Shown: in pieces, positions 1-64,000 of the stretch
Layout of the letters: every line of letters starts with the position of its first letter
Numbering within the stretch: position 1 is the stretch's first letter
Source: Methanocellales archaeon
Lineage (GTDB): Archaea > Halobacteriota > UBA148 > JAUWXC01
Direction: 5' to 3'
Assembly (NCBI GenBank): GCA_030610945.1
Contig: JAUWQV010000002.1
Coordinates: 28,633-92,632 of the forward strand
Length of the DNA stretch: 64,000 nucleotides
Program-made: the position numbers and the translations under genes
The notes under the pieces: model-generated
Told to the model about the DNA's origin: nothing
What the model saw: only the letters and a program-made list of their open reading frames with translations
The model's database searches: none

Positions 1-30
1 CGGAATCGTGTAAATCTGCTCCCCTTCCAC
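1..30 (-). CDS. rpl31e: 50S ribosomal protein L31e, N-terminal fragment (gene continues beyond window start)
   Basis: Not in ORF track. Minus strand from GTG (30..28) reads (M)EGEQIYTIP, the conserved L31e N-terminus (E-x-IYTIPLR). Fits the conserved archaeal order S19e / PDCD5-like / L39e / L31e. Only 10 codons are visible. Confidence 0.35.
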   Translation of the reverse strand, partial: MEGEQIYTIP

Positions 31-39
31 GAAATCACC

Positions 40-192
40 TTATATGTCTAAGTCGCTCCGTCTCCAGTTTCGCCTTTTTGGGTGTGTCGTTACAGCCCTA
101 TTGGTCTTCATTATCACCCATACTGGCACACGCCTGTTTTGCTCCGTTGCCTTAGCAAGCCTCTTCTTTTTGCCCTTCGTCTTTTTACCCAT
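40..192 (-). CDS. rpl39e: 50S ribosomal protein L39e
   Basis: Not in ORF track (50 aa). Minus-strand ATG 192..190 to TAA 42..40 gives [50 protein letters not shown], a textbook L39e sequence. It starts 1 nt after the stop of the upstream gene. Confidence 0.85.
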
Positions 193-193
193 T

Positions 194-517
194 TCACATT
201 CTCCGAATTTTTATGTCCCTTTTCTTTGGTTGAACCTGCAGGAGTATCTGTTTCAATTGCTCATCGCTTATCTGGCCTTCTAGTCTCCCGCTCTGTGCGA
301 GCACTATTAACTGCACCTCAACTTGGTCGACAAAATCAGGACGTGTCATCCTGATGTTGTTTAACCTTTCCCTTGCCTCCGGCGTCAATATCTGGCGCAA
401 TATGTCTTTTTTTCTGGCCTGTATTTCTGTCCTTGCAGACTCTTCTTGAATTGCCTGCATCTGCGCTTGCCTGAGTTGTTCCAATTTTCTTCTTTTAATC
501 TCGTCCAACTCATTCAT
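194..517 (-). CDS. PDCD5/TFAR19-family dsDNA-binding protein
   Basis: 107 aa. KRRKLEQL...[26 protein letters not shown] is the archaeal PDCD5-like (MTH1615-type) signature. Position between S19e and L39e is conserved. Confidence 0.8.
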
Positions 518-527
518 GGGACATCGC

Positions 528-983
528 CTAATATTTTTCTAATCCAGGGATATCCTTGGCAACTTCTTTCTTAACATCATCTGCGACGTTATCCAAGAAG
601 GATTGCCCGGCAGGCGATATAGTTCGCCCTTTTTTCGTATTGTGCAGGTATCCTATCTGTTCCAGCTGCTGGATTGCATGTCGTAGAATCGAACCGCTCC
701 CTTTCACAAACCGTTCCGGCTTCGACCCTCTGTTCTGTTTACCCCCATAGAATGACCTGAGCCGCTCTACTCCGACCGGTCCATCTATATATATGCGCCT
801 GAGGATGGATGCGCACCTGATATGCCACCAATTCTCCTGTGTAGGGGGTAATTCTTTGTGAATGCCAGTTTTTACATAGGCTGCCCACTCTGGTGGCACG
901 ACTTTTTTAGACTCTTCTAGTCGTAGCGCTACCTTGTTTATAAGCTCGAATGCAGGTACATCATAAACCGTTGTCATGCTCAA
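528..983 (-). CDS. rps19e: 30S ribosomal protein S19e
   Basis: 151 aa. [30 protein letters not shown] and [13 protein letters not shown] match the S19e family. Confidence 0.9.
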
Positions 984-1017
984 CTTCCATTAGAAGGATA
1001 ATAGATTAATCTATCGG

Positions 1018-1281
1018 TTATTTGCCCTTAAAATATACGGCAGTCATGCCCCTTGTCTCGATTAACTCGGCATTAGCTGATAGGGCTAATTGCTGTGCGA
1101 GTTCGGCTCGTTCGGACCTAATTGCCGATTTTGGGAATTTGACTTTGACAAGATGCATCTTTTTCAATTGCCTCCTCAGCTCTTCTATGACCGTTTCCGT
1201 AATGCCATTTTTTCCGATCTGAACTATTGGGCTAAGTGATGTTGCATCTGCCTTTAGTTTATATGCCTTCTTCTTTTCCAT
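1018..1281 (-). CDS. YhbY/CRM-domain RNA-binding protein
   Basis: 87 aa. LSPIVQIGKNGITETVIEELRRQLKKMHLVKVKF plus C-terminal G.T.V.Y is the CRS1/YhbY fold signature. Confidence 0.75.
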   Translation of the reverse strand: MEKKKAYKLKADATSLSPIVQIGKNGITETVIEELRRQLKKMHLVKVKFPKSAIRSERAELAQQLALSANAELIETRGMTAVYFKGK

Positions 1282-1406
1282 CAGGTGCAGGTAATGCTTG
1301 CAGCCTTCTTAATTTTATCTGCCGCTTCTTTCATCTTGCCGACAATTCAGTCGAGTTTTAGGCTAGCTTTTTCTTATATGCCTTATGCGCTAATATACCT
1401 CTTAGA

Positions 1407-1718
1407 TTATGGATATGGGTACCGCATCTGCCTATTACATGCGAGGCATGTTACCGTTACATATCTTTTCCGCAATCGTACCCTTGCGCTGGCTCCTGGC
1501 ATGAGATATGAGTAGCAGTGCTTGCACATCCTCCGCTTGAATTCCCTGGGAATCCTGACATTGTGGCGCATGCCGATTCTTCTCGCAAGCTGGACATACC
1601 TGTTGCTTCTTTCCGGGTGCTCTCCGAATTCTTTCTCAGCAAGCCCAAAGAGTATTTCGATTCTCTGCTTTGCCATGTCCCTGATCCAGCTCTTGCGCTT
1701 CACCCAGATTCCTCGCAT
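1407..1718 (-). CDS. rnp4: RNase P protein component 4 (Rpp21/Rpr2)
   Basis: ORF track gives 1407..1751. Rpr2 signatures are RIEILFGLAE, RYVQLARRI and a zinc ribbon CKHC...CLAC. I place the start at Met12 (1718); Met26 at 1676 is also possible. The first 11 codons overlap a duplicated copy of the tRNA-Gly 3' end and look non-coding. Confidence 0.8.
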   Translation of the reverse strand: MRGIWVKRKSWIRDMAKQRIEILFGLAEKEFGEHPERSNRYVQLARRIGMRHNVRIPREFKRRMCKHCYSYLMPGASARVRLRKRYVTVTCLACNRQMRYPYP

Positions 1719-1721
1719 TCC

Positions 1722-1740
1722 TTCGTAATGCGCCGACCGG
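1722..1740. repeat. Direct repeat copy A (TTCGTAATGCGCCGACCGG): duplicate of tRNA-Gly 3' end plus trailer
   Basis: 18/19 identical to 1776..1794 in the same orientation, 54 bp apart. Read directly from the sequence. Confidence 0.8.
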
Positions 1741-1775
1741 TCGAAAATCACAGATTTTCTTAACCAACCGGCACA

Positions 1776-1794
1776 TTCTTAATGCGCCGACCGG
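1776..1794. repeat. Direct repeat copy B (TTCTTAATGCGCCGACCGG): genuine tRNA-Gly 3' end (1783..1794) plus 7-nt trailer
   Basis: Partner of 1722..1740. Covers the last 12 nt of the tRNA (3' acceptor strand plus part of the T stem). Confidence 0.8.
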
Positions 1795-1913
1795 GATTTG
1801 AACCCGGGTCATGGGCTGTCTTCCGCAACCTTCAAAAAGGTTGATAGTTTTGATCAAACTTTTTTAAAAGTTTGGTTGGAAGGCCCATGTCATAACCACT
1901 AGACTATCGGCGC
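1783..1913 (-). tRNA. tRNA-Gly (anticodon UCC) with ~59-nt intron after position 37
   Basis: Reverse complement folds as a cloverleaf: acceptor GCGCCGA/UCGGCGC, D arm GUCU-AGUGGUUA-UGAC, anticodon stem UGGGC/GCCCA, loop CUUCCAA, T arm CCGGG-UUCAAAU-CCCGG, discriminator A. The two halves are separated by an insert at about 1818..1876. In the insert, GGAAG can pair with the anticodon-loop CUUCC. No encoded CCA. Confidence 0.85.
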
Positions 1914-1935
1914 AATCTCGCTATTCTTGGTAGGT

Positions 1936-1945
1936 TATTAAATAC
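1936..1945 (-). promoter_or_regulatory. Putative TATA box for tRNA-Gly
   Basis: TATTTAATAA on the tRNA strand, 23-32 nt upstream of the tRNA 5' end, which is the typical archaeal TATA position. Sequence-only guess. Confidence 0.35.
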
Positions 1946-1962
1946 GCTTCGCTGATAATTAA

Positions 1963-2487
1963 ATGTTGATGATGAAAGAAGGTATTAATCTATATGCATA
2001 TCACATGCACCAGTGCGACCCAAAGAAATGCACCGCTAAAAAATTGGCGCGATTCGGTCTTGTTGAGTTATACGACAACATAAAAAAGCTGCCTTCGGGC
2101 GCAATATTGCTCGACCCTACAGCAGAGAGGGCACTATCTCCTGCGGACGAGGAAAAGGCGCAAAAGGGCATCGTCGTGCTTGACTGCTCATGGGAAGAGG
2201 TCGAAAGGGCATTTCCTCTGCTGCGAAAAAAGCGAATGTCGCACAGGGCGCTGCCATTCCTGCTTGCTGCAAATCCCGTTAACTACGGCAAGCCGTTCAA
2301 ACTGAGCAGCGTCGAGGCGTTTGCGGCTGCGCTTTATATTCTGGGGCAAAAGGAGCAGGCGGAGCAGATTCTGAGCAAGTTTGGCTGGGGGCTGGGATTC
2401 TTAGAACTGAATAGAGCGCCCCTGGAAGAATATTCAAAGGCGAGAAATAGCGCGGAAGTGATTGAAATTCAGGAGGGGTATATGTGA
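1963..2487 (+). CDS. tsr3: 16S rRNA aminocarboxypropyltransferase Tsr3 (DUF367)
   Basis: 174 aa. [46 protein letters not shown] are Tsr3 family motifs. Confidence 0.85.
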
Positions 2488-2589
2488 TTGACAAATTGTG
2501 CGCAGACATCCTCGGGGCGTTAATGTTAAATGTTAGTATTAAATGCTATAGGGATTATCTATAATGCTGTTAAATTGAGGTAATATATC

Positions 2590-2754
2590 ATGGCACGATT
2601 TCCAGAGGCAGAAGCAAAACTTCTTCACATGAAAATTTGTATGAAATGCAATGCGCGCAACCCCGTTAAGGCGCTCAAGTGCAGAAAATGCGGTTATAAA
2701 GGGCTGAGGACGAAATCCAAGATAAGCAAGGCAGGAAAGGGCGGGGCACCATGA
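2590..2754 (+). CDS. rpl40e: 50S ribosomal protein L40e
   Basis: Not in ORF track (54 aa). [54 protein letters not shown] carries the CxxC...CxxC zinc ribbon of L40e. Its TGA overlaps the ATG of the next gene (ATGA at 2751..2754). Confidence 0.85.
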
Positions 2755-3491
2755 AGGTCGAGGACCTGCTTAACGAGACAATTCAAAAGGATGGCGCTGT
2801 CCATCTTACGCTGATAGACCCGGATTCACAGGCGCCGGATGAAGCGGCAAAGATCGCTGCTGGCGCGGCTACTGGCGGCACTGATGCCATCATGGTCGGC
2901 GGATCCCTAGGTGGTGGAGGCGCGCAACTCGACGAGACGGTGCTGGCGATAAAGAAATGCACAGACCTCCCGACAATCCTTTTCCCCAGCAGCGTGGCCG
3001 GGCTGAGCAAGCATGCGGATGCAGTCTTCTTCATGAGCCTTTTGAACTCCAAGGATGTGATGTACGTTACGACGAATCAGGCGCTTGGAGCCCCCATTGT
3101 TAAGAGATATGGTATTGAGCCAATACCAATGGCATACATCATCATCTCTCCAGGAGGCACGGCGGGCTGGGTCGGCGATGCAAAGCCAATTCCGAGGGAA
3201 AAGCCTGAATTGGCAGTCGCTTATGCGCTTGCAGCCAAATACCTTGGAATGCGCTGGGTTTATCTCGAGGCGGGCTCTGGCGCTGGCGAATCCGTTCCGC
3301 CAGCCATGATAAAAGCCGTGAAAGATGCCATAGGCGACACGAAGCTCATCGTTGGCGGCGGCATCAGGGATGGAAAAACCGCAAAAGAATGCGTCGAGGC
3401 GGGCGCAGATGCTATCGTAACTGGAACTGCCATCGAAAAGGGCGATGTGACACCCAAAATTAAAGAGTTTGTCGGTGCGATTAAGAATTAA
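2751..3491 (+). CDS. Geranylgeranylglyceryl phosphate synthase (GGGPS, PcrB family)
   Basis: 246 aa TIM-barrel. [33 protein letters not shown] are PcrB/GGGPS signatures. Confidence 0.9.
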
Positions 3492-3493
3492 GG

Positions 3494-5494
3494 TTATTTC
3501 TTCTTCGATTTCTGCCACTCGATATAATTGCAATACGGGCACCCCAAATCCCATGCTCGTCTTCCCTTGGCCACTATCTTGAGTTTGTGCAGCCCGTGCT
3601 CCTTGCAAACGTTCTGCGTGACGATGATGCCTCCACTCTTGGGAAGCGGGAGCGAGAAATTACAGTCAGGGTATCCGCTACACCCTATGAACCGCAGACC
3701 TCTTCTGGACCTGCGAATCATCAGGTTTGCGCCGCAATCGGGGCAGGCGCCAACAATTTTGTCTTCCTGCAGCCCTTTCTTGAGCATGTCGCTGATGTCT
3801 TCGCCTTTTTCCCTCAAAACATCGAACACAGAGCTCAGCATCTTCTTGGACTCCTGGACCACTGCATCCTCGCTTACCTCTCCCTCTGCGATCTTGTTCA
3901 TATCCTCTTCTAATGTGCGGGTCATGTCAGGCTGGACAATTTGATTTGCATAACTTTCCAGCGTATCAACGACAGCTATCGCCGTCTTTGTCGGGCGTAC
4001 GGGGTTGCCGTGCACGTAACCGCGTGCATATAACTTGCTCAGCGCCTCATGCCTCGTGGACTTCGTGCCGAGACCCAGGTCTTCCATTACTTTAATCAGC
4101 CCGCCCTGCTTGTACCTTGGCGAAGGCTGCGTCTCCTTCTCTGCCAGGTCGACCTTTGTTATGTCCAGGACCTCACCCTCCTTCAGCAAAGGCAAAAATC
4201 GCTCTTTCATCGCATAGTACGGATAGTGCCATCGCCATCCCTCTTCAACCAACTGCGCACCATTCGCATTGAATAACTCTCCGTTGACATCGATTGTTAC
4301 CTTCGTGATATTCCAGATTGCCGGCGGTGCAAACGTCGCAAAGAATCGTCGCACAATCAATTCATAAATCTTCCACTCCGGGGCGCCCAGTTCATCCTTT
4401 TTGGCAACAGAGGCCGGGTGTATAGGCGGGTGGTCCGTCGCTTCTTTCTTGCCCCTGGTTGGCTTGAGCTCCTTCTTCAGCAGGGCGCTTGCATACTCTC
4501 CAAACTCGCTGTTTACGAATGACTCTATGATGGATTTAACATCCAGGCTTTTAGGGTAAACGGTGTTGTCTGTCCTGGGATAGCTGATCCATCCGTGGAT
4601 ATACAAACCCTCGGCGATTCTCATCGCGTTGGCTGGAGAGAAACCGATTGCGCTGGCCGCTCGTATAAACTCGGTCGTGTTGAACGGGGTCGGCGGCTGC
4701 TCTACTTTCTCGCTTCGTTTCAGTTTGGAAATGGTACCTTTTTTACCGAGCCGCGATAGGGTTGCCTCTGCCTCGCTCTTTTCCCAGAAGCGGTCCTTTT
4801 TATGCTTCGCGATAAATTCGCCATCGTTCTTGCATGTGATGGCAATCTCCCAGTACGGTTTGGGTACAAATGCCTCTATCTCTTTCTCCCTCTTGACCAG
4901 CAGTGCTAAAAGCGGGCTCTGCACCCTCCCAACTGAAAGGAAGTTCTTTCCGAGGCGGCGCGACGACAGCGAGATAAACCTCGTAAGTGCAGCTCCCCAG
5001 ACCAAATCGATTTTCTGCCTGGCCTCGCCTGCGGCAGCAAGTTCAAAATCGATCTCGGTAGGGGAAGAGAATGCCTCAATAATCGCGGACGGGGTAATCG
5101 CAGAATACCTGACCCTGTCCACGGGGGTGGAAGGCTCTATTAATCGTAGCGCTTCTACGCCAATTAGCTCTCCTTCCCTATCGTAATCCGTAGCGATGGT
5201 TATGTGTGATGCATCCTTCGCGAGTTTTTTCAGCGCAGAAATGACCTTTTTCTGGGTTGGCACCTGGATAATCTCTGCATCTATAAGTTCGTGTGGCTCC
5301 ACCTTTGACCAGTCGTTGTATTTTTTTGGAAAATCGATTGAAAGAATGTGCCCTACCAGCCCTATAATTTTTTTGCCATCGAACTCGTAAACGTTTACTC
5401 CATTGATCTTTTTTTGTTTCGCCTTTCCATCCGAGAGAATCTGTGCAATCCTCTTTGCTGTGCTGTTTTTCTCTGTTATGATAAGATGCATCAC
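3494..5494 (-). CDS. topA: Type IA DNA topoisomerase
   Basis: 666 aa. N-terminal Toprim ([14 protein letters not shown]...ATDYDREGE), the catalytic-Tyr region ISYPRTDN, and C-terminal CxxC zinc ribbons (CPDCGANL..., CPYCNY). Confidence 0.9.
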
Positions 5495-6888
5495 AACTTC
5501 TCCCTGAGCAATTTGTTTACTGCATCCGGGTCTGCCTTTCCAGACGTCTTTTTCATGACCTGACCAATGAGGAAGTGAAACGCCTCATCCTTGCCGGCGT
5601 GATAATCCTTAACAGCGGCGAGGTTTTCCTTAATCGCCTCATCTACAGCCTTGGCGATTTCTCCCACGTCCACTTTAAGTAAACCCTTCTGTTTCACTAT
5701 CTCGGTAGGGGTACCGCCCTCATCTAATAGCGCCCTTATCACCTGCACCGCACCCTTTTCCGTGATATTCTTCTCCCGGAGCATGCGCAATATCTGAATC
5801 GTGTGCTTGGGCGAGAATGCATCGATGCCCAAACCCCTGTAATTCAATTCCCCTTTGAGAACGTCTGCAATCCATGTCGCGGCTTGATTTGTATCCACCT
5901 TGCCAGCGACATTCTCGAAGAAGTTTGCCAGTTTAAATTCAGACGTCAATACTTTTGCATGATGCTCTGAAATGTTGTACTGCTCGACAAATCGTCTTCG
6001 TTTGGCATCTGGCAACTCTGGCAGAGTTTTCTTAATCTTGGGCACTCCCTCCTTCGCCTTAAAGGGCACCAAATCGGGTTCAGGGAAGTATCGATAGTCC
6101 TTTTCCTCCTCTTTTGTCCTGAGTGATATGGTGACGCCCCTTGCTTCATCATAATGGCGCGTCTCCTGCACGACATTGATGCCTCTGCGCATCAGGTTTT
6201 TCTGCCTGACAATTTCAAACGATAGTGCCTTTTCTACCCCTTTGTAGGATGAGATGTTCTTGACTTCTGCCCTTGCGCCCCCGGTCAGTGATATGTTCGC
6301 ATCAACCCGTATTGCCCCCTCCAAATAACCGTCGAAGACATCCAGGTATTCCAGAATGTTTCGCAGTTTGTTCAAGAACTGTCGTGCCTCCTTTGGCGAC
6401 CGCAAATCTGGCTCAGTCACAATTTCCAGCAGTGCCATGCCAGAGCGATTATAGTCAATCAGCGAGTATTTTGACTTTTCAATAGGGCCCTTGTGCACCA
6501 ACCTGGCAGGGTCTTCTTCCATATGCACCCTTCTGATTCTGATATTGCGCTCGCCATCCCCCTCAATGACAAGGTTGCCTTTTATCGCAATCGGGTAGTC
6601 ATACTGCGATATCTGAAATCCCTTCGGCAAATCCGGGTAGTAATAATTCTTTCTGTAAAACAGCGTCTGCTCGGCTATTTCGCAGTTCAGTGCCAGCGCG
6701 ACCTTGATGGCAGCCTCAACGGCAGTCCTGTTCAGAACGGGCAGTGCGCCAGGCAATCCCAGGCAGACTGGACACGTGTGCGTGTTCGGCCCAGAGTCGT
6801 GGTACTTGGTGGAACATCCGCAGAACAACTTGGAGTTGAGTTTATTCAACTGCACGTGAACCTCTAAGCCGATGATGACATCCTTCAT
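5491..6888 (-). CDS. gatB: Asp-tRNA(Asn)/Glu-tRNA(Gln) amidotransferase subunit B
   Basis: 465 aa. [35 protein letters not shown] are GatB motifs. 4-nt overlap with topA. Confidence 0.95.
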
Positions 6889-8288
6889 TACGCCACCCCT
6901 GCGTGTTTCTCGAATGTGTGTGCCACTCTAAGGATGAGACCTTCGTCAAAATGCCCCCCTATAATCTGCATGCCCATGGGCAATCCATTGGCAAACCCAC
7001 ATGGGACTGAGATAGAGGGAACCCCTGCTAGATTCATGGGAACAGTGTTCACGTCTGCCAGATAGAGTGATAGCGGGTCATCGATCTTCTCGCCTATTTT
7101 GAACGCAGCACACGGCATTGTGGGTGTGATGAGTACATCCACCTTTTTGAACGCATTTTCGAAGTCCTGTTTTATCAGCGTGCGCACCTTCAGCGCCTTC
7201 AGATAATATCTCCCATAATAGCCAGCTGAGAGCGCATACGTTCCCAGGAGAATCCGGCGCTTTACCTCCTCGCCGAAGCCCTCTGCGCGTATTTCAGAAA
7301 ATGTTGTGTGCCAGTCCTTGTCCTTTTCCAGACGGAGACCATATCTGACGCCATCGAATCTCGCTAGATTCGAACTCGCCTCGCTCATGGCGATGATGTA
7401 ATACGATGCAAGGGCATACTTGGTGTGCGGCAGCGCCACCTCGGAACATGATGCGCCTAATTCTTCCAATAACGTGATACCATCCCGTACTGCATTATCG
7501 ACATCTTTGTCTACTCCTTCAAAATATTCCTCTGGCACGCCTATTTTTAAGCCAGACACGTCATCCTTGAGTTCGTCGACATATCTATTCTTCTTCATCA
7601 CATGCGATGTAGAATCTCGTGGATCATGTCCAGCGATTACATCTAACAATAACGCAACATCTTCGACGCTGCACCCAAACGGGCCAATCTGCTCCAACGA
7701 GTTTGCGTAGGAGATAAGGCCATATCTGGAAACCATGCCATACGTAGGCTTTAGTCCAACTACGCCACAAAAAGATGCAGGGCATCGGACCGAACCGCCA
7801 GTATCAGAGCCAAGCGCAATGGGCACCTCGCCGCCTGCAACCGCAGCCGCACTTCCGCCAGAAGAGCCGCCTGGAACCCTGCTTAGGTCGTGTGGATTCC
7901 TTGTAGGGCCAAAGAAACTGGTTTCCGTGGAAGAGCCCATCGCGAACTCATCCATGTTCGTTTTTCCGATGATGATGGCACCCTCCGCCTTCAGTCGCTC
8001 GATGACGTGTGCATCATACGGTGGCACGTAACCCTTCAGAATCTTGGAGGCGCATGTCGTTTGTATGCCCTTGGTGGAAATATTGTCCTTGATGGCAATC
8101 GGAACTGCTCCGAGCAATCCTCTCGTGCCATTCTTGTCGGCTTTTCTGGCCTCTTCCAATGCCTGCTCCTTTGTGAGCGTTATGAATGCATTTAATTTGC
8201 TGCGCTCGATTTTGTCAAATAGCGATTGAATAGTCTCTTCAGCTGACTCCTCTTCCATTCTCCTTTTTATCTCGCTGACGCTCATCAT
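6888..8288 (-). CDS. gatA: Asp-tRNA(Asn)/Glu-tRNA(Gln) amidotransferase subunit A
   Basis: 466 aa. Amidase signature [12 protein letters not shown]...[16 protein letters not shown]. Confidence 0.95.
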
Positions 8289-8563
8289 ACAATCCTCGGG
8301 CCTTTGAAGAATCCTTCCTCTTTTCTGGGTGCATTTCGCAGGACGTCTTCCTGGCCCAGCGACTCCTTCGCCACGTCGTCTCGAAAGACGTTCTCGATTC
8401 CGGATACATGATGTGTTGGCGTCACACTGGGGTCGATTTCATCCAGTTTTGCAAAATAATCCAGTATGGTGTTGAGCTGTCCCGTAAACTCCTCTTTCTC
8501 TTCGTCGCTCAGCTTTATCCTTGCTAGCCACCCTATGTGCTCCACATCTTTTTTGCTTATCAT
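8285..8563 (-). CDS. gatC: Asp-tRNA(Asn)/Glu-tRNA(Gln) amidotransferase subunit C
   Basis: ORF track starts at 8587. I use ATG 8563 ([22 protein letters not shown]...), the typical GatC N-terminus, which forms an ATGA overlap with the upstream gene stop (8560..8563). Confidence 0.85.
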
Positions 8564-9435
8564 GTCTCCTCCACAGGGATGTTGCATTTCTCTGCTATCG
8601 ATATAAGATATCGCTTTACCCTGCCTGCTCCCCTATACCCATGCGCACGCGACAGCCTGTCCATTGCACGATGAATGCCTGAGCCGTATTGCATCGCCTT
8701 CTTCTCTTTCCAGGCGATATCGCGCGGCACGATATCCTCAGCTAATCTCCTTAAAATGTACTTATTCTTATATCCCTCGCCAGTCTTTCGTATTTTTAGT
8801 TCAGGCGCGATTCTAAGCCCTATTTTAATGACATCATCATCCAGATACGGCTTTCGCAACTCTATGGAATTCACTGCCGTTACCGCTGTATCTCGCTTAA
8901 GGTCTACTTCAGCAATGTTTTGGATGTCCTTAATAACTTCTTGGTGCAACACATCTGCACCTTTCTCAAACGCCGTTATATGGTGATGATACCCTGCAAA
9001 TAGTTCATCTGCGCCTTGGCCAGAGAGCATGACGTTTACGCCGTCGTCGTGTGCCTTTTTCGCGGCGATAAACAGTGGCACCCCTATGCTAATTTGCGTT
9101 GGGTCAACGTTGCCTATGGCTTTTATGACTTTTGGCAGGCATGCCTCGATTTCATCTTGGGTGACGATTTTCAGGCGGAGGCAATCCTTCAAACCCAAAA
9201 GTTCTGCGGCGCGCGCTGCCTGGCGCACGTCATGGGAATCTTCCAATCCGACGGAATACAATACTACTTCGCTTCTCTCTTTAGCCATTGCCGTTATCAG
9301 CGAGCTATCCACTCCTCCGGAAAACGCGATTCCGACTTTTGGCTCAAGTCTTTCGTAAACAGCCCTCTGCAAAGCATCCCTGAGCAGATTTATGACGACA
9401 TCTTCGTCACTTATCAGTTCATCTAGGGCGCGCAT
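8560..9435 (-). CDS. Asparagine-synthetase-like PP-loop ATPase (synthetase domain only, no glutaminase domain)
   Basis: 291 aa. PP-loop AFSGGVDSS near the N-terminus, then LSGQGADELFAGY typical of the AsnB C-terminal domain. No N-terminal Ntn (Cys2) glutaminase domain is present. Confidence 0.7.
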   Translation of the reverse strand: MRALDELISDEDVVINLLRDALQRAVYERLEPKVGIAFSGGVDSSLITAMAKERSEVVLYSVGLEDSHDVRQAARAAELLGLKDCLRLKIVTQDEIEACLPKVIKAIGNVDPTQISIGVPLFIAAKKAHDDGVNVMLSGQGADELFAGYHHHITAFEKGADVLHQEVIKDIQNIAEVDLKRDTAVTAVNSIELRKPYLDDDVIKIGLRIAPELKIRKTGEGYKNKYILRRLAEDIVPRDIAWKEKKAMQYGSGIHRAMDRLSRAHGYRGAGRVKRYLISIAEKCNIPVEET

Positions 9436-9477
9436 GAACGTCTCTTATGTGGCGCGGAATAAAAGGTTTTGTCATCG

Positions 9478-10323
9478 CTAGGTGGTGACATCTGCGATGC
9501 TCTTCCCAGTCCTATCCATGTACAGACGAGCCCACCATACAATGGTCAGGGGCGCTATGACGACTATGGATAATATCATGTTGATCACTGGCCAGATGAA
9601 CACCATGTAAGGTATCATCTCCGCTATCTGGGAGATTAGACCAAGGCCCAACGAAATCGCCATTATTAAAATCCATATCATGAGCACGCCCAACTTATTG
9701 TCCAAGAAAAAACCTACGCCCTTCTTGATTCCTTGAATTGCGCCGATGTTGTCAATGACAATTACATATTTCACTGCAATGAACACGATGCTCATAATAA
9801 TGACATATAGTGCGAAGATCACCACTCCTCCTATGAACAGCGGGTCATACATTATTGCATCTATGGGTGCGTACAAAAGACTAGGGATTACAAAGATGAT
9901 TCCTATGAGCATGATCAAACCAACGATTATGTCGGCGAAGAACACAGATATAAAACTCTTTTTTCCCTGCTCAACCATATCTGATAATGTGGTGCGTCCA
10001 CTTTCCGTCGCCCTCTTTGCCATCCCAATGGCTCCTGCCGAAAAGAAAGCACCGATCAAACCTACTAAAACGATGAAGATGATGAATGCCAGCGCGATTA
10101 TCCCAATCATTGGTCCTATTTGCCCGAGTAACAGTTCAGGCGTCAGATCCTCTGGAGATACTGCCATCAGCGGCCCCAATACTACGACTACTGTCGCCAT
10201 CACCATCGCGATGGTCAATATCACCATTACTATTATGTTCAAGATGATGGGTACACAGATGTTCAGGTTCTTCTTCCACGCGTCAAATCCGTTTTTCAAT
10301 ATGGATTCTATATTTTCTGGCAT
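9478..10323 (-). CDS. Polytopic membrane protein, unknown function
   Basis: 281 aa with about 6-8 hydrophobic helices. Its start abuts the purB stop (10323/10324), so it is probably co-transcribed. No family recognised by eye. Confidence 0.5.
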   Translation of the reverse strand: MPENIESILKNGFDAWKKNLNICVPIILNIIVMVILTIAMVMATVVVVLGPLMAVSPEDLTPELLLGQIGPMIGIIALAFIIFIVLVGLIGAFFSAGAIGMAKRATESGRTTLSDMVEQGKKSFISVFFADIIVGLIMLIGIIFVIPSLLYAPIDAIMYDPLFIGGVVIFALYVIIMSIVFIAVKYVIVIDNIGAIQGIKKGVGFFLDNKLGVLMIWILIMAISLGLGLISQIAEMIPYMVFIWPVINMILSIVVIAPLTIVWWARLYMDRTGKSIADVTT

Positions 10324-11655
10324 TTATTTCAACCTCTTCACGATTTCTTCGACGCGCTCTACTGCATTGCCAAGATAGTTCTCTGGGTTCATCAATTGCT
10401 CTATCTCATCTGGCGCGAGATATTTGGTTATTCTCGCCTCCTTGCACAAGACGTCCTTCATGTGCTCGCCGGTTTCGCGCGCTTTCATGGCACACTCTCT
10501 TACGATTTCATGCGCATTCTGGCGGCCTACACCTTTCCTTGCAAGCCCTATCATCACCGCTTCTGCCATGTTCAGCCCCTTCATCATCACGAGATTTCTC
10601 TTGATGTTCTCATGATTGAATCTCAGGTTTTCGAGAGCGTCTGCCGTTAGTTTGAGGATATGGTCAGTGAGAATCGTTGATTCTGGAAGGATGATTCGCT
10701 CACAGGATGAATTTGTAAGGTCGCGTTCATCCCAGAGCGTGTTGTTCAACAGGGCAGGCTCGACGTGCCCCCTTATCACCCTCGCAAGGCCGCATACCTG
10801 CTCTGATTTAATAGGATTGCGCTTGTGTGGCATCGTGGACGAGCCGACCTGCCCTCTGCCAAATTCTTCTTCAACTTCAGCGATCTCGCTGCGCTGCAGG
10901 ATTCTTACTTCAGTGCATATCTTGTCAAGCGTAGTGGCGACGTTTGCCAGGAATGACACATATTCTGCATGTCTATCGCGCTGTATGACCTGGTTTGACG
11001 CGTCAACGGCACCCAATCCAAGATATTTCATCGTCCTTTTTTCAACCTCTCTTGCAGATGAGCCAAAAGCAGCTCCAGTGCCTACAGCACCGCTCATCTG
11101 GCCCACGAGAATGCGGGGCTTCAACTCTTCCAAGCGCTGAATATGCCTCTCAACCTCGCATGCCCAAATAGCGAATCTGAGTCCGTATGTGGTTGGGATG
11201 CCGATTTGCCCATGCGTCCTGCCTGCACAGACCGTGCACTTGTGCTTTTTGGCATGGTCAAGTAACACATTCCTCAGCGTCTTCAATTTTTCTTCCAAGA
11301 GCGCTGTAGCATCTCTGAATTGAAGCGCAAGCCCTGTGTCTGTTATATCATTAGAAGTAGCACCAAAGTGAACCCACTTGCCATCATCGCCGCACACCTC
11401 TGTAAGTGCCAAAACCATGGCCATTACATCGTGCCTAATTTTATCCTCGATATCCTTGACCCGTTCAACCTTGACTTTGTTTACGCTGGCGCTAATCGTT
11501 TTTGCGGATTTCTTGGGAATTAATCCAATATCTGCCTCTGCTTTTGCCAGCGCAGCCTCAACCTCTAAAAATTTGCGAAGCCTGGCATTCTCGGTCCAAA
11601 TCTCTTTCATCTCTGGTGTGCCGTATCGGTATTCAATTGGGTGAATTGCCATCAT
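10324..11655 (-). CDS. purB: Adenylosuccinate lyase
   Basis: 443 aa. PIEYRYGTPEM, FGATSNDI, GSSTMPHKRNP (fumarate-lyase signature). Confidence 0.9.
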   Translation of the reverse strand: MMAIHPIEYRYGTPEMKEIWTENARLRKFLEVEAALAKAEADIGLIPKKSAKTISASVNKVKVERVKDIEDKIRHDVMAMVLALTEVCGDDGKWVHFGATSNDITDTGLALQFRDATALLEEKLKTLRNVLLDHAKKHKCTVCAGRTHGQIGIPTTYGLRFAIWACEVERHIQRLEELKPRILVGQMSGAVGTGAAFGSSAREVEKRTMKYLGLGAVDASNQVIQRDRHAEYVSFLANVATTLDKICTEVRILQRSEIAEVEEEFGRGQVGSSTMPHKRNPIKSEQVCGLARVIRGHVEPALLNNTLWDERDLTNSSCERIILPESTILTDHILKLTADALENLRFNHENIKRNLVMMKGLNMAEAVMIGLARKGVGRQNAHEIVRECAMKARETGEHMKDVLCKEARITKYLAPDEIEQLMNPENYLGNAVERVEEIVKRLK

Positions 11656-11763
11656 ATCTCCTAAAAACGTTATTTCCTCTGATGATTAAAGTATTTATCT
11701 TAACCCCCCATCAACGTAGGCAAAACATTAAAACGGTTGCCAACCTCCTTTAGGTAGATTTAA

Positions 11764-12747
11764 ATGGATAAACTTGCGCTGATAACGAGGAACGTCGAAG
11801 AAGTTGTTACACTTGACGGGCTTCAAACATTGCTAGCCACCAAAAAACATCCACGAGCATACGTGGGTTATGAACCCTCTGGAAAAATCCATCTGGGGCA
11901 TGTCCTTACTGTGAACAAATTAATCGATTTGCAAAATGCTGGATTTGATATAACTGTGCTTCTGGCGGATTTGCATGCATATTTAAATGAAAAAGGGGAA
12001 CTCGAAGAAATTCGGGAAATGGCAAGAGAAAATAGAAGGGCATTTGTGGCTCTGGGACTCGATCCAGATAAGACGACATTCGTGCTTGGCGGCTCAGACG
12101 AATGTGGTTTTTCAGATAAAGACGGTTTTCAAATGACCCCTAAATATCAAATGCGGTGGCAAAAGTTGATGCAGCGCATTCCTGAAAAAAGAGCTATAAG
12201 GAGCATGATGCTCCTGGCCAGGGATCCTGATAATATGAAAGCTTCTCATATAATATATCCTATCCTGCAGGTTGCAGATATGATCGAGCTTGGTATAGAC
12301 GTTGCAGTAGGTGGCATGGACCAGCGCAAGATTCACATGCTCGCACGAGATGTTTTGCCAAAGATAGGTTTAGAAGCGCCCATTTGCATACATACACCCA
12401 TTTTAGTGGGATTGGATGGGGCAAAAATGTCCTCATCAAAGGGCAATTACATATCTGTTGACGATTCGCCAGAAGATATCCACCGAAAAATCATCAACGC
12501 TTTCTGCTTCCCAAAGGTGGTAAAAGATAATCCTGTGTTGGAGCTGTTCAAGTATCACATCTTCCCCAGATTCTCCGAGGCGGTCATCAAGCGCTCACCC
12601 AAATTTGGCGGCGACCTGCATTACACACGATATAATGATCTGGAGGGGGAGTATATATCTGGGGCAGTACATCCACTAGATGTTAAGAATTGCGCTGTTG
12701 AATATATGAATAAAATTTTGGAGCCGGTGAGGAAGGTGTTAGCCTGA
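11764..12747 (+). CDS. tyrS: Tyrosyl-tRNA synthetase (archaeal type)
   Basis: 327 aa. [12 protein letters not shown] (HIGH), [17 protein letters not shown] (KMSKS). Close to the M. jannaschii TyrRS layout, with ~10 extra residues around 110-135. Confidence 0.9.
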
Positions 12748-12779
12748 ATAGGAAGCATGCGAATGGGAACGAAGAGGTA

Positions 12780-13046
12780 GTGCGCGTCAGAGTTCCGCGA
12801 GAGCGAGACAGGGAAGTACTGGGAATTGTAGAGAGGCTGCTTGGCGCCAATAGGCTAAGAGTACGATGCATGGATGGAAAAGTCAGGCTTGCACGAATAC
12901 CAGGCAAGATGAAAAAACGAATTTGGATACGCGAAGGCGACGTTGTAATCGTCGTGCCCTGGAGCTTTCAGGATGAGAAGGCAGATGTGGTCTGGAGATA
13001 TACATTCCCGCAAGTGGGCTGGTTGCAGCGTAAAGGCTTTTTGTAG
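12780..13046 (+). CDS. eif1a: Translation initiation factor aIF-1A
   Basis: 88 aa from [55 protein letters not shown] is the S1-like eIF1A core. The upstream in-frame codons (..NGNEEV) have no ATG. Confidence 0.85.
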
Positions 13047-13052
13047 GGCATA

Positions 13053-13823
13053 ATGAAGGAAGAAGAGCGCATCGATAGGGAACTTGGGCGGTTACGTAAA
13101 AGGCTGAAGGACTCAGAGGACCTAAAAATCTGGGGCAGGGTGCTTGATGTTCCAACGCTTAAGGCGCTTTACCATCTTTCTAACAAGAAGGTCATTCTTG
13201 CCATGGGCGGCGTGGTGAGTACGGGAAAGGAGGCGCATGTTTTTCATGCTCTTGGCTCCGAGGGCGAGGTGGCCGTGAAGATATATCGAATCGCTACTAG
13301 TGACTTCAATACAATGCAGGATTATATAATCGGAGACCCACGGTTTAAAGGCATCCCAAAAAATAAAAAAGATGTAGTGCTTGTATGGGCTAAAAAGGAG
13401 CTGCGGAATTTAGCGGTGGCGCATGAAGCGGGCGTAAGAGTTCCAGTGCCAATTGCCGTGAGGCGTAACATCTTGGTGATGGAGTTCATTGGAAAAGATG
13501 GCGTTAGGGCACCATTGCTGCAGGAGATTGCACACGAGATTGATGCCCAGAAAGAGTTCAAGGCAGTAGTGGATAATATAAAACTTCTTTATAATAAGGC
13601 AAAACTGGTTCATGCTGACCTGAGCGAGTACAACATCCTATATCATAATGGCCCCATGTTTATCGATATGGGACAGGCTGTTAGCAGAGAGCACCCTAAT
13701 GCTGAAGCGTTCTTTCACAGGGATGTAAAAAATGTCGTCAGGTTTTTCAAAAAACTGGGCGTGGAATGTTCGGAAGAAGGGGTAATTACAAGAATCAAGG
13801 GTGGTCAAAATGATTCACATTAA
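13053..13823 (+). CDS. rio1: RIO-type serine/threonine kinase (Rio1)
   Basis: 256 aa. STGKEAHVF, AVKIYR, LVHADLSEYNIL, IDMGQAV are RIO kinase motifs. The conserved aIF1A-Rio1-KH gene order is present. Confidence 0.85.
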   Translation: MKEEERIDRELGRLRKRLKDSEDLKIWGRVLDVPTLKALYHLSNKKVILAMGGVVSTGKEAHVFHALGSEGEVAVKIYRIATSDFNTMQDYIIGDPRFKGIPKNKKDVVLVWAKKELRNLAVAHEAGVRVPVPIAVRRNILVMEFIGKDGVRAPLLQEIAHEIDAQKEFKAVVDNIKLLYNKAKLVHADLSEYNILYHNGPMFIDMGQAVSREHPNAEAFFHRDVKNVVRFFKKLGVECSEEGVITRIKGGQNDSH

Positions 13824-14337
13824 GATTCCCAGCGAGAGAGTTGCCGTGTTGATTGGCGTTGATGGGAGCACTAAAAGGCAGATAGAGAAACGGTCTGGCG
13901 CCACGCTTAGGATTGACAGTGCAAGCGGAAGCGTTACAATTGACTCTCCAAATTCCCTGAATGTAATGAGGGCGGGCGATGTGGTCAAAGCCATTGGCAG
14001 AGGGTTTAGCCCGGAACATGCATTACGATTGTTCGATGATGAGGCGCTTGTGCTTGATTTAATCGATTTATCCGACATGACGCAGAAGGATGTGAAGAGG
14101 GTTAAGGGGAGAATCATCGGAAAGAACGGCAGGACACGGGAGTTAATCGAGAGCTTGCTTGACGTGAAAGTATCCATTTATGAAAAAACAGTCGGCATAA
14201 TAGGCGATATCACTTGTGTGCAAGTGGCGCGAAAGGCGATTGAAATGCTAATCGAGGGCACCCCTCACGGCACCGTGTACTCATATCTTGAAAAGAAAAG
14301 GCGGGAATGGAAAGGTCTGCGGGGATTTGGGTTATAA
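13801..14337 (+). CDS. KH-domain RNA-binding protein (Dim2/Pno1-like)
   Basis: 178 aa with two KH modules (IGVDGSTKRQIEKRSGA; IIGKNGRTRELIE). GTG 13801 or ATG 13810; overlaps the rio1 end. Confidence 0.75.
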   Translation: MVKMIHIKIPSERVAVLIGVDGSTKRQIEKRSGATLRIDSASGSVTIDSPNSLNVMRAGDVVKAIGRGFSPEHALRLFDDEALVLDLIDLSDMTQKDVKRVKGRIIGKNGRTRELIESLLDVKVSIYEKTVGIIGDITCVQVARKAIEMLIEGTPHGTVYSYLEKKRREWKGLRGFGL

Positions 14338-14384
14338 CACAATCGTTAAGTAATAGAGTGGGTGAATAATGCAATGGTGGTCTC

Positions 14385-15071
14385 ATGAGGGGTATTATAA
14401 ATGAGCCGAATCTGAAGGTACTTGCGCTATTTGGGTTTATTTTGCCGCCACTCCTTTATCTATGTTATACAGGGGAAATTGGGTCCGCGCTGGGTCTTGA
14501 TTCGTATTTATTATTCGTACTGCTTGTCGCAATGCTGGTGTTCAGCGTTTTGGAGATTCCTGTGTTTAGGCTGAAAACGAGAAAGCCAAATTATACAGGT
14601 GGCGAGGCAAGGTTGCTTGGCGAACTGTATTCCGTGCCAGTAGAGGAGGAACTGAGCGCCGGCAGCCCATCTGTATATGACACCAAGATTACGCTTAACA
14701 TCGGCGGCTTTGTTCTTCCCCTGTTGCTGGCGTTTTATGTTGTGTCTCTCGCGCCTTTCCTTGAGACGCTGTCGGTTGCGTTAATTATGATACTATCCAC
14801 GCATTTTCTATCTAGATTAGAGGCAGGGGTGGGCATCATCGTGCCGAGTTATGTCGCACTCATTTCCATTCCCTTTGCGCTCATACTGGCGCCAGGAAGT
14901 ATAGCAACTATAATCCTCGTTGGTGGCGTTTTGGGCATTTTGATCGGAATGATGACGCTGCTTTATCCAATAGAGGAAGGCAGCGCTTTTCTCAATCTTG
15001 GCGGAGTGGGCAGTTTTGAAGCAATATATATCACGGTATTGCTAGCCGTGATACTATCATTTTTTGTTTAA
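14385..15071 (+). CDS. Integral membrane protein (possibly DUF1614-like)
   Basis: 228 aa with at least 6 hydrophobic segments. The family guess rests on size and topology only. Confidence 0.45.
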   Translation: MRGIINEPNLKVLALFGFILPPLLYLCYTGEIGSALGLDSYLLFVLLVAMLVFSVLEIPVFRLKTRKPNYTGGEARLLGELYSVPVEEELSAGSPSVYDTKITLNIGGFVLPLLLAFYVVSLAPFLETLSVALIMILSTHFLSRLEAGVGIIVPSYVALISIPFALILAPGSIATIILVGGVLGILIGMMTLLYPIEEGSAFLNLGGVGSFEAIYITVLLAVILSFFV

Positions 15072-15086
15072 GCTCTAAAAATTACG

Positions 15087-15800
15087 TTAACGATACAATA
15101 ACTTCACGATTTCCAGGACCTCGTTCATGCTGGTTATGGTGAAGTGTGGCTTGATGCCATCTGCTGGATGCTTGCCATCTTTATTATACCATACCGAGCG
15201 AATTCCCGCTTTATTCGCTCCATTTACATCGACTCTAAGATTGTCGCCTATAAACAATGCCTCCGTTGGGTTGGTTTCCAGCCCATTAAGCGCAGCCTGG
15301 AATATTTTTGCATCGGGTTTGTACGCCCTGACGTTTTCAGAGATGGTCGTCGCGTCGAAAAGTCCTGCCAAGTCCCCTAAATGATGCGATAATTCATCAT
15401 TGTCGCCATTGGAAATCAGGCCGATTTTCACACCTTCTTTGCGTTTTAGCGTCTCAATTACCTCCCTGGTAGATGGCAATATCGTGCATCGCTGGTCCAG
15501 GAGGGTTTTGCACATTTTGTTAAGTTCATCCAGTTGCTTATCGCTTACCGAGACGCCGTACCTGAGAAGTGCGTTTTCCAAACTAACCCTATACGTCGTT
15601 CTGATGTTCATAAACGGGCGCTGCCCTTCAATGATCTTAAAGATGATAGCGTTAAACTCATCATTCCACGCCTCCCAGAAGTGGTGTTGGTTTATGCCGC
15701 ACCCTACTCCATCCAATACCTGCGCTGAAAGGTCATGGTAGTAATTCTCTAACTCAAGCAGTGTTCCATATGCGTCAAAGAAGACCGTTTTTAGGCTCAT
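15087..15800 (-). CDS. HAD-superfamily hydrolase (haloacid-dehalogenase type II-like)
   Basis: 237 aa. Motif I FFDAYGTLL, motif II LISNG, motif IV GDNLRVDVNGANKAG. Confidence 0.75.
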   Translation of the reverse strand: MSLKTVFFDAYGTLLELENYYHDLSAQVLDGVGCGINQHHFWEAWNDEFNAIIFKIIEGQRPFMNIRTTYRVSLENALLRYGVSVSDKQLDELNKMCKTLLDQRCTILPSTREVIETLKRKEGVKIGLISNGDNDELSHHLGDLAGLFDATTISENVRAYKPDAKIFQAALNGLETNPTEALFIGDNLRVDVNGANKAGIRSVWYNKDGKHPADGIKPHFTITSMNEVLEIVKLLYR

Positions 15801-15840
15801 CAGGGTGCATTCATCTTTGGTAATAATTAAGCTTTTCGTT

Positions 15841-17019
15841 CTATTCCCTTCGCCTAATTAGATATGCGACTACCAATAGTCCGGTAATTGCGAATACAGC
15901 CTCAAACCCAGGAAGACCTGGTTTCTGCTCTGTTACGGTAAATGTTCCAGTTTGATCGTTGACATCCACACTATATGTTCCTACCTCATCTTTGATTATC
16001 ACAAACGACACCGTTTCTGTTGCTTCTGGTGCTACTGTGACGGCTATAGTTTCAACTTCAGCACCATTGATATTCAGAATTACTGTGTATACATCTTTGG
16101 TTTCACCGGTGTTCATGACGTCGACCGCGATCTTGACAGGTTTGCCTGTCTCAACTTCAACAGGACTGATCACAAGATTCCTGACTGTGAACGCCGCACT
16201 TTTCAGCACTCTGAACGTTTCTACCTGGTCACCAACTGCCACATTGTATATCCCTACTGCATCTTTGGTTACTGGACTGAATGTCACTGTTTCTGTCGCT
16301 CCCGGTGCTACCGTGACATCCTTGGCCTCTACCTCTCCCTCATCGATTCTCAGTATTGCTTTGTACGTATCCTCAAGGTAACCTGTATTCGTGACATCAA
16401 CTGCAATTGTGACGGGCTTGCCTATCGCAACTTTGGCTGGATTAATCACGAGATTGCTGATTGCAAAAGGCATGGGTAGTATAAACCTTTCGAGTTTTTC
16501 ATCCACAATCTCTGTTAACGTTCTAGGTTCTGTGTTGCCATAGACCAACACCACAAAATTATCGTTTCTGAAAATCACTCCCCCTTCCTGAACTCCCTGC
16601 GGAGGGATAACGATGCATTCATCCCCAAATTCATAAGTTAACTCATAAGTTAGATCGCTGCCAACATCGGTTCTCATAAGCGAGAAAAACGCTCTAGCGT
16701 CTGTGACAGAGGAGAATTCAAAAATAATATAGTGATTAGTAGTAGGAATTATTTCAACTTCTTCTATATAAACAGGTCTCATTCCATACTCTTCTTGGAA
16801 ATTATCCAACCCGTCCTGGGTGTACATCTCTGCCTTTCTTATAGTCCATCCATAAGGAAGCTCTTGTGCAGTGGGACCATATTTTGGTGTATCGATTGGC
16901 ATCGTCGTAGGTGGTAGAGGTTGTGGAGTAGGAGCCGGCACTACTTCCACAGCACCTACCATCATCGGCATCACTAACAGTGTCACTAGAATCAAAATGA
17001 TGCCAATCTTAAATTTCAT
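15841..17019 (-). CDS. Secreted surface protein: signal peptide, unknown N-domain, 2 CARDB-like modules, PGF-CTERM anchor
   Basis: 392 aa. Has an N-terminal hydrophobic signal (MKFKIGIILILVTLLVMPMMVGA), two ~90-aa internal repeats, and a C-terminus PGLPGFEAVFAITGLLVVAYLIRRRE (PGF motif + TM + basic tail). Confidence 0.7.
   Translation of the reverse strand: MKFKIGIILILVTLLVMPMMVGAVEVVPAPTPQPLPPTTMPIDTPKYGPTAQELPYGWTIRKAEMYTQDGLDNFQEEYGMRPVYIEEVEIIPTTNHYIIFEFSSVTDARAFFSLMRTDVGSDLTYELTYEFGDECIVIPPQGVQEGGVIFRNDNFVVLVYGNTEPRTLTEIVDEKLERFILPMPFAISNLVINPAKVAIGKPVTIAVDVTNTGYLEDTYKAILRIDEGEVEAKDVTVAPGATETVTFSPVTKDAVGIYNVAVGDQVETFRVLKSAAFTVRNLVISPVEVETGKPVKIAVDVMNTGETKDVYTVILNINGAEVETIAVTVAPEATETVSFVIIKDEVGTYSVDVNDQTGTFTVTEQKPGLPGFEAVFAITGLLVVAYLIRRRE
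15928..16467 (-). repeat. Intragenic tandem duplication (two ~90-aa CARDB/Ig-like modules)
   Basis: Residues ~185-273 (FAISNLVINPAKVAIGKPVTIAVDVTNTG...VTVAPGATETVTF...) and ~274-364 (FTVRNLVISPVEVETGKPVKIAVDVMNTG...VTVAPEATETVSF...) align residue by residue. Confidence 0.75.
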
Positions 17020-17136
17020 GTTATTCGCATCCTTTGTGGAGACCTATGTTATTTATTACGTTTTTACTTTAGATATATAGTTATACACTAGCAGTGCACA
17101 ATAATCAAAGAAACCTTTTATTACATCGTCTCCTAA

Positions 17137-17979
17137 TTGAAAGCTGTGAGCGATGTGATTGTCGAAAATCAAGTTATAAAAGCCGTCATTCAGGTGCTCA
17201 GACAGGCAGAGACAGAGCTACCGGGTGATGTCCTTTCTGCACTGAAATCTGTAAGGGACAGAGAAAGCAATCCTATCGCGAGGACGCAGCTGAGCGCCAT
17301 CATAAAAAATGCGGATTTTGCAAAAGAGAATGTCATTCCCATGTGCCAGGATACCGGCGTTCCCGTTTTTTTTGTTGACGTTGGACGCGAGGCAATGATA
17401 AACTTCGACCTGGAGGAAGCAATCAGGAAGGGCGTAGCCAGGGCAACAGAGGAAATACCGCTCAGGCCAAACGCCGTGCATCCCCTCACAAGGGAGAACT
17501 CTGGCAATGTTGGCGTGGGCTTCCCGGATGTGAACTTTGATTTTGTTCCTGGGAAGAACATCAAAATTACCGTGATGCCGAAAGGGGGCGGCGCGGAAAA
17601 TATGTCTGTGCTGCGGATGTTTACGCCGTCAGAAGTGGACGATGTAAAGCACTTCATCATCGAGACCGTAAAAAATGCGGGTGGCAAACCATGTCCGCCA
17701 ATCATCGTGGGCGTAGGAATCGGTGGCACGTTTGACAAGTCTGCAAGACTTGCCAAGAAAGCTGCGCTGAGGCGATTGGATGTGCCATCAGACGACCTCG
17801 AGCAGGAGTTATTGGAGGAGATTAACTCGCTCGGCATAGGCCCAATGGGCCTTGGAGGAGACACTACTGCGTTGAAGGTGAATATAGAATACGCGCACTG
17901 CCATGTCGCATCATTGCCAGTAGCGATAAACATCCAGTGCTGGGCTGCCAGGAGAGCGTCAGTCACGCTGGAGGGATGA
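17137..17979 (+). CDS. Class I fumarate hydratase / tartrate dehydratase, alpha (N-terminal) subunit
   Basis: 280 aa (TTG start). PMCQDTGVPVFFV, MPKGGGAENMS, INIQCWA are class I Fe-S hydrolyase motifs. Confidence 0.9.
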   Translation: MKAVSDVIVENQVIKAVIQVLRQAETELPGDVLSALKSVRDRESNPIARTQLSAIIKNADFAKENVIPMCQDTGVPVFFVDVGREAMINFDLEEAIRKGVARATEEIPLRPNAVHPLTRENSGNVGVGFPDVNFDFVPGKNIKITVMPKGGGAENMSVLRMFTPSEVDDVKHFIIETVKNAGGKPCPPIIVGVGIGGTFDKSARLAKKAALRRLDVPSDDLEQELLEEINSLGIGPMGLGGDTTALKVNIEYAHCHVASLPVAINIQCWAARRASVTLEG

Positions 17980-17980
17980 G

Positions 17981-18538
17981 ATGGAGCATACGCTGAGAAC
18001 GCCGCTGAGTAAGGCCGACATAATAAAGCCAAGGGCAGGGGATATCGTGTACCTGGATGGTATCATCCTTACTGCCAGGGACACGGCACATGAACGATTA
18101 TTGTCTTCAGAGAAGATTCCATTTGATTTGAGCGGTGCAGCCATCTTTCACTGCGGACCGCTGATGAGGAAGAATAAGAAATGGACTCCGATTGCCGTAG
18201 GGCCAACGACCAGTGCCAGGATGAGCAAGATGACGCCGGAGTTATTGGAAAAATATGGCATCAGGGCCATCATCGGCAAAGGCGGGATGAATGGTGTTGT
18301 GGACGCGCTGTATGAAAAGTGCATCTATCTGGCATATCCCGGGGGGTGTGCTGCCATCGCAACCGACCAGATCAAACGTGTCAAGGAAGTTCACTGGCTC
18401 GATCTTGGAATGCCTGAGGCAGTATGGGTTTTTGAAGTAAAGCAGTTTGGGCCGCTCATCGTGGGAATTGATGCACATGGAAACGATTTATATGCAGAAG
18501 TTGAAAAGAGAGCGAACGAACAGATAAAATCGCTTTAA
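17981..18538 (+). CDS. Class I fumarate hydratase, beta (C-terminal) subunit
   Basis: 185 aa. GDIVYLDGIILTARDTAH, GPTTSARM, AIIGKGGM. Starts 1 nt after the alpha subunit stop. Confidence 0.9.
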   Translation: MEHTLRTPLSKADIIKPRAGDIVYLDGIILTARDTAHERLLSSEKIPFDLSGAAIFHCGPLMRKNKKWTPIAVGPTTSARMSKMTPELLEKYGIRAIIGKGGMNGVVDALYEKCIYLAYPGGCAAIATDQIKRVKEVHWLDLGMPEAVWVFEVKQFGPLIVGIDAHGNDLYAEVEKRANEQIKSL

Positions 18539-18632
18539 GCAATAAGCAGCGTGAAATTTCCGTATGGCATCACTATAACTTTGCCATCCTTTCGTTGATT
18601 GACGCCAACCTCACTTTTTCCATATCCCAGCG

Positions 18633-19148
18633 CTAGGCGACTCGTCTCTCCTCGGCGAGTTCGATCCTTTGACCCCTGACGGCTAACTTATTAGATCGCT
18701 TTGCCACTCCCTTAATAAATAAAGCCTCCCTGTTCAACACCCTGCACAATCCGGTCAACGAGGTGTTTCCACTCTTTACTTCATCCATAATCTTCTCAGT
18801 TGTTTCTTGAAGGCAGTCTTCGTGGGCGGCTGCTATCATAATTAAATCGCTCAAATCGTCTAACCCGCATTGAAAATTGACCTGCACTCTTGAGTAGGAG
18901 GCGTGAAACTCTTTATCAGGCGTCTTGCCAGGCTCTGGCATTCTCCACTGGCTTTCTAACAATCCGCATTTTTGGAGCGCTTCAATGCTCTTTCCAGCAT
19001 CGCTTCCGATTAATTTTTCAAGTTCTTGCTCTGTCGTCCAGTCAGTCGAAAGTTCGTGGAGCGCTTTTTTATATGTACCTGAGCTGAACATTCGCAACAG
19101 TGGAACCAAATCAGCAGGGTCATTTATAACTCGAGTTCGCTTTGGCAT
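18633..19148 (-). CDS. Conserved hypothetical protein (possible winged-helix regulator)
   Basis: 171 aa, soluble, no catalytic motif seen. The N-terminal part is helix-rich, like wHTH proteins. Weak call. Confidence 0.35.
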   Translation of the reverse strand: MPKRTRVINDPADLVPLLRMFSSGTYKKALHELSTDWTTEQELEKLIGSDAGKSIEALQKCGLLESQWRMPEPGKTPDKEFHASYSRVQVNFQCGLDDLSDLIMIAAAHEDCLQETTEKIMDEVKSGNTSLTGLCRVLNREALFIKGVAKRSNKLAVRGQRIELAEERRVA

Positions 19149-19200
19149 CTATATCCTCAAAAGGTATTTCTTTTCAAATCCAATAAAGCTTTGGAAGAGT

Positions 19201-19497
19201 ATGAAAAAAATGATGGTTGAATTAATCGATATGGATGGCATGTGCATTATAGGAATTAAACTTGAGTTAGTGCATGCACCCGTTCTTTTGCTGGTTGGCA
19301 AAAAGGATTCATAGGCTGTGGCTATTTTTCAGTGGAGACGGCAAACAAGCTGGGCGATGCTGTGGCAATCGTCTCTGGCGTGAGAACGTTCGAGGACATG
19401 CTGAACGCGCGCATCGTTTCTACATCCGAAAAAGCCCAAGGAGATGGGCATCACTGCTGGGATGAAGGGTAAAGATGCAGTTAAGCTCCTTGCGTGA
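19201..19497 (+). pseudogene. YunC/DUF1805-family gene interrupted by two compensating frameshifts
   Basis: Three collinear pieces match the family. Frame 0, 19201..19305: MKKMMVELIDMDGMCIIGIKLELVHAPVLLLVGKK. Frame -1, 19305..19439: GFIGCGYFSVETANKLGDAVAIVSGVRTFEDMLNARIVSTSEKAQ. Frame 0 again, 19441..19497: EMGITAGMKGKDAVKLLA*. Frame 0 hits TAG at 19312..19314. Confidence 0.65.
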
Positions 19498-20583
19498 TTA
19501 CTTGAATCTGTCTTTCAATTTTTCCAGGACGGCTGGAAGCGTCGTGTATTCCAGGTCCTTTTCATCCAGTAGATGTGGCTGGAATGGTCCATGGCGCCGC
19601 ATATAGTCTGCTATCTCATTCGCCTTCGCCCTGACAGCATCGAACGACAGGTCTGCGAACATGTCAACAGCGCCCTGCAGCACGCCATCGTTTAACTGGA
19701 ATCCAAGTGCGGTCACTCGTGGCGGACCATCAAACCTTGTGGGATTCGCATCTTTTATCGACACGGGCATTATGGGCCCATTATGGCTGCCCCTCATCCA
19801 TCCTGCAACCAGATATGGATACGCAAATGCCTCCATCGCCTCGCCCACGGCAGGAAAACCGCTCTGGCATCTCACAATCGCCACAGGGTCATCCTTGCCC
19901 ACGTACTTGCCAGCGATTAAATTTAACTTATTTGTCGAGATGACACCTGCGGGCTCGCCAGTTTTCTTTGCAACTGATTCAACGCAGAACTTGCTCTTGA
20001 TGCCTATAATCGCGAGCAAATCGTACAATTCCTCTGGCGCCTTTAGTTCGGCCACTTCATCGGTGTACACGTTCAACACCCTGAATGTGAATCCATCATG
20101 CAGACTGGGATCGAGCACCAGGCCGGCTGTACTAAAGGGGTCCGCGAACATCTTGTAGAACGGCAGGTTAAACGATGCGGGTTCGGTTTTATCCATCATA
20201 AAAACGACAATGGGCTCGCTCTTGCGCTCTTCTATCTTGAACTCGGCACATCCTGGTCCAAGGCCCCTGACGTTGCCGGAAAACGATTCTGACAGCAAAT
20301 CCTGTCCGGCACCGTAAAACTTCTTCTTCTTGGCGATAGCTGTCGCCTCTTCAAATGCATCCCAGGCGAGCTTGTGCACGGGCTCGGCATTTACTCCCTT
20401 GGTATGGGTCATGATTAAATCGATATCATCCCCGCACCGCGCTACATGAAAGTCAATTAAAATATTCTCCTTTTTACCCTTTTCCAAGACAGCGCTGCAC
20501 ACGTCCAGTAATTCCTGCGGCGCCCTTACATGTCCCGGCATGCTGCCGACATCTGCCTTAATTACACTTACTGTAGTTTTCAT
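19498..20583 (-). CDS. fbp: Bifunctional fructose-1,6-bisphosphate aldolase/phosphatase (class V FBPase)
   Basis: 361 aa. MKTTVSVIKADVGS.PGH at the N-terminus, plus length and overall sequence, are typical of the archaeal FBPA/P. Confidence 0.92.
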   Translation of the reverse strand: MKTTVSVIKADVGSMPGHVRAPQELLDVCSAVLEKGKKENILIDFHVARCGDDIDLIMTHTKGVNAEPVHKLAWDAFEEATAIAKKKKFYGAGQDLLSESFSGNVRGLGPGCAEFKIEERKSEPIVVFMMDKTEPASFNLPFYKMFADPFSTAGLVLDPSLHDGFTFRVLNVYTDEVAELKAPEELYDLLAIIGIKSKFCVESVAKKTGEPAGVISTNKLNLIAGKYVGKDDPVAIVRCQSGFPAVGEAMEAFAYPYLVAGWMRGSHNGPIMPVSIKDANPTRFDGPPRVTALGFQLNDGVLQGAVDMFADLSFDAVRAKANEIADYMRRHGPFQPHLLDEKDLEYTTLPAVLEKLKDRFK

Positions 20584-20651
20584 GCTCTTTATCCTCCATA
20601 CTTCATTGCACTATCTAATCATTCTACCATAAAATAGGTTTGGATTTAAAC

Positions 20652-21476
20652 TCACCCCATCATCGCCCCCAAGATGAATGCCAAGAGCCCCACCATCATT
20701 CCAACCTTAAGAAGTGATGATGACTTGGCTGGATATTTCTCAATTATCGTGGTCCCCATTAATAAGATTACATCCGCCAGCGTTACAATTACCAGATATG
20801 ACGTCCCAAAATTGCTGAGTACAATCGGTAGTGGGCTTAACACGACAGCCATTATGACGAATACCGATGCAATCATAGCGGACTTTTTCACTCCAACCGA
20901 AATTGGCAGCGTTATAAGACCTTCTTTTTTGTCACCTTTTATGTCCTCAACATCCTTGGCGATTTCTCTACCCACGGTTGCGAGCGCTGCTAACATGAAT
21001 AACACAAAGGTAATTGCAATCTCGTTCACGGCTGCCCCGCCGAACAGGAACGTTGAGCCCGTCAAATACCCGATGCTAACATTCCCCCAGAGCACCGTTC
21101 TTTTGAGTTTATATGCGTAGCCCATGAGCACTAGCGAATTCGCCGCTGCAATGAGAAGGCATATTGGATTTATGAAGTAGGATAACACAATACCAATGCC
21201 AAACAGGCTGATGGCGAATGCGAAAGCACTTCTTGGGCTGATTCTGCCACTCGGTATGGGTCTGTGTGGTTTGTTAATCGCATCTATTTTGACGTCGTAA
21301 AAGTCGTTGATTGTGTTGCCACCTGCAGTCACGACAAAACATACCACGAATGCAAGCGCTACTTGGATCCCATGTATGTTTATCTCGCTCCCAGCGCCCA
21401 CCAGGCACCCTACAACCACCGCTATGCCAGCCATGAAGCAGTTCAGCGGTCTTGTTAATCGAAAATAGTCAATCAT
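20652..21476 (-). CDS. UbiA-family prenyltransferase, digeranylgeranylglyceryl phosphate synthase-like
   Basis: 274 aa, ~8 TM. First Asp-rich motif [25 protein letters not shown] and second KDVEDIKGD. Confidence 0.85.
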
Positions 21477-22374
21477 CTCTCCCGACCTTTAGCATTCTGT
21501 CCAATGCCTGCTTTGACCTCACACGTATATCTTCCGGCATAATGATCTTGTGTTCCATGTTCTCCAGTGACTTCACTATTGCATCTAGCGTATTCACCTT
21601 CATACCAGGGCAGACAGCACGGTCAGAAGCAGGGTAAAATCTCTTGTCAGGATTTTCCTTGCGCAGGCGATACAATATCCCGGTTTCACTACCAATAATA
21701 AACTCCTTTGCCTTTGACTTCTTCACATACTTGATCATGCCATCTGTACTGAGTACTTTATCTGACAGTTCTATCACTTCCGGCTTGCACTCCGGGTGTA
21801 CAAGTATCTCTGCCTCTGAACGCCTTGCCTTGACCGTGAGAACGTCACTCCTCTGGATGAAATGGTGGCTTGGGCAGTACCCCTCCCAAGGTATGATTTT
21901 CTTATCCGTGTGCGCCGCCACGTATAATGCAAGATTTTTGTCAGGAACGAAGATAATTTCATTGTCGTCCAGCGAATTCACGACTTTTATCGCATTCGCA
22001 GATGTGCAGCATATATCGCTTTCCGCCTTAACCTCTGCAGTGGTATTAACATAGCACACCACCACTGCATCTGGATGCTTTTCTTTCTCCGCGCGCAATG
22101 ATTCTGCTGTGATCATTGCTGCCATGGGGCATTTTGCGCTTAACTCTGGGAGCAGAACTGTTTTATCCGGGCACAAAATAGCGGCGCTTTCAGCCATGAA
22201 GTCCACGCCGCAGAACACGATTACATCGGCATCGCTCTTTGCAGCTTTCTGGCTTAGGCCAAGAGAATCGCCCTTGTAGTCCGCGATATCCTGCACCTCG
22301 CCTATCTGGTAATTGTGCGCGAGTATGATTGCGTTTCTCTCTTCCTTCAATTCCTTTATCCGGTCCTGTAACAT
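21469..22374 (-). CDS. nadA: Quinolinate synthase
   Basis: 301 aa. [23 protein letters not shown] are NadA motifs. Confidence 0.9.
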
Positions 22375-22457
22375 CTGCGCTCCTTGGTTGTATATTAATT
22401 AGATTGCTGAATTAAAGAGTTTCTGGATGATATGAAAAACCCTCATCGGAAAAGGTT

Positions 22458-23276
22458 TCACGTCCCGATTTGGATTGGCTCTGTAATCTTTTTCAAGGTG
22501 GCGATTGCGGATAGCGCAGCCAGATAACTCGTCTTGGGATTGCCGGGCGATGGCACATTTTCAACCCTCGTTTCGAACCTGCCAAAGTCCCCTTCCACGT
22601 GAATTTCGTGAACGTTCCTCTTCAGTGCGGGGTCTGCTATGATGCGCACCTTTGTCCGTTTAGCGCCTATGCCAGCAAGGCTAAGCGTAGCTGCCACGTT
22701 TACATTGGCTGGAAATCCCTTTGCCGCCTCTTGTGCACTTCCTTCAAACATGATGGTGGCTTTTTTCAATGCACCCAGGTCTATCTTATGTTGCACGATG
22801 TATGGCGCACCCTCGAGCGATGCCGGCGGCTTTCTGGTAGTGAGCGTAACCGAGTCAATCTTCGCTATCGAGGCGGATTTTAATCCATCCAATCCTACAA
22901 TAGCGCCGGATGGCAGGTACACCTTGCAACCATTTTCATGCGCCAAGTCTTTGATACGGTGTAGTAATCCTTCATCAGTTAACGCACCAATGCTCATGAT
23001 CATGACATCTTTGCCCTTGCCAAGCGCCAGTATCGCCACTTCCCTAACTGCAGACTGGGATGCGCACTCCACTACCAAATCCACGGCATCTATCAATTCA
23101 GGAATGCCCATTGCCTTTGGCTTCACGCGCTTTAATGAGTCGGCCATCTCCTGTGCTGAGCCGAGGTCGCGGTCTGATAACGCGGTTAGATTAGCGTTAA
23201 CGATGCCCCTGTCGAATGCTTTACAAATTTCCTCGCCGATTGCGCCACAGCCAACTATCCCTACTTTAATCATCAA
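22458..23276 (-). CDS. nadX: L-aspartate dehydrogenase
   Basis: 272 aa. Rossmann VGIVGCGAIG, SGAIVGLDG and a C-terminal ASxxNxxA-type region, as in NadX. Sits next to nadA and nadC. Confidence 0.85.
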   Translation of the reverse strand: MMIKVGIVGCGAIGEEICKAFDRGIVNANLTALSDRDLGSAQEMADSLKRVKPKAMGIPELIDAVDLVVECASQSAVREVAILALGKGKDVMIMSIGALTDEGLLHRIKDLAHENGCKVYLPSGAIVGLDGLKSASIAKIDSVTLTTRKPPASLEGAPYIVQHKIDLGALKKATIMFEGSAQEAAKGFPANVNVAATLSLAGIGAKRTKVRIIADPALKRNVHEIHVEGDFGRFETRVENVPSPGNPKTSYLAALSAIATLKKITEPIQIGT

Positions 23277-23319
23277 GGAAACTAATATATCTTAAGTATG
23301 AAATTGTTACGGTGAAATT

Positions 23320-24132
23320 GTGATGCCCGACCTAGAGCGATTTCTCAAGGAAGACATTGGCTCCGGAGACATTTCTGGAGCGGTGGTTCCGGATGTTTAT
23401 GTTAAAGCACACATCAAAGCCTGTGAAGATGGTGTCCTGGCCGGACTTGAGGAAGGAGAGCAGGTATTCGAGCACTTTGGGCTTGAGACGCAGACTGTGT
23501 TTAGCGATGGTGCCAAAATCAAGAGGGACGACGTTGTTCTGGAGATAAGTGGAAGCGCCAGGTCCATTCTTGCGGCGGAGCGGACGGCACTGAACATCCT
23601 GGGCAGAATGAGTGGCATTGCTACCCTAACCAGAAAATGCGTCAAGAAGAGCAAGGGCGTCACGGTCGCGGGCACGAGAAAGACCACGCCAGGGTTCAGA
23701 GAATTTGAGAAAAAGGCCATTAGGCTCGGCGGAGGATGTCCGCACCGGTATAATTTAGCTGAAGCCGTATTGTTCAAGGATAACCATATTGCAGTTGCAG
23801 GATTGGAAAGTGCAATCAAAAGTGCGAAGAAGATGTACCCCGAGAAGGAAATCGAGGTAGAAGTAGACAACGTTGAGGATGCACTTAAGGCAGCACAACT
23901 TGGTGCTGATATAATAATGTTTGATAATATGAGTCCGGATGAAATCAAGGATGCGATTGGATTGTTAAAAGAAAACGGTCTGCGCGAACGTGTGAAACTT
24001 GAGGCCTCAGGGGGGATCACGCTTGATAATCTGGATGATTATGTGGATACAGGCGCGGATGTGATTTCTATGGGCATGCTAACGCATTCTGCGAGATGGC
24101 TGAATTTCAGTCTAATCATTAAAAAACGCTGA
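23320..24132 (+). CDS. nadC: Nicotinate-nucleotide (quinolinate) pyrophosphorylase
   Basis: 270 aa (GTG 23320 or ATG 23323). [27 protein letters not shown] are QPRTase motifs. Confidence 0.9.
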
Positions 24133-25459
24133 TGTACCTGTCGACTTCCCACTGATGTACCTGCGCCCTGTATGCGCTCCATTCTGCCCGCTTGGCATCG
24201 ACGAAATGCTCGTAGATATGCTCGCCTAACGCAGATTTAATTACTTTATCTTTAGCAAGCACATCCAACGCTTCATCAAGACTTTTCGGAAGCGTTTTGA
24301 TTCCCAGTTCCCTCCTTTCCTGAAGGGACATCGTGTATATATTCTTGTTAACTGGCTCACCAAGGTCGATTTTGTTCTTGATGCCGTCCAAGCCTGCTTT
24401 TAACATCGCTGATATCGCAAGATAGGGATTGCATGCTGGATCTGGATTTCGCAATTCTACTCTTGTTCCGGCCTCTCTGCGTGCGGGCACTCTCACCAAT
24501 GGAGACCTGTTCTGCTCTGACCATGCGATGTATACCGGCGCTTCGTACCCTGGTACAAGCCGCTTGTACGAGTTGACCAACTGGTTTGTGATTGCCGTGT
24601 ACCCCTTTGCATGTGCCAGCAATCCACCCATATAATGCCTGGCAACATCGCTCAGTTGGTATGGTGAGTTCGGGTCATAGAACGCATTCTTGCCATTCTT
24701 GAACAATGACTGGTGCACGTGCATTCCAGAGCCATATTCTCCAAAGAGCGGCTTTGGCATGAACGTCGCGTGCAAACCGTGCTTTTGTGCGATGATTCTG
24801 ACTACGAACTTTAATGTCACCAGGCGATCTGCCGTCGTAAGCGCGTCTGCATGCTTGAAGTCAATCTCATGCTGGCCAGGGGCAACTTCATGATGGGAAG
24901 CTTCAATCTCAAATCCCATATCTTCAAGAGTTAGCACTGTATCCCGCCTTGCGTTTTCGCCCAAATCCACGGGAGACAAGTCAAAATAGCCGCCTTGGTC
25001 ATGCGTTTTTGTAGTCACACCACCATTTTCATCTTTCAAGAAGAGGAAGAATTCCGCCTCTGGACCCACATTCATCGTGAACCCCAACTTTTCTGCCTCT
25101 TGCAGCATCTTTTTTAGATTGTTTCTCGGGCAGCCCTCAAATGGTTTGTCATCAGAAGTATACACATCACATATCAGTCGTGCAACCGTGACGCCATTTG
25201 ATTTCCATGGAAAAATAGTAAATGTGGATGGGTCCGGCTTCAGATACATGTCAGATTCTTCGATTCGCACAAATCCTTCAATAGAAGAGCCATCGAACAT
25301 CAATTCGCCTGCGAGTGCCTTCTCTAATTGTGAGACGGGGATCGCCACATTTTTCACAATCCCCATGATGTCTATGAACTGCAGCCTAACAAATCTTACA
25401 TCGTGTTTTTCAACCAACTCATATATCCTGTCTACAGCTTTTGCACTCACACGAATCAC
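24119..25459 (-). CDS. glnA: Glutamine synthetase type I
   Basis: 446 aa. [37 protein letters not shown]. Confidence 0.93.
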
Positions 25460-25519
25460 TCTATCAATGAATTGAGCTCTCTCTATATGATACTTACTAA
25501 AAAGAGATTATGTCTTAAC

Positions 25520-26317
25520 CTAGATGCCTTTTGCTTTTAGATATTCCTTTGCTTCTTTGATCGTATATTCGTCGTAGTGGAATATGCTTGCAGCTAGGCA
25601 GGCATCTGCTCCGTTAACGAAAGCCTCGTACATGTGCTCCAGGTTACCACATCCTCCTGATGCAATTACAGGTATGTCAACTGCCTCTGCTATCGATCTG
25701 GTGATGGGTATGTCATACCCGTCTTTGGTTCCATCTCGGTCTTTGGATGTAAGCAAAATTCCGCCTGCACCAAGTCTTTCCACCTCTAGCGCCCACTGGA
25801 CGGCGTCCTTCCCTGTCGAAGTTTTGCCCCCATAGATGACAACGTCATACCATGCCTTGCTACCATCTTCGAGTTCCAGCATGGTTTTGTTCTCTGTGCT
25901 ATCAAATGCACGCTTGCAGTCAACCGCAGCCACCACTCGTTCAGAACCGAACTCCTTTGCAGCATCCCTTATCAATTCAGGGTTTTTGACCGCGGCAGTG
26001 TTAACGCCTGCTTTGGCCGCTCCAGCGTCAAAGACCTTCCTGAAATCATCCAAAGTTCTTATGCCACCTCCAACGCACAGTGGAATTGAGATTTGCTCCA
26101 CTATCTTTCTCGGCATATCAGCCATCCTCTCTCTCCCCTCTGTCGAGGCGGTGATGTCCAGAAAAACGAGTTCGTCCGCTCCTTCTCTGTCGTACTTTTT
26201 CGCAAGTTCAACCGGGTCGCCGGCGTATTTGAGTTCTTCAAATTCCACGCCCTTGACAACTACGGCGTTCCCCTTTTCGTCAAGCGTCGTATCTAAGCAA
26301 GGAATAATTTTTTTCAT
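25520..26317 (-). CDS. hisF: Imidazole glycerol phosphate synthase cyclase subunit
   Basis: 265 aa. [41 protein letters not shown]. Confidence 0.93.
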
Positions 26318-26332
26318 TTATTGTCACTAACC

Positions 26333-27922
26333 TTAGCCGAGAATACTCTCTATCGCATCGTTCTCAATCTCTTCGAACGTAGGAATGCCGGTGACTTTTG
26401 CTGCAACCTCTGACAAGGATGCTATGTCCTTTCTACTCAGCAGATCTAATTTGAACTTTCTCGAGCCTGCCAGCAACTGTTTCAGCCCTACTCCAAGCCG
26501 GTCCACGTAGTATGTGTACAGCCCAACTGCTCCAGCAGGAATGTCCTTGGCGCGCGCGCCATACGTATCCTCCAACTCGGACATCATGATGAAGAACTGC
26601 TCTGGATTCGCGCCGTATTTCTCCACAAATGACTTTGGCAATTTGTTTTCTTTCGCCAGTTCTACAAAGTGCTCTGACTTCATCACTGCGGTTATTGGGG
26701 CCCTGGCCATTGCAATGGCTTTCACGTGCGGGCTGTCGCCGAGATTGCTCATCGCAATCGACTTGAATATCTGCGTCTCGTTGACGAACCCGCCGGCAAA
26801 TGCGATATCTGGCACATATCTGCCCTTCTTTTTCAGCAGTCCTATGCATTTCATGACCTGTGCCTGCAGATACACTGTGGGCGTGCTACATTCGTTCATC
26901 ATCGGCACTGGGCTCATGCCCGTCCCTCCGCCTGCACCATCGAACGTGAGCAAATCGATCTTCGCCTCCGATGCCGCCTTGAGCGTGAATGCCACTACTG
27001 CAGGCCTGTATGCTCCGGTCTTGAGGAATACATGTTTGGCACCCTGCTTTCTGAGGTTTTCTATATCCTCCACAAAACTCTCGTGTGTTGGGAATCCGAC
27101 TCTGCTATGCCGCTCAAACGTCTTGAAGGCACCCTCTTTGAATGCCTTTTGTACGCTCTCATCCTCTGGGTCTGGAATCACAACGTATCCTCTTCTTTTC
27201 AACTCTATCGCCTTGGCAAGGTCTGATATTCTCACCTCGCCGCCGATTGCTTTGGCGCCCTGTCCCCATTTTCTTTCAATGACATTAACTTCTAACTTGG
27301 AAAGAGCGTACTTGTCCACGCCCAGTCGCTGGTCCTCTACATTGGTCTGGACGACGATGTCACCATGCACACCATCCCAGAATTCCCTGTATTTCTCAAC
27401 CCTGTACTTGAGGTCGTCTGAGTGCGTTACCTGTCCATCCGTGACTTTCGAGTTCATGTCCATTCCGCAGATATTCTCTCCAATTACCTGGATTGTGCCG
27501 GAGATTGCCGCACCTACGGCCAACCCATCCCAGTAATTTTTCGCCACCGCCGTGGACCCCAGTCCTGCCGTGAATACGGGCACTTTAAGTGGCACCCCTC
27601 CGACAGACGTTTTAATGTCCACTGCCGGAAAAACTGCCTTGTCTGATTCCGGCTCGATTCCTTCTGCCCCCAATACCTCGGTCAGTATCTGGAAATGTGA
27701 CCAGTCCAGCCCATAATCCTTATTGGATGCAGCCGTGCTATGTCCGAACTCTTCAGGCGCCGGATACAATACCTCTCTGCCCCTGAACGCAGACTTGCTG
27801 ATTTCACATAAGACGTTACAACTCTTTACACAAATTGGGCACATGCCGCTTGTGGGACTTATGTCCTTCACCCGCGTAGCAGTGCCAGTTGTGGATCTTG
27901 CATTTGCGTATATGTCAGCCAT
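26333..27922 (-). CDS. Glutamate-synthase-family FMN-binding protein (stand-alone GltB central-domain homolog)
   Basis: 529 aa. KWGQGAKAIGGE and FDGAGGGTGMSP are GltB FMN-domain motifs. There is an N-terminal Cys cluster CPICVKSCNVLC. No amidotransferase domain in this ORF. Confidence 0.8.
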   Translation of the reverse strand: MADIYANARSTTGTATRVKDISPTSGMCPICVKSCNVLCEISKSAFRGREVLYPAPEEFGHSTAASNKDYGLDWSHFQILTEVLGAEGIEPESDKAVFPAVDIKTSVGGVPLKVPVFTAGLGSTAVAKNYWDGLAVGAAISGTIQVIGENICGMDMNSKVTDGQVTHSDDLKYRVEKYREFWDGVHGDIVVQTNVEDQRLGVDKYALSKLEVNVIERKWGQGAKAIGGEVRISDLAKAIELKRRGYVVIPDPEDESVQKAFKEGAFKTFERHSRVGFPTHESFVEDIENLRKQGAKHVFLKTGAYRPAVVAFTLKAASEAKIDLLTFDGAGGGTGMSPVPMMNECSTPTVYLQAQVMKCIGLLKKKGRYVPDIAFAGGFVNETQIFKSIAMSNLGDSPHVKAIAMARAPITAVMKSEHFVELAKENKLPKSFVEKYGANPEQFFIMMSELEDTYGARAKDIPAGAVGLYTYYVDRLGVGLKQLLAGSRKFKLDLLSRKDIASLSEVAAKVTGIPTFEEIENDAIESILG

Positions 27923-28017
27923 ATTTTCTACCCCATAAAATAACTAATGTTGACCCTGATGCTATTTTCATTTGTTATCTTAATACTTGCCCTTTTTCTT
28001 CCGGAGAATACCATGAT

Positions 28018-28434
28018 TTATCTTACGGCTCCTCTGGAATCCTGGTATTGTCCATTATATGCTTCGCTCGGCGCCTTTACCTGGAGCAGGAGCATTTGGA
28101 CTATTCTTTCGCCCTTCTTCAATTCTATTTCTTTTTCGCCCATATTGCTCAGGCAGAGTGTTAGATTTCCCCTGAATCCCGGGTCAATAAAGCCGCCACC
28201 TAAAACGAGACCTTTTCGAGCATATGACGACCTGGTGCGGAGAACTCCAGCAACATCCTGAGGTAGCTCCACATACTCGAGCGATGACACCAACTTGAGT
28301 GTCTTCGACGGTATCGTAACATCAACTCCTGCCCTAAGGTCATACGAGGCAGGCTGAAGCGATTCCTTGCCAAATGGCTCAATGACCATATCGTTTCCAA
28401 TTCTTCTTTTTATCTCTTTGCTCGACAGAATCAT
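28018..28434 (-). CDS. dcd: dCTP deaminase / dUTPase-fold protein (short form)
   Basis: 138 aa. ASYDLRAG, RSSYARKGL, GFIDPGFRGNLTL are the Dcd/Dut trimeric-fold signatures. Confidence 0.8.
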   Translation of the reverse strand: MILSSKEIKRRIGNDMVIEPFGKESLQPASYDLRAGVDVTIPSKTLKLVSSLEYVELPQDVAGVLRTRSSYARKGLVLGGGFIDPGFRGNLTLCLSNMGEKEIELKKGERIVQMLLLQVKAPSEAYNGQYQDSRGAVR

Positions 28435-28463
28435 GATAATCCCAACTGCTTACTTTCACGTAA

Positions 28464-28472
28464 ACTATAATA
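28464..28472 (+). promoter_or_regulatory. Putative TATA box for tRNA-Arg
   Basis: ACTATAATA, 23-31 nt upstream of the tRNA 5' end. Position-based guess only. Confidence 0.3.
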
Positions 28473-28494
28473 GAGCAGCGCTTGAATATGTATC

Positions 28495-28566
28495 GGGTCT
28501 GTGGGGTAGTGGATATCCTTTCGGGCTTCGAACCCGACGACCTGGGTTCAAATCCCAGCAGATCCG
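28495..28566 (+). tRNA. tRNA-Arg (anticodon UCG)
   Basis: Acceptor GGGTCTG/CAGATCC (one G-U), anticodon stem TCGGG/CCCGA with loop CTTCGAA, T arm CTGGG-TTCAAAT-CCCAG, discriminator G; 72 nt, no intron. Confidence 0.85.
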
Positions 28567-29153
28567 TTCTTCCTGATTGCAGTAGCAAGCCTTTGTAGAG
28601 CGCTGATGTTGGTTAGGATAGCCAAAATTACTATTATATAGGTCAAGTAAACTCTGTCGAAGTGAGCCAGCAAAATGCCAATGCATAGTAGCGCAATTCT
28701 CTCTGCCCTCTCCACGATGCCCCCTCTTACATCTTTTCCGAGTTTATCACATGCCGCCGCCTTTGCATACGACGTCATCATTGAGCCGAATAAGAAGACG
28801 AGAATCCAACAGTAGATTGGAATTGTGAAATCGGGAAGGGAGCAGAACAGCAGGGCAAAGATTATCAGAAATTCCACGTACCGGTCCATCATGGTGTCCA
28901 AGTAGGCGCCAAGTTTTGTGACGCGCCCGGTAACCCTTGCGACCGAACCATCAACGAGGTCAATGAACGCGGAGATGAAAAAGAAAACTCCGGCAGGAAT
29001 AAATCGGCCGGACGTTATAAGATAAAAAGCGATGAGAGCCGGTATTAAACTGGAAAGAGTCCACTGGTTGGGAGATAACCCTAACCTGCTGAAGATTATT
29101 CCCACCTTGATGGAAATTCTCTCGAATTTTTCCTTATTTTTGTAGAGGGTCAC
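28548..29153 (-). CDS. CDP-alcohol phosphatidyltransferase, probable archaetidylinositol-phosphate synthase
   Basis: 201 aa, ~6 TM. Motif DLVDGSVARVTGRVTKLGAYLDTMMDRY (D-G-x2-A-R-x8-G-x3-D-x3-D). A 4-nt overlap with the upstream inositol-1-phosphate synthase gene suggests the inositol headgroup. The 3' end overlaps the convergent tRNA-Arg by 19 nt. Confidence 0.75.
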   Translation of the reverse strand: MTLYKNKEKFERISIKVGIIFSRLGLSPNQWTLSSLIPALIAFYLITSGRFIPAGVFFFISAFIDLVDGSVARVTGRVTKLGAYLDTMMDRYVEFLIIFALLFCSLPDFTIPIYCWILVFLFGSMMTSYAKAAACDKLGKDVRGGIVERAERIALLCIGILLAHFDRVYLTYIIVILAILTNISALQRLATAIRKNGSAGI

Positions 29154-30274
29154 CTGACTCGTTCTCCTTTGATGAACTCTTCTACCATCTGACGTGCTAC
29201 ATCATCCGGAAACTGCTGCAGTGGTCTTTTCATGGTGTAGGCAGAGATGGAAATTAACGGTCCGCCGATTTTTCTATCCAGCGCCAATTTACAGCACCTG
29301 ATGGCGTCTATCGCACAGCCAGCAGAATTGGGAGAATCCTCGACGCTCAGCCTCATCTCAAGATTGACAGGTGCATCTCCGAACTTCCTGCCCTCAATTC
29401 GTATGAATGCTACCTTATTATCCAACAGCCATGGCACATAATCGCTTGGACCTATGTGGATATCATCGCGGTCCATAGGGACTGGCATTTGGGATTGCAC
29501 GGATTCTGTTTTGCTAATCTTTTTGCTAACCAACCTCGATCTCTCCAGCATATTCAGGAAATCCGTGTTCCCGCCAGTGTTCAGTTGATACGTCCTATCG
29601 ATTTTTACCCCTCTGTCCGAGAATAATTTCGCCATGGTTCTGTGAACTATGGTTGCGCCAACCTGTGACTTTATGTCATCTCCAATTATCGGCAGCCCTT
29701 TTTTCTCAAACTTTTTTGCCCACTCCTGGTTTGAAACGATGAAAACCGGCATGCAATTGATGAAGGCAACGCCTGCATCCAAGCAAGCTCTGACATAATG
29801 TTCAACTGCCTCCTCGCTTCCGACTGGCAGATAGTTTATCAATATTTCAGCTCCGCTCTTTTTTAATTCATCTGCAACGTCCACCGGCCTCTCATCTGCG
29901 ATAACGAATGTTCTATCTTCTGGATAATCCCTCATGTGGTCTGCAACTCCATCCAGTACAGGCCCCATCTTGACCTCTACGCCCATGTCGGGAACGTCAT
30001 TGCAAAATATCTTGGTGCAGTTGGGCTTTGCGAAAATCGCCTCTGATAAATCTTTTCCGACCTTTCTTTTATCAACATCAAAAGCTGCTACTGGTTTGAT
30101 GTTGGAGATCTTGTATCCGCCCAGAACGTTGTGCATCAGGCCGGGGATCAATGCATTATTTGTATCGACGTCCTTGTAATAAAAAAGGCCCTGTATCAGG
30201 GAGGATGCACAGTTACCGACACCGGCGATTGCAATTTTTATCGCGTTCATTTGACCACCGTTTGCCATACTCAC
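29150..30274 (-). CDS. myo-Inositol-1-phosphate synthase
   Basis: 374 aa. N-terminal IAIAGVGNCASSLIQG Rossmann motif; length and sequence resemble the archaeal MIPS. Confidence 0.88.
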   Translation of the reverse strand: MSMANGGQMNAIKIAIAGVGNCASSLIQGLFYYKDVDTNNALIPGLMHNVLGGYKISNIKPVAAFDVDKRKVGKDLSEAIFAKPNCTKIFCNDVPDMGVEVKMGPVLDGVADHMRDYPEDRTFVIADERPVDVADELKKSGAEILINYLPVGSEEAVEHYVRACLDAGVAFINCMPVFIVSNQEWAKKFEKKGLPIIGDDIKSQVGATIVHRTMAKLFSDRGVKIDRTYQLNTGGNTDFLNMLERSRLVSKKISKTESVQSQMPVPMDRDDIHIGPSDYVPWLLDNKVAFIRIEGRKFGDAPVNLEMRLSVEDSPNSAGCAIDAIRCCKLALDRKIGGPLISISAYTMKRPLQQFPDDVARQMVEEFIKGERVR

Positions 30275-30325
30275 TAATCCTAAGAAGATATAATACTTAT
30301 CAAAACGTTAATTAGGTGTAATACT

Positions 30326-31372
30326 ATGCATGGCGAATTAATCGGAGATAGGGTCGTACTTGGCGAAGATGCCATCACCAAATTATACAGCACCAGTTAC
30401 TATGGACGCCTCAAGGAGGGAAAGCTCGAGTTATCCCTGGTAGAAGCTGCTTACCTGCTTAAAGAGGGGAAAATTTCCATCGTCCATGGCGAAAAACCTC
30501 TGGACTTCAAGGAGTTTTTTGTGATTGCATCCACTTTAATGAAGAACTTCGAATTGAAGTACATCGTCTACAAGGACATGCGAGGAAGAGGATACTATGT
30601 ACAGCCGAGTGTAACTGATTTTAGACTGTATCCGAGAGGAGGGAAGCCAGGAAAAACACGCGCTATGTATTTCGTGCGCGCGATATCTGAGCGAGAGCCC
30701 CTTCCATTGGCAAACATACTACACTATCTGGAGATTGCAGAAAATATGCGAAAGCACATCATCCTAGCCATCGTGGATGAAGAGAGTGACATAACGTTTT
30801 ATGATGTCAAAAAGACGAGCATGAAGGGCGAGACGAAATTCACAGGTGGCAAGGGAGATGGCACGTTGTTGGAGGACAGGGTCATCGTATGGGATTCGGC
30901 TTTAGTCAAGGTGTTACACCAAAAAGGCTTTTTTGGAAAGCCGCTGGATGAAGAGCGATTGCAGCTCTCTCTTGTTGAGTCCGCGTACTTGATGAAAAAG
31001 AAGGTCCTCAAGGTTACTGATGCCACTGGTAACGTCATCGATGTTAAGACCTTCACAAAAAGGGCATCTGAAATCGAGGCAGATTTTGGGCACAAGCTCA
31101 GAGTCTATGAAAATCTAAGAGAGAATGGGATGGTTGCTAAGACGGGCTTCAAATTCGGCAGTCATTTTCGCGCCTATGAGAAAGTGGAATCTCTTGATAG
31201 ATTGATACACTCGAAATACCTGGTGCACGCCATTTCAAAAGACCATGTGTTTCTACTGCCAGAGCTATCTAGGGCAATAAGGCTAGCACAGAGCGTTAGG
31301 AAGCGAATGATATTTGGGTATGTAACGGGTAAAAATGTAGGGTACATCGATATAGGACGGACCAAGCTATGA
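30326..31372 (+). CDS. endA: tRNA-splicing endonuclease, two-unit (alpha2-type) form
   Basis: 348 aa with two tandem EndA units (each has LSLVEAAYL-like helices). The C-terminal unit carries the catalytic region [12 protein letters not shown]...YLVHA. Confidence 0.88.
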
Positions 31373-32661
31373 AGCGCAAGACGAAACTTGACCCATGGGG
31401 CACAGTGAACATTAAAGATTATTCGAAATTATTTGATGAATTTGGTATCTCGCCTTTTGAGGATATTCTGCCCGATGTGCCTAACCCACACAAGTACATG
31501 AGGCGGCACATCATCTTTGGCCACAGGGATTATCACCATATATTGGATGCGATGAAGAGTGGTGCGCCATTTGCTGTCATGAGTGGGTTCATGCCATCTG
31601 GCCGCGTCCACCTCGGTCATAAAATGGTGATGGACGAGATTATATGGCACCAGCAGATGGGTGCGCAGACGTTCTTTGCTGTTGCAGACATGGAGGCGCA
31701 CTCAGTGCGGAAGATATCCTGGAAGGACTGCGCCGAGATTGGCAAAGACTACGTACTCAGCTTGATTGCGCTCGGTTTCCAGCCAGATGGTCGCATCTAT
31801 TTTCAATCGAAGTGCCCTGTTGTAAGAGATCTGGCATTTGAGCTCGGAGTCGAAGCAAATCTGTCCGAATTAAGTGCCATCTATGGTTTTTCTGGTGAAA
31901 CCCATATATCACATATATTGAGCACGCTGGTTCAGAGCGCGGACATTCTGCACCCTCAACTGACAGAGTTTAGCGGACCCAAGCCCGTTGTGATTCCCGT
32001 TGGAGCAGACCAGGACCCGCACATCCGCATTACAAGGGACATTGCGAACAGGATGAGGATGTTCAAAGTGGAGGCGCGCAAGGGGCACATCAGCATAAGG
32101 GCTAAGACTGCGAACAAGGCGGCCATGCACGAGATTGCCGGGAGAGTGGATGGCAAGGTCAAGGTATATGCTGAACATGTGGACGTTTATGAAAATGGAG
32201 ACATTGATAAAATCGCATCGATTGTGCGCGAGGTCGAAATTGAGTATGGGGGCTACGGCTTTTACCCTCCTACATCAACATATCATCGCTTCATGAGCGG
32301 ATTGACTGGCGGAAAGATGTCCAGCACGATTCCGGACAGCATTGTCGCGCTCACGGAATCGCCTAAAACCGCAGCTGCGAAGGTAAAGAAGGCGAAGACA
32401 GGGGGCAAAGTTACCCTAACAGAGCAGCGCCGTTCCGGCGGAGAGCCCCAGAACTGCACGGTCTACGAGTTACTGCTGTTCCACCTGCTCGAAGACGATG
32501 AACACATCGCAGAGGTATATAACGAGTGCAGAGAGGGCAGGCGCACCTGTGGAAAGTGCAAGGCGCTTGCAGCTGAATTAATGGCTAAGTTCCTGAAGGA
32601 GCACCAAGATGGGCGCGAAAGCGCGAGAGAGCGATTGGGGGAGTTTGGGTTAAAAATCTAA
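31369..32661 (+). CDS. trpS: Tryptophanyl-tRNA synthetase (archaeal/eukaryal type)
   Basis: 430 aa. [12 protein letters not shown] (HIGH) and KMSST (KMSKS). ATGA overlap with endA, a pairing conserved in archaea. Confidence 0.9.
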
Positions 32662-32693
32662 GTCAGATATGCTTGTTAGGTAAAGTTTTTCAC

Positions 32694-32918
32694 TCACAAT
32701 AGTTCTCTTAGCATCTCTTTATTTATGCCTGCTTGTTTTAGAATTTCGAGCAACGTTCCCTTTGGTAAATCTCTTTTATGAAGAGGCACCACGACCCTTC
32801 TTCTCATTTCCGGGTGGTAGTAAATATGATGGCTTCCTTTAACCCGATCCAGTATGAACCCCTTCTTTTCAAGTACCTTGATAACTTTCTGAGGAGTAAG
32901 GGATGGTAGTTTAGGCAT
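32694..32918 (-). CDS. hicA: HicA-family mRNA interferase toxin
   Basis: 74 aa. VIKVLEKKGFILDRVKGSHHIY...VVVPLHKRDLPKGTLLEILKQAGI is the YcfA/HicA signature with the catalytic His. Confidence 0.85.
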   Translation of the reverse strand: MPKLPSLTPQKVIKVLEKKGFILDRVKGSHHIYYHPEMRRRVVVPLHKRDLPKGTLLEILKQAGINKEMLRELL

Positions 32919-33144
32919 GAGTCTCTACCGTCAGGGTATATTCTAAAGTTCCTTCCTCTGTTGGCATCTCCTCGCCATGCTTTTTTAAGCTCTCTGCATA
33001 TAACCCAATAGCTTCCTTTGCCATCTCTATCGCTTCTTCTATTGTGTCCCCGTATGTGATACAGCCAGGAAGAGAAGGAACTATCACTGTATAGCCGCCT
33101 TCAGGCTCTTTTCTGAGCAGAATTCTATAGTTCAGCACTTTCAT
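32911..33144 (-). CDS. hicB: HicB-family antitoxin (UPF0150)
   Basis: 77 aa. EGGYTVIVPSLPGCITYGDTIEEAIEMAKEAI is the HicB N-terminal fold signature. 8-nt overlap with hicA. Confidence 0.85.
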   Translation of the reverse strand: MKVLNYRILLRKEPEGGYTVIVPSLPGCITYGDTIEEAIEMAKEAIGLYAESLKKHGEEMPTEEGTLEYTLTVETHA

Positions 33145-33231
33145 ACAATTACTTCACATTGTTTATTTGTATTAAAGTTCACTTAACGGCATATCAAGGC
33201 ATTGTACTGATACTTGATGTTGCAGATAATA

Positions 33232-33552
33232 TCACCCAAAAATCATGCCCATGCCAGTTGCAGCTGAATCGTCTTCGGCCTTGATTTTTTCGATGATGTT
33301 CCTTGCCTCCTTTTCAGGCACTTTTTCTAGGGGCAGGTCTGCGAGTAGTTTGTCCATCTCTTTCATCATCTCGGGCGTTCCACGCAGATACAAGAAATAG
33401 CCTTCGCGGTCTGAACCCAGAAGCTTGCACTCCCTGACAGTGTAATCTGCCCTCTTTATGAGGTCCTCCTGTAAGGCTTTCTCAACATCCTTCTTTGCAT
33501 CGGTATTATAGAAGTATAATATTTCCAAGTCGTTTTCCTCCGGAACTATCAA
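33232..33552 (-). CDS. Hypothetical 106-aa protein with acidic, ribosomal-stalk-like C-terminal tail
   Basis: TTG start in the ORF track. No family recognised. The C-terminus KAEDDSAATGMGMIFG resembles the conserved tail of stalk protein aP1/P1-P2. Confidence 0.45.
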   Translation of the reverse strand: MIVPEENDLEILYFYNTDAKKDVEKALQEDLIKRADYTVRECKLLGSDREGYFLYLRGTPEMMKEMDKLLADLPLEKVPEKEARNIIEKIKAEDDSAATGMGMIFG

Positions 33553-33634
33553 CGTTATCCTGCGTTGATAAACTTTTTCAATTCCAGTAGTTACAAATAT
33601 AAGCGTTATCCTTTATGAGATAGGGAGTGCGACC

Positions 33635-35131
33635 ATGGCCTCAGATAAGTCAAGTACATTAACCGCCAATGAGAAACGCATATTACTGGCGCTGAACAAG
33701 GTCAAATCCGCGGGCCCACAGAAACTTGCCGCCGAATCAGGATTGCAGATCGATGCCGCGATGCAGGCAGCATTTTTGCTTGCGAAAAAAGGTCTTGCAA
33801 ATATCGTAGAAGAAACGATTGTGCTTTACTCGCCCACTCCCGAAGGAGAACTTTATGCCCGGCAAGGATTGCCAGAACTGCGCATTCTCGCATATGCAGA
33901 AGGTAAGCCCACCCCTCTAATTGAGTTGAAGGATGCATTCTCAGATAAAGAAATCAGCATCGCACTGGGATGGCTAAAGCGAAAGGGGCTGGCATCCATT
34001 GAAAAAAAAGGCAAAGAAGTTATTATTACGCCTCTTAAAACCCATAAAAAAGACCCTCAGGAAGAGGTTTTACGCTACCTGCTCGCACACCATCCAGAGA
34101 CGCTTACGAGTTACCCTTCTGCGACAATTCAGGAGTTGTTGGGGCGAGATTTAATCAGGTGCACCGAGAGAACGTCCCGCGTAATTGCCATTACCAACGA
34201 AGGGCGCAAACTCGCGCGAAAGGGCATTGAAATTGAAGAGGATATTGGGCAACTAACGCCGGACTTGATTAGATCAGGCGAGTGGAAGAAGAAGCCCCTG
34301 CGCCCGTATGACATACATGCGCCCTCCACTCGTATTTTTGCTGCCAAGAAGCACCCCTACCAGCGTTTGCTCGATGAGATGCGCCAGATATGTCTCGAAA
34401 TGGGGTTTGAGGAGATTAAAGGGAACCACATACAGGCATCTTTCTGGAACTTCGATGCGCTGTTTCAGCCGCAGGACCATCCTGCTAGAGAAATGCAAGA
34501 CACGTTTTACCTTGATTCCAAGGGAAAACTACCTGGCGAATACGTGCAGAACGTAAAAGAGATGCACGAGCACGGTGGTGATATCGGCTCGACAGGCTGG
34601 GGTGGTCACTGGAGCGAGGAACTTGCAAAAACCAACGTACTTAGAACGCACACCACTGCAATTACAATCAAATATCTCGCCGATAACCCAAATCCGCCGG
34701 TCAAGGCGTTCTGCATTGGCAGGGTTTACAGGCGCGAGGCCATTGACGCAACGCATCTTCCCGAGTTCGAGCAATTAGAGGGAGTGGTGATGGATGAGGG
34801 CGTTTCGTTTAAGAATCTGCTGGGATGTCTGGTTGAGTTTTACCATCGCGTTGGCTTCAAAGATGTGCGCTTCAGGCCTGGTTACTTCCCCTATACAGAG
34901 CCATCGGTTGAGCCCGAGGTATACGTACCAGAATTGGGCTGGATTGAACTGGGTGGCGCGGGCATATTCAGGCAAGAGGTGACCGCTCCGCTGGGAATCG
35001 AACATCCTGTTCTGGCATGGGGTCTTGGCGTTGGCAGACTGGCGATGTTGCGCCTGGGTCTGAGAGACCTGAGAGACATATATGCTCCAGATATCGACTG
35101 GCTAAGGAGGTATCCAGCATGCCAGTTATAA
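33635..35131 (+). CDS. pheS: Phenylalanyl-tRNA synthetase alpha subunit
   Basis: 498 aa. Archaeal N-terminal wH repeats plus the class II core ([29 protein letters not shown]). Confidence 0.92.
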
Positions 35132-36726
35132 CCCTACAATATGATGACCTGAAAAAATTGGTTGGCACTGACAAGGATACAATTCTCAAGCACATACCCA
35201 TGATCGGCGCCGATATCGAACGCATTGAGGATACGTATGCTGACATCGAGTTCTTCCCGGACAGACCGGATCTCTTTTCCGTCGAGGGCGTTGCAAGGGC
35301 GATGAGGGGGTTTCTGGGGCTCGAAACGGGATTGCGCAAGTACGATATCAGAAAGTCAAACATATCAATTACAATTGAAAAATCCGTCAAGCCGATTAGA
35401 CCTTGCCTTGCCTGCGCCGTCGTGCGTGGATTGCATTTCAACTCCGCATCCATTGAATCGTTGATGGCACTGCAGGAAGACCTGCACTGGGGGCTGGGAC
35501 GCAACAGGAAGAAAGTATCCATCGGCGTCCATGACATATCCAAGGTCAAGCCGCCGTTTGTGTATAAGGCAGTCGACCCCAACACAGAGTTTGTTCCACT
35601 GGATTTTGACAAAAAGATGTCCATGCGCGCCATTCTCAAAGAGCATCCAAAAGGGGTACGGTTTGCGCACATGTTAGAGGGAGCAAATCGCTACCCGTTA
35701 ATAGTGGATTCTGGAGACAATGTACTGTCCTTCCCTCCCATCATCAATGGTACATTAACCGCGGTCACAGAAGAAACGACAGATATGTTCATTGAAGTAA
35801 CTGGCATGGATGCATCTGTAGCAATGGCACTCAATATTGTGGTCACCGCGCTGGCAGAGAGGGGCGCCAAAATAGAATCGGTTGAAATCATTTCAGATGG
35901 AAAGAGCGCTTTCACGCCTGATATATCTCCGACGAGTAGAGAGCTTAGCATAGGCGAGGTGAATTCACTTCTTGGTCTTACTCTGGATGCCAAACAAATT
36001 GCCCGTGAACTGGAAAAAATGAGGTTTGGTGCAACTGTTAAGGGGGATGCGATAGAAGTAGCGATACCCGCATACAGGGCAGATATATTGCACAACTGGG
36101 ACCTGATTGAAGACGTCGCCATTGGGTATGGGTTTGACAAATTCAAGCCCGAACTTCCCGAAACCGCTACGATAGGTAGGGCGCATCCTATTGAAGACAG
36201 GCTTGCATTGCTTAGGGAAATCATGGTCGGTCTGGGATTTTTAGAAGTCACGACATTTACCCTGACGAACGAGCGGGTGCACTTTGATATGATGAAGCGC
36301 ACACAGGCAAATGTCACAAAGGTTAAACATCCAATCAGTGAAGAGCACACGATGATTCGTTGCACTATTCTACCAAATCTGATGGGCGTATTATCGCGGA
36401 ACAAACACGTTGAGATGCCACAAAAAATCTTCGAAGTAGGAGATGTCATCGTTGACTCCAAAGATATGCAAAAATTAGCTGGTGTTTCAACTCATTCCAC
36501 AGCAAACTTCGCCGAGGTAAAATCCGTCGTTGAATCAATACTAGGGGAGCTTAGTCTCGAATATGAGATTGCCGAATCCAATGACCCTGCATTTTTAGAA
36601 GGGCGAAGGGCATCAATTCTGATTAAAGGAAAAATTATCGGAGTGTTCGGAGAAATTCATCCAGATGTTATCCTCAATTTCAGCTTGGACCACCCTGTTG
36701 CAGCGTTTGAGATGGAGATATGCTAG
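35119..36726 (+). CDS. pheT: Phenylalanyl-tRNA synthetase beta subunit
   Basis: Start moved to ATG 35119 ([17 protein letters not shown]3/4 domain start), preceded by AGGAGG at 35105..35110. The ORF-track start 35017 lies inside pheS in another frame. Confidence 0.9.
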
Positions 36727-37502
36727 AAGCGGAGGTAGGGCGTTCGTCTGAGACTCTTTTTTATTTTTATCCCATATATTATGCCCACCAAAAGACCGCT
36801 CAAATGGGCTGTATGCGCTATCATGTCTCCTGAACCCATTAACAGGAAGTCCATTATCGCAAATAGGATGACGGCATGCGTGATTTTCATCGGAATGAAG
36901 TATACGAATACAACGATGTATGGTGCGATGATGGCGAGACAGCCAAATATGCTATATAATGCACCGCTTGCGCCCACCACAGGGCCGGAAGACGTGAGTA
37001 CATGTCCGATGCCGGCTATGACACCCGACCCAAGATATAACTCCAGAAACTTCTTGCTTCCGACCATGCTTTCAAGTCTGGGCCCAAAGAAGAAGAGGAA
37101 TAACATGTTGAAAAGCAGGTGCACAAAGCTACCGTGCAGAAACATATACGTTACCAGCGTCCACGGTCTTGCGATTACATGAGTTGGGTATAAGGCGAAC
37201 ATCTCGTTGTACAGTGGAAATCCTCGCAAAAAGAAAGATGCCACGCATATCATTAAAATCGCCTGAGAATAGCTGTATATAGGTAAGGATGGTAGGGAAA
37301 TCCTCGGACGCCTTTTCTGCACTATTTTAACCTCCCTAGGAGTTGGAGAGTATATAATCTCCTTAGATATATCCTTCAATCCTGCCAGGCCAGGGCAGTG
37401 ATGATTCTCTGGCAGCCTGTGCTCTGCGCAGAACACATCACCACAGAATTTGCATGTGAATGGTAGGTGCTCTTGCCGTCCGCATATCATACATCTTTTC
37501 AT
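36723..37502 (-). CDS. Rhomboid intramembrane serine protease with N-terminal AN1-type zinc finger
   Basis: 259 aa. CMICGR...[20 protein letters not shown] (AN1), then a 6-TM core with [11 protein letters not shown] (catalytic Ser) and AHLSGLLVG (His). Confidence 0.8.
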
Positions 37503-37593
37503 AGGAGGTTTATGCGATTACTTATTACAACAGATAAAGATTGCTCTAAAACAACACTTTTTTATTATCAGCACGCGGTAGTTCTCTAGGATC

Positions 37594-38619
37594 ATGCGAA
37601 CAATTGATTGGGACGATACTAAAAACTGCATCATATTCGTCGACCAGACCAAATTGCCTTTAGCGCGACATATCATCGAATGTGCAGATGTAAATACTTT
37701 GGCAGAGGCGATAGGTACTCTGAGCATCAGGGGCGCTCCAGCGCTTGGTGTTGCAGGCGCTTTTGGAATCGCACTAGCGGCACAGACAAGCAAGGCAAAA
37801 AGCCCCATAGATCTTGTGCAGGAGCTGGAAGGTGCTGCAGAAGTTTTACGAAACACTAGGCCAACTGCCATAAACCTGTCTTGGGGGATTGACAGAGTTC
37901 TCCGCAAGGCAAAGACCGGTCACTCGATAACCCAAGTCAAAGAACTTGCCTTAGAAGAAGCGAAAGCAATAGCGGACGATGATGTAGAGATATGTAAAAA
38001 GATAGGCGCCAATGGGGCAAAGTTACTGGAAGACGGCGACGTTGTGCTGACACACTGCAACGCTGGCAGAATGGCATGCGTGGATTGGGGTACTGCTCTT
38101 GGCGTTGTTAGGTCAGCCATAGAGGAGAACAAGAGAATAAAAGTCATCGCCACTGAAACACGCCCATTAAATCAGGGCTCCAGAATAACGGCGTGGGAAC
38201 TCTTACAAGACAACATTCCTGTCACGTTAATTACAGACAGCATGGCTGGACATGTGATAAAATCCGGAATGGTTGACAAGATTCTCGTTGGTGCAGACCG
38301 CATAGTAGAGGAAGCAGTATTCAACAAAATCGGAACGTACACGCTTTCGGTCATAGCAAAGGAGCACAAGATACCATTCTATGTTGCTGCACCCATGTCA
38401 ACATTTGACTTTGAGAAACATGCGCAAGATATTGAGATAGAAGAGCGGGGGCCACAGGAATTGAAGTACTTTGGGGACATGCAAATTGCACCGTTAGATG
38501 CCAAGGCCTACAATCCAGCATTCGATGCCACGCCAATGGACAATGTAACAGCAATAATCACTGAGAAGGGTGTGTTTTATCCGCCCCTTTCATTCGAAGA
38601 ACTTAAGGGGTTGGAATAA
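37594..38619 (+). CDS. mtnA: eIF-2B alpha/beta/delta-family isomerase (methylthioribose-1-P or ribose-1,5-bisphosphate isomerase)
   Basis: 341 aa. IRGAPALGVAGAFG, THCNAG, VGADRI. Substrate cannot be decided by eye. Confidence 0.75.
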   Translation: MRTIDWDDTKNCIIFVDQTKLPLARHIIECADVNTLAEAIGTLSIRGAPALGVAGAFGIALAAQTSKAKSPIDLVQELEGAAEVLRNTRPTAINLSWGIDRVLRKAKTGHSITQVKELALEEAKAIADDDVEICKKIGANGAKLLEDGDVVLTHCNAGRMACVDWGTALGVVRSAIEENKRIKVIATETRPLNQGSRITAWELLQDNIPVTLITDSMAGHVIKSGMVDKILVGADRIVEEAVFNKIGTYTLSVIAKEHKIPFYVAAPMSTFDFEKHAQDIEIEERGPQELKYFGDMQIAPLDAKAYNPAFDATPMDNVTAIITEKGVFYPPLSFEELKGLE

Positions 38620-38634
38620 ATAGGGTAGATATGA

Positions 38635-39297
38635 ATGACACTTGCCATAAATGTGATATGTAAGGATACGCCAGGTGTGCTGAGGGATATTGCAGGCATC
38701 GTGGCAAAACATGGCGGCAATATAGCCTATACACAGCAGTTCATCTTTGAGAGGGGCGTTCACAAGGGAAAAGGCTCCATTTATATGGAAATCGATGGAG
38801 TAACGGACTCAGGCGCACTCGTATCCGATTTAACCTCACAGGATGTCGTACACGAGGTTGTCACTTCACCTTCCTTCCAAGAGGTTTATGGCTCTAGGGT
38901 GATAGTAATCGGCGGCGGCGCACAGGTTGCACAGGTTGCGATGGGTGCGGTTAGCGAGGCGGACAGGCACAACATCAGGGGCGAGCATATCAGCGTTGAT
39001 ACGATTCCGCTGGTGGGCGAGAACGCTATTGCAGATGCAGTAAATGCTGTCTCACGCCTTCACAGAGCGTCTGTCTTAGTGCTCGCCGGTTCGCTGATGG
39101 GTGGGCGCATCACAAAAGAAGTTAAAAAGTTGCGCGAGGTGGGCATCCCGGTAATCGCGCTTAACATGGCAGGAAGCGTGCCAGAAGCTGCGGATTTGGT
39201 TGTTACTGACCCTGTCCAAGCTGGCACGTTTGCAGTGATGCACATGGCGAAAACCGCCAAGTTCGACATCAACAAGGTCAAAGGGCGACGATTTTAG
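38635..39297 (+). CDS. ACT-domain protein with C-terminal domain of unknown function
   Basis: 220 aa. N-terminal ACT-like INVICKDTPGVLRDIAGIVAKHGGNI. The C-terminal ~140 aa are Gly/Ala-rich (VIVIGGGAQVAQVAMGA). Confidence 0.55.
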   Translation: MTLAINVICKDTPGVLRDIAGIVAKHGGNIAYTQQFIFERGVHKGKGSIYMEIDGVTDSGALVSDLTSQDVVHEVVTSPSFQEVYGSRVIVIGGGAQVAQVAMGAVSEADRHNIRGEHISVDTIPLVGENAIADAVNAVSRLHRASVLVLAGSLMGGRITKEVKKLREVGIPVIALNMAGSVPEAADLVVTDPVQAGTFAVMHMAKTAKFDINKVKGRRF

Positions 39298-40055
39298 AAT
39301 AGTCTAGAGAGCAAAGACTTTTTCACATTACACAGGTCGATGAAAACGCAGGATTCACACAGAACTTTTCTTGGTTTACCTGGGAGCGTGCCATCTATGA
39401 CCTTTTGGGTCCTGTCCTTGATTCGAAGTGCCATCTTTTTATCGGCTTGTTTGATGCCAACATCGCGAAATTCACCATGTCTAGCGTATTCGATTAGACC
39501 GCGAGAAACAGGACAGTTAAATGTCTCCTCGATCAGGAGTGCGTACGCGGCCAATTGAATTCGTTCATCCTTCCATGCTCCGTATTCAGGTTTGTTACCA
39601 GTTTTGATAATAGATGGAATAATCTCACCATCAATTAACACTAATTTATCGGGGCGGCCTGACATATCGAAGTGGTCAGAATGCATTTGATATTCCTTTT
39701 CCCATGGCGTGATCCGCTGAAGCAGCACATCTCTGCCAAGTGCATCAATGAGATTTTCTATACCGGCCACGATATCGTCGACATTGATGTTTGATACGGC
39801 CCCTATAATCTGTGATTTTTCTATCGCACCTAATTCGCCTTGCGCATCACTTGCGATACTACTTAAATGAGTGGACAATTTACACAGATTGTCATTTTTA
39901 ATCAACAAAGGAAATTTGTAGGCGAGTTCTTTGAGCAGTAGATGTTCTATATACCTAGTAGCAGTCGCTTCATTCAACTTATGCCCCCGCGACACGAAAT
40001 ACACTTGGCGTGGACAAGACAAATATAGAACTAGATCAGACACCCTAATAGTCAA
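39294..40055 (-). CDS. Cas4/RecB-like PD-(D/E)xK nuclease-fold protein (DUF83-like), solo
   Basis: 253 aa. N-terminal YLSCPRQVYF and C-terminal CESCVFIDLC give the 1+3 Cys (C...CX2CX5C) Fe-S pattern of Cas4. Also GRPD and QLAAYALL (QxxxY) motifs. 4-nt overlap with the orc1/cdc6 stop. Confidence 0.65.
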   Translation of the reverse strand: MTIRVSDLVLYLSCPRQVYFVSRGHKLNEATATRYIEHLLLKELAYKFPLLIKNDNLCKLSTHLSSIASDAQGELGAIEKSQIIGAVSNINVDDIVAGIENLIDALGRDVLLQRITPWEKEYQMHSDHFDMSGRPDKLVLIDGEIIPSIIKTGNKPEYGAWKDERIQLAAYALLIEETFNCPVSRGLIEYARHGEFRDVGIKQADKKMALRIKDRTQKVIDGTLPGKPRKVLCESCVFIDLCNVKKSLLSRLF

Positions 40056-41164
40056 TCTCTCAATCCCTTCAAGATATCGTCAGCATTTTTAACCGAGATA
40101 AGCCTGCTCCTGCCCCTGGTGCCCTTGCTAGAATAACGTGTATTGATGAGTTTGGTCGCATCTAGCTTGTTCAGCATTTCATGAAATCGCGTGTATCTCA
40201 GGTTTGTCTTTTCCTGAAACTGTTTATAGAGTGCCCCTGCCCTGACCTCTTCACCCTCCGCGATTAGCCGGAGCAGTACCTTTTCTTCATCTCCCAGCGA
40301 TGAGATGGCGTGTTGTATATGCACAGATCTTGAGCTTTCGTATGCTTCATTAACGTCTTCCTGCGATATGCACTTACTGGCTCTGCGCTCCGCATTAAGT
40401 CCAGCCTTCTTGAGCAGGTCGATGCCCACCCTCAAATCACCAGAACTTTCGACATATTCAACGATTTTGTCCAAAATGTCCTCTGGAATCACGCCAGGGA
40501 AAAATCCGTATTGGATTCTATTTGATAGTATGTCATGGATCTCATCTTGCGTGTATGGCAAAAAGAGAATTTCGCGCGGCAGAAATACAGATGCAACCCT
40601 TGGATCCAATTGATACTGCATCTTTATATCACTCAAGACGCCGATGACGCCAATTCTTGCCTTGGGCTGCACTTCATGTGCCCGCAGGAGTGTATATAGC
40701 ACGTCATTTACCTCACTTTCATAAAACAAGTAATTGATATCATCCAGGGCAACAACCAACACTTTCTCTTTTTCTATTAGGTACTTGACAATTTTCTCAA
40801 ATATCTTTTTAAATGAAACGCCAGATGATGGTGGAGTAAACCCATAGATTTTCTGGAATATTCTAGAGAAAATCTCGTACTTCGTATTGTTGACCTGGCA
40901 ATTAATGTGAACAGGAATTACCGATGCTGTGTGCTTCTCAATTTCTTCAAATATTTTGAGTATGGCAGTGGTCTTTCCGGTGCCTGGCGGACCCAAACAG
41001 AGCGTGTTAACGGGCCTCATGCCCTTCATAGCAGGACGGATGCTGAACATCAGCTCCTCTATCTGAGATTCCCTGTGCCGAAAGTGCTCTGGCACATAGT
41101 CTAACTCAAACATCTCGCCATTTTTGAAGACGGTCTGATCCCACGATAGCACATTCCCTAACAT
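40052..41164 (-). CDS. cdc6: Orc1/Cdc6 replication initiator
   Basis: 370 aa. Walker A GPPGTGKTT, Walker B VVALDDINYL, C-terminal winged helix. Confidence 0.9.
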   Translation of the reverse strand: MLGNVLSWDQTVFKNGEMFELDYVPEHFRHRESQIEELMFSIRPAMKGMRPVNTLCLGPPGTGKTTAILKIFEEIEKHTASVIPVHINCQVNNTKYEIFSRIFQKIYGFTPPSSGVSFKKIFEKIVKYLIEKEKVLVVALDDINYLFYESEVNDVLYTLLRAHEVQPKARIGVIGVLSDIKMQYQLDPRVASVFLPREILFLPYTQDEIHDILSNRIQYGFFPGVIPEDILDKIVEYVESSGDLRVGIDLLKKAGLNAERRASKCISQEDVNEAYESSRSVHIQHAISSLGDEEKVLLRLIAEGEEVRAGALYKQFQEKTNLRYTRFHEMLNKLDATKLINTRYSSKGTRGRSRLISVKNADDILKGLRD

Positions 41165-41291
41165 CTTGAGCTCCTAAGAATACTTTCGCCCTACTCTCAG
41201 ATTACTTTTTTTATACTTATTCTTTTAGTGACGTTAATTAGACATAGGGCTATTACCAATCACCAAAATATTATAATTGTGGAGATGAAAA

Positions 41292-41756
41292 ATGACGGAC
41301 TTTGAGCGGGAAATAGTCAAATCTTTTAATCAGTTTTTTAAGCAGGGTGGAGTGGAAGGCATCGCTTATAGGCTAAAGCAACATAGGTTCACATCACAGA
41401 TGCTTGACGTTTTGGTTGACTCTCCCCATAAGAATTTCTACTTGGGCATCGAATGCAAGAGCGTATCAACTAAAAAAGGGGCTGCTGCACTCTATTTTAC
41501 CCAACATTTTGGCACCGGCCAGATTCTGCGCATAGATGAATTTATCAAAAAGTCTGGTAGAAGGGGGATTTTGGCGGTCGAGCTCAGAAGAGGCAGCGGC
41601 AAAACAAGAGAGGCACATATTATAAACTGGACGGAATTGAGAAAACGGTATGCCAAGGGTTTAGTCGGCTTTACCGTAAATGAAATTGTGCAGTTTCCAG
41701 AAATACGCAGGAAGGGGGGGCGCTACATAATTGTGCCTGAAGCATGGAGGGATTGA
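41292..41756 (+). CDS. Hjc-like archaeal endonuclease-fold protein (putative Holliday junction resolvase type)
   Basis: 154 aa. FEREIVKSF (Glu), LDVLVDS (Asp), YLGIECKS (E-x-K) reproduce the Hjc catalytic pattern E...D...ExK. The C-terminal 50 aa are extra. Confidence 0.5.
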   Translation: MTDFEREIVKSFNQFFKQGGVEGIAYRLKQHRFTSQMLDVLVDSPHKNFYLGIECKSVSTKKGAAALYFTQHFGTGQILRIDEFIKKSGRRGILAVELRRGSGKTREAHIINWTELRKRYAKGLVGFTVNEIVQFPEIRRKGGRYIIVPEAWRD

Positions 41757-41757
41757 G

Positions 41758-42597
41758 ATGATGCCGATTACTGATGACCACATGCACATCGACTTGAAGG
41801 GGCTTGGCATCACAGCTGCCGAGCAGTTTCAGAGGGCAGGAGGCACACACATATTTTTGGTCTCAAAGACGGCACAGAGTTTTGGCATAGAGGTTACATC
41901 TCCTGACGATTTCAAATCAGTGTTTGAACAGACCATAAGAATCGTGGAGATGGTCAATGAACAGACCGAGGTAACGGCCTTTCCAATTCTTGGAATTCAC
42001 CCCGTAGAACTCACAAGATTAGCGAAGCGCTTTGAGTTGGATAAAGCCAAACAAGTGATATACCGTGGTTTAGAAATTGCCATCGATTTTGTAAAAGAGG
42101 GGCATGCGATAGCAATCAAGACAGGCAGGCCTCACTACGAAGTCAGCGATGCCGAATGGTATGCATCCAATGAAATCATGTCTTATGGGATGAAATTGGC
42201 AAGCGAAGTGGGGTGCGCTGTTCAACTGCATACTGAGAGCACAACTCCAGAGGGATTGACAGAGATAGCCAAGATGGCAAGTAATGCTGGATTGACCCCG
42301 GACAAAATAGTCAAGCATTACTCTCCCCCAATGATATCCGCCTATCAAAGTACTGGCATTTTTCCGTCAATACTCGCCAGTGAAGATGCGCTGAATGTCG
42401 CTTTATCACAAGGGGACAGATTCATGATGGAAACCGATTATATTGATGACTTTGACAGGCCGGGCGTCGTTCTCGGGCCAAAAACTGTTCCACGCAGGAC
42501 GAAGCAGTTTATCAAAAAAGGCATTGATGAAGACGTATTTTGGGCCATCCACAAAGACCATCCAGAAAAAGTATATGGGGTTATGATAGATATTTGA
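41758..42597 (+). CDS. TatD-related metal-dependent hydrolase
   Basis: 279 aa from ATG 41758 (MMPITDDHMHID; HxH motif), later QLHTES. The ORF-track start 41731 overlaps the upstream gene. Confidence 0.65.
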   Translation: MMPITDDHMHIDLKGLGITAAEQFQRAGGTHIFLVSKTAQSFGIEVTSPDDFKSVFEQTIRIVEMVNEQTEVTAFPILGIHPVELTRLAKRFELDKAKQVIYRGLEIAIDFVKEGHAIAIKTGRPHYEVSDAEWYASNEIMSYGMKLASEVGCAVQLHTESTTPEGLTEIAKMASNAGLTPDKIVKHYSPPMISAYQSTGIFPSILASEDALNVALSQGDRFMMETDYIDDFDRPGVVLGPKTVPRRTKQFIKKGIDEDVFWAIHKDHPEKVYGVMIDI

Positions 42598-44690
42598 TGC
42601 AAAGAGTTGAAAAAATGCCAGGCGATACGGTTTCCAGGTGGGAAGAGTTCTTAGAACGGTACTACAAGGAGCATATCCTTCGGTTAGCCAGTGTGTATCC
42701 GGAGGAGAGGAGCCTGCTCATAGAGTTCCCAGATATTGTCAAAAAAGATCCAGAACTCGCTGATGTCTTGCTGGAGCGCCCCGATGACGTTTTGCCAGAC
42801 CTGGAAGAGGCTTTACAATCCTTTGCAACACCGACCGGTGAACCGCTCGACGAAGCGCACATCAGGATAATTAAGATTCCTGAAAGAGTTCAAATCAGAA
42901 AATTAAGAAGTGACCACATATCAAGGCTGATTGCGATAGAAGGATTGATACGCAAGGCAACGTCTGTTAGGCCTAAAATCATCAAGGCTGCTTTTAAATG
43001 CATGCGATGCGAACGTGTCACTTATCAAGAACAGGTTGGGACAAAATTCACTGAGCCATATACATGTGAAAATTGTAATAGAAATGGGCCATTCAAATTG
43101 AGTTTAAATGAATCGATTTTTGTAGATGCACAAAAACTGCAGATTCAGGAGTCTCCAGAGGATCTGAGGGGCGGGGAACAGCCCCAAACCCTTGACGTAA
43201 ACATAGAGGAGGACCTAACAGGAATTGTGACGCCAGGTGATAGGGTCATCGTCACAGGCATCCTTCACTCTTACCAGCGAACCTCTCCGGCAGGGAAAAG
43301 CACGTTTTTTGATGTATATCTTAGATGCATATCTATCGAAATACAGGAGCAGGAATTTGAGGAGCTGGATATCTCCAAGGAAGAGGAAAAGGAGATTCTC
43401 AAGTTATCGGAAATGCCAAATATTTACAAGATTGTGATTAATTCGATTGCACCTACCATTTTTGGATATGATGACATCAAGGAGGCGTTAGCACTTCAGC
43501 TGTTCGCTGGCATCCCCAAGTCCCTTCCAGACGGCACCAGGATAAGAGGCGACATTCATGTACTCTTGGTCGGAGACCCTGGCACTGCGAAGTCTCAATT
43601 GCTTAGATACATCGCGACACTTGCTCCAAGGGGCATTTATACCAGTGGCAAGGGTACGACAGCGGCTGGATTAACCGCCACCGCTGTTAAAGACGAATTT
43701 GGAGAAGGGCGTTGGACTCTTGAGGCAGGTGCGCTCGTGCTTGCAGATAAGGGCATTGCAGCAGTTGATGAGCTTGACAAGATGAGACAAGAAGATAGAA
43801 GTGCATTGCACGAGGCGATGGAGCAGCAGACCGTTAGTATAGCCAAGGCAGGTATCATGGCCATGTTGAGGTCGAGGTGCGCGTTGCTTGGTGCTGCTAA
43901 CCCAAAATATGGCAGATTTGACAGGTATGAGTCAATAGCAAACCAGATCAACTTGCCACCTGCGCTTTTGTCCAGATTTGACTTGATTTTTCCCCTTGCA
44001 GATGAGCCTGATGAGGCATTCGATGCAAAAATCGCAGAGCATATTCTTCGAGCTCACTATGCAGGGGAATTAGCAGAGCATATCAAGAAATTTCCTTCTG
44101 GAAAAGTCAGCGAGACAGATGTAGAATCTGCTATGGAGGTGATTCAGCCAGAGGTCGAGCCGGGGTTGTTTAGAAAATATATCGCTTACGCCAAGCGGAC
44201 ATATCCAATACTGAAAGATGATGCCAAGCAGCAGTTAATCGAGTTCTATTTAAGGCTCCGCAAACAGGGCATAGGCGTCGACTCTCCAGTTCCAGTGACT
44301 GCACGCTCTCTGGAAGCGTTAGTACGATTGGCAGAGGCTTCAGCAAGGATTCGATTGAGCGATGTTGTCACAGAAGATGACGCAAATAGGGCAATAAGAA
44401 TTATGGAATCGTGCATGAAGAAGGTAGCGATCGACCCTGAGACCGGGCAGTTCGATGTAGATATAATAGCAGTCGGAACCAGCAAGAGCCAGCGGGATAA
44501 GATCAAAATACTCAGGGAAGTCATACGAGAACTTGAGAAAGAGTATGGAGGGAGAGCGCCTAAAGAGGATATCTATGACAAGGCACAAGCACAGGGCATC
44601 TCCAAGGACATGGCAGAGGAACTTATTGCTAAATTAAAACAACAGGGAGATATCTTTGAGCCGGCTACAGGGTATCTCAAATTGGCATAG
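42597..44690 (+). CDS. mcm: MCM replicative helicase
   Basis: 697 aa from ATG 42597 (overlaps the tatD-like TGA). Zn finger CMRCERV...CENCN, Walker A GDPGTAKS, Walker B AAVDELDKM, arginine finger SRFDL. No intein. Confidence 0.93.
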   Translation: MQRVEKMPGDTVSRWEEFLERYYKEHILRLASVYPEERSLLIEFPDIVKKDPELADVLLERPDDVLPDLEEALQSFATPTGEPLDEAHIRIIKIPERVQIRKLRSDHISRLIAIEGLIRKATSVRPKIIKAAFKCMRCERVTYQEQVGTKFTEPYTCENCNRNGPFKLSLNESIFVDAQKLQIQESPEDLRGGEQPQTLDVNIEEDLTGIVTPGDRVIVTGILHSYQRTSPAGKSTFFDVYLRCISIEIQEQEFEELDISKEEEKEILKLSEMPNIYKIVINSIAPTIFGYDDIKEALALQLFAGIPKSLPDGTRIRGDIHVLLVGDPGTAKSQLLRYIATLAPRGIYTSGKGTTAAGLTATAVKDEFGEGRWTLEAGALVLADKGIAAVDELDKMRQEDRSALHEAMEQQTVSIAKAGIMAMLRSRCALLGAANPKYGRFDRYESIANQINLPPALLSRFDLIFPLADEPDEAFDAKIAEHILRAHYAGELAEHIKKFPSGKVSETDVESAMEVIQPEVEPGLFRKYIAYAKRTYPILKDDAKQQLIEFYLRLRKQGIGVDSPVPVTARSLEALVRLAEASARIRLSDVVTEDDANRAIRIMESCMKKVAIDPETGQFDVDIIAVGTSKSQRDKIKILREVIRELEKEYGGRAPKEDIYDKAQAQGISKDMAEELIAKLKQQGDIFEPATGYLKLA

Positions 44691-44692
44691 AC

Positions 44693-44983
44693 ATGTATCT
44701 CAAGATCTACAGAAGTGGACATCATGTAATGGTTGCGGTATGTGACAGGAGGCTCCTTGGAAAAACGTTTTCTGAAGGCGGACTCAGAATCGAGGCATCA
44801 GAGCTATTTTACAAGGGCGACATGGCTTCAGAGGGGGCAGTAGCAGAGGCACTTAAAGAGGCAACCATTGCCAATCTATTGGGAGAAAAGGCAGTTAGTT
44901 GTGCGCTAAAAAATGGAGTTATTGTGAAGGAGAATATCATAACCATAGGCGACGTACCGCATGCCCAGGCAGTGAGGATGTGA
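44693..44983 (+). CDS. DUF424-family protein
   Basis: 96 aa. MYLKIYRSGHHVMVAVCDRRLLGKTF... resembles the archaeal DUF424 N-terminus (recollection only). Confidence 0.55.
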   Translation: MYLKIYRSGHHVMVAVCDRRLLGKTFSEGGLRIEASELFYKGDMASEGAVAEALKEATIANLLGEKAVSCALKNGVIVKENIITIGDVPHAQAVRM

Positions 44984-44987
44984 AAAT

Positions 44988-45692
44988 ATGGCGTCTCCTC
45001 TTTTTTGTCCCAACTGTGGCCGCGCATCAGAGGGTGGGCTCTGTGCCCAGTGCTTTCTGGAGCGTTTCGCTCTGGTCGAGTGCCCCCTGCTAGAAATCAA
45101 GGTCTGCCCGACCTGCGGCTCTTGCTTCTGGAGAGGAAAATGGATGGAGTGCGACTCCCTTGACCTAGCAACTTCGCTTGTGAAAAGTCAAGTGACGATT
45201 AATCCCGTGGCTGAAGACGTACACATTACGTTTAAGCCTGAACTGCTGGATAAGGGTGCCGTAAAAGTGCACATCGACGTCAATGCCGTGGTGAAATGCG
45301 AGAACGTATCCAGGGAATATGACATTATGGTCAAAGCCAAAAAGGAATCGTGCGATAGGTGCAGCAGAATTGCCGGGAGTTACTATGCTGCCATTGTGCA
45401 GATCCGGGCAGAAGGGCGTTTTCCAACAGCGGAAGAAAGGTCAAAATCTAAAAAGATCGTGCAGGATGTAATCCGAAGAGCCCAGAAAAGTGACAGAATG
45501 GCGTTCATCTCGAATGTAAAAGAGTTGAAAGAGGGCATTGATATCTACGTTGGCTCCATTAAAATCGGCAAGCAGATATCCAAGAGGATTGTCAGTGAAT
45601 TCGGCGGAGCATTCTCCGAGTCCGCAAAATTGGTTGGGCACAAGGATGGAAAAAACCAGTACAGGATTTCGTATGCGGTGCGCCTCAAATGA
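44988..45692 (+). CDS. nmd3: NMD3-family protein (archaeal 60S-export-factor homolog)
   Basis: 234 aa. N-terminal paired CxxC motifs (CPNCG..CAQC..CPTCG) followed by an NMD3-like beta-rich region. Confidence 0.7.
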   Translation: MASPLFCPNCGRASEGGLCAQCFLERFALVECPLLEIKVCPTCGSCFWRGKWMECDSLDLATSLVKSQVTINPVAEDVHITFKPELLDKGAVKVHIDVNAVVKCENVSREYDIMVKAKKESCDRCSRIAGSYYAAIVQIRAEGRFPTAEERSKSKKIVQDVIRRAQKSDRMAFISNVKELKEGIDIYVGSIKIGKQISKRIVSEFGGAFSESAKLVGHKDGKNQYRISYAVRLK

Positions 45693-45715
45693 TTGATCCT
45701 GCGTAAAACAACAAC

Positions 45716-46123
45716 TCACCTATGCTTTACGAAACCTGTATATGCCCCCGCCACCAGCAAGATGATGCCAAGCCCAAGGGCGACATAACTTAAATCCTGA
45801 AGGACCGGCGGAGTTATCAATTCTGGGAAATCGACCAGATTTAAACTGCCCAGGAAAAAGCCGCCCAAGAACACGAATACCACTCCTACAAGAATCATGA
45901 GTGCAGATTTTAGTTTGGTAACGATGATACTCGACTTTTTCACATCTCTAATTTCCTTAGGCTTTTCTTGTATTCCTTGCTCTGGAGTTTTTCCCAGTGT
46001 TTTCTTGAGACGCTCTGCCTTGACTTCTCTAAACTGCTCCTTAAGTCGCTCCATCTTTATTTCTTCAAATTCCTGTCTAAGACGCTCGAGCTCTTCATCG
46101 GTCTTTGGCTGAATTTCCGTCAT
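45716..46123 (-). CDS. Hypothetical membrane protein (charged coiled-coil N-terminus + 2 TM)
   Basis: 135 aa. A Glu/Lys/Arg-rich first 70 aa, then two hydrophobic helices. It is the last gene of the ABC cluster. Confidence 0.4.
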   Translation of the reverse strand: MTEIQPKTDEELERLRQEFEEIKMERLKEQFREVKAERLKKTLGKTPEQGIQEKPKEIRDVKKSSIIVTKLKSALMILVGVVFVFLGGFFLGSLNLVDFPELITPPVLQDLSYVALGLGIILLVAGAYTGFVKHR

Positions 46124-46146
46124 CTATACCACCATAATATGCCACT

Positions 46147-47346
46147 CTACTCATATCTAACTGCTTCGATAGGACTCATCATCGCTGCTTTTCTCGCTGG
46201 ATATAGGCCAGATACAACCCCCACCAAAATCGCGACGAGTATGCTGCCGATCGCGACGGTTGGGGTTACGATGGCTGGCATATCCATTCCCATATATGCG
46301 CTGGCTATCGTACATATCGCCTTGGCAACGATAGTTCCCAATATACACCCTAATATGCCACCTATCAGGCTAATCATCCCCGCCTCCACCAAAAATAAGA
46401 ACATGATGTTTCTGTTGGTAGCGCCGATCGCCTTCATGATTCCTATCTCATGTGTTCGCTCCATCACGGACATCAGCATGGTGTTCATGATGCCTATGCA
46501 TCCCACGACGAGTGCGATAGATGCGATGCCGACCAGCACGACCTGGATAATCATGAAAACGGTTCCTATTTGTTCCATCATTGAGGACATCGACATCGCC
46601 TCGGTGAAACCCTCCAAGTTGTGGTTTTCATCTATCTTTTCTTCGATATCCTCGGCGATTTCTTCTGCCCGATCGATATCGCGTATCTTGACCATCATCA
46701 TCGATACCTCATCCGTTCCCAAAACGTCTTGGGCAGATTTCGTCGTGAGAAATATGGTAGGGTCCAAGTCTGAGGAGGCGACCATACTAGCTTTTTCGAG
46801 GATGCCAACGACCACGAACTCTGACTCATTGATCGTTATGCGATCGTTGAGACCTATGTCATTTTTGAAGTACTCGTGCGCAACGTTGTACCCGATCATA
46901 CATCCCTTGTAATCCCTCTCGCGTATCCATCGTCCCTCTTGGAACACAACGTACTCTTCATACCACTCCTCTAGGTCGCATGGGTCGGCACCCATTACCT
47001 GGACCGGCATGCGCTCGCCTCTGTATTCGACCTCGACCATTTTATACATTAGAGGTGTTACATCTTTGACGCCACTAATCCTTCTCACATCTTCAATGTC
47101 CCTTTCCGTGAAGGCACCCAGCTCGACATAACCTAACCCTGGGATTAGCTTCCCGGGCATGACAGATATAGTGTCAGCAAAGCTGACAAGTTCCTCTGTT
47201 ATCGCGTACTGCATGCCATACCCTACTGCTATCAGTGAGATTATCGCCGCTATACCTACGGCTATACCCAAAAAGGTTAACAGGGAGCGGGTTTTGCGCT
47301 CCTTTATGTTCCTATATGCCAGGACAATGCCATCCATGCCGATCAT
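46147..47346 (-). CDS. ABC transporter permease, MacB/FtsX type
   Basis: 399 aa. One N-terminal TM, a ~230-aa extracytoplasmic domain, and a C-terminal 3-TM FtsX domain. Confidence 0.85.
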   Translation of the reverse strand: MIGMDGIVLAYRNIKERKTRSLLTFLGIAVGIAAIISLIAVGYGMQYAITEELVSFADTISVMPGKLIPGLGYVELGAFTERDIEDVRRISGVKDVTPLMYKMVEVEYRGERMPVQVMGADPCDLEEWYEEYVVFQEGRWIRERDYKGCMIGYNVAHEYFKNDIGLNDRITINESEFVVVGILEKASMVASSDLDPTIFLTTKSAQDVLGTDEVSMMMVKIRDIDRAEEIAEDIEEKIDENHNLEGFTEAMSMSSMMEQIGTVFMIIQVVLVGIASIALVVGCIGIMNTMLMSVMERTHEIGIMKAIGATNRNIMFLFLVEAGMISLIGGILGCILGTIVAKAICTIASAYMGMDMPAIVTPTVAIGSILVAILVGVVSGLYPARKAAMMSPIEAVRYE

Positions 47347-48020
47347 TTTTCATCCCTCAGGATACCGTCCCTCATAGTAATAATTCTGTGCGCTCGCGCA
47401 GCAATTTCCGGGTCATGTGTCACGATGATGAGCGTCTCACCTTTGTCGTTTAGTTTCTCCAAGAAATCCATCATCACTTTGCCTGATTTTGTATCCAGAT
47501 TACCAGTTGGCTCATCACCAAGAATTACTGGTGGATTATTGGCTAATGCCCGGGCAATAGCAACCCTTTGTTGCTCGCCTCCACTAAGTTCTGAAGGTTT
47601 GTGTCTCGCCCTTTCGAGCAAGCCCAGGGTCCCTAATAACTCCTTCGCTCGTTCAATCCTTTTTTCACGTGCAACTCCAGTGAACATCATCGGAAACGCG
47701 ACGTTCTCCAACGCAGAGAGCGTATGAATCAAGTTGAACTGCTGGAAAATAAATCCGATTTTTTCGCGCCTAATTTTCGCCTGCCCGTCATCATTGAGCG
47801 TTGATGTGTCAGTGCCGTCGATAAAAACAGTGCCGCTTGTCGGGTGATCCAGGCAGCCTATCATGTTCAGTAAGGTTGACTTCCCAGAGCCGGAAGGTCC
47901 CTGTATGGCTACAAAGTCTCCCTTGTTTATCTCTAGGTTAACACTTCTGAGCACCGGTACCTCTATCTCGCCCATCCTGTAAGTTTTTGTCAGCTCAACG
48001 GTGCGAATCATTGTGCTCAT
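47343..48020 (-). CDS. ABC transporter ATP-binding protein (MacB/LolD-like)
   Basis: 225 aa. Walker A GPSGSGKST, signature LSGGEQQRV, Walker B ILGDEPTGNLD. Confidence 0.9.
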   Translation of the reverse strand: MSTMIRTVELTKTYRMGEIEVPVLRSVNLEINKGDFVAIQGPSGSGKSTLLNMIGCLDHPTSGTVFIDGTDTSTLNDDGQAKIRREKIGFIFQQFNLIHTLSALENVAFPMMFTGVAREKRIERAKELLGTLGLLERARHKPSELSGGEQQRVAIARALANNPPVILGDEPTGNLDTKSGKVMMDFLEKLNDKGETLIIVTHDPEIAARAHRIITMRDGILRDEK

Positions 48021-48023
48021 ATT

Positions 48024-49214
48024 TTAGCGCCTGCGCCGATATAGGTAGTATCCAACGGCTGATACAGCGATGATTACAATGATCGACAGGAGCGTTGATG
48101 GTAGTTCTACGGGAGTCTCAACGATGTCGATAGACACCGCATATGCTCCGGATTCATGAAATCCTCTGCCGTCTTTGTACGTCACTTTAAAGCCGATGTT
48201 ATGAGTTCCAAACGTTAGGTCTGACGTGTCAACGTCAAAGTTAGCTGAAAATACGTCATCTGGCTCCATCGTGCCTATGAACGCCTCTGAGGGTGTAAAG
48301 CGCCCGTCTGTTATGGGAACGACACTGACACCCGTAATGTCGCTTGACCTTGCATTTACAACGTCCAACTCAATCCTGGCGGTATCGCCCTTTGCAATCG
48401 ATGTTGGGTATTCGGCCAATATCAGTTTAACTCCAGAGCCTTCTCTTACATCTATAGAACACGTTAGACTTTCAGAATGGGGGTTATCGCCATTTTTGTA
48501 GGTTAGCACAAAGGTAACGTCTTTTTTACCTAGAGAAGTTGGATGTAAGGTAAACGTGGCAGTGGACTGCTCATCTGGCTTCATTGCACCCAAGAAAATC
48601 TCGGCAGGAGTGAACTCAATGCCATCTGCTGTTGGGGCTATGACCGTGCTGTTAATCGAATTCGGTCTTTTGTTTGCGATGGTTAGCTTCACCTTAGATG
48701 CATCGTCTTTCAAAATTACCGATGGTACATCAGATGCCGTAAGGGATACACTCGAGCTGTCTACTTTCACTGGTATCGGGTACTTGGCGCTTCTTCCACC
48801 CAGGACATCGATCCAGACCTCCGGGAAGTATGTATCCTCCTTGGCAGGAGCTTCTATTGTAAATGTGATTGTGATGCTCTGGCCAGGTCCAAGTTCGCCA
48901 ACGTTTCTGTAGTTGCCGCTAAGAACGGTCAGCCCGTGGCCGAACAGGTATATACTCTGAATATCCGCGTTGATTGTTGTAGTAGTGGTTGTGGTAGTAC
49001 CGCTCCCTCCTAGCGTGTATGTACTCGTGTCTACCTGTGTTGCTGTTGCCGCCGTATTTGTTATCGTGATCTTGATTGTGCCTATGTCACCCGGCATTAA
49101 CACCTCTGGATTTATCTGATAGCCCGTGACCACAACGGTAGGGGTATCCGCAATCGCGATTGCTGGTATAAGAAGTGCTGCAACGAGCAAAATGCACAAT
49201 ATTCTACTTTTCAT
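48024..49214 (-). CDS. Secreted multi-Ig-like (COG1361/CARDB-like) surface protein with C-terminal TM anchor
   Basis: 396 aa. Signal peptide, repeated beta-rich modules (PGD.G.I..TI.N, PG....ITFT), a Thr8 run, and a C-terminus LLSIIVIIAVSAVGYYLYRRRR. Confidence 0.6.
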   Translation of the reverse strand: MKSRILCILLVAALLIPAIAIADTPTVVVTGYQINPEVLMPGDIGTIKITITNTAATATQVDTSTYTLGGSGTTTTTTTTINADIQSIYLFGHGLTVLSGNYRNVGELGPGQSITITFTIEAPAKEDTYFPEVWIDVLGGRSAKYPIPVKVDSSSVSLTASDVPSVILKDDASKVKLTIANKRPNSINSTVIAPTADGIEFTPAEIFLGAMKPDEQSTATFTLHPTSLGKKDVTFVLTYKNGDNPHSESLTCSIDVREGSGVKLILAEYPTSIAKGDTARIELDVVNARSSDITGVSVVPITDGRFTPSEAFIGTMEPDDVFSANFDVDTSDLTFGTHNIGFKVTYKDGRGFHESGAYAVSIDIVETPVELPSTLLSIIVIIAVSAVGYYLYRRRR

Positions 49215-49257
49215 AGTTCTCCTCCTTTGAATCGGTTAAAAGCATCTAATTCTTCCA

Positions 49258-49671
49258 TCATCCTAATTTTGCCTCGATTGTCGTTATCTTCTCCTTAATT
49301 TTCTTCAAACTTGCTTTAAGCGTCGCTTTTTCTTTAGGATTTAGGCTAGCGATATCACGCTCCACATTATCTAATACGACGATCGATTTATCCACAAGGT
49401 GCGATATTATCTCGCCTTTATCCACAAATCCCTCTAGAAATGCCCCCATCAACTGTGTGTGCTCTTGCATTTTTTTACTATCAAAATACCGAAACAGTAT
49501 CTCTCGACCTTTTGCCGTTATCTTGTACTCTTTCTTGCCACCTATTGCCTTTGCAGACACACATCCTTTCTCGCTGAGCTGATTAAGCGCTGGGTACAGA
49601 GACCCTGGACTTGGTTTCCAAAGACCATTTGTCCTCGTTTTGACTTCCTCTGCCATTGCCGCCCCATACAT
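49258..49671 (-). CDS. PadR-family transcriptional regulator (annotated from first ATG; real N-terminus probably upstream)
   Basis: MYGAAMAEEV...GSLYPALNQLSEKGCV...KEYKITAKGRE is the PadR wHTH. The conserved helix-1 sequence RGILKFCLLKLLSERN is encoded in frame upstream of the ATG (see finding). Confidence 0.8.
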   Translation of the reverse strand: MYGAAMAEEVKTRTNGLWKPSPGSLYPALNQLSEKGCVSAKAIGGKKEYKITAKGREILFRYFDSKKMQEHTQLMGAFLEGFVDKGEIISHLVDKSIVVLDNVERDIASLNPKEKATLKASLKKIKEKITTIEAKLG

Positions 49672-49839
49672 ATTCCTTTCAGAGAGTAATTTAAGCAGGC
49701 AGAATTTTAAAATACCTCTTGGAAGCGTATCCGGCGACAGGATGTCTTCGTGTATAATATCACATCCGATTATCTCATCCGATATTGTAACTTGCCCTCT
49801 TATAAATGTGATGCCTCGAGACTGGGCACTTTATATTGA

Positions 49840-50613
49840 TTAATCCACCTCAGTCTTCTCAAATAAATATGCACCTATGCCGACCATAACAATACAAAAG
49901 CACAGCAATACCAGGAAGTCCACAAGCAAATTAAAATGCGAGATGCCGATCAAGCACCCCCTTAAGCCATCAACCCCGTAGGTTAAAGGATCGATGTAAG
50001 CCAAGGCGATTAACCATGTTGGCAACCCTTCCAGAGGGAACAAGGCACCAGATAGAAGGAAGATTGGCATTATCACGAAATTCATAATTAATGAGAATCC
50101 ATGTATGTCCTTCATCCTGGATGCAATTGCTATGCCCAGACCTACAAAACCAGCGGAGATGAGAACCATAAACACCAGTGAGGAAAGAACCCCGAAAATT
50201 CCAACGATCTTACTTCCCATTCCAAGGGAGATTAGTAATATCAGGATTCCTTGGATCAGCGCCGTTGACACTCCGCCGAGAATTCTCCCCAAAACGATCG
50301 ATACCCTGCTGACCGGTGTGACCATTATCTCTTTTAGAAAGCCAAACTCCCTATCCCAGAGGACGGAGATTCCAGCCGTCAAAGAGGCAAAGAGCAGAAT
50401 CATTCCAATGACTCCTGGTGCAAGAAAGTCGATGTAATTGACGCCAGGAGGCATACCTGAAAACCTGACGTTCATAAAGCCGGTTCCGAGAAATGCGAGG
50501 AAGAAGAAAGGCATCGCTAACGAGCCGGCGATTCTGCTTTTCGCTCTGAAAAATCTTTTCATCTCCCTGAGCCACATCACGTAAATCGCCTCTAAGTTTA
50601 TCAGTTGTGCCAT
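49840..50613 (-). CDS. ABC-2 type transporter permease
   Basis: 257 aa, 6 TM, typical ABC-2 layout. 13-nt overlap with the ATPase gene. Confidence 0.8.
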   Translation of the reverse strand: MAQLINLEAIYVMWLREMKRFFRAKSRIAGSLAMPFFFLAFLGTGFMNVRFSGMPPGVNYIDFLAPGVIGMILLFASLTAGISVLWDREFGFLKEIMVTPVSRVSIVLGRILGGVSTALIQGILILLISLGMGSKIVGIFGVLSSLVFMVLISAGFVGLGIAIASRMKDIHGFSLIMNFVIMPIFLLSGALFPLEGLPTWLIALAYIDPLTYGVDGLRGCLIGISHFNLLVDFLVLLCFCIVMVGIGAYLFEKTEVD

Positions 50614-51596
50614 CTTCGCCTCATCCTCTCCCTTACTTGATCTTTTACGCTGGTCTCCTCTTCCCTGATAGTCTTACCGACATAGTGCAAGAAAACGTCC
50701 TCCAGTGTGGGCTTGCGCAGACTCACTGACTGCACGACAACGCCTGCTTTCTGTGCAATATTCATGAGTTCAGGAATGCGTGTTTCCCCATTTTTTACGC
50801 TTAAATCCAGGAAACCGTCGTGTTCTTTCATCTTTTTTATCCACTTGAGTTTACCCAACATCGCGACGAAATTGTCTGCTGAATTGGAAATTTCTAAAGA
50901 GATGATGTCCACGCCGATCGAGTACTTCAGGTTTTTTGGCGCATCCAGGGCAACTATTTTTCCATAATCGATGATGGCAACCCTGTCGCAGAGGTAATCC
51001 GCCTCTTCTATGTAATGTGTTGTAAGGATTATCGTTATGTCCTCTTTTTTGTTTAGGTTTCTAATGTATTCCCAGATATGTCTCCTTGTCTGGGGATCCA
51101 AGCCCAGCGTCGGCTCATCTAAAAACAGAACCTCTGGATGATGCATCAATCCTCGCGCAATTTCCAATCTCCGTTTCATGCCTCCTGAATAATTTTCAAC
51201 CAAGACGTTTGCCTTGTCCTTTAACTCAACCAAGTCCAAGACTTCACTCATTCTCTCCTTTCTCAACTCCCCATCCATGCCGTACATCCTGGCATGGAAG
51301 TCTAGGTTCTCCTTGCCAGTGAGCCTGTTGTCCAGACTGGGGTCCTGAAAGATGATGCCTATACATCGCCTCACTTTGTCTGGGTCCTTTGTTACATCAT
51401 ATCTGGAAACTTTAGCTGTGCCACTGGTTGGCATCAAAAGGGTTGCAAGCATTTTTATGAGCGTGGTCTTGCCGGCACCATTGGGCCCTAATAGGCCAAA
51501 TAACTCTCCCTCCGCGATATTGATACTAACGTGGTCTACAGCCACTAAGCCGTCGAAAACTTTGGTCAAACCGTTAATCTCGATTGCATCCGCCAT
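50601..51596 (-). CDS. ABC transporter ATP-binding protein (DrrA/CcmA-like)
   Basis: Start moved to ATG 51596 (MADAIEINGLTKVF). Walker A GPNGAGKTT, signature YSGGMKRRL, Walker B LFLDEPT. The ORF-track N-terminal 29 aa look non-coding. Confidence 0.9.
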   Translation of the reverse strand: MADAIEINGLTKVFDGLVAVDHVSINIAEGELFGLLGPNGAGKTTLIKMLATLLMPTSGTAKVSRYDVTKDPDKVRRCIGIIFQDPSLDNRLTGKENLDFHARMYGMDGELRKERMSEVLDLVELKDKANVLVENYSGGMKRRLEIARGLMHHPEVLFLDEPTLGLDPQTRRHIWEYIRNLNKKEDITIILTTHYIEEADYLCDRVAIIDYGKIVALDAPKNLKYSIGVDIISLEISNSADNFVAMLGKLKWIKKMKEHDGFLDLSVKNGETRIPELMNIAQKAGVVVQSVSLRKPTLEDVFLHYVGKTIREEETSVKDQVRERMRRRWHN

Positions 51597-51606
51597 GCTT
51601 CCAACA

Positions 51607-51631
51607 CTATAAAGGTCGCTAGGTATAAAAC
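51607..51631. promoter_or_regulatory. Divergent promoter region with two TATA-like boxes (CTATAAAGG, GTATAAAAC)
   Basis: The 59-bp spacer between divergent ATGs 51596 (-) and 51656 (+). The boxes lie ~25-35 nt from the start codons, compatible with leaderless transcripts. Guess from sequence only. Confidence 0.3.
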
Positions 51632-51655
51632 ATTTCAATTGAATTGAAACAAGAG

Positions 51656-52486
51656 ATGATAGAAACACAAGCCCACACCACACTTTCCGACCTCCTTGCT
51701 GGCAAACTCAGCAAAAAGGAGCTGAAACTCCTGCCTAAAGGGTGGCAGATTCTCGGCGATATCATAATCGTCAGCATCCCGCCCCGGTTGGAAATCAGGA
51801 AATGTGTGATTGGCGAAGCTCTTCTCAGATTTTATCCAAGATGCAAGGCCGTGTTGATGATTAAGAGGATTTCAGGCCCGTACAGGGAGCCTGATGTCGA
51901 GGTAATTGCTGGCAGTGGCACGGAAACAACCCATAAGGAGAATGGATGCAGATTTAAGCTGGATGCCTCCAAGATCATGTTCTCGCCTGGCAACCTGGAC
52001 GAAAGAAAAAGGATGTCTAAGCTTGGCAAAGACGAGGTAATTGTAGATATGTTCGCCGGAATAGGATACTTCTCAATTCCCATGGCTGTCCATTCGAGAC
52101 CGGAGAGAATCATCGCAATCGAGGTCAATCCCCTTGCATATCGCTATTTGTGTGAGAATGTTAAACTCAATAAAGTGGAAGATATTATCTCCCCTATACA
52201 TGGAGATTGCGCCATAAAAACGCCAGTTGGCATTGCTGATAGGGCTATCATGGGCAATTTTGAGGCATCTCACTATCTGGCGCATGGAATAAACGCGCTT
52301 AAATCTGGTGGCATTCTTCACTATCACGAAACCACACCCGAAAAACTCGTTTTTAGTAGGCCGATTAAGAGGATTACAAGTGCTGCTAACGAACTGGGCA
52401 GAGCACTTAAGGTGCAAAGGTGCAGAAAAGTCAAGAAATACTCTCCTGGTGTCTGGCATGTTGTCGTTGATGCGCAAGTATTTTAG
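51656..52486 (+). CDS. Trm5/Taw2(Tyw2)-family tRNA methyl- or aminocarboxypropyl-transferase
   Basis: ATG 51656 (ORF track uses TTG 51644). Met-10+ domain: FSPGNLDERKRM, VVDMFAGIGYFSIP, EVNP. Confidence 0.75.
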   Translation: MIETQAHTTLSDLLAGKLSKKELKLLPKGWQILGDIIIVSIPPRLEIRKCVIGEALLRFYPRCKAVLMIKRISGPYREPDVEVIAGSGTETTHKENGCRFKLDASKIMFSPGNLDERKRMSKLGKDEVIVDMFAGIGYFSIPMAVHSRPERIIAIEVNPLAYRYLCENVKLNKVEDIISPIHGDCAIKTPVGIADRAIMGNFEASHYLAHGINALKSGGILHYHETTPEKLVFSRPIKRITSAANELGRALKVQRCRKVKKYSPGVWHVVVDAQVF

Positions 52487-52497
52487 TTTCGGACCCA

Positions 52498-54096
52498 ATG
52501 TATGATAAGATGGACCAATTAGAGACTATAATCGATAACGGGGAAAAAGAGAACGTAGAGTTCAAGGAATTCCTGAAAGAAGACGTGCATCTAAAGGATG
52601 ATAGGCGCCAAGGCTTAGCCTGCCAGATGAAACACAGACTGATTATGGGGCACGGCACAGCCATATATGTACTCGGCGTAACTGATGGCGGGTCGCTAAA
52701 TGGCATCTCGCGCCCTACGCTTGAGGAATCGTTATCCGTTTTAAACTGCATCGCCATAGAGGCGGGTGCAAAAGTCGCCGATTGCAAGGAATATACGGTT
52801 GATGGAGGATATGTCGCTCTTGCTACCATCAAGAGCCAGGTTGCGGCTAAAGAGCACATACTGGTTGGCACAGCAGGACATGTAGACCATGGAAAGAGCA
52901 CGCTGATAGCCTCTTTGGTCACCGGGATGCAGGACGACGGCTCTGGCAAGACCAGGATATTTATGGATGTGCTTCCGCACGAAATCGAGAGGGGGTTGTC
53001 TGCGGATTTGTCCTATGGAGTATACGGCTTCTGCTCGGGCAAGACGATCAGGCTGAAGAATCCGCTGAGCAAGAAGGAAAAAGCAGGCGTCGTTGAATCT
53101 GCTGAAAAGCTAATTTCGTTTGTGGATACCGTTGGACATGAGCCGTGGCTAAGGACGACCATAAGGGGAATCGTCGGCCAGAAACTGGACTATGGGCTGA
53201 TTGTGGTGGCGGCTGATGATGGCGTGACGCATGTTACGAGAGAGCATCTGGGAATCTTGCTTGCCATGGACCTGCCCACGATCGTTGCCATTACTAAAAT
53301 TGATAGGGCAAACAAAGAGAGAGTAGCAGAGGTGGAAAGGCATATCTCAGATGTGCTGAAAACGGTCGGACGAATACCCTTGCGCATAAGGTCCAAATCC
53401 GATTTGCACATCCTCTCTAACAAATTGAACAAGTTGAGTGAGGGTATAATCGTGCCTGTCATAAGGACATCTGCCGTTACAAAGGAGGGTTTCGACATAT
53501 TCGACCAGTTGCTGTTCCAGTTACCCAAACGGAATGCAGAGAATGCAAAACCGTTCCAGATGTATATAGATAAGGCATACCAGGTATCAGGCGTCGGAAC
53601 GGTCGTGAGCGGTTCGATTAAACAAGGGGAGGTAAAAGTAGGCGACCAGTTGCAACTTGGTCCGACCTCAGATGGAGAGGCTATCTCTGTCAAGGCCCAA
53701 TCCATCGAGATGCATTACTATAGAATCGACAAAGCCAGTGCGGGAGATATTGTGGGGATTGCACTCAAGGGTATTTCGCCAAAGGATATCAGAAGGGGCA
53801 TGGTGCTTTGTGCTGACGATCTCAAAGCAGTTAGAGAATTCGAGGCAGAAATCCTGATATTGAATCATCCCACATGCATAAAGTGCGGCTATGAACCGGT
53901 TGTCCACATGGAAACCATAGCAGAGGCGGCCACATTCAAGCAGCTGGACCGCGATTACATGATGGCAGGGCAAACCGGACTGGTGAGAATGCGATTCAAG
54001 TTCTGTCCCTACCATGTACATGAAGGGCAGAAGTTCATCTTCAGAGAGGGCAAGAGCAAGGGGATTGGGCGCGTTGTAAGGGTTTTTGGATCATGA
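52498..54096 (+). CDS. GTPBP1-family translational-type GTPase
   Basis: 532 aa. G1 GHVDHGKST, G3 DTVGHE, G4 TKID, EF-Tu-like domains II/III, and a ~130-aa N-terminal extension. Confidence 0.8.
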   Translation: MYDKMDQLETIIDNGEKENVEFKEFLKEDVHLKDDRRQGLACQMKHRLIMGHGTAIYVLGVTDGGSLNGISRPTLEESLSVLNCIAIEAGAKVADCKEYTVDGGYVALATIKSQVAAKEHILVGTAGHVDHGKSTLIASLVTGMQDDGSGKTRIFMDVLPHEIERGLSADLSYGVYGFCSGKTIRLKNPLSKKEKAGVVESAEKLISFVDTVGHEPWLRTTIRGIVGQKLDYGLIVVAADDGVTHVTREHLGILLAMDLPTIVAITKIDRANKERVAEVERHISDVLKTVGRIPLRIRSKSDLHILSNKLNKLSEGIIVPVIRTSAVTKEGFDIFDQLLFQLPKRNAENAKPFQMYIDKAYQVSGVGTVVSGSIKQGEVKVGDQLQLGPTSDGEAISVKAQSIEMHYYRIDKASAGDIVGIALKGISPKDIRRGMVLCADDLKAVREFEAEILILNHPTCIKCGYEPVVHMETIAEAATFKQLDRDYMMAGQTGLVRMRFKFCPYHVHEGQKFIFREGKSKGIGRVVRVFGS

Positions 54097-55032
54097 TAGC
54101 CCATACGACTTCATCAAAATATCCGCATTTAACCTGCCGAAGCGGTATTCTTTACCAGAGTTAATCTCCTTTACGCGCACCTTCGCTGGCGCAAAGACGT
54201 TGGGGTCTATTTTGTAAAAGTCGCCGCCGGCATCCCTCAGGATATCGCAGAACGACCTTCCGTAATCCCTAGAGCATTCTGATGGCAACTGTTCGAATAC
54301 ATCATCAAATTCATCCACGGTTAAAACGACCGAGCCATAGTAGATTATGCTGTCATTGGCGGCGCCCATGATAGCCATTTCATCATCCTTCACGGGTGCA
54401 ATCGGGGCAGCGCCGGAGGCATTCAAGATTTTGGTCGTATCATATCCAAGTTCATCCAGTTTATGCAGCGCCGTTTCCACGACCCTGCCAGAGATCTGAA
54501 TCGAGCCGACCAGCGACGAAACTGGCGCAACCAATGCGATTAAATTTTCCGCCTTTATTCCACAATCCTCTGCGATATCCTCCATCACGTGCTCATCTGG
54601 CAATTTGCTGGCTTCCAGAGCAATGACGCCGTACTTACAATCATCTTTGTAGTGGATACACTCAAAAACATCTCTCGGTTTTCTGGCAAGTGCCCTCGCA
54701 GGTCCAGACCCCATCGCAACGTAATCGCCAATCTCGATTTTCCAGCCGGCTTTTTGAGAGCCCAAGCAGGCGATTGCAGCGTGTTCTGTCGCAACGTCGA
54801 TAAATGAAAACGTTTTGCCTTTGATGGTACCATTTCGTATCGCAACTTCCCCTAATCCGCCCATGCATGCTTCTATGAACAAAATTCCTGCATCGCAACT
54901 GCCAGGCGCGTTGACGCCGCAGTCTATCACCATCGAGTTATTGGGAAGTTTGTGCACTCCAATCCTCAACTCATCTGCGCGAGCCAGCATTTTCTCCACA
55001 ATTTTAAACGCACGCTCATTCACACTTATCAT
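54091..55032 (-). CDS. mch: Methenyl-tetrahydromethanopterin cyclohydrolase
   Basis: 313 aa. Full-length similarity to the Mch family as I recall it (N-terminal ..VN..A..IV..M....EL......L.NG..V.D.GV...G). Confidence 0.9.
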   Translation of the reverse strand: MISVNERAFKIVEKMLARADELRIGVHKLPNNSMVIDCGVNAPGSCDAGILFIEACMGGLGEVAIRNGTIKGKTFSFIDVATEHAAIACLGSQKAGWKIEIGDYVAMGSGPARALARKPRDVFECIHYKDDCKYGVIALEASKLPDEHVMEDIAEDCGIKAENLIALVAPVSSLVGSIQISGRVVETALHKLDELGYDTTKILNASGAAPIAPVKDDEMAIMGAANDSIIYYGSVVLTVDEFDDVFEQLPSECSRDYGRSFCDILRDAGGDFYKIDPNVFAPAKVRVKEINSGKEYRFGRLNADILMKSYGLS

Positions 55033-55036
55033 GGCA

Positions 55037-55663
55037 TCATTCCAGAATCGCGCTCACGTTATCCCAGTCATGCTCGTATATGTGCGCTGAGATACTATGA
55101 CTCGTTATAGTTCCGGGTTTTGCACCAATGCGCTTTGCCACATATTCTAACAACTTTGCCAGCGCATACCAGTTGTTGGGCGCAGCGCCATAGAAATCGT
55201 GCGACCTGAATACCGTAGTAAGATTTAACGAATCCCTGAGCTTAAAATCGACCAGCATCATGCACGGCACTTCGTTTGACGTCGTGTCCTTCGAAGGCAT
55301 CCAAGTAATACATATCACCCTTCTGGAATTCGGCACCTCCTTGAGCTTGCGCACCGCATACTCAATCTGGTCTATTCCGTTCCAGTCGCGCAGTCTCTGC
55401 CCGTACGTGTACGTAAAGTCCTGAACGTTTTTGCCTGTAACGAATTGCTTGGCGTATTCATCCAGCCGCTCTTCGTTCCAGGGGCTGTCCTTCGGAATCA
55501 TGTCCTTATACGGGTTCTTGATGACGATGACCAGATTCAGCAGCTCTTTGGTCTTGCTGCCCCTCTCGTCCTTCAGCATGTCTCCGTGATACCATATTAA
55601 ATCCAAGCCGCGATACCACCCATCGCTGATTGTAGATGCCCTTATAAACCTTCCAACCGTCAT
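55037..55663 (-). CDS. thyA: Thymidylate synthase (archaeal ThyA type)
   Basis: Start moved to ATG 55663 (MTVGRFIRA...), forming an ATGA overlap with the upstream stop. RRVICITWMP, VPCMMLVDFK (catalytic Cys), FRSHDF. Confidence 0.85.
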   Translation of the reverse strand: MTVGRFIRASTISDGWYRGLDLIWYHGDMLKDERGSKTKELLNLVIVIKNPYKDMIPKDSPWNEERLDEYAKQFVTGKNVQDFTYTYGQRLRDWNGIDQIEYAVRKLKEVPNSRRVICITWMPSKDTTSNEVPCMMLVDFKLRDSLNLTTVFRSHDFYGAAPNNWYALAKLLEYVAKRIGAKPGTITSHSISAHIYEHDWDNVSAILE

Positions 55664-56583
55664 TTTATCTCCTTCTCCACATTTTTTGCCGCCTTCACCA
55701 TATTGGATAACTTTGCAAACGCTGCCTCTCGCGTCAAATTTCTCAGTCCGCAATCAGGGTCAATCCATATATTGTCAGCATCTAACTTTTCAACCGCTTT
55801 CCATATTCTTTTTTCTATTACCTCGATTGGCTCAACTTTGGCATCGTTTGAGTCAACGCATCCATATCCAACTTTAATTCCATGCGCTTCGATTGCTTCG
55901 CGCTCTATAGCGCCAAGATTATCCACCCTCGTAAACTCGTGGTCCAACACACTTACATTTAACTCAAGGAGTTTTTGGAATATGTCGCGTACATCACCAC
56001 ACACGTGAACAACAGGCGTCTTTACGCCTTCTATCATTTTGTTCACGGCCTGTATTCCGGTTTCCAGGTCCACTCCAACCGAGAAAACCGGCTCATCAAC
56101 CTGAATGACTTCCGCTCCTGCTTTTATCAGCGCCCGCATCTCCATTGCCTGCGCATCAGCAATATCATAAATCAGCTCCGGGTCATCGTTGGACTTATAA
56201 GGTGCCCCTTCGTTGACAACACTGGCATACGCCAGTGTAGACGGTCCCGTGACAATGCCCTTCACCTCGCGTTTCGCAATGTCCCTTGCAAAAATATAAT
56301 CATCTACAGTCGTTGGCTTTTCTGGAGGTGTAATCCTGTCCACTATAATCGGGCGCCCAGCCCGGACCTTAAATCCTGGAATATTTCTTGCAAACAGCGT
56401 GACAAAATCAGCCCTGACCTGTCCATCTGAAACCAACTGGATGCCTGCATTGACCTGATCTTTCACTGCCCCTTCTATTGCTGACCTGAATGGGTCTCTT
56501 TCGCCCTTTATCAATGCATAGACGTCACCGATATCTGGCTTGGCAGGATAGCTCCCTACAACCGTTGTGACAAAACTTGTCAT
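55660..56583 (-). CDS. metE: Core (folate-domain-less) methionine synthase, MetE C-terminal-domain type (MesA-like methylcobamide:homocysteine methyltransferase)
   Basis: Start moved to ATG 56583 (MTSFVTTVVGSYP...). QVDEP, VHVCGD, IDPDCGL (zinc/homocysteine-binding His/Cys/Cys pattern). Only ~307 aa, so there is no N-terminal folate-binding half. Confidence 0.8.
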   Translation of the reverse strand: MTSFVTTVVGSYPAKPDIGDVYALIKGERDPFRSAIEGAVKDQVNAGIQLVSDGQVRADFVTLFARNIPGFKVRAGRPIIVDRITPPEKPTTVDDYIFARDIAKREVKGIVTGPSTLAYASVVNEGAPYKSNDDPELIYDIADAQAMEMRALIKAGAEVIQVDEPVFSVGVDLETGIQAVNKMIEGVKTPVVHVCGDVRDIFQKLLELNVSVLDHEFTRVDNLGAIEREAIEAHGIKVGYGCVDSNDAKVEPIEVIEKRIWKAVEKLDADNIWIDPDCGLRNLTREAAFAKLSNMVKAAKNVEKEIK

Positions 56584-57929
56584 ATGCGTTGCATCCTCCT
56601 TCTTGCATCCATAATACATTTGCCACCTGCCACACCACCCAGAGGATTCTTCGGCGTGCCCAAAGAATGCAGGCATCTGGCAAGCACGGCAGCCCCCCTC
56701 GCCAATCCATCATCTACGAAGACCAATTCCCGATCGCCCAGTTTTTCTTGAATCAGTGCCGGTTTTGTACCGGTAATTGCCCCCCTGCCCGTGAGCCCGA
56801 TAGCACCATCCAATCCATGATTCCACGTAACTTCCAAGAGTTTCTTCACCAACTCTGCAGCAGTTAAATCTATCAGTCCCATAACCTTTGTTTTGCCACC
56901 TTCCTTTAGTAGCTCGGTACTGATCTTGCTTAATTCATTCAAACGACTTCCATTTTCTCCGACATCCACCCCTATTAAGACAACACCTGATTCCTTCAAT
57001 CCCTTGTGATTTACTGGAACGGTGCCGAATCTCCTTTCAGTGGCCACCCTCTTGATTTTGATCAGTTTCATCGCATCTGCCACGTAACTCTCTGGCACGT
57101 TAGTATCCGAAGTACCGGTTAACTGGAGCGCTGTCTCCGTGACAGGTTGAGCCAGTGCATCGAATATCGCACCTGCCAGTCCACAATAACTTCCAACCAC
57201 ATTCGCATACGGTAATTTGCCATCCGTTATCCTGCCCGATAAAGTCGTTCCAAAATCGAGTCCAACACATGGATTTCTAAAATCGATGGAAGTCCACTTA
57301 GCGCCTTCTTTAATCCCTGCCAAAACCAACTCACCCTCCATCTCATTTGCCACGATTGGCGTCTTGATACAACTCACGCTGGCGACCGTATTATCAAAAA
57401 TCACAGCATCCATAAATGAATGTCTTTGTAATGCCGTAGGCAAATTTGACTTGTTCATGGCACCGGTCATCTTGCGCGGTGGGATTCCTGCCGCTAGACA
57501 GCCATCGGCTAGCGCTTTAATAATTCCACCCACCTCTTCTGGCGTTTCAAACCCTGCTACCACTCCGGTTGACCGCACAACAAAATCCAGGTCGTCAACG
57601 CTAATCTTTGCCTTAGTCAGGGACCGAAGTAGGGTCTTTTTGGTTGCTTCTGCCACCGCTTCGCGAGATAATGGCTGGCCCCTCACTGTCAGCCCGAATA
57701 CATATTCATCATCTTTTGGTGGGCGAATAGTCGCTGTTAATTCCACGGTTTTATCCAGAAAATAGGTTCGCCCCTCTTTTAGGTCGGTAGCAGTCAGTAT
57801 ACATTTGGTCGTCGTGTTACCGAGCTCGATGGATGCGACTACATATACACTATCTTTCAGCGCAAATGATGCGTCCACGAACTTGCTTTTTGCGATCTCC
57901 ACCAATTTTCGCCCCACCATACAAAACAA
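56580..57929 (-). CDS. ASKHA-superfamily ATPase-like protein, diol-dehydratase-reactivase-like / possibly 'methanogenesis marker 14' family
   Basis: 449 aa. Phosphate-1-like IELGNTTTKC, then GLDFGTTLSG and GVDVGENGS motifs typical of actin/Hsp70/sugar-kinase-fold ATPases. The family name is from memory and needs an HMM check. Confidence 0.5.
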   Translation of the reverse strand: MFCMVGRKLVEIAKSKFVDASFALKDSVYVVASIELGNTTTKCILTATDLKEGRTYFLDKTVELTATIRPPKDDEYVFGLTVRGQPLSREAVAEATKKTLLRSLTKAKISVDDLDFVVRSTGVVAGFETPEEVGGIIKALADGCLAAGIPPRKMTGAMNKSNLPTALQRHSFMDAVIFDNTVASVSCIKTPIVANEMEGELVLAGIKEGAKWTSIDFRNPCVGLDFGTTLSGRITDGKLPYANVVGSYCGLAGAIFDALAQPVTETALQLTGTSDTNVPESYVADAMKLIKIKRVATERRFGTVPVNHKGLKESGVVLIGVDVGENGSRLNELSKISTELLKEGGKTKVMGLIDLTAAELVKKLLEVTWNHGLDGAIGLTGRGAITGTKPALIQEKLGDRELVFVDDGLARGAAVLARCLHSLGTPKNPLGGVAGGKCIMDARRRMQRI

Positions 57930-58041
57930 TACTATGATTGATTATACTTAATGCCCTCTTATGTTAGCCTTTATAAAACTTGTAAGGTTCATACAAAATC
58001 GGTAAATTTAAGATATTCCCAATATAAACACTCAATTAATT

Positions 58042-58167
58042 ATGGATTCCTATATGCCCCAATTGTATGACCTTGAGTCCCAAAAAGAGGAAGCACTCAG
58101 GAAACTGAAAAAGGAGTTGGGTGAGTGGATGGCAGCTGAATATTACACACCTCACCAAGCCTCCTGA
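58042..58167 (+). CDS. Hypothetical 41-aa micro-protein
   Basis: Not in ORF track. MDSYMPQLYDLESQKEEALRKLKKELGEWMAAEYYTPHQAS. There is an AT-rich TATA-like stretch ~30 nt upstream, and the next small ORF starts 12 nt downstream. Coding status uncertain. Confidence 0.25.
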   Translation: MDSYMPQLYDLESQKEEALRKLKKELGEWMAAEYYTPHQAS

Positions 58168-58179
58168 TTAGAGGTATGA

Positions 58180-58335
58180 ATGTTTGAAATCGCAGGAATA
58201 TGTGCTATCTGTGGAAGTGTTGCGAAAAAAATGCGCACATGCTCCCTGTGCGGGAATATTGTCTGCAGCAATTGTATTTCAGAAGGAGTTTGCGTAATTT
58301 GTGCGCGAAAGCGCTCTTTCAAATCACTGGAGTGA
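58180..58335 (+). CDS. 51-aa zinc-ribbon micro-protein with four CxxC motifs
   Basis: Not in ORF track. MFEIAGICAICGSVAKKMRTCSLCGNIVCSNCISEGVCVICARKRSFKSLE, with GAGGT 5 nt upstream of the ATG. The ORF-track entry 58200..58421 is a different, implausible frame. Confidence 0.5.
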   Translation: MFEIAGICAICGSVAKKMRTCSLCGNIVCSNCISEGVCVICARKRSFKSLE

Positions 58336-58344
58336 TGCTGGCAC

Positions 58345-59352
58345 TCATTCTTTGGTTTCCATCGCTGCAAAATACTTGGAAGAGATTACATTCTTTATCG
58401 ATTCGAACAGCAGTGCCTTAGATTTTGTGGCATCTTTCTCCCCTTGAAGAACGGTTTCGAACACACCCAGTGGTATTTCAACAGAGGCATATACCGGCGT
58501 CCCCCTGGCGTCTCCCCATACGCCAAATACCTTCTCTAACATATTTCTCATATTGGCCTCGATATTTTCGGATTTTGCATAAATATAGATGCTCGTCTTG
58601 CCAATCGCAAATGTCAGCACCGTTAAAATGCCCTCTAAGTCCAGCAAATAATCACAGACCGTTGACAATGTACTTGGATCTTTTGCATATCCCACACTCG
58701 TCACGAGATGCGTATCCTTTATCATCCTATTTTTGATGGCTTCCGCCAAATCTGCAAATGTCTCTGATTTTACGGATGGATGCTCCAATCTCGTTAACAA
58801 ACCTATATCTGCATCAGGAAAAATCTGGAGGTATGCCTTTAGGTCAAATTCATACAGGTTGGTTATTAAGCCCCTCGTCGCACCTCTAATCGCATATAAA
58901 AGTTGAGCAGCTAGCTGTTTGTCAACTGTGATGTTAAGTCGCATTAAGTACTCAATGAGTATACTTGATGTCGTTCCCACATCAGACCTGATGTCCTTTA
59001 ATTCTGCTTTTATATCCCGGGTATCGCCCCCATAATGTGTGATTATAATTGAAGGTGGACGCGTGATATGTTTCAACTGGCTTGGTACAGCACCTACAAA
59101 AGCCAGTTTCATACCGTTGATGTCGGCGGCGCTCTGAAGTACGTTGAGGTCCTCCTCCATTAAATTAAAGAGGGTTTTGTTCTGAATGTCTCCCCTATAA
59201 AATATCTTGGCGCCTGTGTGGAAGTGTTCTGCTATGCTCTTGAGTGCCAAAGCGCTGGCCAGAGAATCTGGTGAAGGGTCGTCGCATATGACGATGGCTA
59301 ATCCTTTGTCTTCGCAGGATTGTATCAGCTTCTTCAGTTTCCTGGTAAGCAT
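58345..59352 (-). CDS. DHH/DHHA1-like protein with degenerate catalytic motifs
   Basis: ATG 59352 (GTG 59382 in the ORF track). Layout resembles NrnA-type DHH proteins (DDPSPDSLAS ~ motif I, DVGTTSS ~ motif IV), but THY replaces DHH and no GGGH is visible. Confidence 0.45.
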   Translation of the reverse strand: MLTRKLKKLIQSCEDKGLAIVICDDPSPDSLASALALKSIAEHFHTGAKIFYRGDIQNKTLFNLMEEDLNVLQSAADINGMKLAFVGAVPSQLKHITRPPSIIITHYGGDTRDIKAELKDIRSDVGTTSSILIEYLMRLNITVDKQLAAQLLYAIRGATRGLITNLYEFDLKAYLQIFPDADIGLLTRLEHPSVKSETFADLAEAIKNRMIKDTHLVTSVGYAKDPSTLSTVCDYLLDLEGILTVLTFAIGKTSIYIYAKSENIEANMRNMLEKVFGVWGDARGTPVYASVEIPLGVFETVLQGEKDATKSKALLFESIKNVISSKYFAAMETKE

Positions 59353-59430
59353 CTTTTTACTTATGCTGGGAATGTTTACCACCTTGGAATATCTTGTAAC
59401 TCATATGGCCTTAAATATGTAACGCGCAAT

Positions 59431-60363
59431 TCATACCAACTTGTTTATTGGATGGTCTTCTCCTGGGATGACGTCAAAATCTGCTACCGCCTCGGCTATC
59501 ATGATGTCAGTCATTGCAGCCATTGGAAATACATACGGCGCGTTCTCAATTGGGCCATATAAAATAAAGTCGCCAGCAGCCATCTGCTGCAATCCTATCG
59601 AGCCAACATCGCATGCTTTGAAGATTAGGTCATTCTCTTTCTTCTTGTTTTTCAGCCAATTCCAAGAGGAAGGAGCGTTGTGAATCCCTGAGCCGGCAGG
59701 GAAGCCCCACTTGGCCTTCGCCACCAATGTCATTCTCAGCGCAATGCCAGCACCGTTGCCCATCGGCGTGATGCTTGGGTCTATCAAAATTTTCGAGATC
59801 CCACAATCCTCTGCAATCTGGAGCAATCCCTTCTCGGTGACGCTGGCACCATTTTCCAGGAGAGCGATGCGCCCCTCCAAGGACGAATCCATCGCGTTAA
59901 AGCCCATGACAATCGATGCATCTACATCTGAATGTGTTAATGCCTCAATTTCATCATCGGTGATGCCCATGTTAATCGAGTTGTTGATCGCCCTGTCTGC
60001 AAGTCCCACTTCTGTTGCATGCTTTACCCCTTCCATTCTAACACGCGCTTCCGTCGAATCAATCAGGAAGGGGGCCTCCGTAATCTCGCTGACAAAGTCG
60101 ATGTACTTTTTAATACCAACCTCGCTGGACCCGAAAATGTGAACCATGGAAGGATTTCCTGTTTCGTCTGCACAAGAAGATTGTTTATTGATGAGGATTT
60201 CTGCCTTCTTTTTATTGAAGAGACCTTTACTCTCATCTTCGACGATCTTATGATTGGGATAAAATATAGTGCCAGCCAAGACAGTGGCTAGCTCACCTGG
60301 TTGGCCGCCAATTTTCACCCCTGCAATATTTACTATTTTCTGCTCTGTTTGAAACCTGAACAT
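59431..60363 (-). CDS. mtrH: Tetrahydromethanopterin S-methyltransferase subunit H homolog
   Basis: 310 aa. MFRFQTEQKIVNIAGVKIGGQPGE..TVL.GTIFY and overall length match MtrH (pterin-binding TIM barrel). Confidence 0.88.
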   Translation of the reverse strand: MFRFQTEQKIVNIAGVKIGGQPGELATVLAGTIFYPNHKIVEDESKGLFNKKKAEILINKQSSCADETGNPSMVHIFGSSEVGIKKYIDFVSEITEAPFLIDSTEARVRMEGVKHATEVGLADRAINNSINMGITDDEIEALTHSDVDASIVMGFNAMDSSLEGRIALLENGASVTEKGLLQIAEDCGISKILIDPSITPMGNGAGIALRMTLVAKAKWGFPAGSGIHNAPSSWNWLKNKKKENDLIFKACDVGSIGLQQMAAGDFILYGPIENAPYVFPMAAMTDIMIAEAVADFDVIPGEDHPINKLV

Positions 60364-60372
60364 TATGGTACC

Positions 60373-60966
60373 TCACGCAATGATGCCGCTACTGGTATCC
60401 AATGATACATCCTTTGATATCACGACATCTCCTGTGCCGTTTATCTCCAATCTCTCCCTTTTCCTCTTCTTTTTCCCTGCCTGAACGACCATGGGGGGCT
60501 CTGAAAATACATTGCCCTTGTTGTGATATTCTTCTATAATCTGTAATATCTTCCCCTTGTCAGTTTCACCAGTTCTATCAATGAGCTGGACCTGGGCTTG
60601 AAACCTTTTAACGACAGCCTCAGAGATATTCTCAATGAAGGGGATTGCCCCTTCTGAACCAATAATTCTTCCGTTGCCATCGATACCATTAGCGTGAATT
60701 GCCCTTAACGTATTGCCACTCATATGCCCTCTGGATTCTTCCCCGCAAACCAATATAAACCGTATGTTTGGATTTGACACTACATTTGCCATGATTTTTT
60801 CTATTCCAAGATTCTCGGTATGGCAGGGGCCAATGAGAGCAACTTTCTTCATGTACTCTGATGCAAGCTCAAAATGGCTTGCAAGCGTAACCACGCAAAT
60901 TCTGGATTTGCCATTTCCAACTTGATAATCGCCCTTCACAACTGGCCAATCACTCATGCAACTCAT
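60373..60966 (-). CDS. mtrA: Tetrahydromethanopterin S-methyltransferase subunit A homolog, soluble (no C-terminal TM helix)
   Basis: ATG 60966 or 60957. WPVVKGDY, GPCHTENLGIEKI, ILVCGEESRGHMSGNTL (cobamide-ligand His region) match MtrA. The C-terminus is Lys/Arg-rich and hydrophilic instead of the usual membrane anchor. Confidence 0.8.
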   Translation of the reverse strand: MSCMSDWPVVKGDYQVGNGKSRICVVTLASHFELASEYMKKVALIGPCHTENLGIEKIMANVVSNPNIRFILVCGEESRGHMSGNTLRAIHANGIDGNGRIIGSEGAIPFIENISEAVVKRFQAQVQLIDRTGETDKGKILQIIEEYHNKGNVFSEPPMVVQAGKKKRKRERLEINGTGDVVISKDVSLDTSSGIIA

Positions 60967-61014
60967 TATGATGACGAACCTTAATTTACTTATGGATTGC
61001 GTACCGTATATGCA

Positions 61015-62307
61015 ATGATGCAAGTTGAATGGACCGAAAAATACCGCCCAAAAACACTGAGTGAAGTGACTGGAAATAGTAAAGCTATTGCCGAACTAAA
61101 AAAATGGGCGGAAGAATGGGAAAAGGATAAAAAAGCCGCAATTCTATATGGTCCGCCTGGCATTGGCAAGACCTCTGCTGTCTACGCGCTCGCCAACGAT
61201 ATGAAATGGGATGCCATCGAGCTCAACGCCAGCGATCAACGTACGGCGGATATCATCAAGAAGGTAGCAGGTACGGCAGCCATTACCGGCACTTTTGAAG
61301 GTACGAAGGGCAGAAGGTTAATCATCCTGGATGAAGCGGACAACATTCACGGTAATGCAGATAGAGGTGGCACTAGGGCAATTTGCGAGGTGATAAAAAA
61401 TGCAAATCAGCCCATCCTGCTGATAGCAAACGAATATTATGATATGTCCAAGGCGCTCAGGGGTTTGTGCAAGTCCATTCAGTTTAAGGCCGTCCAGAGC
61501 AAGACAGTCGTTCCCTTGTTAGGAAAGATATGCCGTCAAGAAGGCATCGATTGTGATATTAATACGTTGGAGGCCATTGCAACCAATGCGCCAGATTTCA
61601 GGTCTGCAATTAACGACTTGCAGGCGCTTTCGCAGGGCAGGAAGAATGTCACCATTGATGACATATCGGTTGGCATACGTGACACCAAGGAGTCGATTTT
61701 CAAGGTTCTGGCCAAAATATTTAAGGATAGTACTCCAAAAGAGGCGCGGTCAGCTGTGTATACCCTAGACGAAAGCCCAGAGGATTTTATTCACTGGTTG
61801 GACGAAAATCTGCCCAAGGAGTATGAAGGCAAGGACCTTGCTGACGGCTTTGAGTGTTTGTCCAGAGCCGATGTATTCCTTGGCAGAGTTAAGCGCCGAC
61901 AAAATTACGGCATGTGGCGTTATGCCAATGATATGATGGTGAATGGGATTCAAGCCGCTAAATCACAGGCACACTATAAATTCGTACCTTACCAGCCACC
62001 TTCAACATGGCGGAAACTGGGACGAGCAAAATCGGCAAGGGCGATACGGGATTCTGTGGCAGCCAAGATAGGAAAGCACTGCCACGTGTCGCAGCGCTAT
62101 GCCCGCTCTGACCTGATTTCATTTTTTAAGATACTCTTCAGGGACGTTGAGCATGCTGCCCGGATTTCTGCACTACTGGACCTGAAACCGGAGGAAATAG
62201 CCTTCCTGCTGGACACCAAATCTGATAATGAAAGCGTGAAAAAGGTTTTCGACGCTGCTGGAATACGGGTAGAAGAGGGGCGTTCTAAATACCTCAACGC
62301 CCCATAG
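61015..62307 (+). CDS. rfcL: Replication factor C large subunit
   Basis: ATG 61015 (MMQVEWTEKYRPKTLSEV). Walker A GPPGIGKTS, Walker B LIILDEADN. Confidence 0.88.
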   Translation: MMQVEWTEKYRPKTLSEVTGNSKAIAELKKWAEEWEKDKKAAILYGPPGIGKTSAVYALANDMKWDAIELNASDQRTADIIKKVAGTAAITGTFEGTKGRRLIILDEADNIHGNADRGGTRAICEVIKNANQPILLIANEYYDMSKALRGLCKSIQFKAVQSKTVVPLLGKICRQEGIDCDINTLEAIATNAPDFRSAINDLQALSQGRKNVTIDDISVGIRDTKESIFKVLAKIFKDSTPKEARSAVYTLDESPEDFIHWLDENLPKEYEGKDLADGFECLSRADVFLGRVKRRQNYGMWRYANDMMVNGIQAAKSQAHYKFVPYQPPSTWRKLGRAKSARAIRDSVAAKIGKHCHVSQRYARSDLISFFKILFRDVEHAARISALLDLKPEEIAFLLDTKSDNESVKKVFDAAGIRVEEGRSKYLNAP

Positions 62308-63103
62308 CATCCCTCATATCTTTAAGCACTTCTGCCGTGGTGCCGTAGAAGAGGCGCTTATCTTGAAGTTCTCTCCTCGCTCTCGCTTTAGCATATTCTT
62401 CTTCTCTAAATGAAATTCCAGTGTAATTGACCTTTCTAAGTATCAGGCCAAAAGGAGGGGCGGGCTCTATGCCCTCTTTATACTTATCTGGCTCCAGCAT
62501 GTTTCTTAGCCATTCTTCATCCCTTGCGCCAGCACCCACCATGCTCAATCCAGTTATGATCTTTCGCACCATATGCTGCGCAAAACTATTGGCAACGATA
62601 TCCAGTATTATGAACGGTCCGACTACCCTGATTTCGATGCGTTTTACGGTGCGCTTTGTGCTTTTATCTTCATCCATCGTTGCAAAATTCGCAAAGTCAT
62701 GTGTGCCCAGTAACAACTCGGACGCATGCCTCATCTTGGAAATTTCCAGCCCTTTGCCATACAGGATGTACCTATACTCCCGGCTAATCGCCTTTCGTCT
62801 CGGGTCAAATGTCCCTGAGACCTTCGCCCTTGCCCACACCCATATATCATCTGGCAGCTCACTATTTATGATTCTGGGCGTTACCAGATTGGACGTTGTA
62901 TTAAACGCGACCACCTGTTCCAGCGCATGAACCCCTCTGTCTGTCCTCCCTGAAGCCGAATATTTTGCCTTTTTTGGATTGTTAACAATTCCCAACTTTT
63001 TCAGCGCTTTGAACAACGTTCCCTCAATAGTTGGAACGTCTGGCTGGACCTGAAAGCCATGGTACCTATCTCCTAAATATGCCAATTTAAGTGCAACCCG
63101 CAA
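62294..63103 (-). CDS. truA: tRNA pseudouridine(38-40) synthase
   Basis: 269 aa (TTG start). YLGDRYHGFQ.Q and GRTDRGVHA (catalytic Asp). Confidence 0.9.
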   Translation of the reverse strand: MRVALKLAYLGDRYHGFQVQPDVPTIEGTLFKALKKLGIVNNPKKAKYSASGRTDRGVHALEQVVAFNTTSNLVTPRIINSELPDDIWVWARAKVSGTFDPRRKAISREYRYILYGKGLEISKMRHASELLLGTHDFANFATMDEDKSTKRTVKRIEIRVVGPFIILDIVANSFAQHMVRKIITGLSMVGAGARDEEWLRNMLEPDKYKEGIEPAPPFGLILRKVNYTGISFREEEYAKARARRELQDKRLFYGTTAEVLKDMRDAMGR

Positions 63104-63205
63104 TTACACGCCTCCAATTCACACTCATCCCTACTTTTATCTATACCTTTTCCATAATTGCCGTAAAGTATTAACGTTTGTATGATATGTATGAGAGGGC
63201 GCAGA

Positions 63206-64000
63206 ATGAAAGCGGTACTAGGACTTGAAGATGGAACGGTCATCAAGGGAAAAGGTTTTGGTGCAGAGGGGGTTGCCCTCGGAGAGCTTGTTTTTGCAAC
63301 GTCTTTTACTGGATATGAAGAAGCGCTGACAGATCCATCATATAACGGCCAGATTCTGATGATGACATATCCGCTCATCGGAAACTACGGCGTCAGTTAT
63401 GAGAATTTTCAATCCGAGGGGATAAAAACCGAAGGTTTTGTTGTAAGAGAGATTTGCGATCATCCGTCGCACCCTAAATCGAAGAGTACGCTTCACGAAT
63501 TCTTAGAAAAGGAGGGCATCCCAGGTATCTGTGATGTGGACACGAGGATGCTTACGATACTTACGCGAGAGAAAGGAACAATGAGGGCGGCATTAATCAC
63601 AGGAGATGATGATGGCGATAGGGCAGTTCAGCTTGCTAAAGAGCAAAAACCCATCTCTGAACTGGACTTGATTTCTAAAGTGACATGTGCTGAGCCGTAT
63701 CAAATCAAAGGGCGCGGAAAGCGGTTTGTCGTGATGGACCTAGGAGTCAAGCAAAGTATTCTATCCGGTTTGAGCCAGAGAGATGTCGATATCGTTGTCG
63801 TTCCGGCTGATGCCACCCTACAACAGATTCAAGAGTACGAGCCAGATGCGTTGCTGTTATCCAATGGCCCAGGGGATCCCATGCAGGCAAAGAATGCCAT
63901 CTCTATCGCGAATGACCTTGTCGGCAAAATTCCGATATTTGGCATTGGTTTGGGCCATCAGGTTATAGCGCTCGCCCTTGGTGCCAAGACATACAAACTC
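63206..64000 (+). CDS. carA: Carbamoyl-phosphate synthase small (glutaminase) subunit, 5' part (runs off window)
   Basis: Not in ORF track (no stop in window). MKAVLGLEDGTVIKGKGFGAEG...FTGYEEALTDPSY.GQIL..TYPLIGNYG...SNGPGDP...IFGIGLGHQ. Confidence 0.9.
   Translation, partial: MKAVLGLEDGTVIKGKGFGAEGVALGELVFATSFTGYEEALTDPSYNGQILMMTYPLIGNYGVSYENFQSEGIKTEGFVVREICDHPSHPKSKSTLHEFLEKEGIPGICDVDTRMLTILTREKGTMRAALITGDDDGDRAVQLAKEQKPISELDLISKVTCAEPYQIKGRGKRFVVMDLGVKQSILSGLSQRDVDIVVVPADATLQQIQEYEPDALLLSNGPGDPMQAKNAISIANDLVGKIPIFGIGLGHQVIALALGAKTYKL

Follow-up and report, generated by a model that had tools for sequence, protein, structure and literature searches.

Mmp14 beside a core methionine synthase and a soluble MtrA-type corrinoid protein in Methanocellales relatives: a possible four-part methionine synthase

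Described systems for corrinoid methyl transfer and reactivation

MetH, the cobalamin-dependent methionine synthase, shares its logic, as do its split forms, with the genes described here: a pterin methyltransferase (MtrH), a B12 carrier (MtxA), a zinc-dependent homocysteine module (MesA) and a reactivation function (proposed here for Mmp14). The modules of MetH are not homologous to any of these four parts, save for the distant pterin-binding barrel of MtrH, and the methyl donor is methyl-folate for MetH versus methyl-H4MPT in our proposal. MetH is reactivated with AdoMet and flavodoxin, not with ATP. The Mtr complex (MtrA-H) and the mtxXAH genes of Methanosarcinales, like the window (the whole 64,000-nt stretch of DNA analysed, from a Methanocellales archaeon), combine MtrH with an MtrA-family corrinoid protein that has an identical His ligand. 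The RFC/mtxA-mtxH locus is shared with Methanosarcina, and in many methanogens the gene immediately downstream of mtrH is Mmp14. Unlike Mtr, the window's locus has no membrane subunits MtrB-G and its MtrA-type protein no transmembrane anchor; unlike mtxXAH, it has no mtxX. CoM, the acceptor of Mtr, is not made at all in the relative Met12. The MesA family consists, as here, of the catalytic MetE barrel only, with its Zn ligands, Methanocella sequences as closest relatives and MtrA as predicted donor. Price et al. (2021) described MesA in methanogens only, with Mmp14 unmentioned, whereas the window's MesA is encoded head-to-tail with Mmp14 and belongs to a clade whose characterised member is a non-methanogen.

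Two groups of activating ATPases are relevant. RACE activases (RamA, RACo; COG3894/Pfam DUF4445) are ASKHA ATPases, as Mmp14 is predicted to be, and are likewise encoded with a corrinoid methyl carrier; they act on that carrier protein, as Mmp14 may do. In Phaeobacter and Desulfovibrio, genetic data show that a split MetH depends on RamA-like proteins (Price 2018, PMC5764234). DdrA/GdrA, EutA and GlmL/MutL, the analogy drawn in the original prediction, are ASKHA/Hsp70-like and reactivate B12 enzymes through a cofactor exchange powered by ATP, although the targets of the DdrA/GdrA type are radical AdoCbl enzymes and not methyl-transfer corrinoid proteins. The reductive activase of Mtr itself is still described as uncharacterised (PMC12774963).

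The gene cluster and its products

Four co-directional open reading frames occupy 57929..54091 on the minus strand of the window. They encode Mmp14/DUF2114, a predicted ASKHA-fold ATPase (57929..56580), a MesA-type core methionine synthase (56583..55660), the methanogen-type thymidylate synthase ThyA (55663..55037) and, last, the methenyl-H4MPT cyclohydrolase Mch (55032..54091). The originally predicted layout is confirmed exactly from the sequence, with ATGA stop/start overlaps between Mmp14 and MesA (56580..56583) and between MesA and ThyA (55660..55663), and a 4-nt gap between ThyA and Mch (55033..55036). As evidence for translational coupling these junctions are weak, since 11 of the 44 same-strand neighbour pairs in the window (25%), including the unrelated topA-gatB, overlap likewise by 4 or 1 nt in this compact genome. 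The gene order itself is kept in relatives, and the cluster is a real, conserved gene unit of the Met12/Met33H clade, relatives of Methanocellales with genomes of about 1 Mb. For Mmp14, the first TTG (449 aa), the ATG at 57920 (446 aa) and the GTG at 57902 (440 aa) are equally possible starts; the public gene call P0001 takes the GTG.

Downstream, a GTPase gene (52498..54096) converges on Mch and overlaps it by 6 nt. Upstream, direct reading of the sequence shows a 415-nt intergenic region (57930..58344) that probably serves as promoter for the four genes; only seven of the 44 same-strand pairs, this one included, are more than 100 nt apart. At minus-strand positions 57970..57977 the region has a TATA-like TTTATAAA. 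It is followed on the same strand by genes for a 345-aa protein (58345..59382), an MtrH-family methyl-H4MPT:corrinoid methyltransferase (59431..60363) and an anchor-less, MtxA-type soluble corrinoid protein of the MtrA family (60373..60966). Because the 345-aa gene and the 415-nt gap stand between MtrH and Mmp14, the MtrA/MtrH pair is probably on a separate transcript. The 345-aa protein, of unknown family, is weakly DHH-phosphoesterase-like (NF003877, E=0.003 only) and has no Pfam match; its gene is found in Met33H and absent in Met12.

The marker 14 identity proposed for the first gene product is borne out by matches to TIGR03285 (methanogenesis marker 14; 533 bits, cutoff 274, NCBIfam) and PF09887 (DUF2114; 543 bits, Pfam), and the family has no assigned function in the searchable literature, as was also stated. 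Its ASKHA reading stands as well: the AF2 model (pLDDT 90) has a confident ASKHA fold, and the best 50 of 348 Foldseek matches in the PDB (E<=1e-3) are all ASKHA proteins, led by Kae1, FtsA, AnmK and sugar kinases at TM of only 0.3-0.46. The phosphate-1, phosphate-2 and adenosine-type motifs are intact and invariant across 68 homologs, including the hairpin motifs E26-x-G-N-T-T-T-K and D216-F-G-T-T as well as G-x-T-G-R. The family is highly conserved (mean column identity 57-62%) and forms only 165 clusters at 50% identity among 1.84 billion proteins. The likeness to diol-dehydratase reactivases is unsupported. Neither PF08841 (DDR) nor RACE was matched in Pfam even at E<=10, where DUF2114 alone was found; the Mmp14 HMM matched no PDB sequence; RACE is not among the best 50 of 348 Foldseek matches; and no small-subunit partner of the DdrA/GdrA kind is seen at the locus. 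In these searches Mmp14 has no specific sequence or structural likeness to DdrA or RACE. Pfam and the family alignment reveal no Fe-S or ferredoxin domain in Mmp14, again unlike RACE, and its invariant Cys are limited to C410 and C429, both in the C-terminal tail, so that the protein offers no route for the electrons that would reduce Co(II).

MesA matches NF002119 (methionine synthase; 336 bits, cutoff 258), with PF01717 (Meth_synt_2) as its sole Pfam domain, which agrees with the prediction of a MetE core lacking the N-terminal half. The Zn-ligand motifs are present, with H193-x-C195 (HVC193-195), E216 (DHE214-216) and C278 (DPDCG275-279), and the protein is 53-58% identical to methionine synthases of Methanocella. 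MtrH matches TIGR01114 (433 bits, cutoff 271) and PF02007, with E=0.004 only for the pterin-binding PF00809, and the Supplementary Data of Suzuki 2024 place its Met12 ortholog in the second of the MtrH ortholog clusters, the Mtx-type one. The MtxA-type protein matches PF04208 (199 bits), scores below cutoff for NF010654 (264 bits, cutoff 279) and TIGR01111 (189 bits, cutoff 249), and aligns to the solved cytoplasmic domain of MtrA (5LAA) at E=2e-44. In alignment it lacks the C-terminal membrane helix and retains the Co-ligand His (...EESRGH). Beyond the clade, it is closest to 197-aa paralogs from Methanosarcina and ANME-2, which are located in the RFC/mtx(X)AH locus. ThyA (TIGR03283, 260 bits, cutoff 174.55) adjoins Mmp14 or MesA throughout the Methanocellales subclade of the window. 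Mch (TIGR03120, 415 bits, cutoff 229) is present in the Met33H cluster and absent from that of Met12. Its membership of the Mmp14-MesA unit is not conserved and, as a central-pathway enzyme, it does not fit the anabolic 'exit' from the H4MPT pool that was ascribed to it. ThyA (methylene-H4MPT to dTMP) and Mch appear as co-transcribed C1 neighbours with no visible mechanistic tie to a methyl relay.

Mmp14 neighbourhoods in relatives and across archaea

Met12 is a documented non-methanogen in which Mcr, the synthesis of CoM, CoB and F430, and membrane-bound Mtr have been lost and the H4MPT branch of the Wood-Ljungdahl pathway is kept (PMC11176372). Its genome (CP017966.2) retains MtrA'-MtrH'-DUF2114-MesA-ThyA with an identical 4-nt Mmp14/MesA overlap. 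This gene order can also be read in the Met12 paper's own gene table. Comparison of the window with Met12 gives a dN/dS of 0.08 for Mmp14 and 0.08-0.14 over Mmp14, MesA and MtrA', the three genes computed, as dS is saturated for MtrH and ThyA; these three are under purifying selection. Survival of the cluster in Met12 fits an anabolic relay from methyl-H4MPT through a corrinoid to homocysteine. A Cdh complex is also encoded by Met12, and its CoFeSP could donate methyl groups as well. In the sister clade, RFC/MtxA-MtrH and Mmp14-ThyA are at separate sites, the latter with no MesA; mtxAH came to lie beside Mmp14-MesA only once, as a derived arrangement in a genome undergoing reduction.

Earlier publications have linked Mmp14 (arCOG04866/m26) to Mtr and found it absent from Mtr-less H4MPT users and Methanomassiliicoccales (Borrel 2014; Adam 2022; PMC4153887; PMC9635834 supplement). 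Our neighbourhood count reproduces that link: in 28 of 80 genome loci, Mmp14 has MtrA or MtrH no more than 10 kb away. The predicted synteny holds across many lineages. MtrA/MtrH is directly upstream of Mmp14 on the same strand in Methanobacteriaceae, Methanocellaceae and Archaeoglobales-labelled MAGs, and in Thorarchaeota-labelled MAGs the genes MtrH-MtrA-MtrH-Mmp14 form a closely spaced operon (gaps 3-14 nt), with no MetE-family gene found within 10 kb. Other neighbours include CobY-like, CobN-like and MptA genes; a CobY-like cobamide-biosynthesis gene follows Mmp14 in about 20 Methanobacteriaceae loci. Synteny with MetE-family methionine synthases recurs in three separate lineages, but the family is not MesA-specific as a whole, a MetE-family gene (MesA) being within 10 kb in only 4 of the 80 canonical loci. 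Two recurrences are independent. One is in a Methanopyri-like lineage (L005, L013) with the order mtr...CobN-like-Mmp14-DUF2115-MesA. The other involves a divergent sister family of DUF2114, including an MSBL1 member, that is divergently paired with split MetE in all four contigs. Its members share only 28-37% identity; they keep the GCDVGxNGS and RxGxVPV motifs, the phosphate-1, phosphate-2 and adenosine motifs are degenerate and the Cys tail is lost. Given these changes, and a lineage that is reportedly without Mtr (Adam 2022), a scaffold or partner role fits the divergent family better than cobamide repair.

Possible roles of Mmp14

What the genes encode, the fold of Mmp14, the patterns of synteny and the purifying selection are observed, and we infer each of the methyl-transfer steps, the use of ATP and the way in which Mmp14 helps. 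MtxA, MtrH, MesA and Mmp14 may together form a methyl-H4MPT-driven, cobamide-mediated methionine synthase, to which we give a probability of roughly 40%. MtrH' would pass the methyl group of methyl-H4MPT to Co(I) of the MtxA-type protein, from which the MesA core would transfer it to homocysteine at its Zn-thiolate site. Mmp14, as an ATP-dependent activating or coupling factor, would maintain the system by returning Co(II) to the active state, loading the cofactor or coupling MtxA to MesA. The four genes would then correspond in function to the MetH modules for pterin, B12, homocysteine and reactivation. This reading draws on the retention of MtxA-MtrH-Mmp14-MesA-ThyA in Met12 without Mcr, CoM or membrane Mtr, on the Methanopyri-like and split-MetE linkages, on the tracking of MtrA/MtrH by Mmp14, on its fold and invariant nucleotide motifs and on the CobY-like neighbours. 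The donor MtrA predicted for MesA on other grounds (Price 2021), the split MetH that needs a RamA-like activase and the uncharacterised Mtr activase also count for it. Against it stand the lack of likeness to known activases and reactivases and of an electron path, the rarity of MetE-family neighbours at canonical loci, the single derived origin of the mtxAH adjacency, the commonplace overlaps, the degenerate nucleotide motifs and lost Cys tail of the split-MetE-linked family, the alternative donor CoFeSP, and a non-methanogenic status that is documented for Met12 and not for the window's organism. Of the original interpretation, the association of Mmp14 with MtrAH and MesA stands, while the reactivase likeness, the MesA specificity, the role of Mch and the weight given to coupling are unsupported or overstated.

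Somewhat unlikely, in our judgement, is that Mmp14 maintains or assembles MtrA-type corrinoid proteins in general (the energy-conserving Mtr as well as the soluble paralog Mtx), loading cofactor or reductively activating them with no special relation to methionine synthase, so that its adjacency to MesA reflects packing of unrelated C1 genes during genome reduction. The 28 to 4 ratio of neighbourhoods, the published Mtr link, the Mmp14-ThyA pair of the sister clade and the 25% of overlapping pairs suit this explanation, as does the occurrence of Mmp14 in Methanosarcinales, which carry MesC and not MesA (Price 2021). Yet Met12 has neither membrane Mtr nor CoM and keeps Mmp14 under strong purifying selection head-to-tail with MesA, the Methanopyri-like lineage links the two independently, and the divergent family, in a lineage reported to be Mtr-less, is always beside split MetE.

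It seems improbable that DUF2114 is a partner, scaffold or chaperone of MetE-family synthases (MesA, split MetE) that stabilises or regulates the enzyme or docks its methyl donor without cobamide redox or cofactor-exchange chemistry, the mtr linkage then reflecting MtrA as donor. Such a role would agree with the constant pairing of the divergent family despite its low identity, with its degenerate phosphate and adenosine motifs beside the retained GCDVGxNGS and RxGxVPV, and with the finding of an Fe-S domain nowhere in DUF2114. However, the invariant nucleotide-binding motifs of canonical Mmp14 would imply real ATP use, and the Thorarchaeota-labelled operon has no MetE-family gene nearby. Pyrococcus and Pyrolobus are not known to have DUF2114. 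Both carry a described split MetE (Price 2021), and Archaeoglobus lacks Mmp14 yet has MesC (TIGR03285 defined as methanogen-only; Price 2021). That Mmp14 is an unrelated ASKHA enzyme, such as a small-molecule kinase in H4MPT/cobamide biosynthesis or another process, with indirect adjacencies, is very unlikely: kinases and Kae1-like enzymes lead its best 50 of 348 Foldseek matches and CobY-like, CobN-like and MptA genes adjoin it elsewhere, but its distribution follows MtrA and not general H4MPT/cobamide use, and its very high conservation (57-62%, 165 clusters) is typical of protein-partner constraint.

Through its gene context, the orphan family Mmp14 ("methanogenesis marker 14") gains a testable role.

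Gene content and relatives of the Mmp14-MesA locus

Four minus-strand genes run from 57929 to 54091 exactly as the original prediction had described them; ATGA overlaps occupy 56580..56583 and 55660..55663 and a 4-nt spacer occupies 55033..55036, all read from the sequence. Mmp14 (methanogenesis marker 14, or DUF2114; 57929..56580), recognized by NCBIfam and Pfam, is followed by a core methionine synthase of the MesA type (MesA, 56583..55660), which has the catalytic MetE barrel alone (NF002119, 336 bits, cutoff 258), by a ThyA of the methanogen type (55663..55037; TIGR03283) and by Mch (55032..54091; TIGR03120). Candidate starts for Mmp14 are TTG at 57929, ATG at 57920 and GTG at 57902; the protein of the public gene call has 440 aa. 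Upstream on the same strand are a 197-aa MtrA-family protein (MtrA', 60966..60373), MtrH (MtrH', 60363..59431) and, between MtrH' and Mmp14, a 345-aa protein of no known family (59382..58345), which has no Pfam match and a marginal DHH-phosphoesterase-like match (E=0.003) and is present in the related genome Met33H and absent from Met12. Because a 415-nt gap with a TATA-like element (TTTATAAA, 57970..57977) precedes Mmp14, the four genes probably form a transcript of their own. Rfam and tRNA scans gave no match in the Mmp14-MesA locus.

The genome is very compact. Among the 44 same-strand neighbour pairs in the window, 24 overlap or are spaced by 20 nt or less; 11 of these 24 share 4 or 1 nt, among them the functionally unrelated topA and gatB (5491-5494). 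Stop/start overlaps are therefore no evidence of functional coupling here. Convergent with Mch, and overlapping its 3' end by 6 nt, a plus-strand gene (52498-54096) encodes a 532-aa EF-Tu/SelB-like GTPase with an N-terminal extension of about 115 aa, which scores under the cutoffs for selB and EF-1alpha. The sister clade (L086) shares the GTPase-Trm5 pair, there placed downstream of Mmp14-ThyA. At 1783-1913 on the minus strand, Rfam reports a tRNA over 131 nt that is missing from the ARAGORN calls; it is probably an archaeal tRNA with an intron.

MtxA proteins are recognized by an MtrA fold, a histidine cobalt ligand, a length of about 197 aa and the lack of a C-terminal membrane helix (arCOG03220/NF010654). 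MtrA' lacks the helix and retains the histidine, and scores 264 bits against NF010654, slightly below the cutoff of 279; it is of this anchor-less Mtx type, and a canonical MtrA was ruled out. Suzuki 2024 (PMC11176372) assigns its Met12 ortholog to arCOG03220, and outside the clade MtrA' is closest to the 197-aa MtxA paralogs found in Methanosarcinales and ANME-2; no function is assigned to MtxAH. MtrH' matches TIGR01114 over its full length (433 bits, cutoff 271). For MesA, Price 2021 specifies the MetE catalytic domain alone, the Zn ligands H/C/E/C and at least about 40% identity (174 bits) to METE_METTM. The window enzyme, a probable MesA, consists of this domain alone with the Zn ligands in place, clusters with Methanocella MesA and is 53-58% identical to the enzymes of Methanocella, whose order is listed as MesA-bearing.

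The sequence of the window recurs unchanged in a Logan contig of run SRR14865926, and its Mmp14 shares 97% identity with the Mmp14 of 'Methanosarcinales archaeon Met33H' (complete genome, 987,146 bp). The window proteins share 66-78% identity with those of Met12 (CP017966.2, 1,067,436 bp), a non-methanogenic member of the Methanocellales that has no Mcr, Hdr, CoM/CoB/F430 biosynthesis or Mtr complex and retains the H4MPT Wood-Ljungdahl branch and Cdh (Suzuki et al. 2024; PMC11176372). By extrapolation from Met12, the window organism would be non-methanogenic too. According to its genome and the gene table of PMC11176372, Met12 carries MtrA (195 aa)-MtrH-DUF2114-MesA-ThyA beside RFC, with the same 4-nt overlap at the Mmp14/MesA junction and with neither the DHH-like gene nor Mch. 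Mch is thus ruled out as a conserved member of the unit, which leaves the earlier picture of an operon bundling 'three anabolic exits' unsupported. Between the window and Met12, dN/dS is 0.08 for Mmp14, 0.14 for MesA and 0.11 for MtrA', with synonymous sites saturated; these values indicate that all three are maintained by selection.

PMC11176372 describes Met12 as lacking the Mtr complex (MtrABCDEGH). MtrA-family (arCOG03220) and MtrH genes nevertheless adjoin marker 14 and MetE at Met12 6506-11585 (L082), and also appear in the paper's own gene table. What Met12 has lost is the membrane complex, not the soluble Mtx-type pair, and since the pair is kept, the published statement needs to be qualified.

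Mmp14-MesA-ThyA is conserved in the clade of Met12, Met33H and the window, and in one further locus (L003). In the sister clade (UBA148, GCA_028692575), Mmp14-ThyA occurs without MesA, and MtxA-MtrH lies elsewhere, beside RFC. As the two are separate there, and as the arrangement of RFC next to mtx(X)AH is ancestral and shared with Methanosarcina, mtxAH came to lie next to Mmp14-MesA in one derived event. ThyA has long adjoined Mmp14 in the subclade of the window.

Family and predicted fold of Mmp14

The proposed membership in the marker 14 family is confirmed by 533 bits against TIGR03285 (cutoff 274), covering profile positions 2-445 of 446, and by 543 bits against PF09887 (DUF2114; the family is also arCOG04866). 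The family is small and extremely conserved, with only 165 clusters at 50% identity among 1.84 billion proteins and a mean column identity of 57-62% across orders. Although the marker was originally defined as exclusive to methanogens, the family extends beyond them, with an ortholog in the non-methanogen Met12 and members in Thorarchaeota-labelled MAGs. The label 'marker' no longer holds, and marker 14 in MAGs is unfit as evidence of methane metabolism.

An AF2 model of Mmp14 built with 68 homologs has a pLDDT of 90.2 and a pTM of 0.91. Foldseek returned 348 matches to this model in the PDB at E<=1e-3; the 50 listed are without exception ASKHA proteins, among them Kae1/TsaD, FtsA, AnmK, glucokinase, MK0840 and the BcrAD-like subunit 9gai_C; with TM scores of only 0.3-0.46, they speak for the generic ASKHA fold only. 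ASKHA proteins have two RNase-H-like domains, beta-hairpin phosphate-1 and phosphate-2 motifs, and an adenosine motif. Invariant in the Mmp14 homologs are hairpins at residues 19-40 (ELGNTTTK) and 212-226 (DFGTT) and a GxTGR at 369-373, which correspond to the phosphate-1, phosphate-2 and adenosine motifs, and the predicted fold places Mmp14 in the superfamily. The third of the motifs first proposed, GVDVGENG, is not an ASKHA phosphate or adenosine motif.

The suggested likeness to DdrA-type reactivases did not hold up. Even at E<=10, Pfam returned only DUF2114 plus noise, with no match to DdrA/GdrA (DDR, PF08841), EutA, GlmL or RACo/DUF4445 (COG3894, PF14574) and no Fe-S (ferredoxin-like) electron-input domain. 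A profile HMM of 68 Mmp14 sequences found nothing below E=0.6 among all PDB sequences, and DdrA/GdrA are not among the top 50 Foldseek matches. Homology to the known reactivases is ruled out by the Pfam result, in which no ASKHA, DDR or RACE (RamA/RACo-type reductive activase) family appears. As a likeness to DdrA, EutA, GlmL or RACE is undetected by either Pfam or the PDB-sequence profile, 'reactivase-like' can describe Mmp14 by analogy, not by homology. The only invariant cysteines, C410 and C429, both lie in the C-terminal ARC...GTPKNPxGGxxGGxC tail. Searching the literature by family name and locus tag, we found no functional study of Mmp14 and no paper proposing a fold, an activity or a methionine link for it.

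Genomic neighbours of DUF2114 proteins

Neighbourhoods of canonical Mmp14 were clustered without bias for the best 80 of at least 582 genome loci. MtrA or MtrH lies within 10 kb in 28 of these 80, and a MetE-family gene does so in only 4. In Methanobacteriaceae (about 20 loci), mcr-mtrEDCBAFGH is followed, after 0-4 genes, by Mmp14, a CobY-like nucleotidyltransferase and a PRC-barrel protein. The CobY-like gene scores 171 bits against TIGR00454 (cutoff 174.7) and 157 bits against NF045495, so that Mmp14 sits here between the mtr operon and a gene of cobamide-biosynthesis type (positions +1/+2 in L021, L025, L033, L054, L055, L057, L073, L077 and other loci). One of these contigs, L077 (CAVDAS010000029.1), is binned as 'Bacteroidaceae bacterium' and carries mcrG/mcrA-like-mtrEDCBAFGH-Mmp14-CobY-like; it is a mis-binned Methanobacteriaceae contig. 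Methanocellaceae have mtrEDCBA(A)GH-Mmp14, Thorarchaeota-labelled MAGs have MtrH-MtrA-MtrH-Mmp14 with gaps of 3-14 nt, and Archaeoglobales-labelled MAGs have Mtr genes 4-6 kb upstream of Mmp14. A thioredoxin is encoded directly upstream of Mmp14, on the same strand, in Methanolobus, Methanohalophilus and relatives including Methanohalobium (14 loci; L016, L026, L031, L038, L044, L049 and others); together with the two invariant cysteines of Mmp14, this may point to control by thiol redox state.

The association with Mtr is already known from the literature. Borrel 2014 (PMC4153887) noted arCOG04866 near mtr and its absence from the Mtr-less Methanomassiliicoccales, and Adam 2022 (PMC9635834) described m26_DUF2114 as 'tied to Mtr', including in Thorarchaeia and B25 Bathyarchaeia. 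Such neighbours would suit a general maintenance factor of MtrA or Mtr with no special link to methionine, a rather unlikely reading that is still the strongest of the alternatives; set against it are the lineages in which DUF2114 proteins sit beside MetE-family enzymes.

Besides the window clade, a high-GC Methanopyri-like lineage (L005, L013) joins an mtr operon, CobN-like fragments, Mmp14, DUF2115 and MesA through overlapping junctions, a linkage independent of the window clade. In L005, the CobN/Mg-chelatase-like gene is split over 6539-9938, with an N-half (7866-9938, plus strand) that overlaps the Mmp14 start and a C-half (6539-7897) on the opposite strand, reflecting either an inversion or a misassembly. 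An exhaustive profile search further revealed a divergent DUF2114 family, whose proteins measure 380-410 aa and share 23-29% identity with Mmp14. It falls under the TIGR03285 cutoff at 95 bits, and one member stems from an MSBL1 single-cell genome. On all four contigs long enough to be informative, its genes are divergently paired with a split MetE, 100-630 nt away (L092, 5917-9152; L093, 5381-9176; L094, 5831-9146; L095, 3787-7191); P0400, on a contig of 1.6 kb, was uninformative. The split MetE consists of a non-catalytic, N-half-like barrel without the H/C/E Zn ligands and a catalytic barrel with them. The DUF2114-like proteins of these four contigs are mutually only 28-37% identical, so the pairing is old. 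A metagenome scan with the 4-sequence alignment of the divergent family gave only 2 loci. H4MPT-biosynthesis genes (MptE-like, DHNA) occur near the pair on these MSBL1/Persephonarchaea-type contigs, and Persephonarchaea, the lineage of the divergent family, are reported to have lost Mtr (Adam 2022, PMC9635834).

In other lineages examined (Mnemosynella, L083), MesA has no DUF2114 protein nearby and instead a 266-aa partner. The MesA homologs at L083 8915-9715 and L085 7178-7978 are translationally coupled to this protein, which has no Pfam family and may be a different partner or methyl donor of MesA. With the window clade, the Methanopyri-like lineage and the divergent family combined, DUF2114-fold proteins are considerably more likely to be functionally tied to MetE-family methionine synthases than one would gather from the figure of 4 in 80 alone.

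The divergent family has degenerate nucleotide-binding motifs, lacks the C-terminal Cys tail and keeps GVDVGENG as the one shared motif. To judge from these sequences it apparently has no ATPase function, a point in favour of a binding or scaffold role. Mmp14 itself could then be a partner or scaffold of MetE-family enzymes without cobamide chemistry; with its own nucleotide-binding motifs invariant, we consider this improbable. Least credible is that Mmp14 is an unrelated ASKHA enzyme.

A candidate four-component methionine synthase

The best-supported reading of the locus is a four-component methionine synthase formed by MtrH', MtxA' (the soluble MtrA'), MesA and Mmp14. MtrH' would methylate Co(I)-MtxA' from methyl-H4MPT, and MesA would pass the methyl group on to homocysteine. 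Mmp14 would draw on ATP, either for activating or loading the corrinoid protein or for coupling it to MesA. Gene identity, fold, synteny and purifying selection are established; this methyl route, the ATP use and the nature of Mmp14's help are inferred. The four components would mirror the four modules of MetH, and the proposal resembles the split MetH of Phaeobacter and Desulfovibrio with its RamA-like (ASKHA) activase, shown genetically (PMC5764234). The reading has weak points: Mmp14 has neither an electron-input domain nor homology to known activases, the mtxAH juxtaposition happened once, the divergent sister family points rather to a scaffold, and CoFeSP is an alternative methyl donor. 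The interpretation first attached to these genes is thus partly supported and partly anticipated by the literature, while the sequence observation behind it was right. New here are the ASKHA assignment of Mmp14, the survival of an MtxA/MtrH/Mmp14/MesA cluster in a lineage that lost methanogenesis, and a pairing between DUF2114-fold proteins and MetE-family enzymes that recurs.

Three questions of archaeal C1 metabolism would become directly testable with four small soluble proteins. These are the in vivo methyl donor of MesA, predicted by Price 2021 from phyletic patterns to be MtrA; the role of the near-universal and very highly conserved Mmp14/DUF2114, of which the literature says just that it is 'linked to Mtr'; and the reactivation of the oxidised cobamide of MtrA, whose reactivase was 'as-yet uncharacterised' in 2025 (PMC12774963). 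Genomes of the Met12 type are a natural knockout of the rest of methanogenesis and isolate the anabolic role. More broadly, we tentatively suggest, with a probability of roughly 0.3, that marker 14 is not a methanogenesis protein and is instead the missing ATP-dependent activating or coupling part in MtrA/MtxA-mediated methyl transfer from methyl-H4MPT to core methionine synthases. In addition, Mmp14 may be the activase that has long been sought for the energy-conserving Mtr complex. If the suggestion is true, MtrH, MtxA, MesA and Mmp14 would be the archaeal, non-homologous counterpart of MetH, which would explain how MesA is supplied with methyl groups in vivo, why the family survives in archaea without methane metabolism (the Met12 clade, Thorarchaeia), and why its degenerate sister family is tied to split MetE in MSBL1-type archaea.
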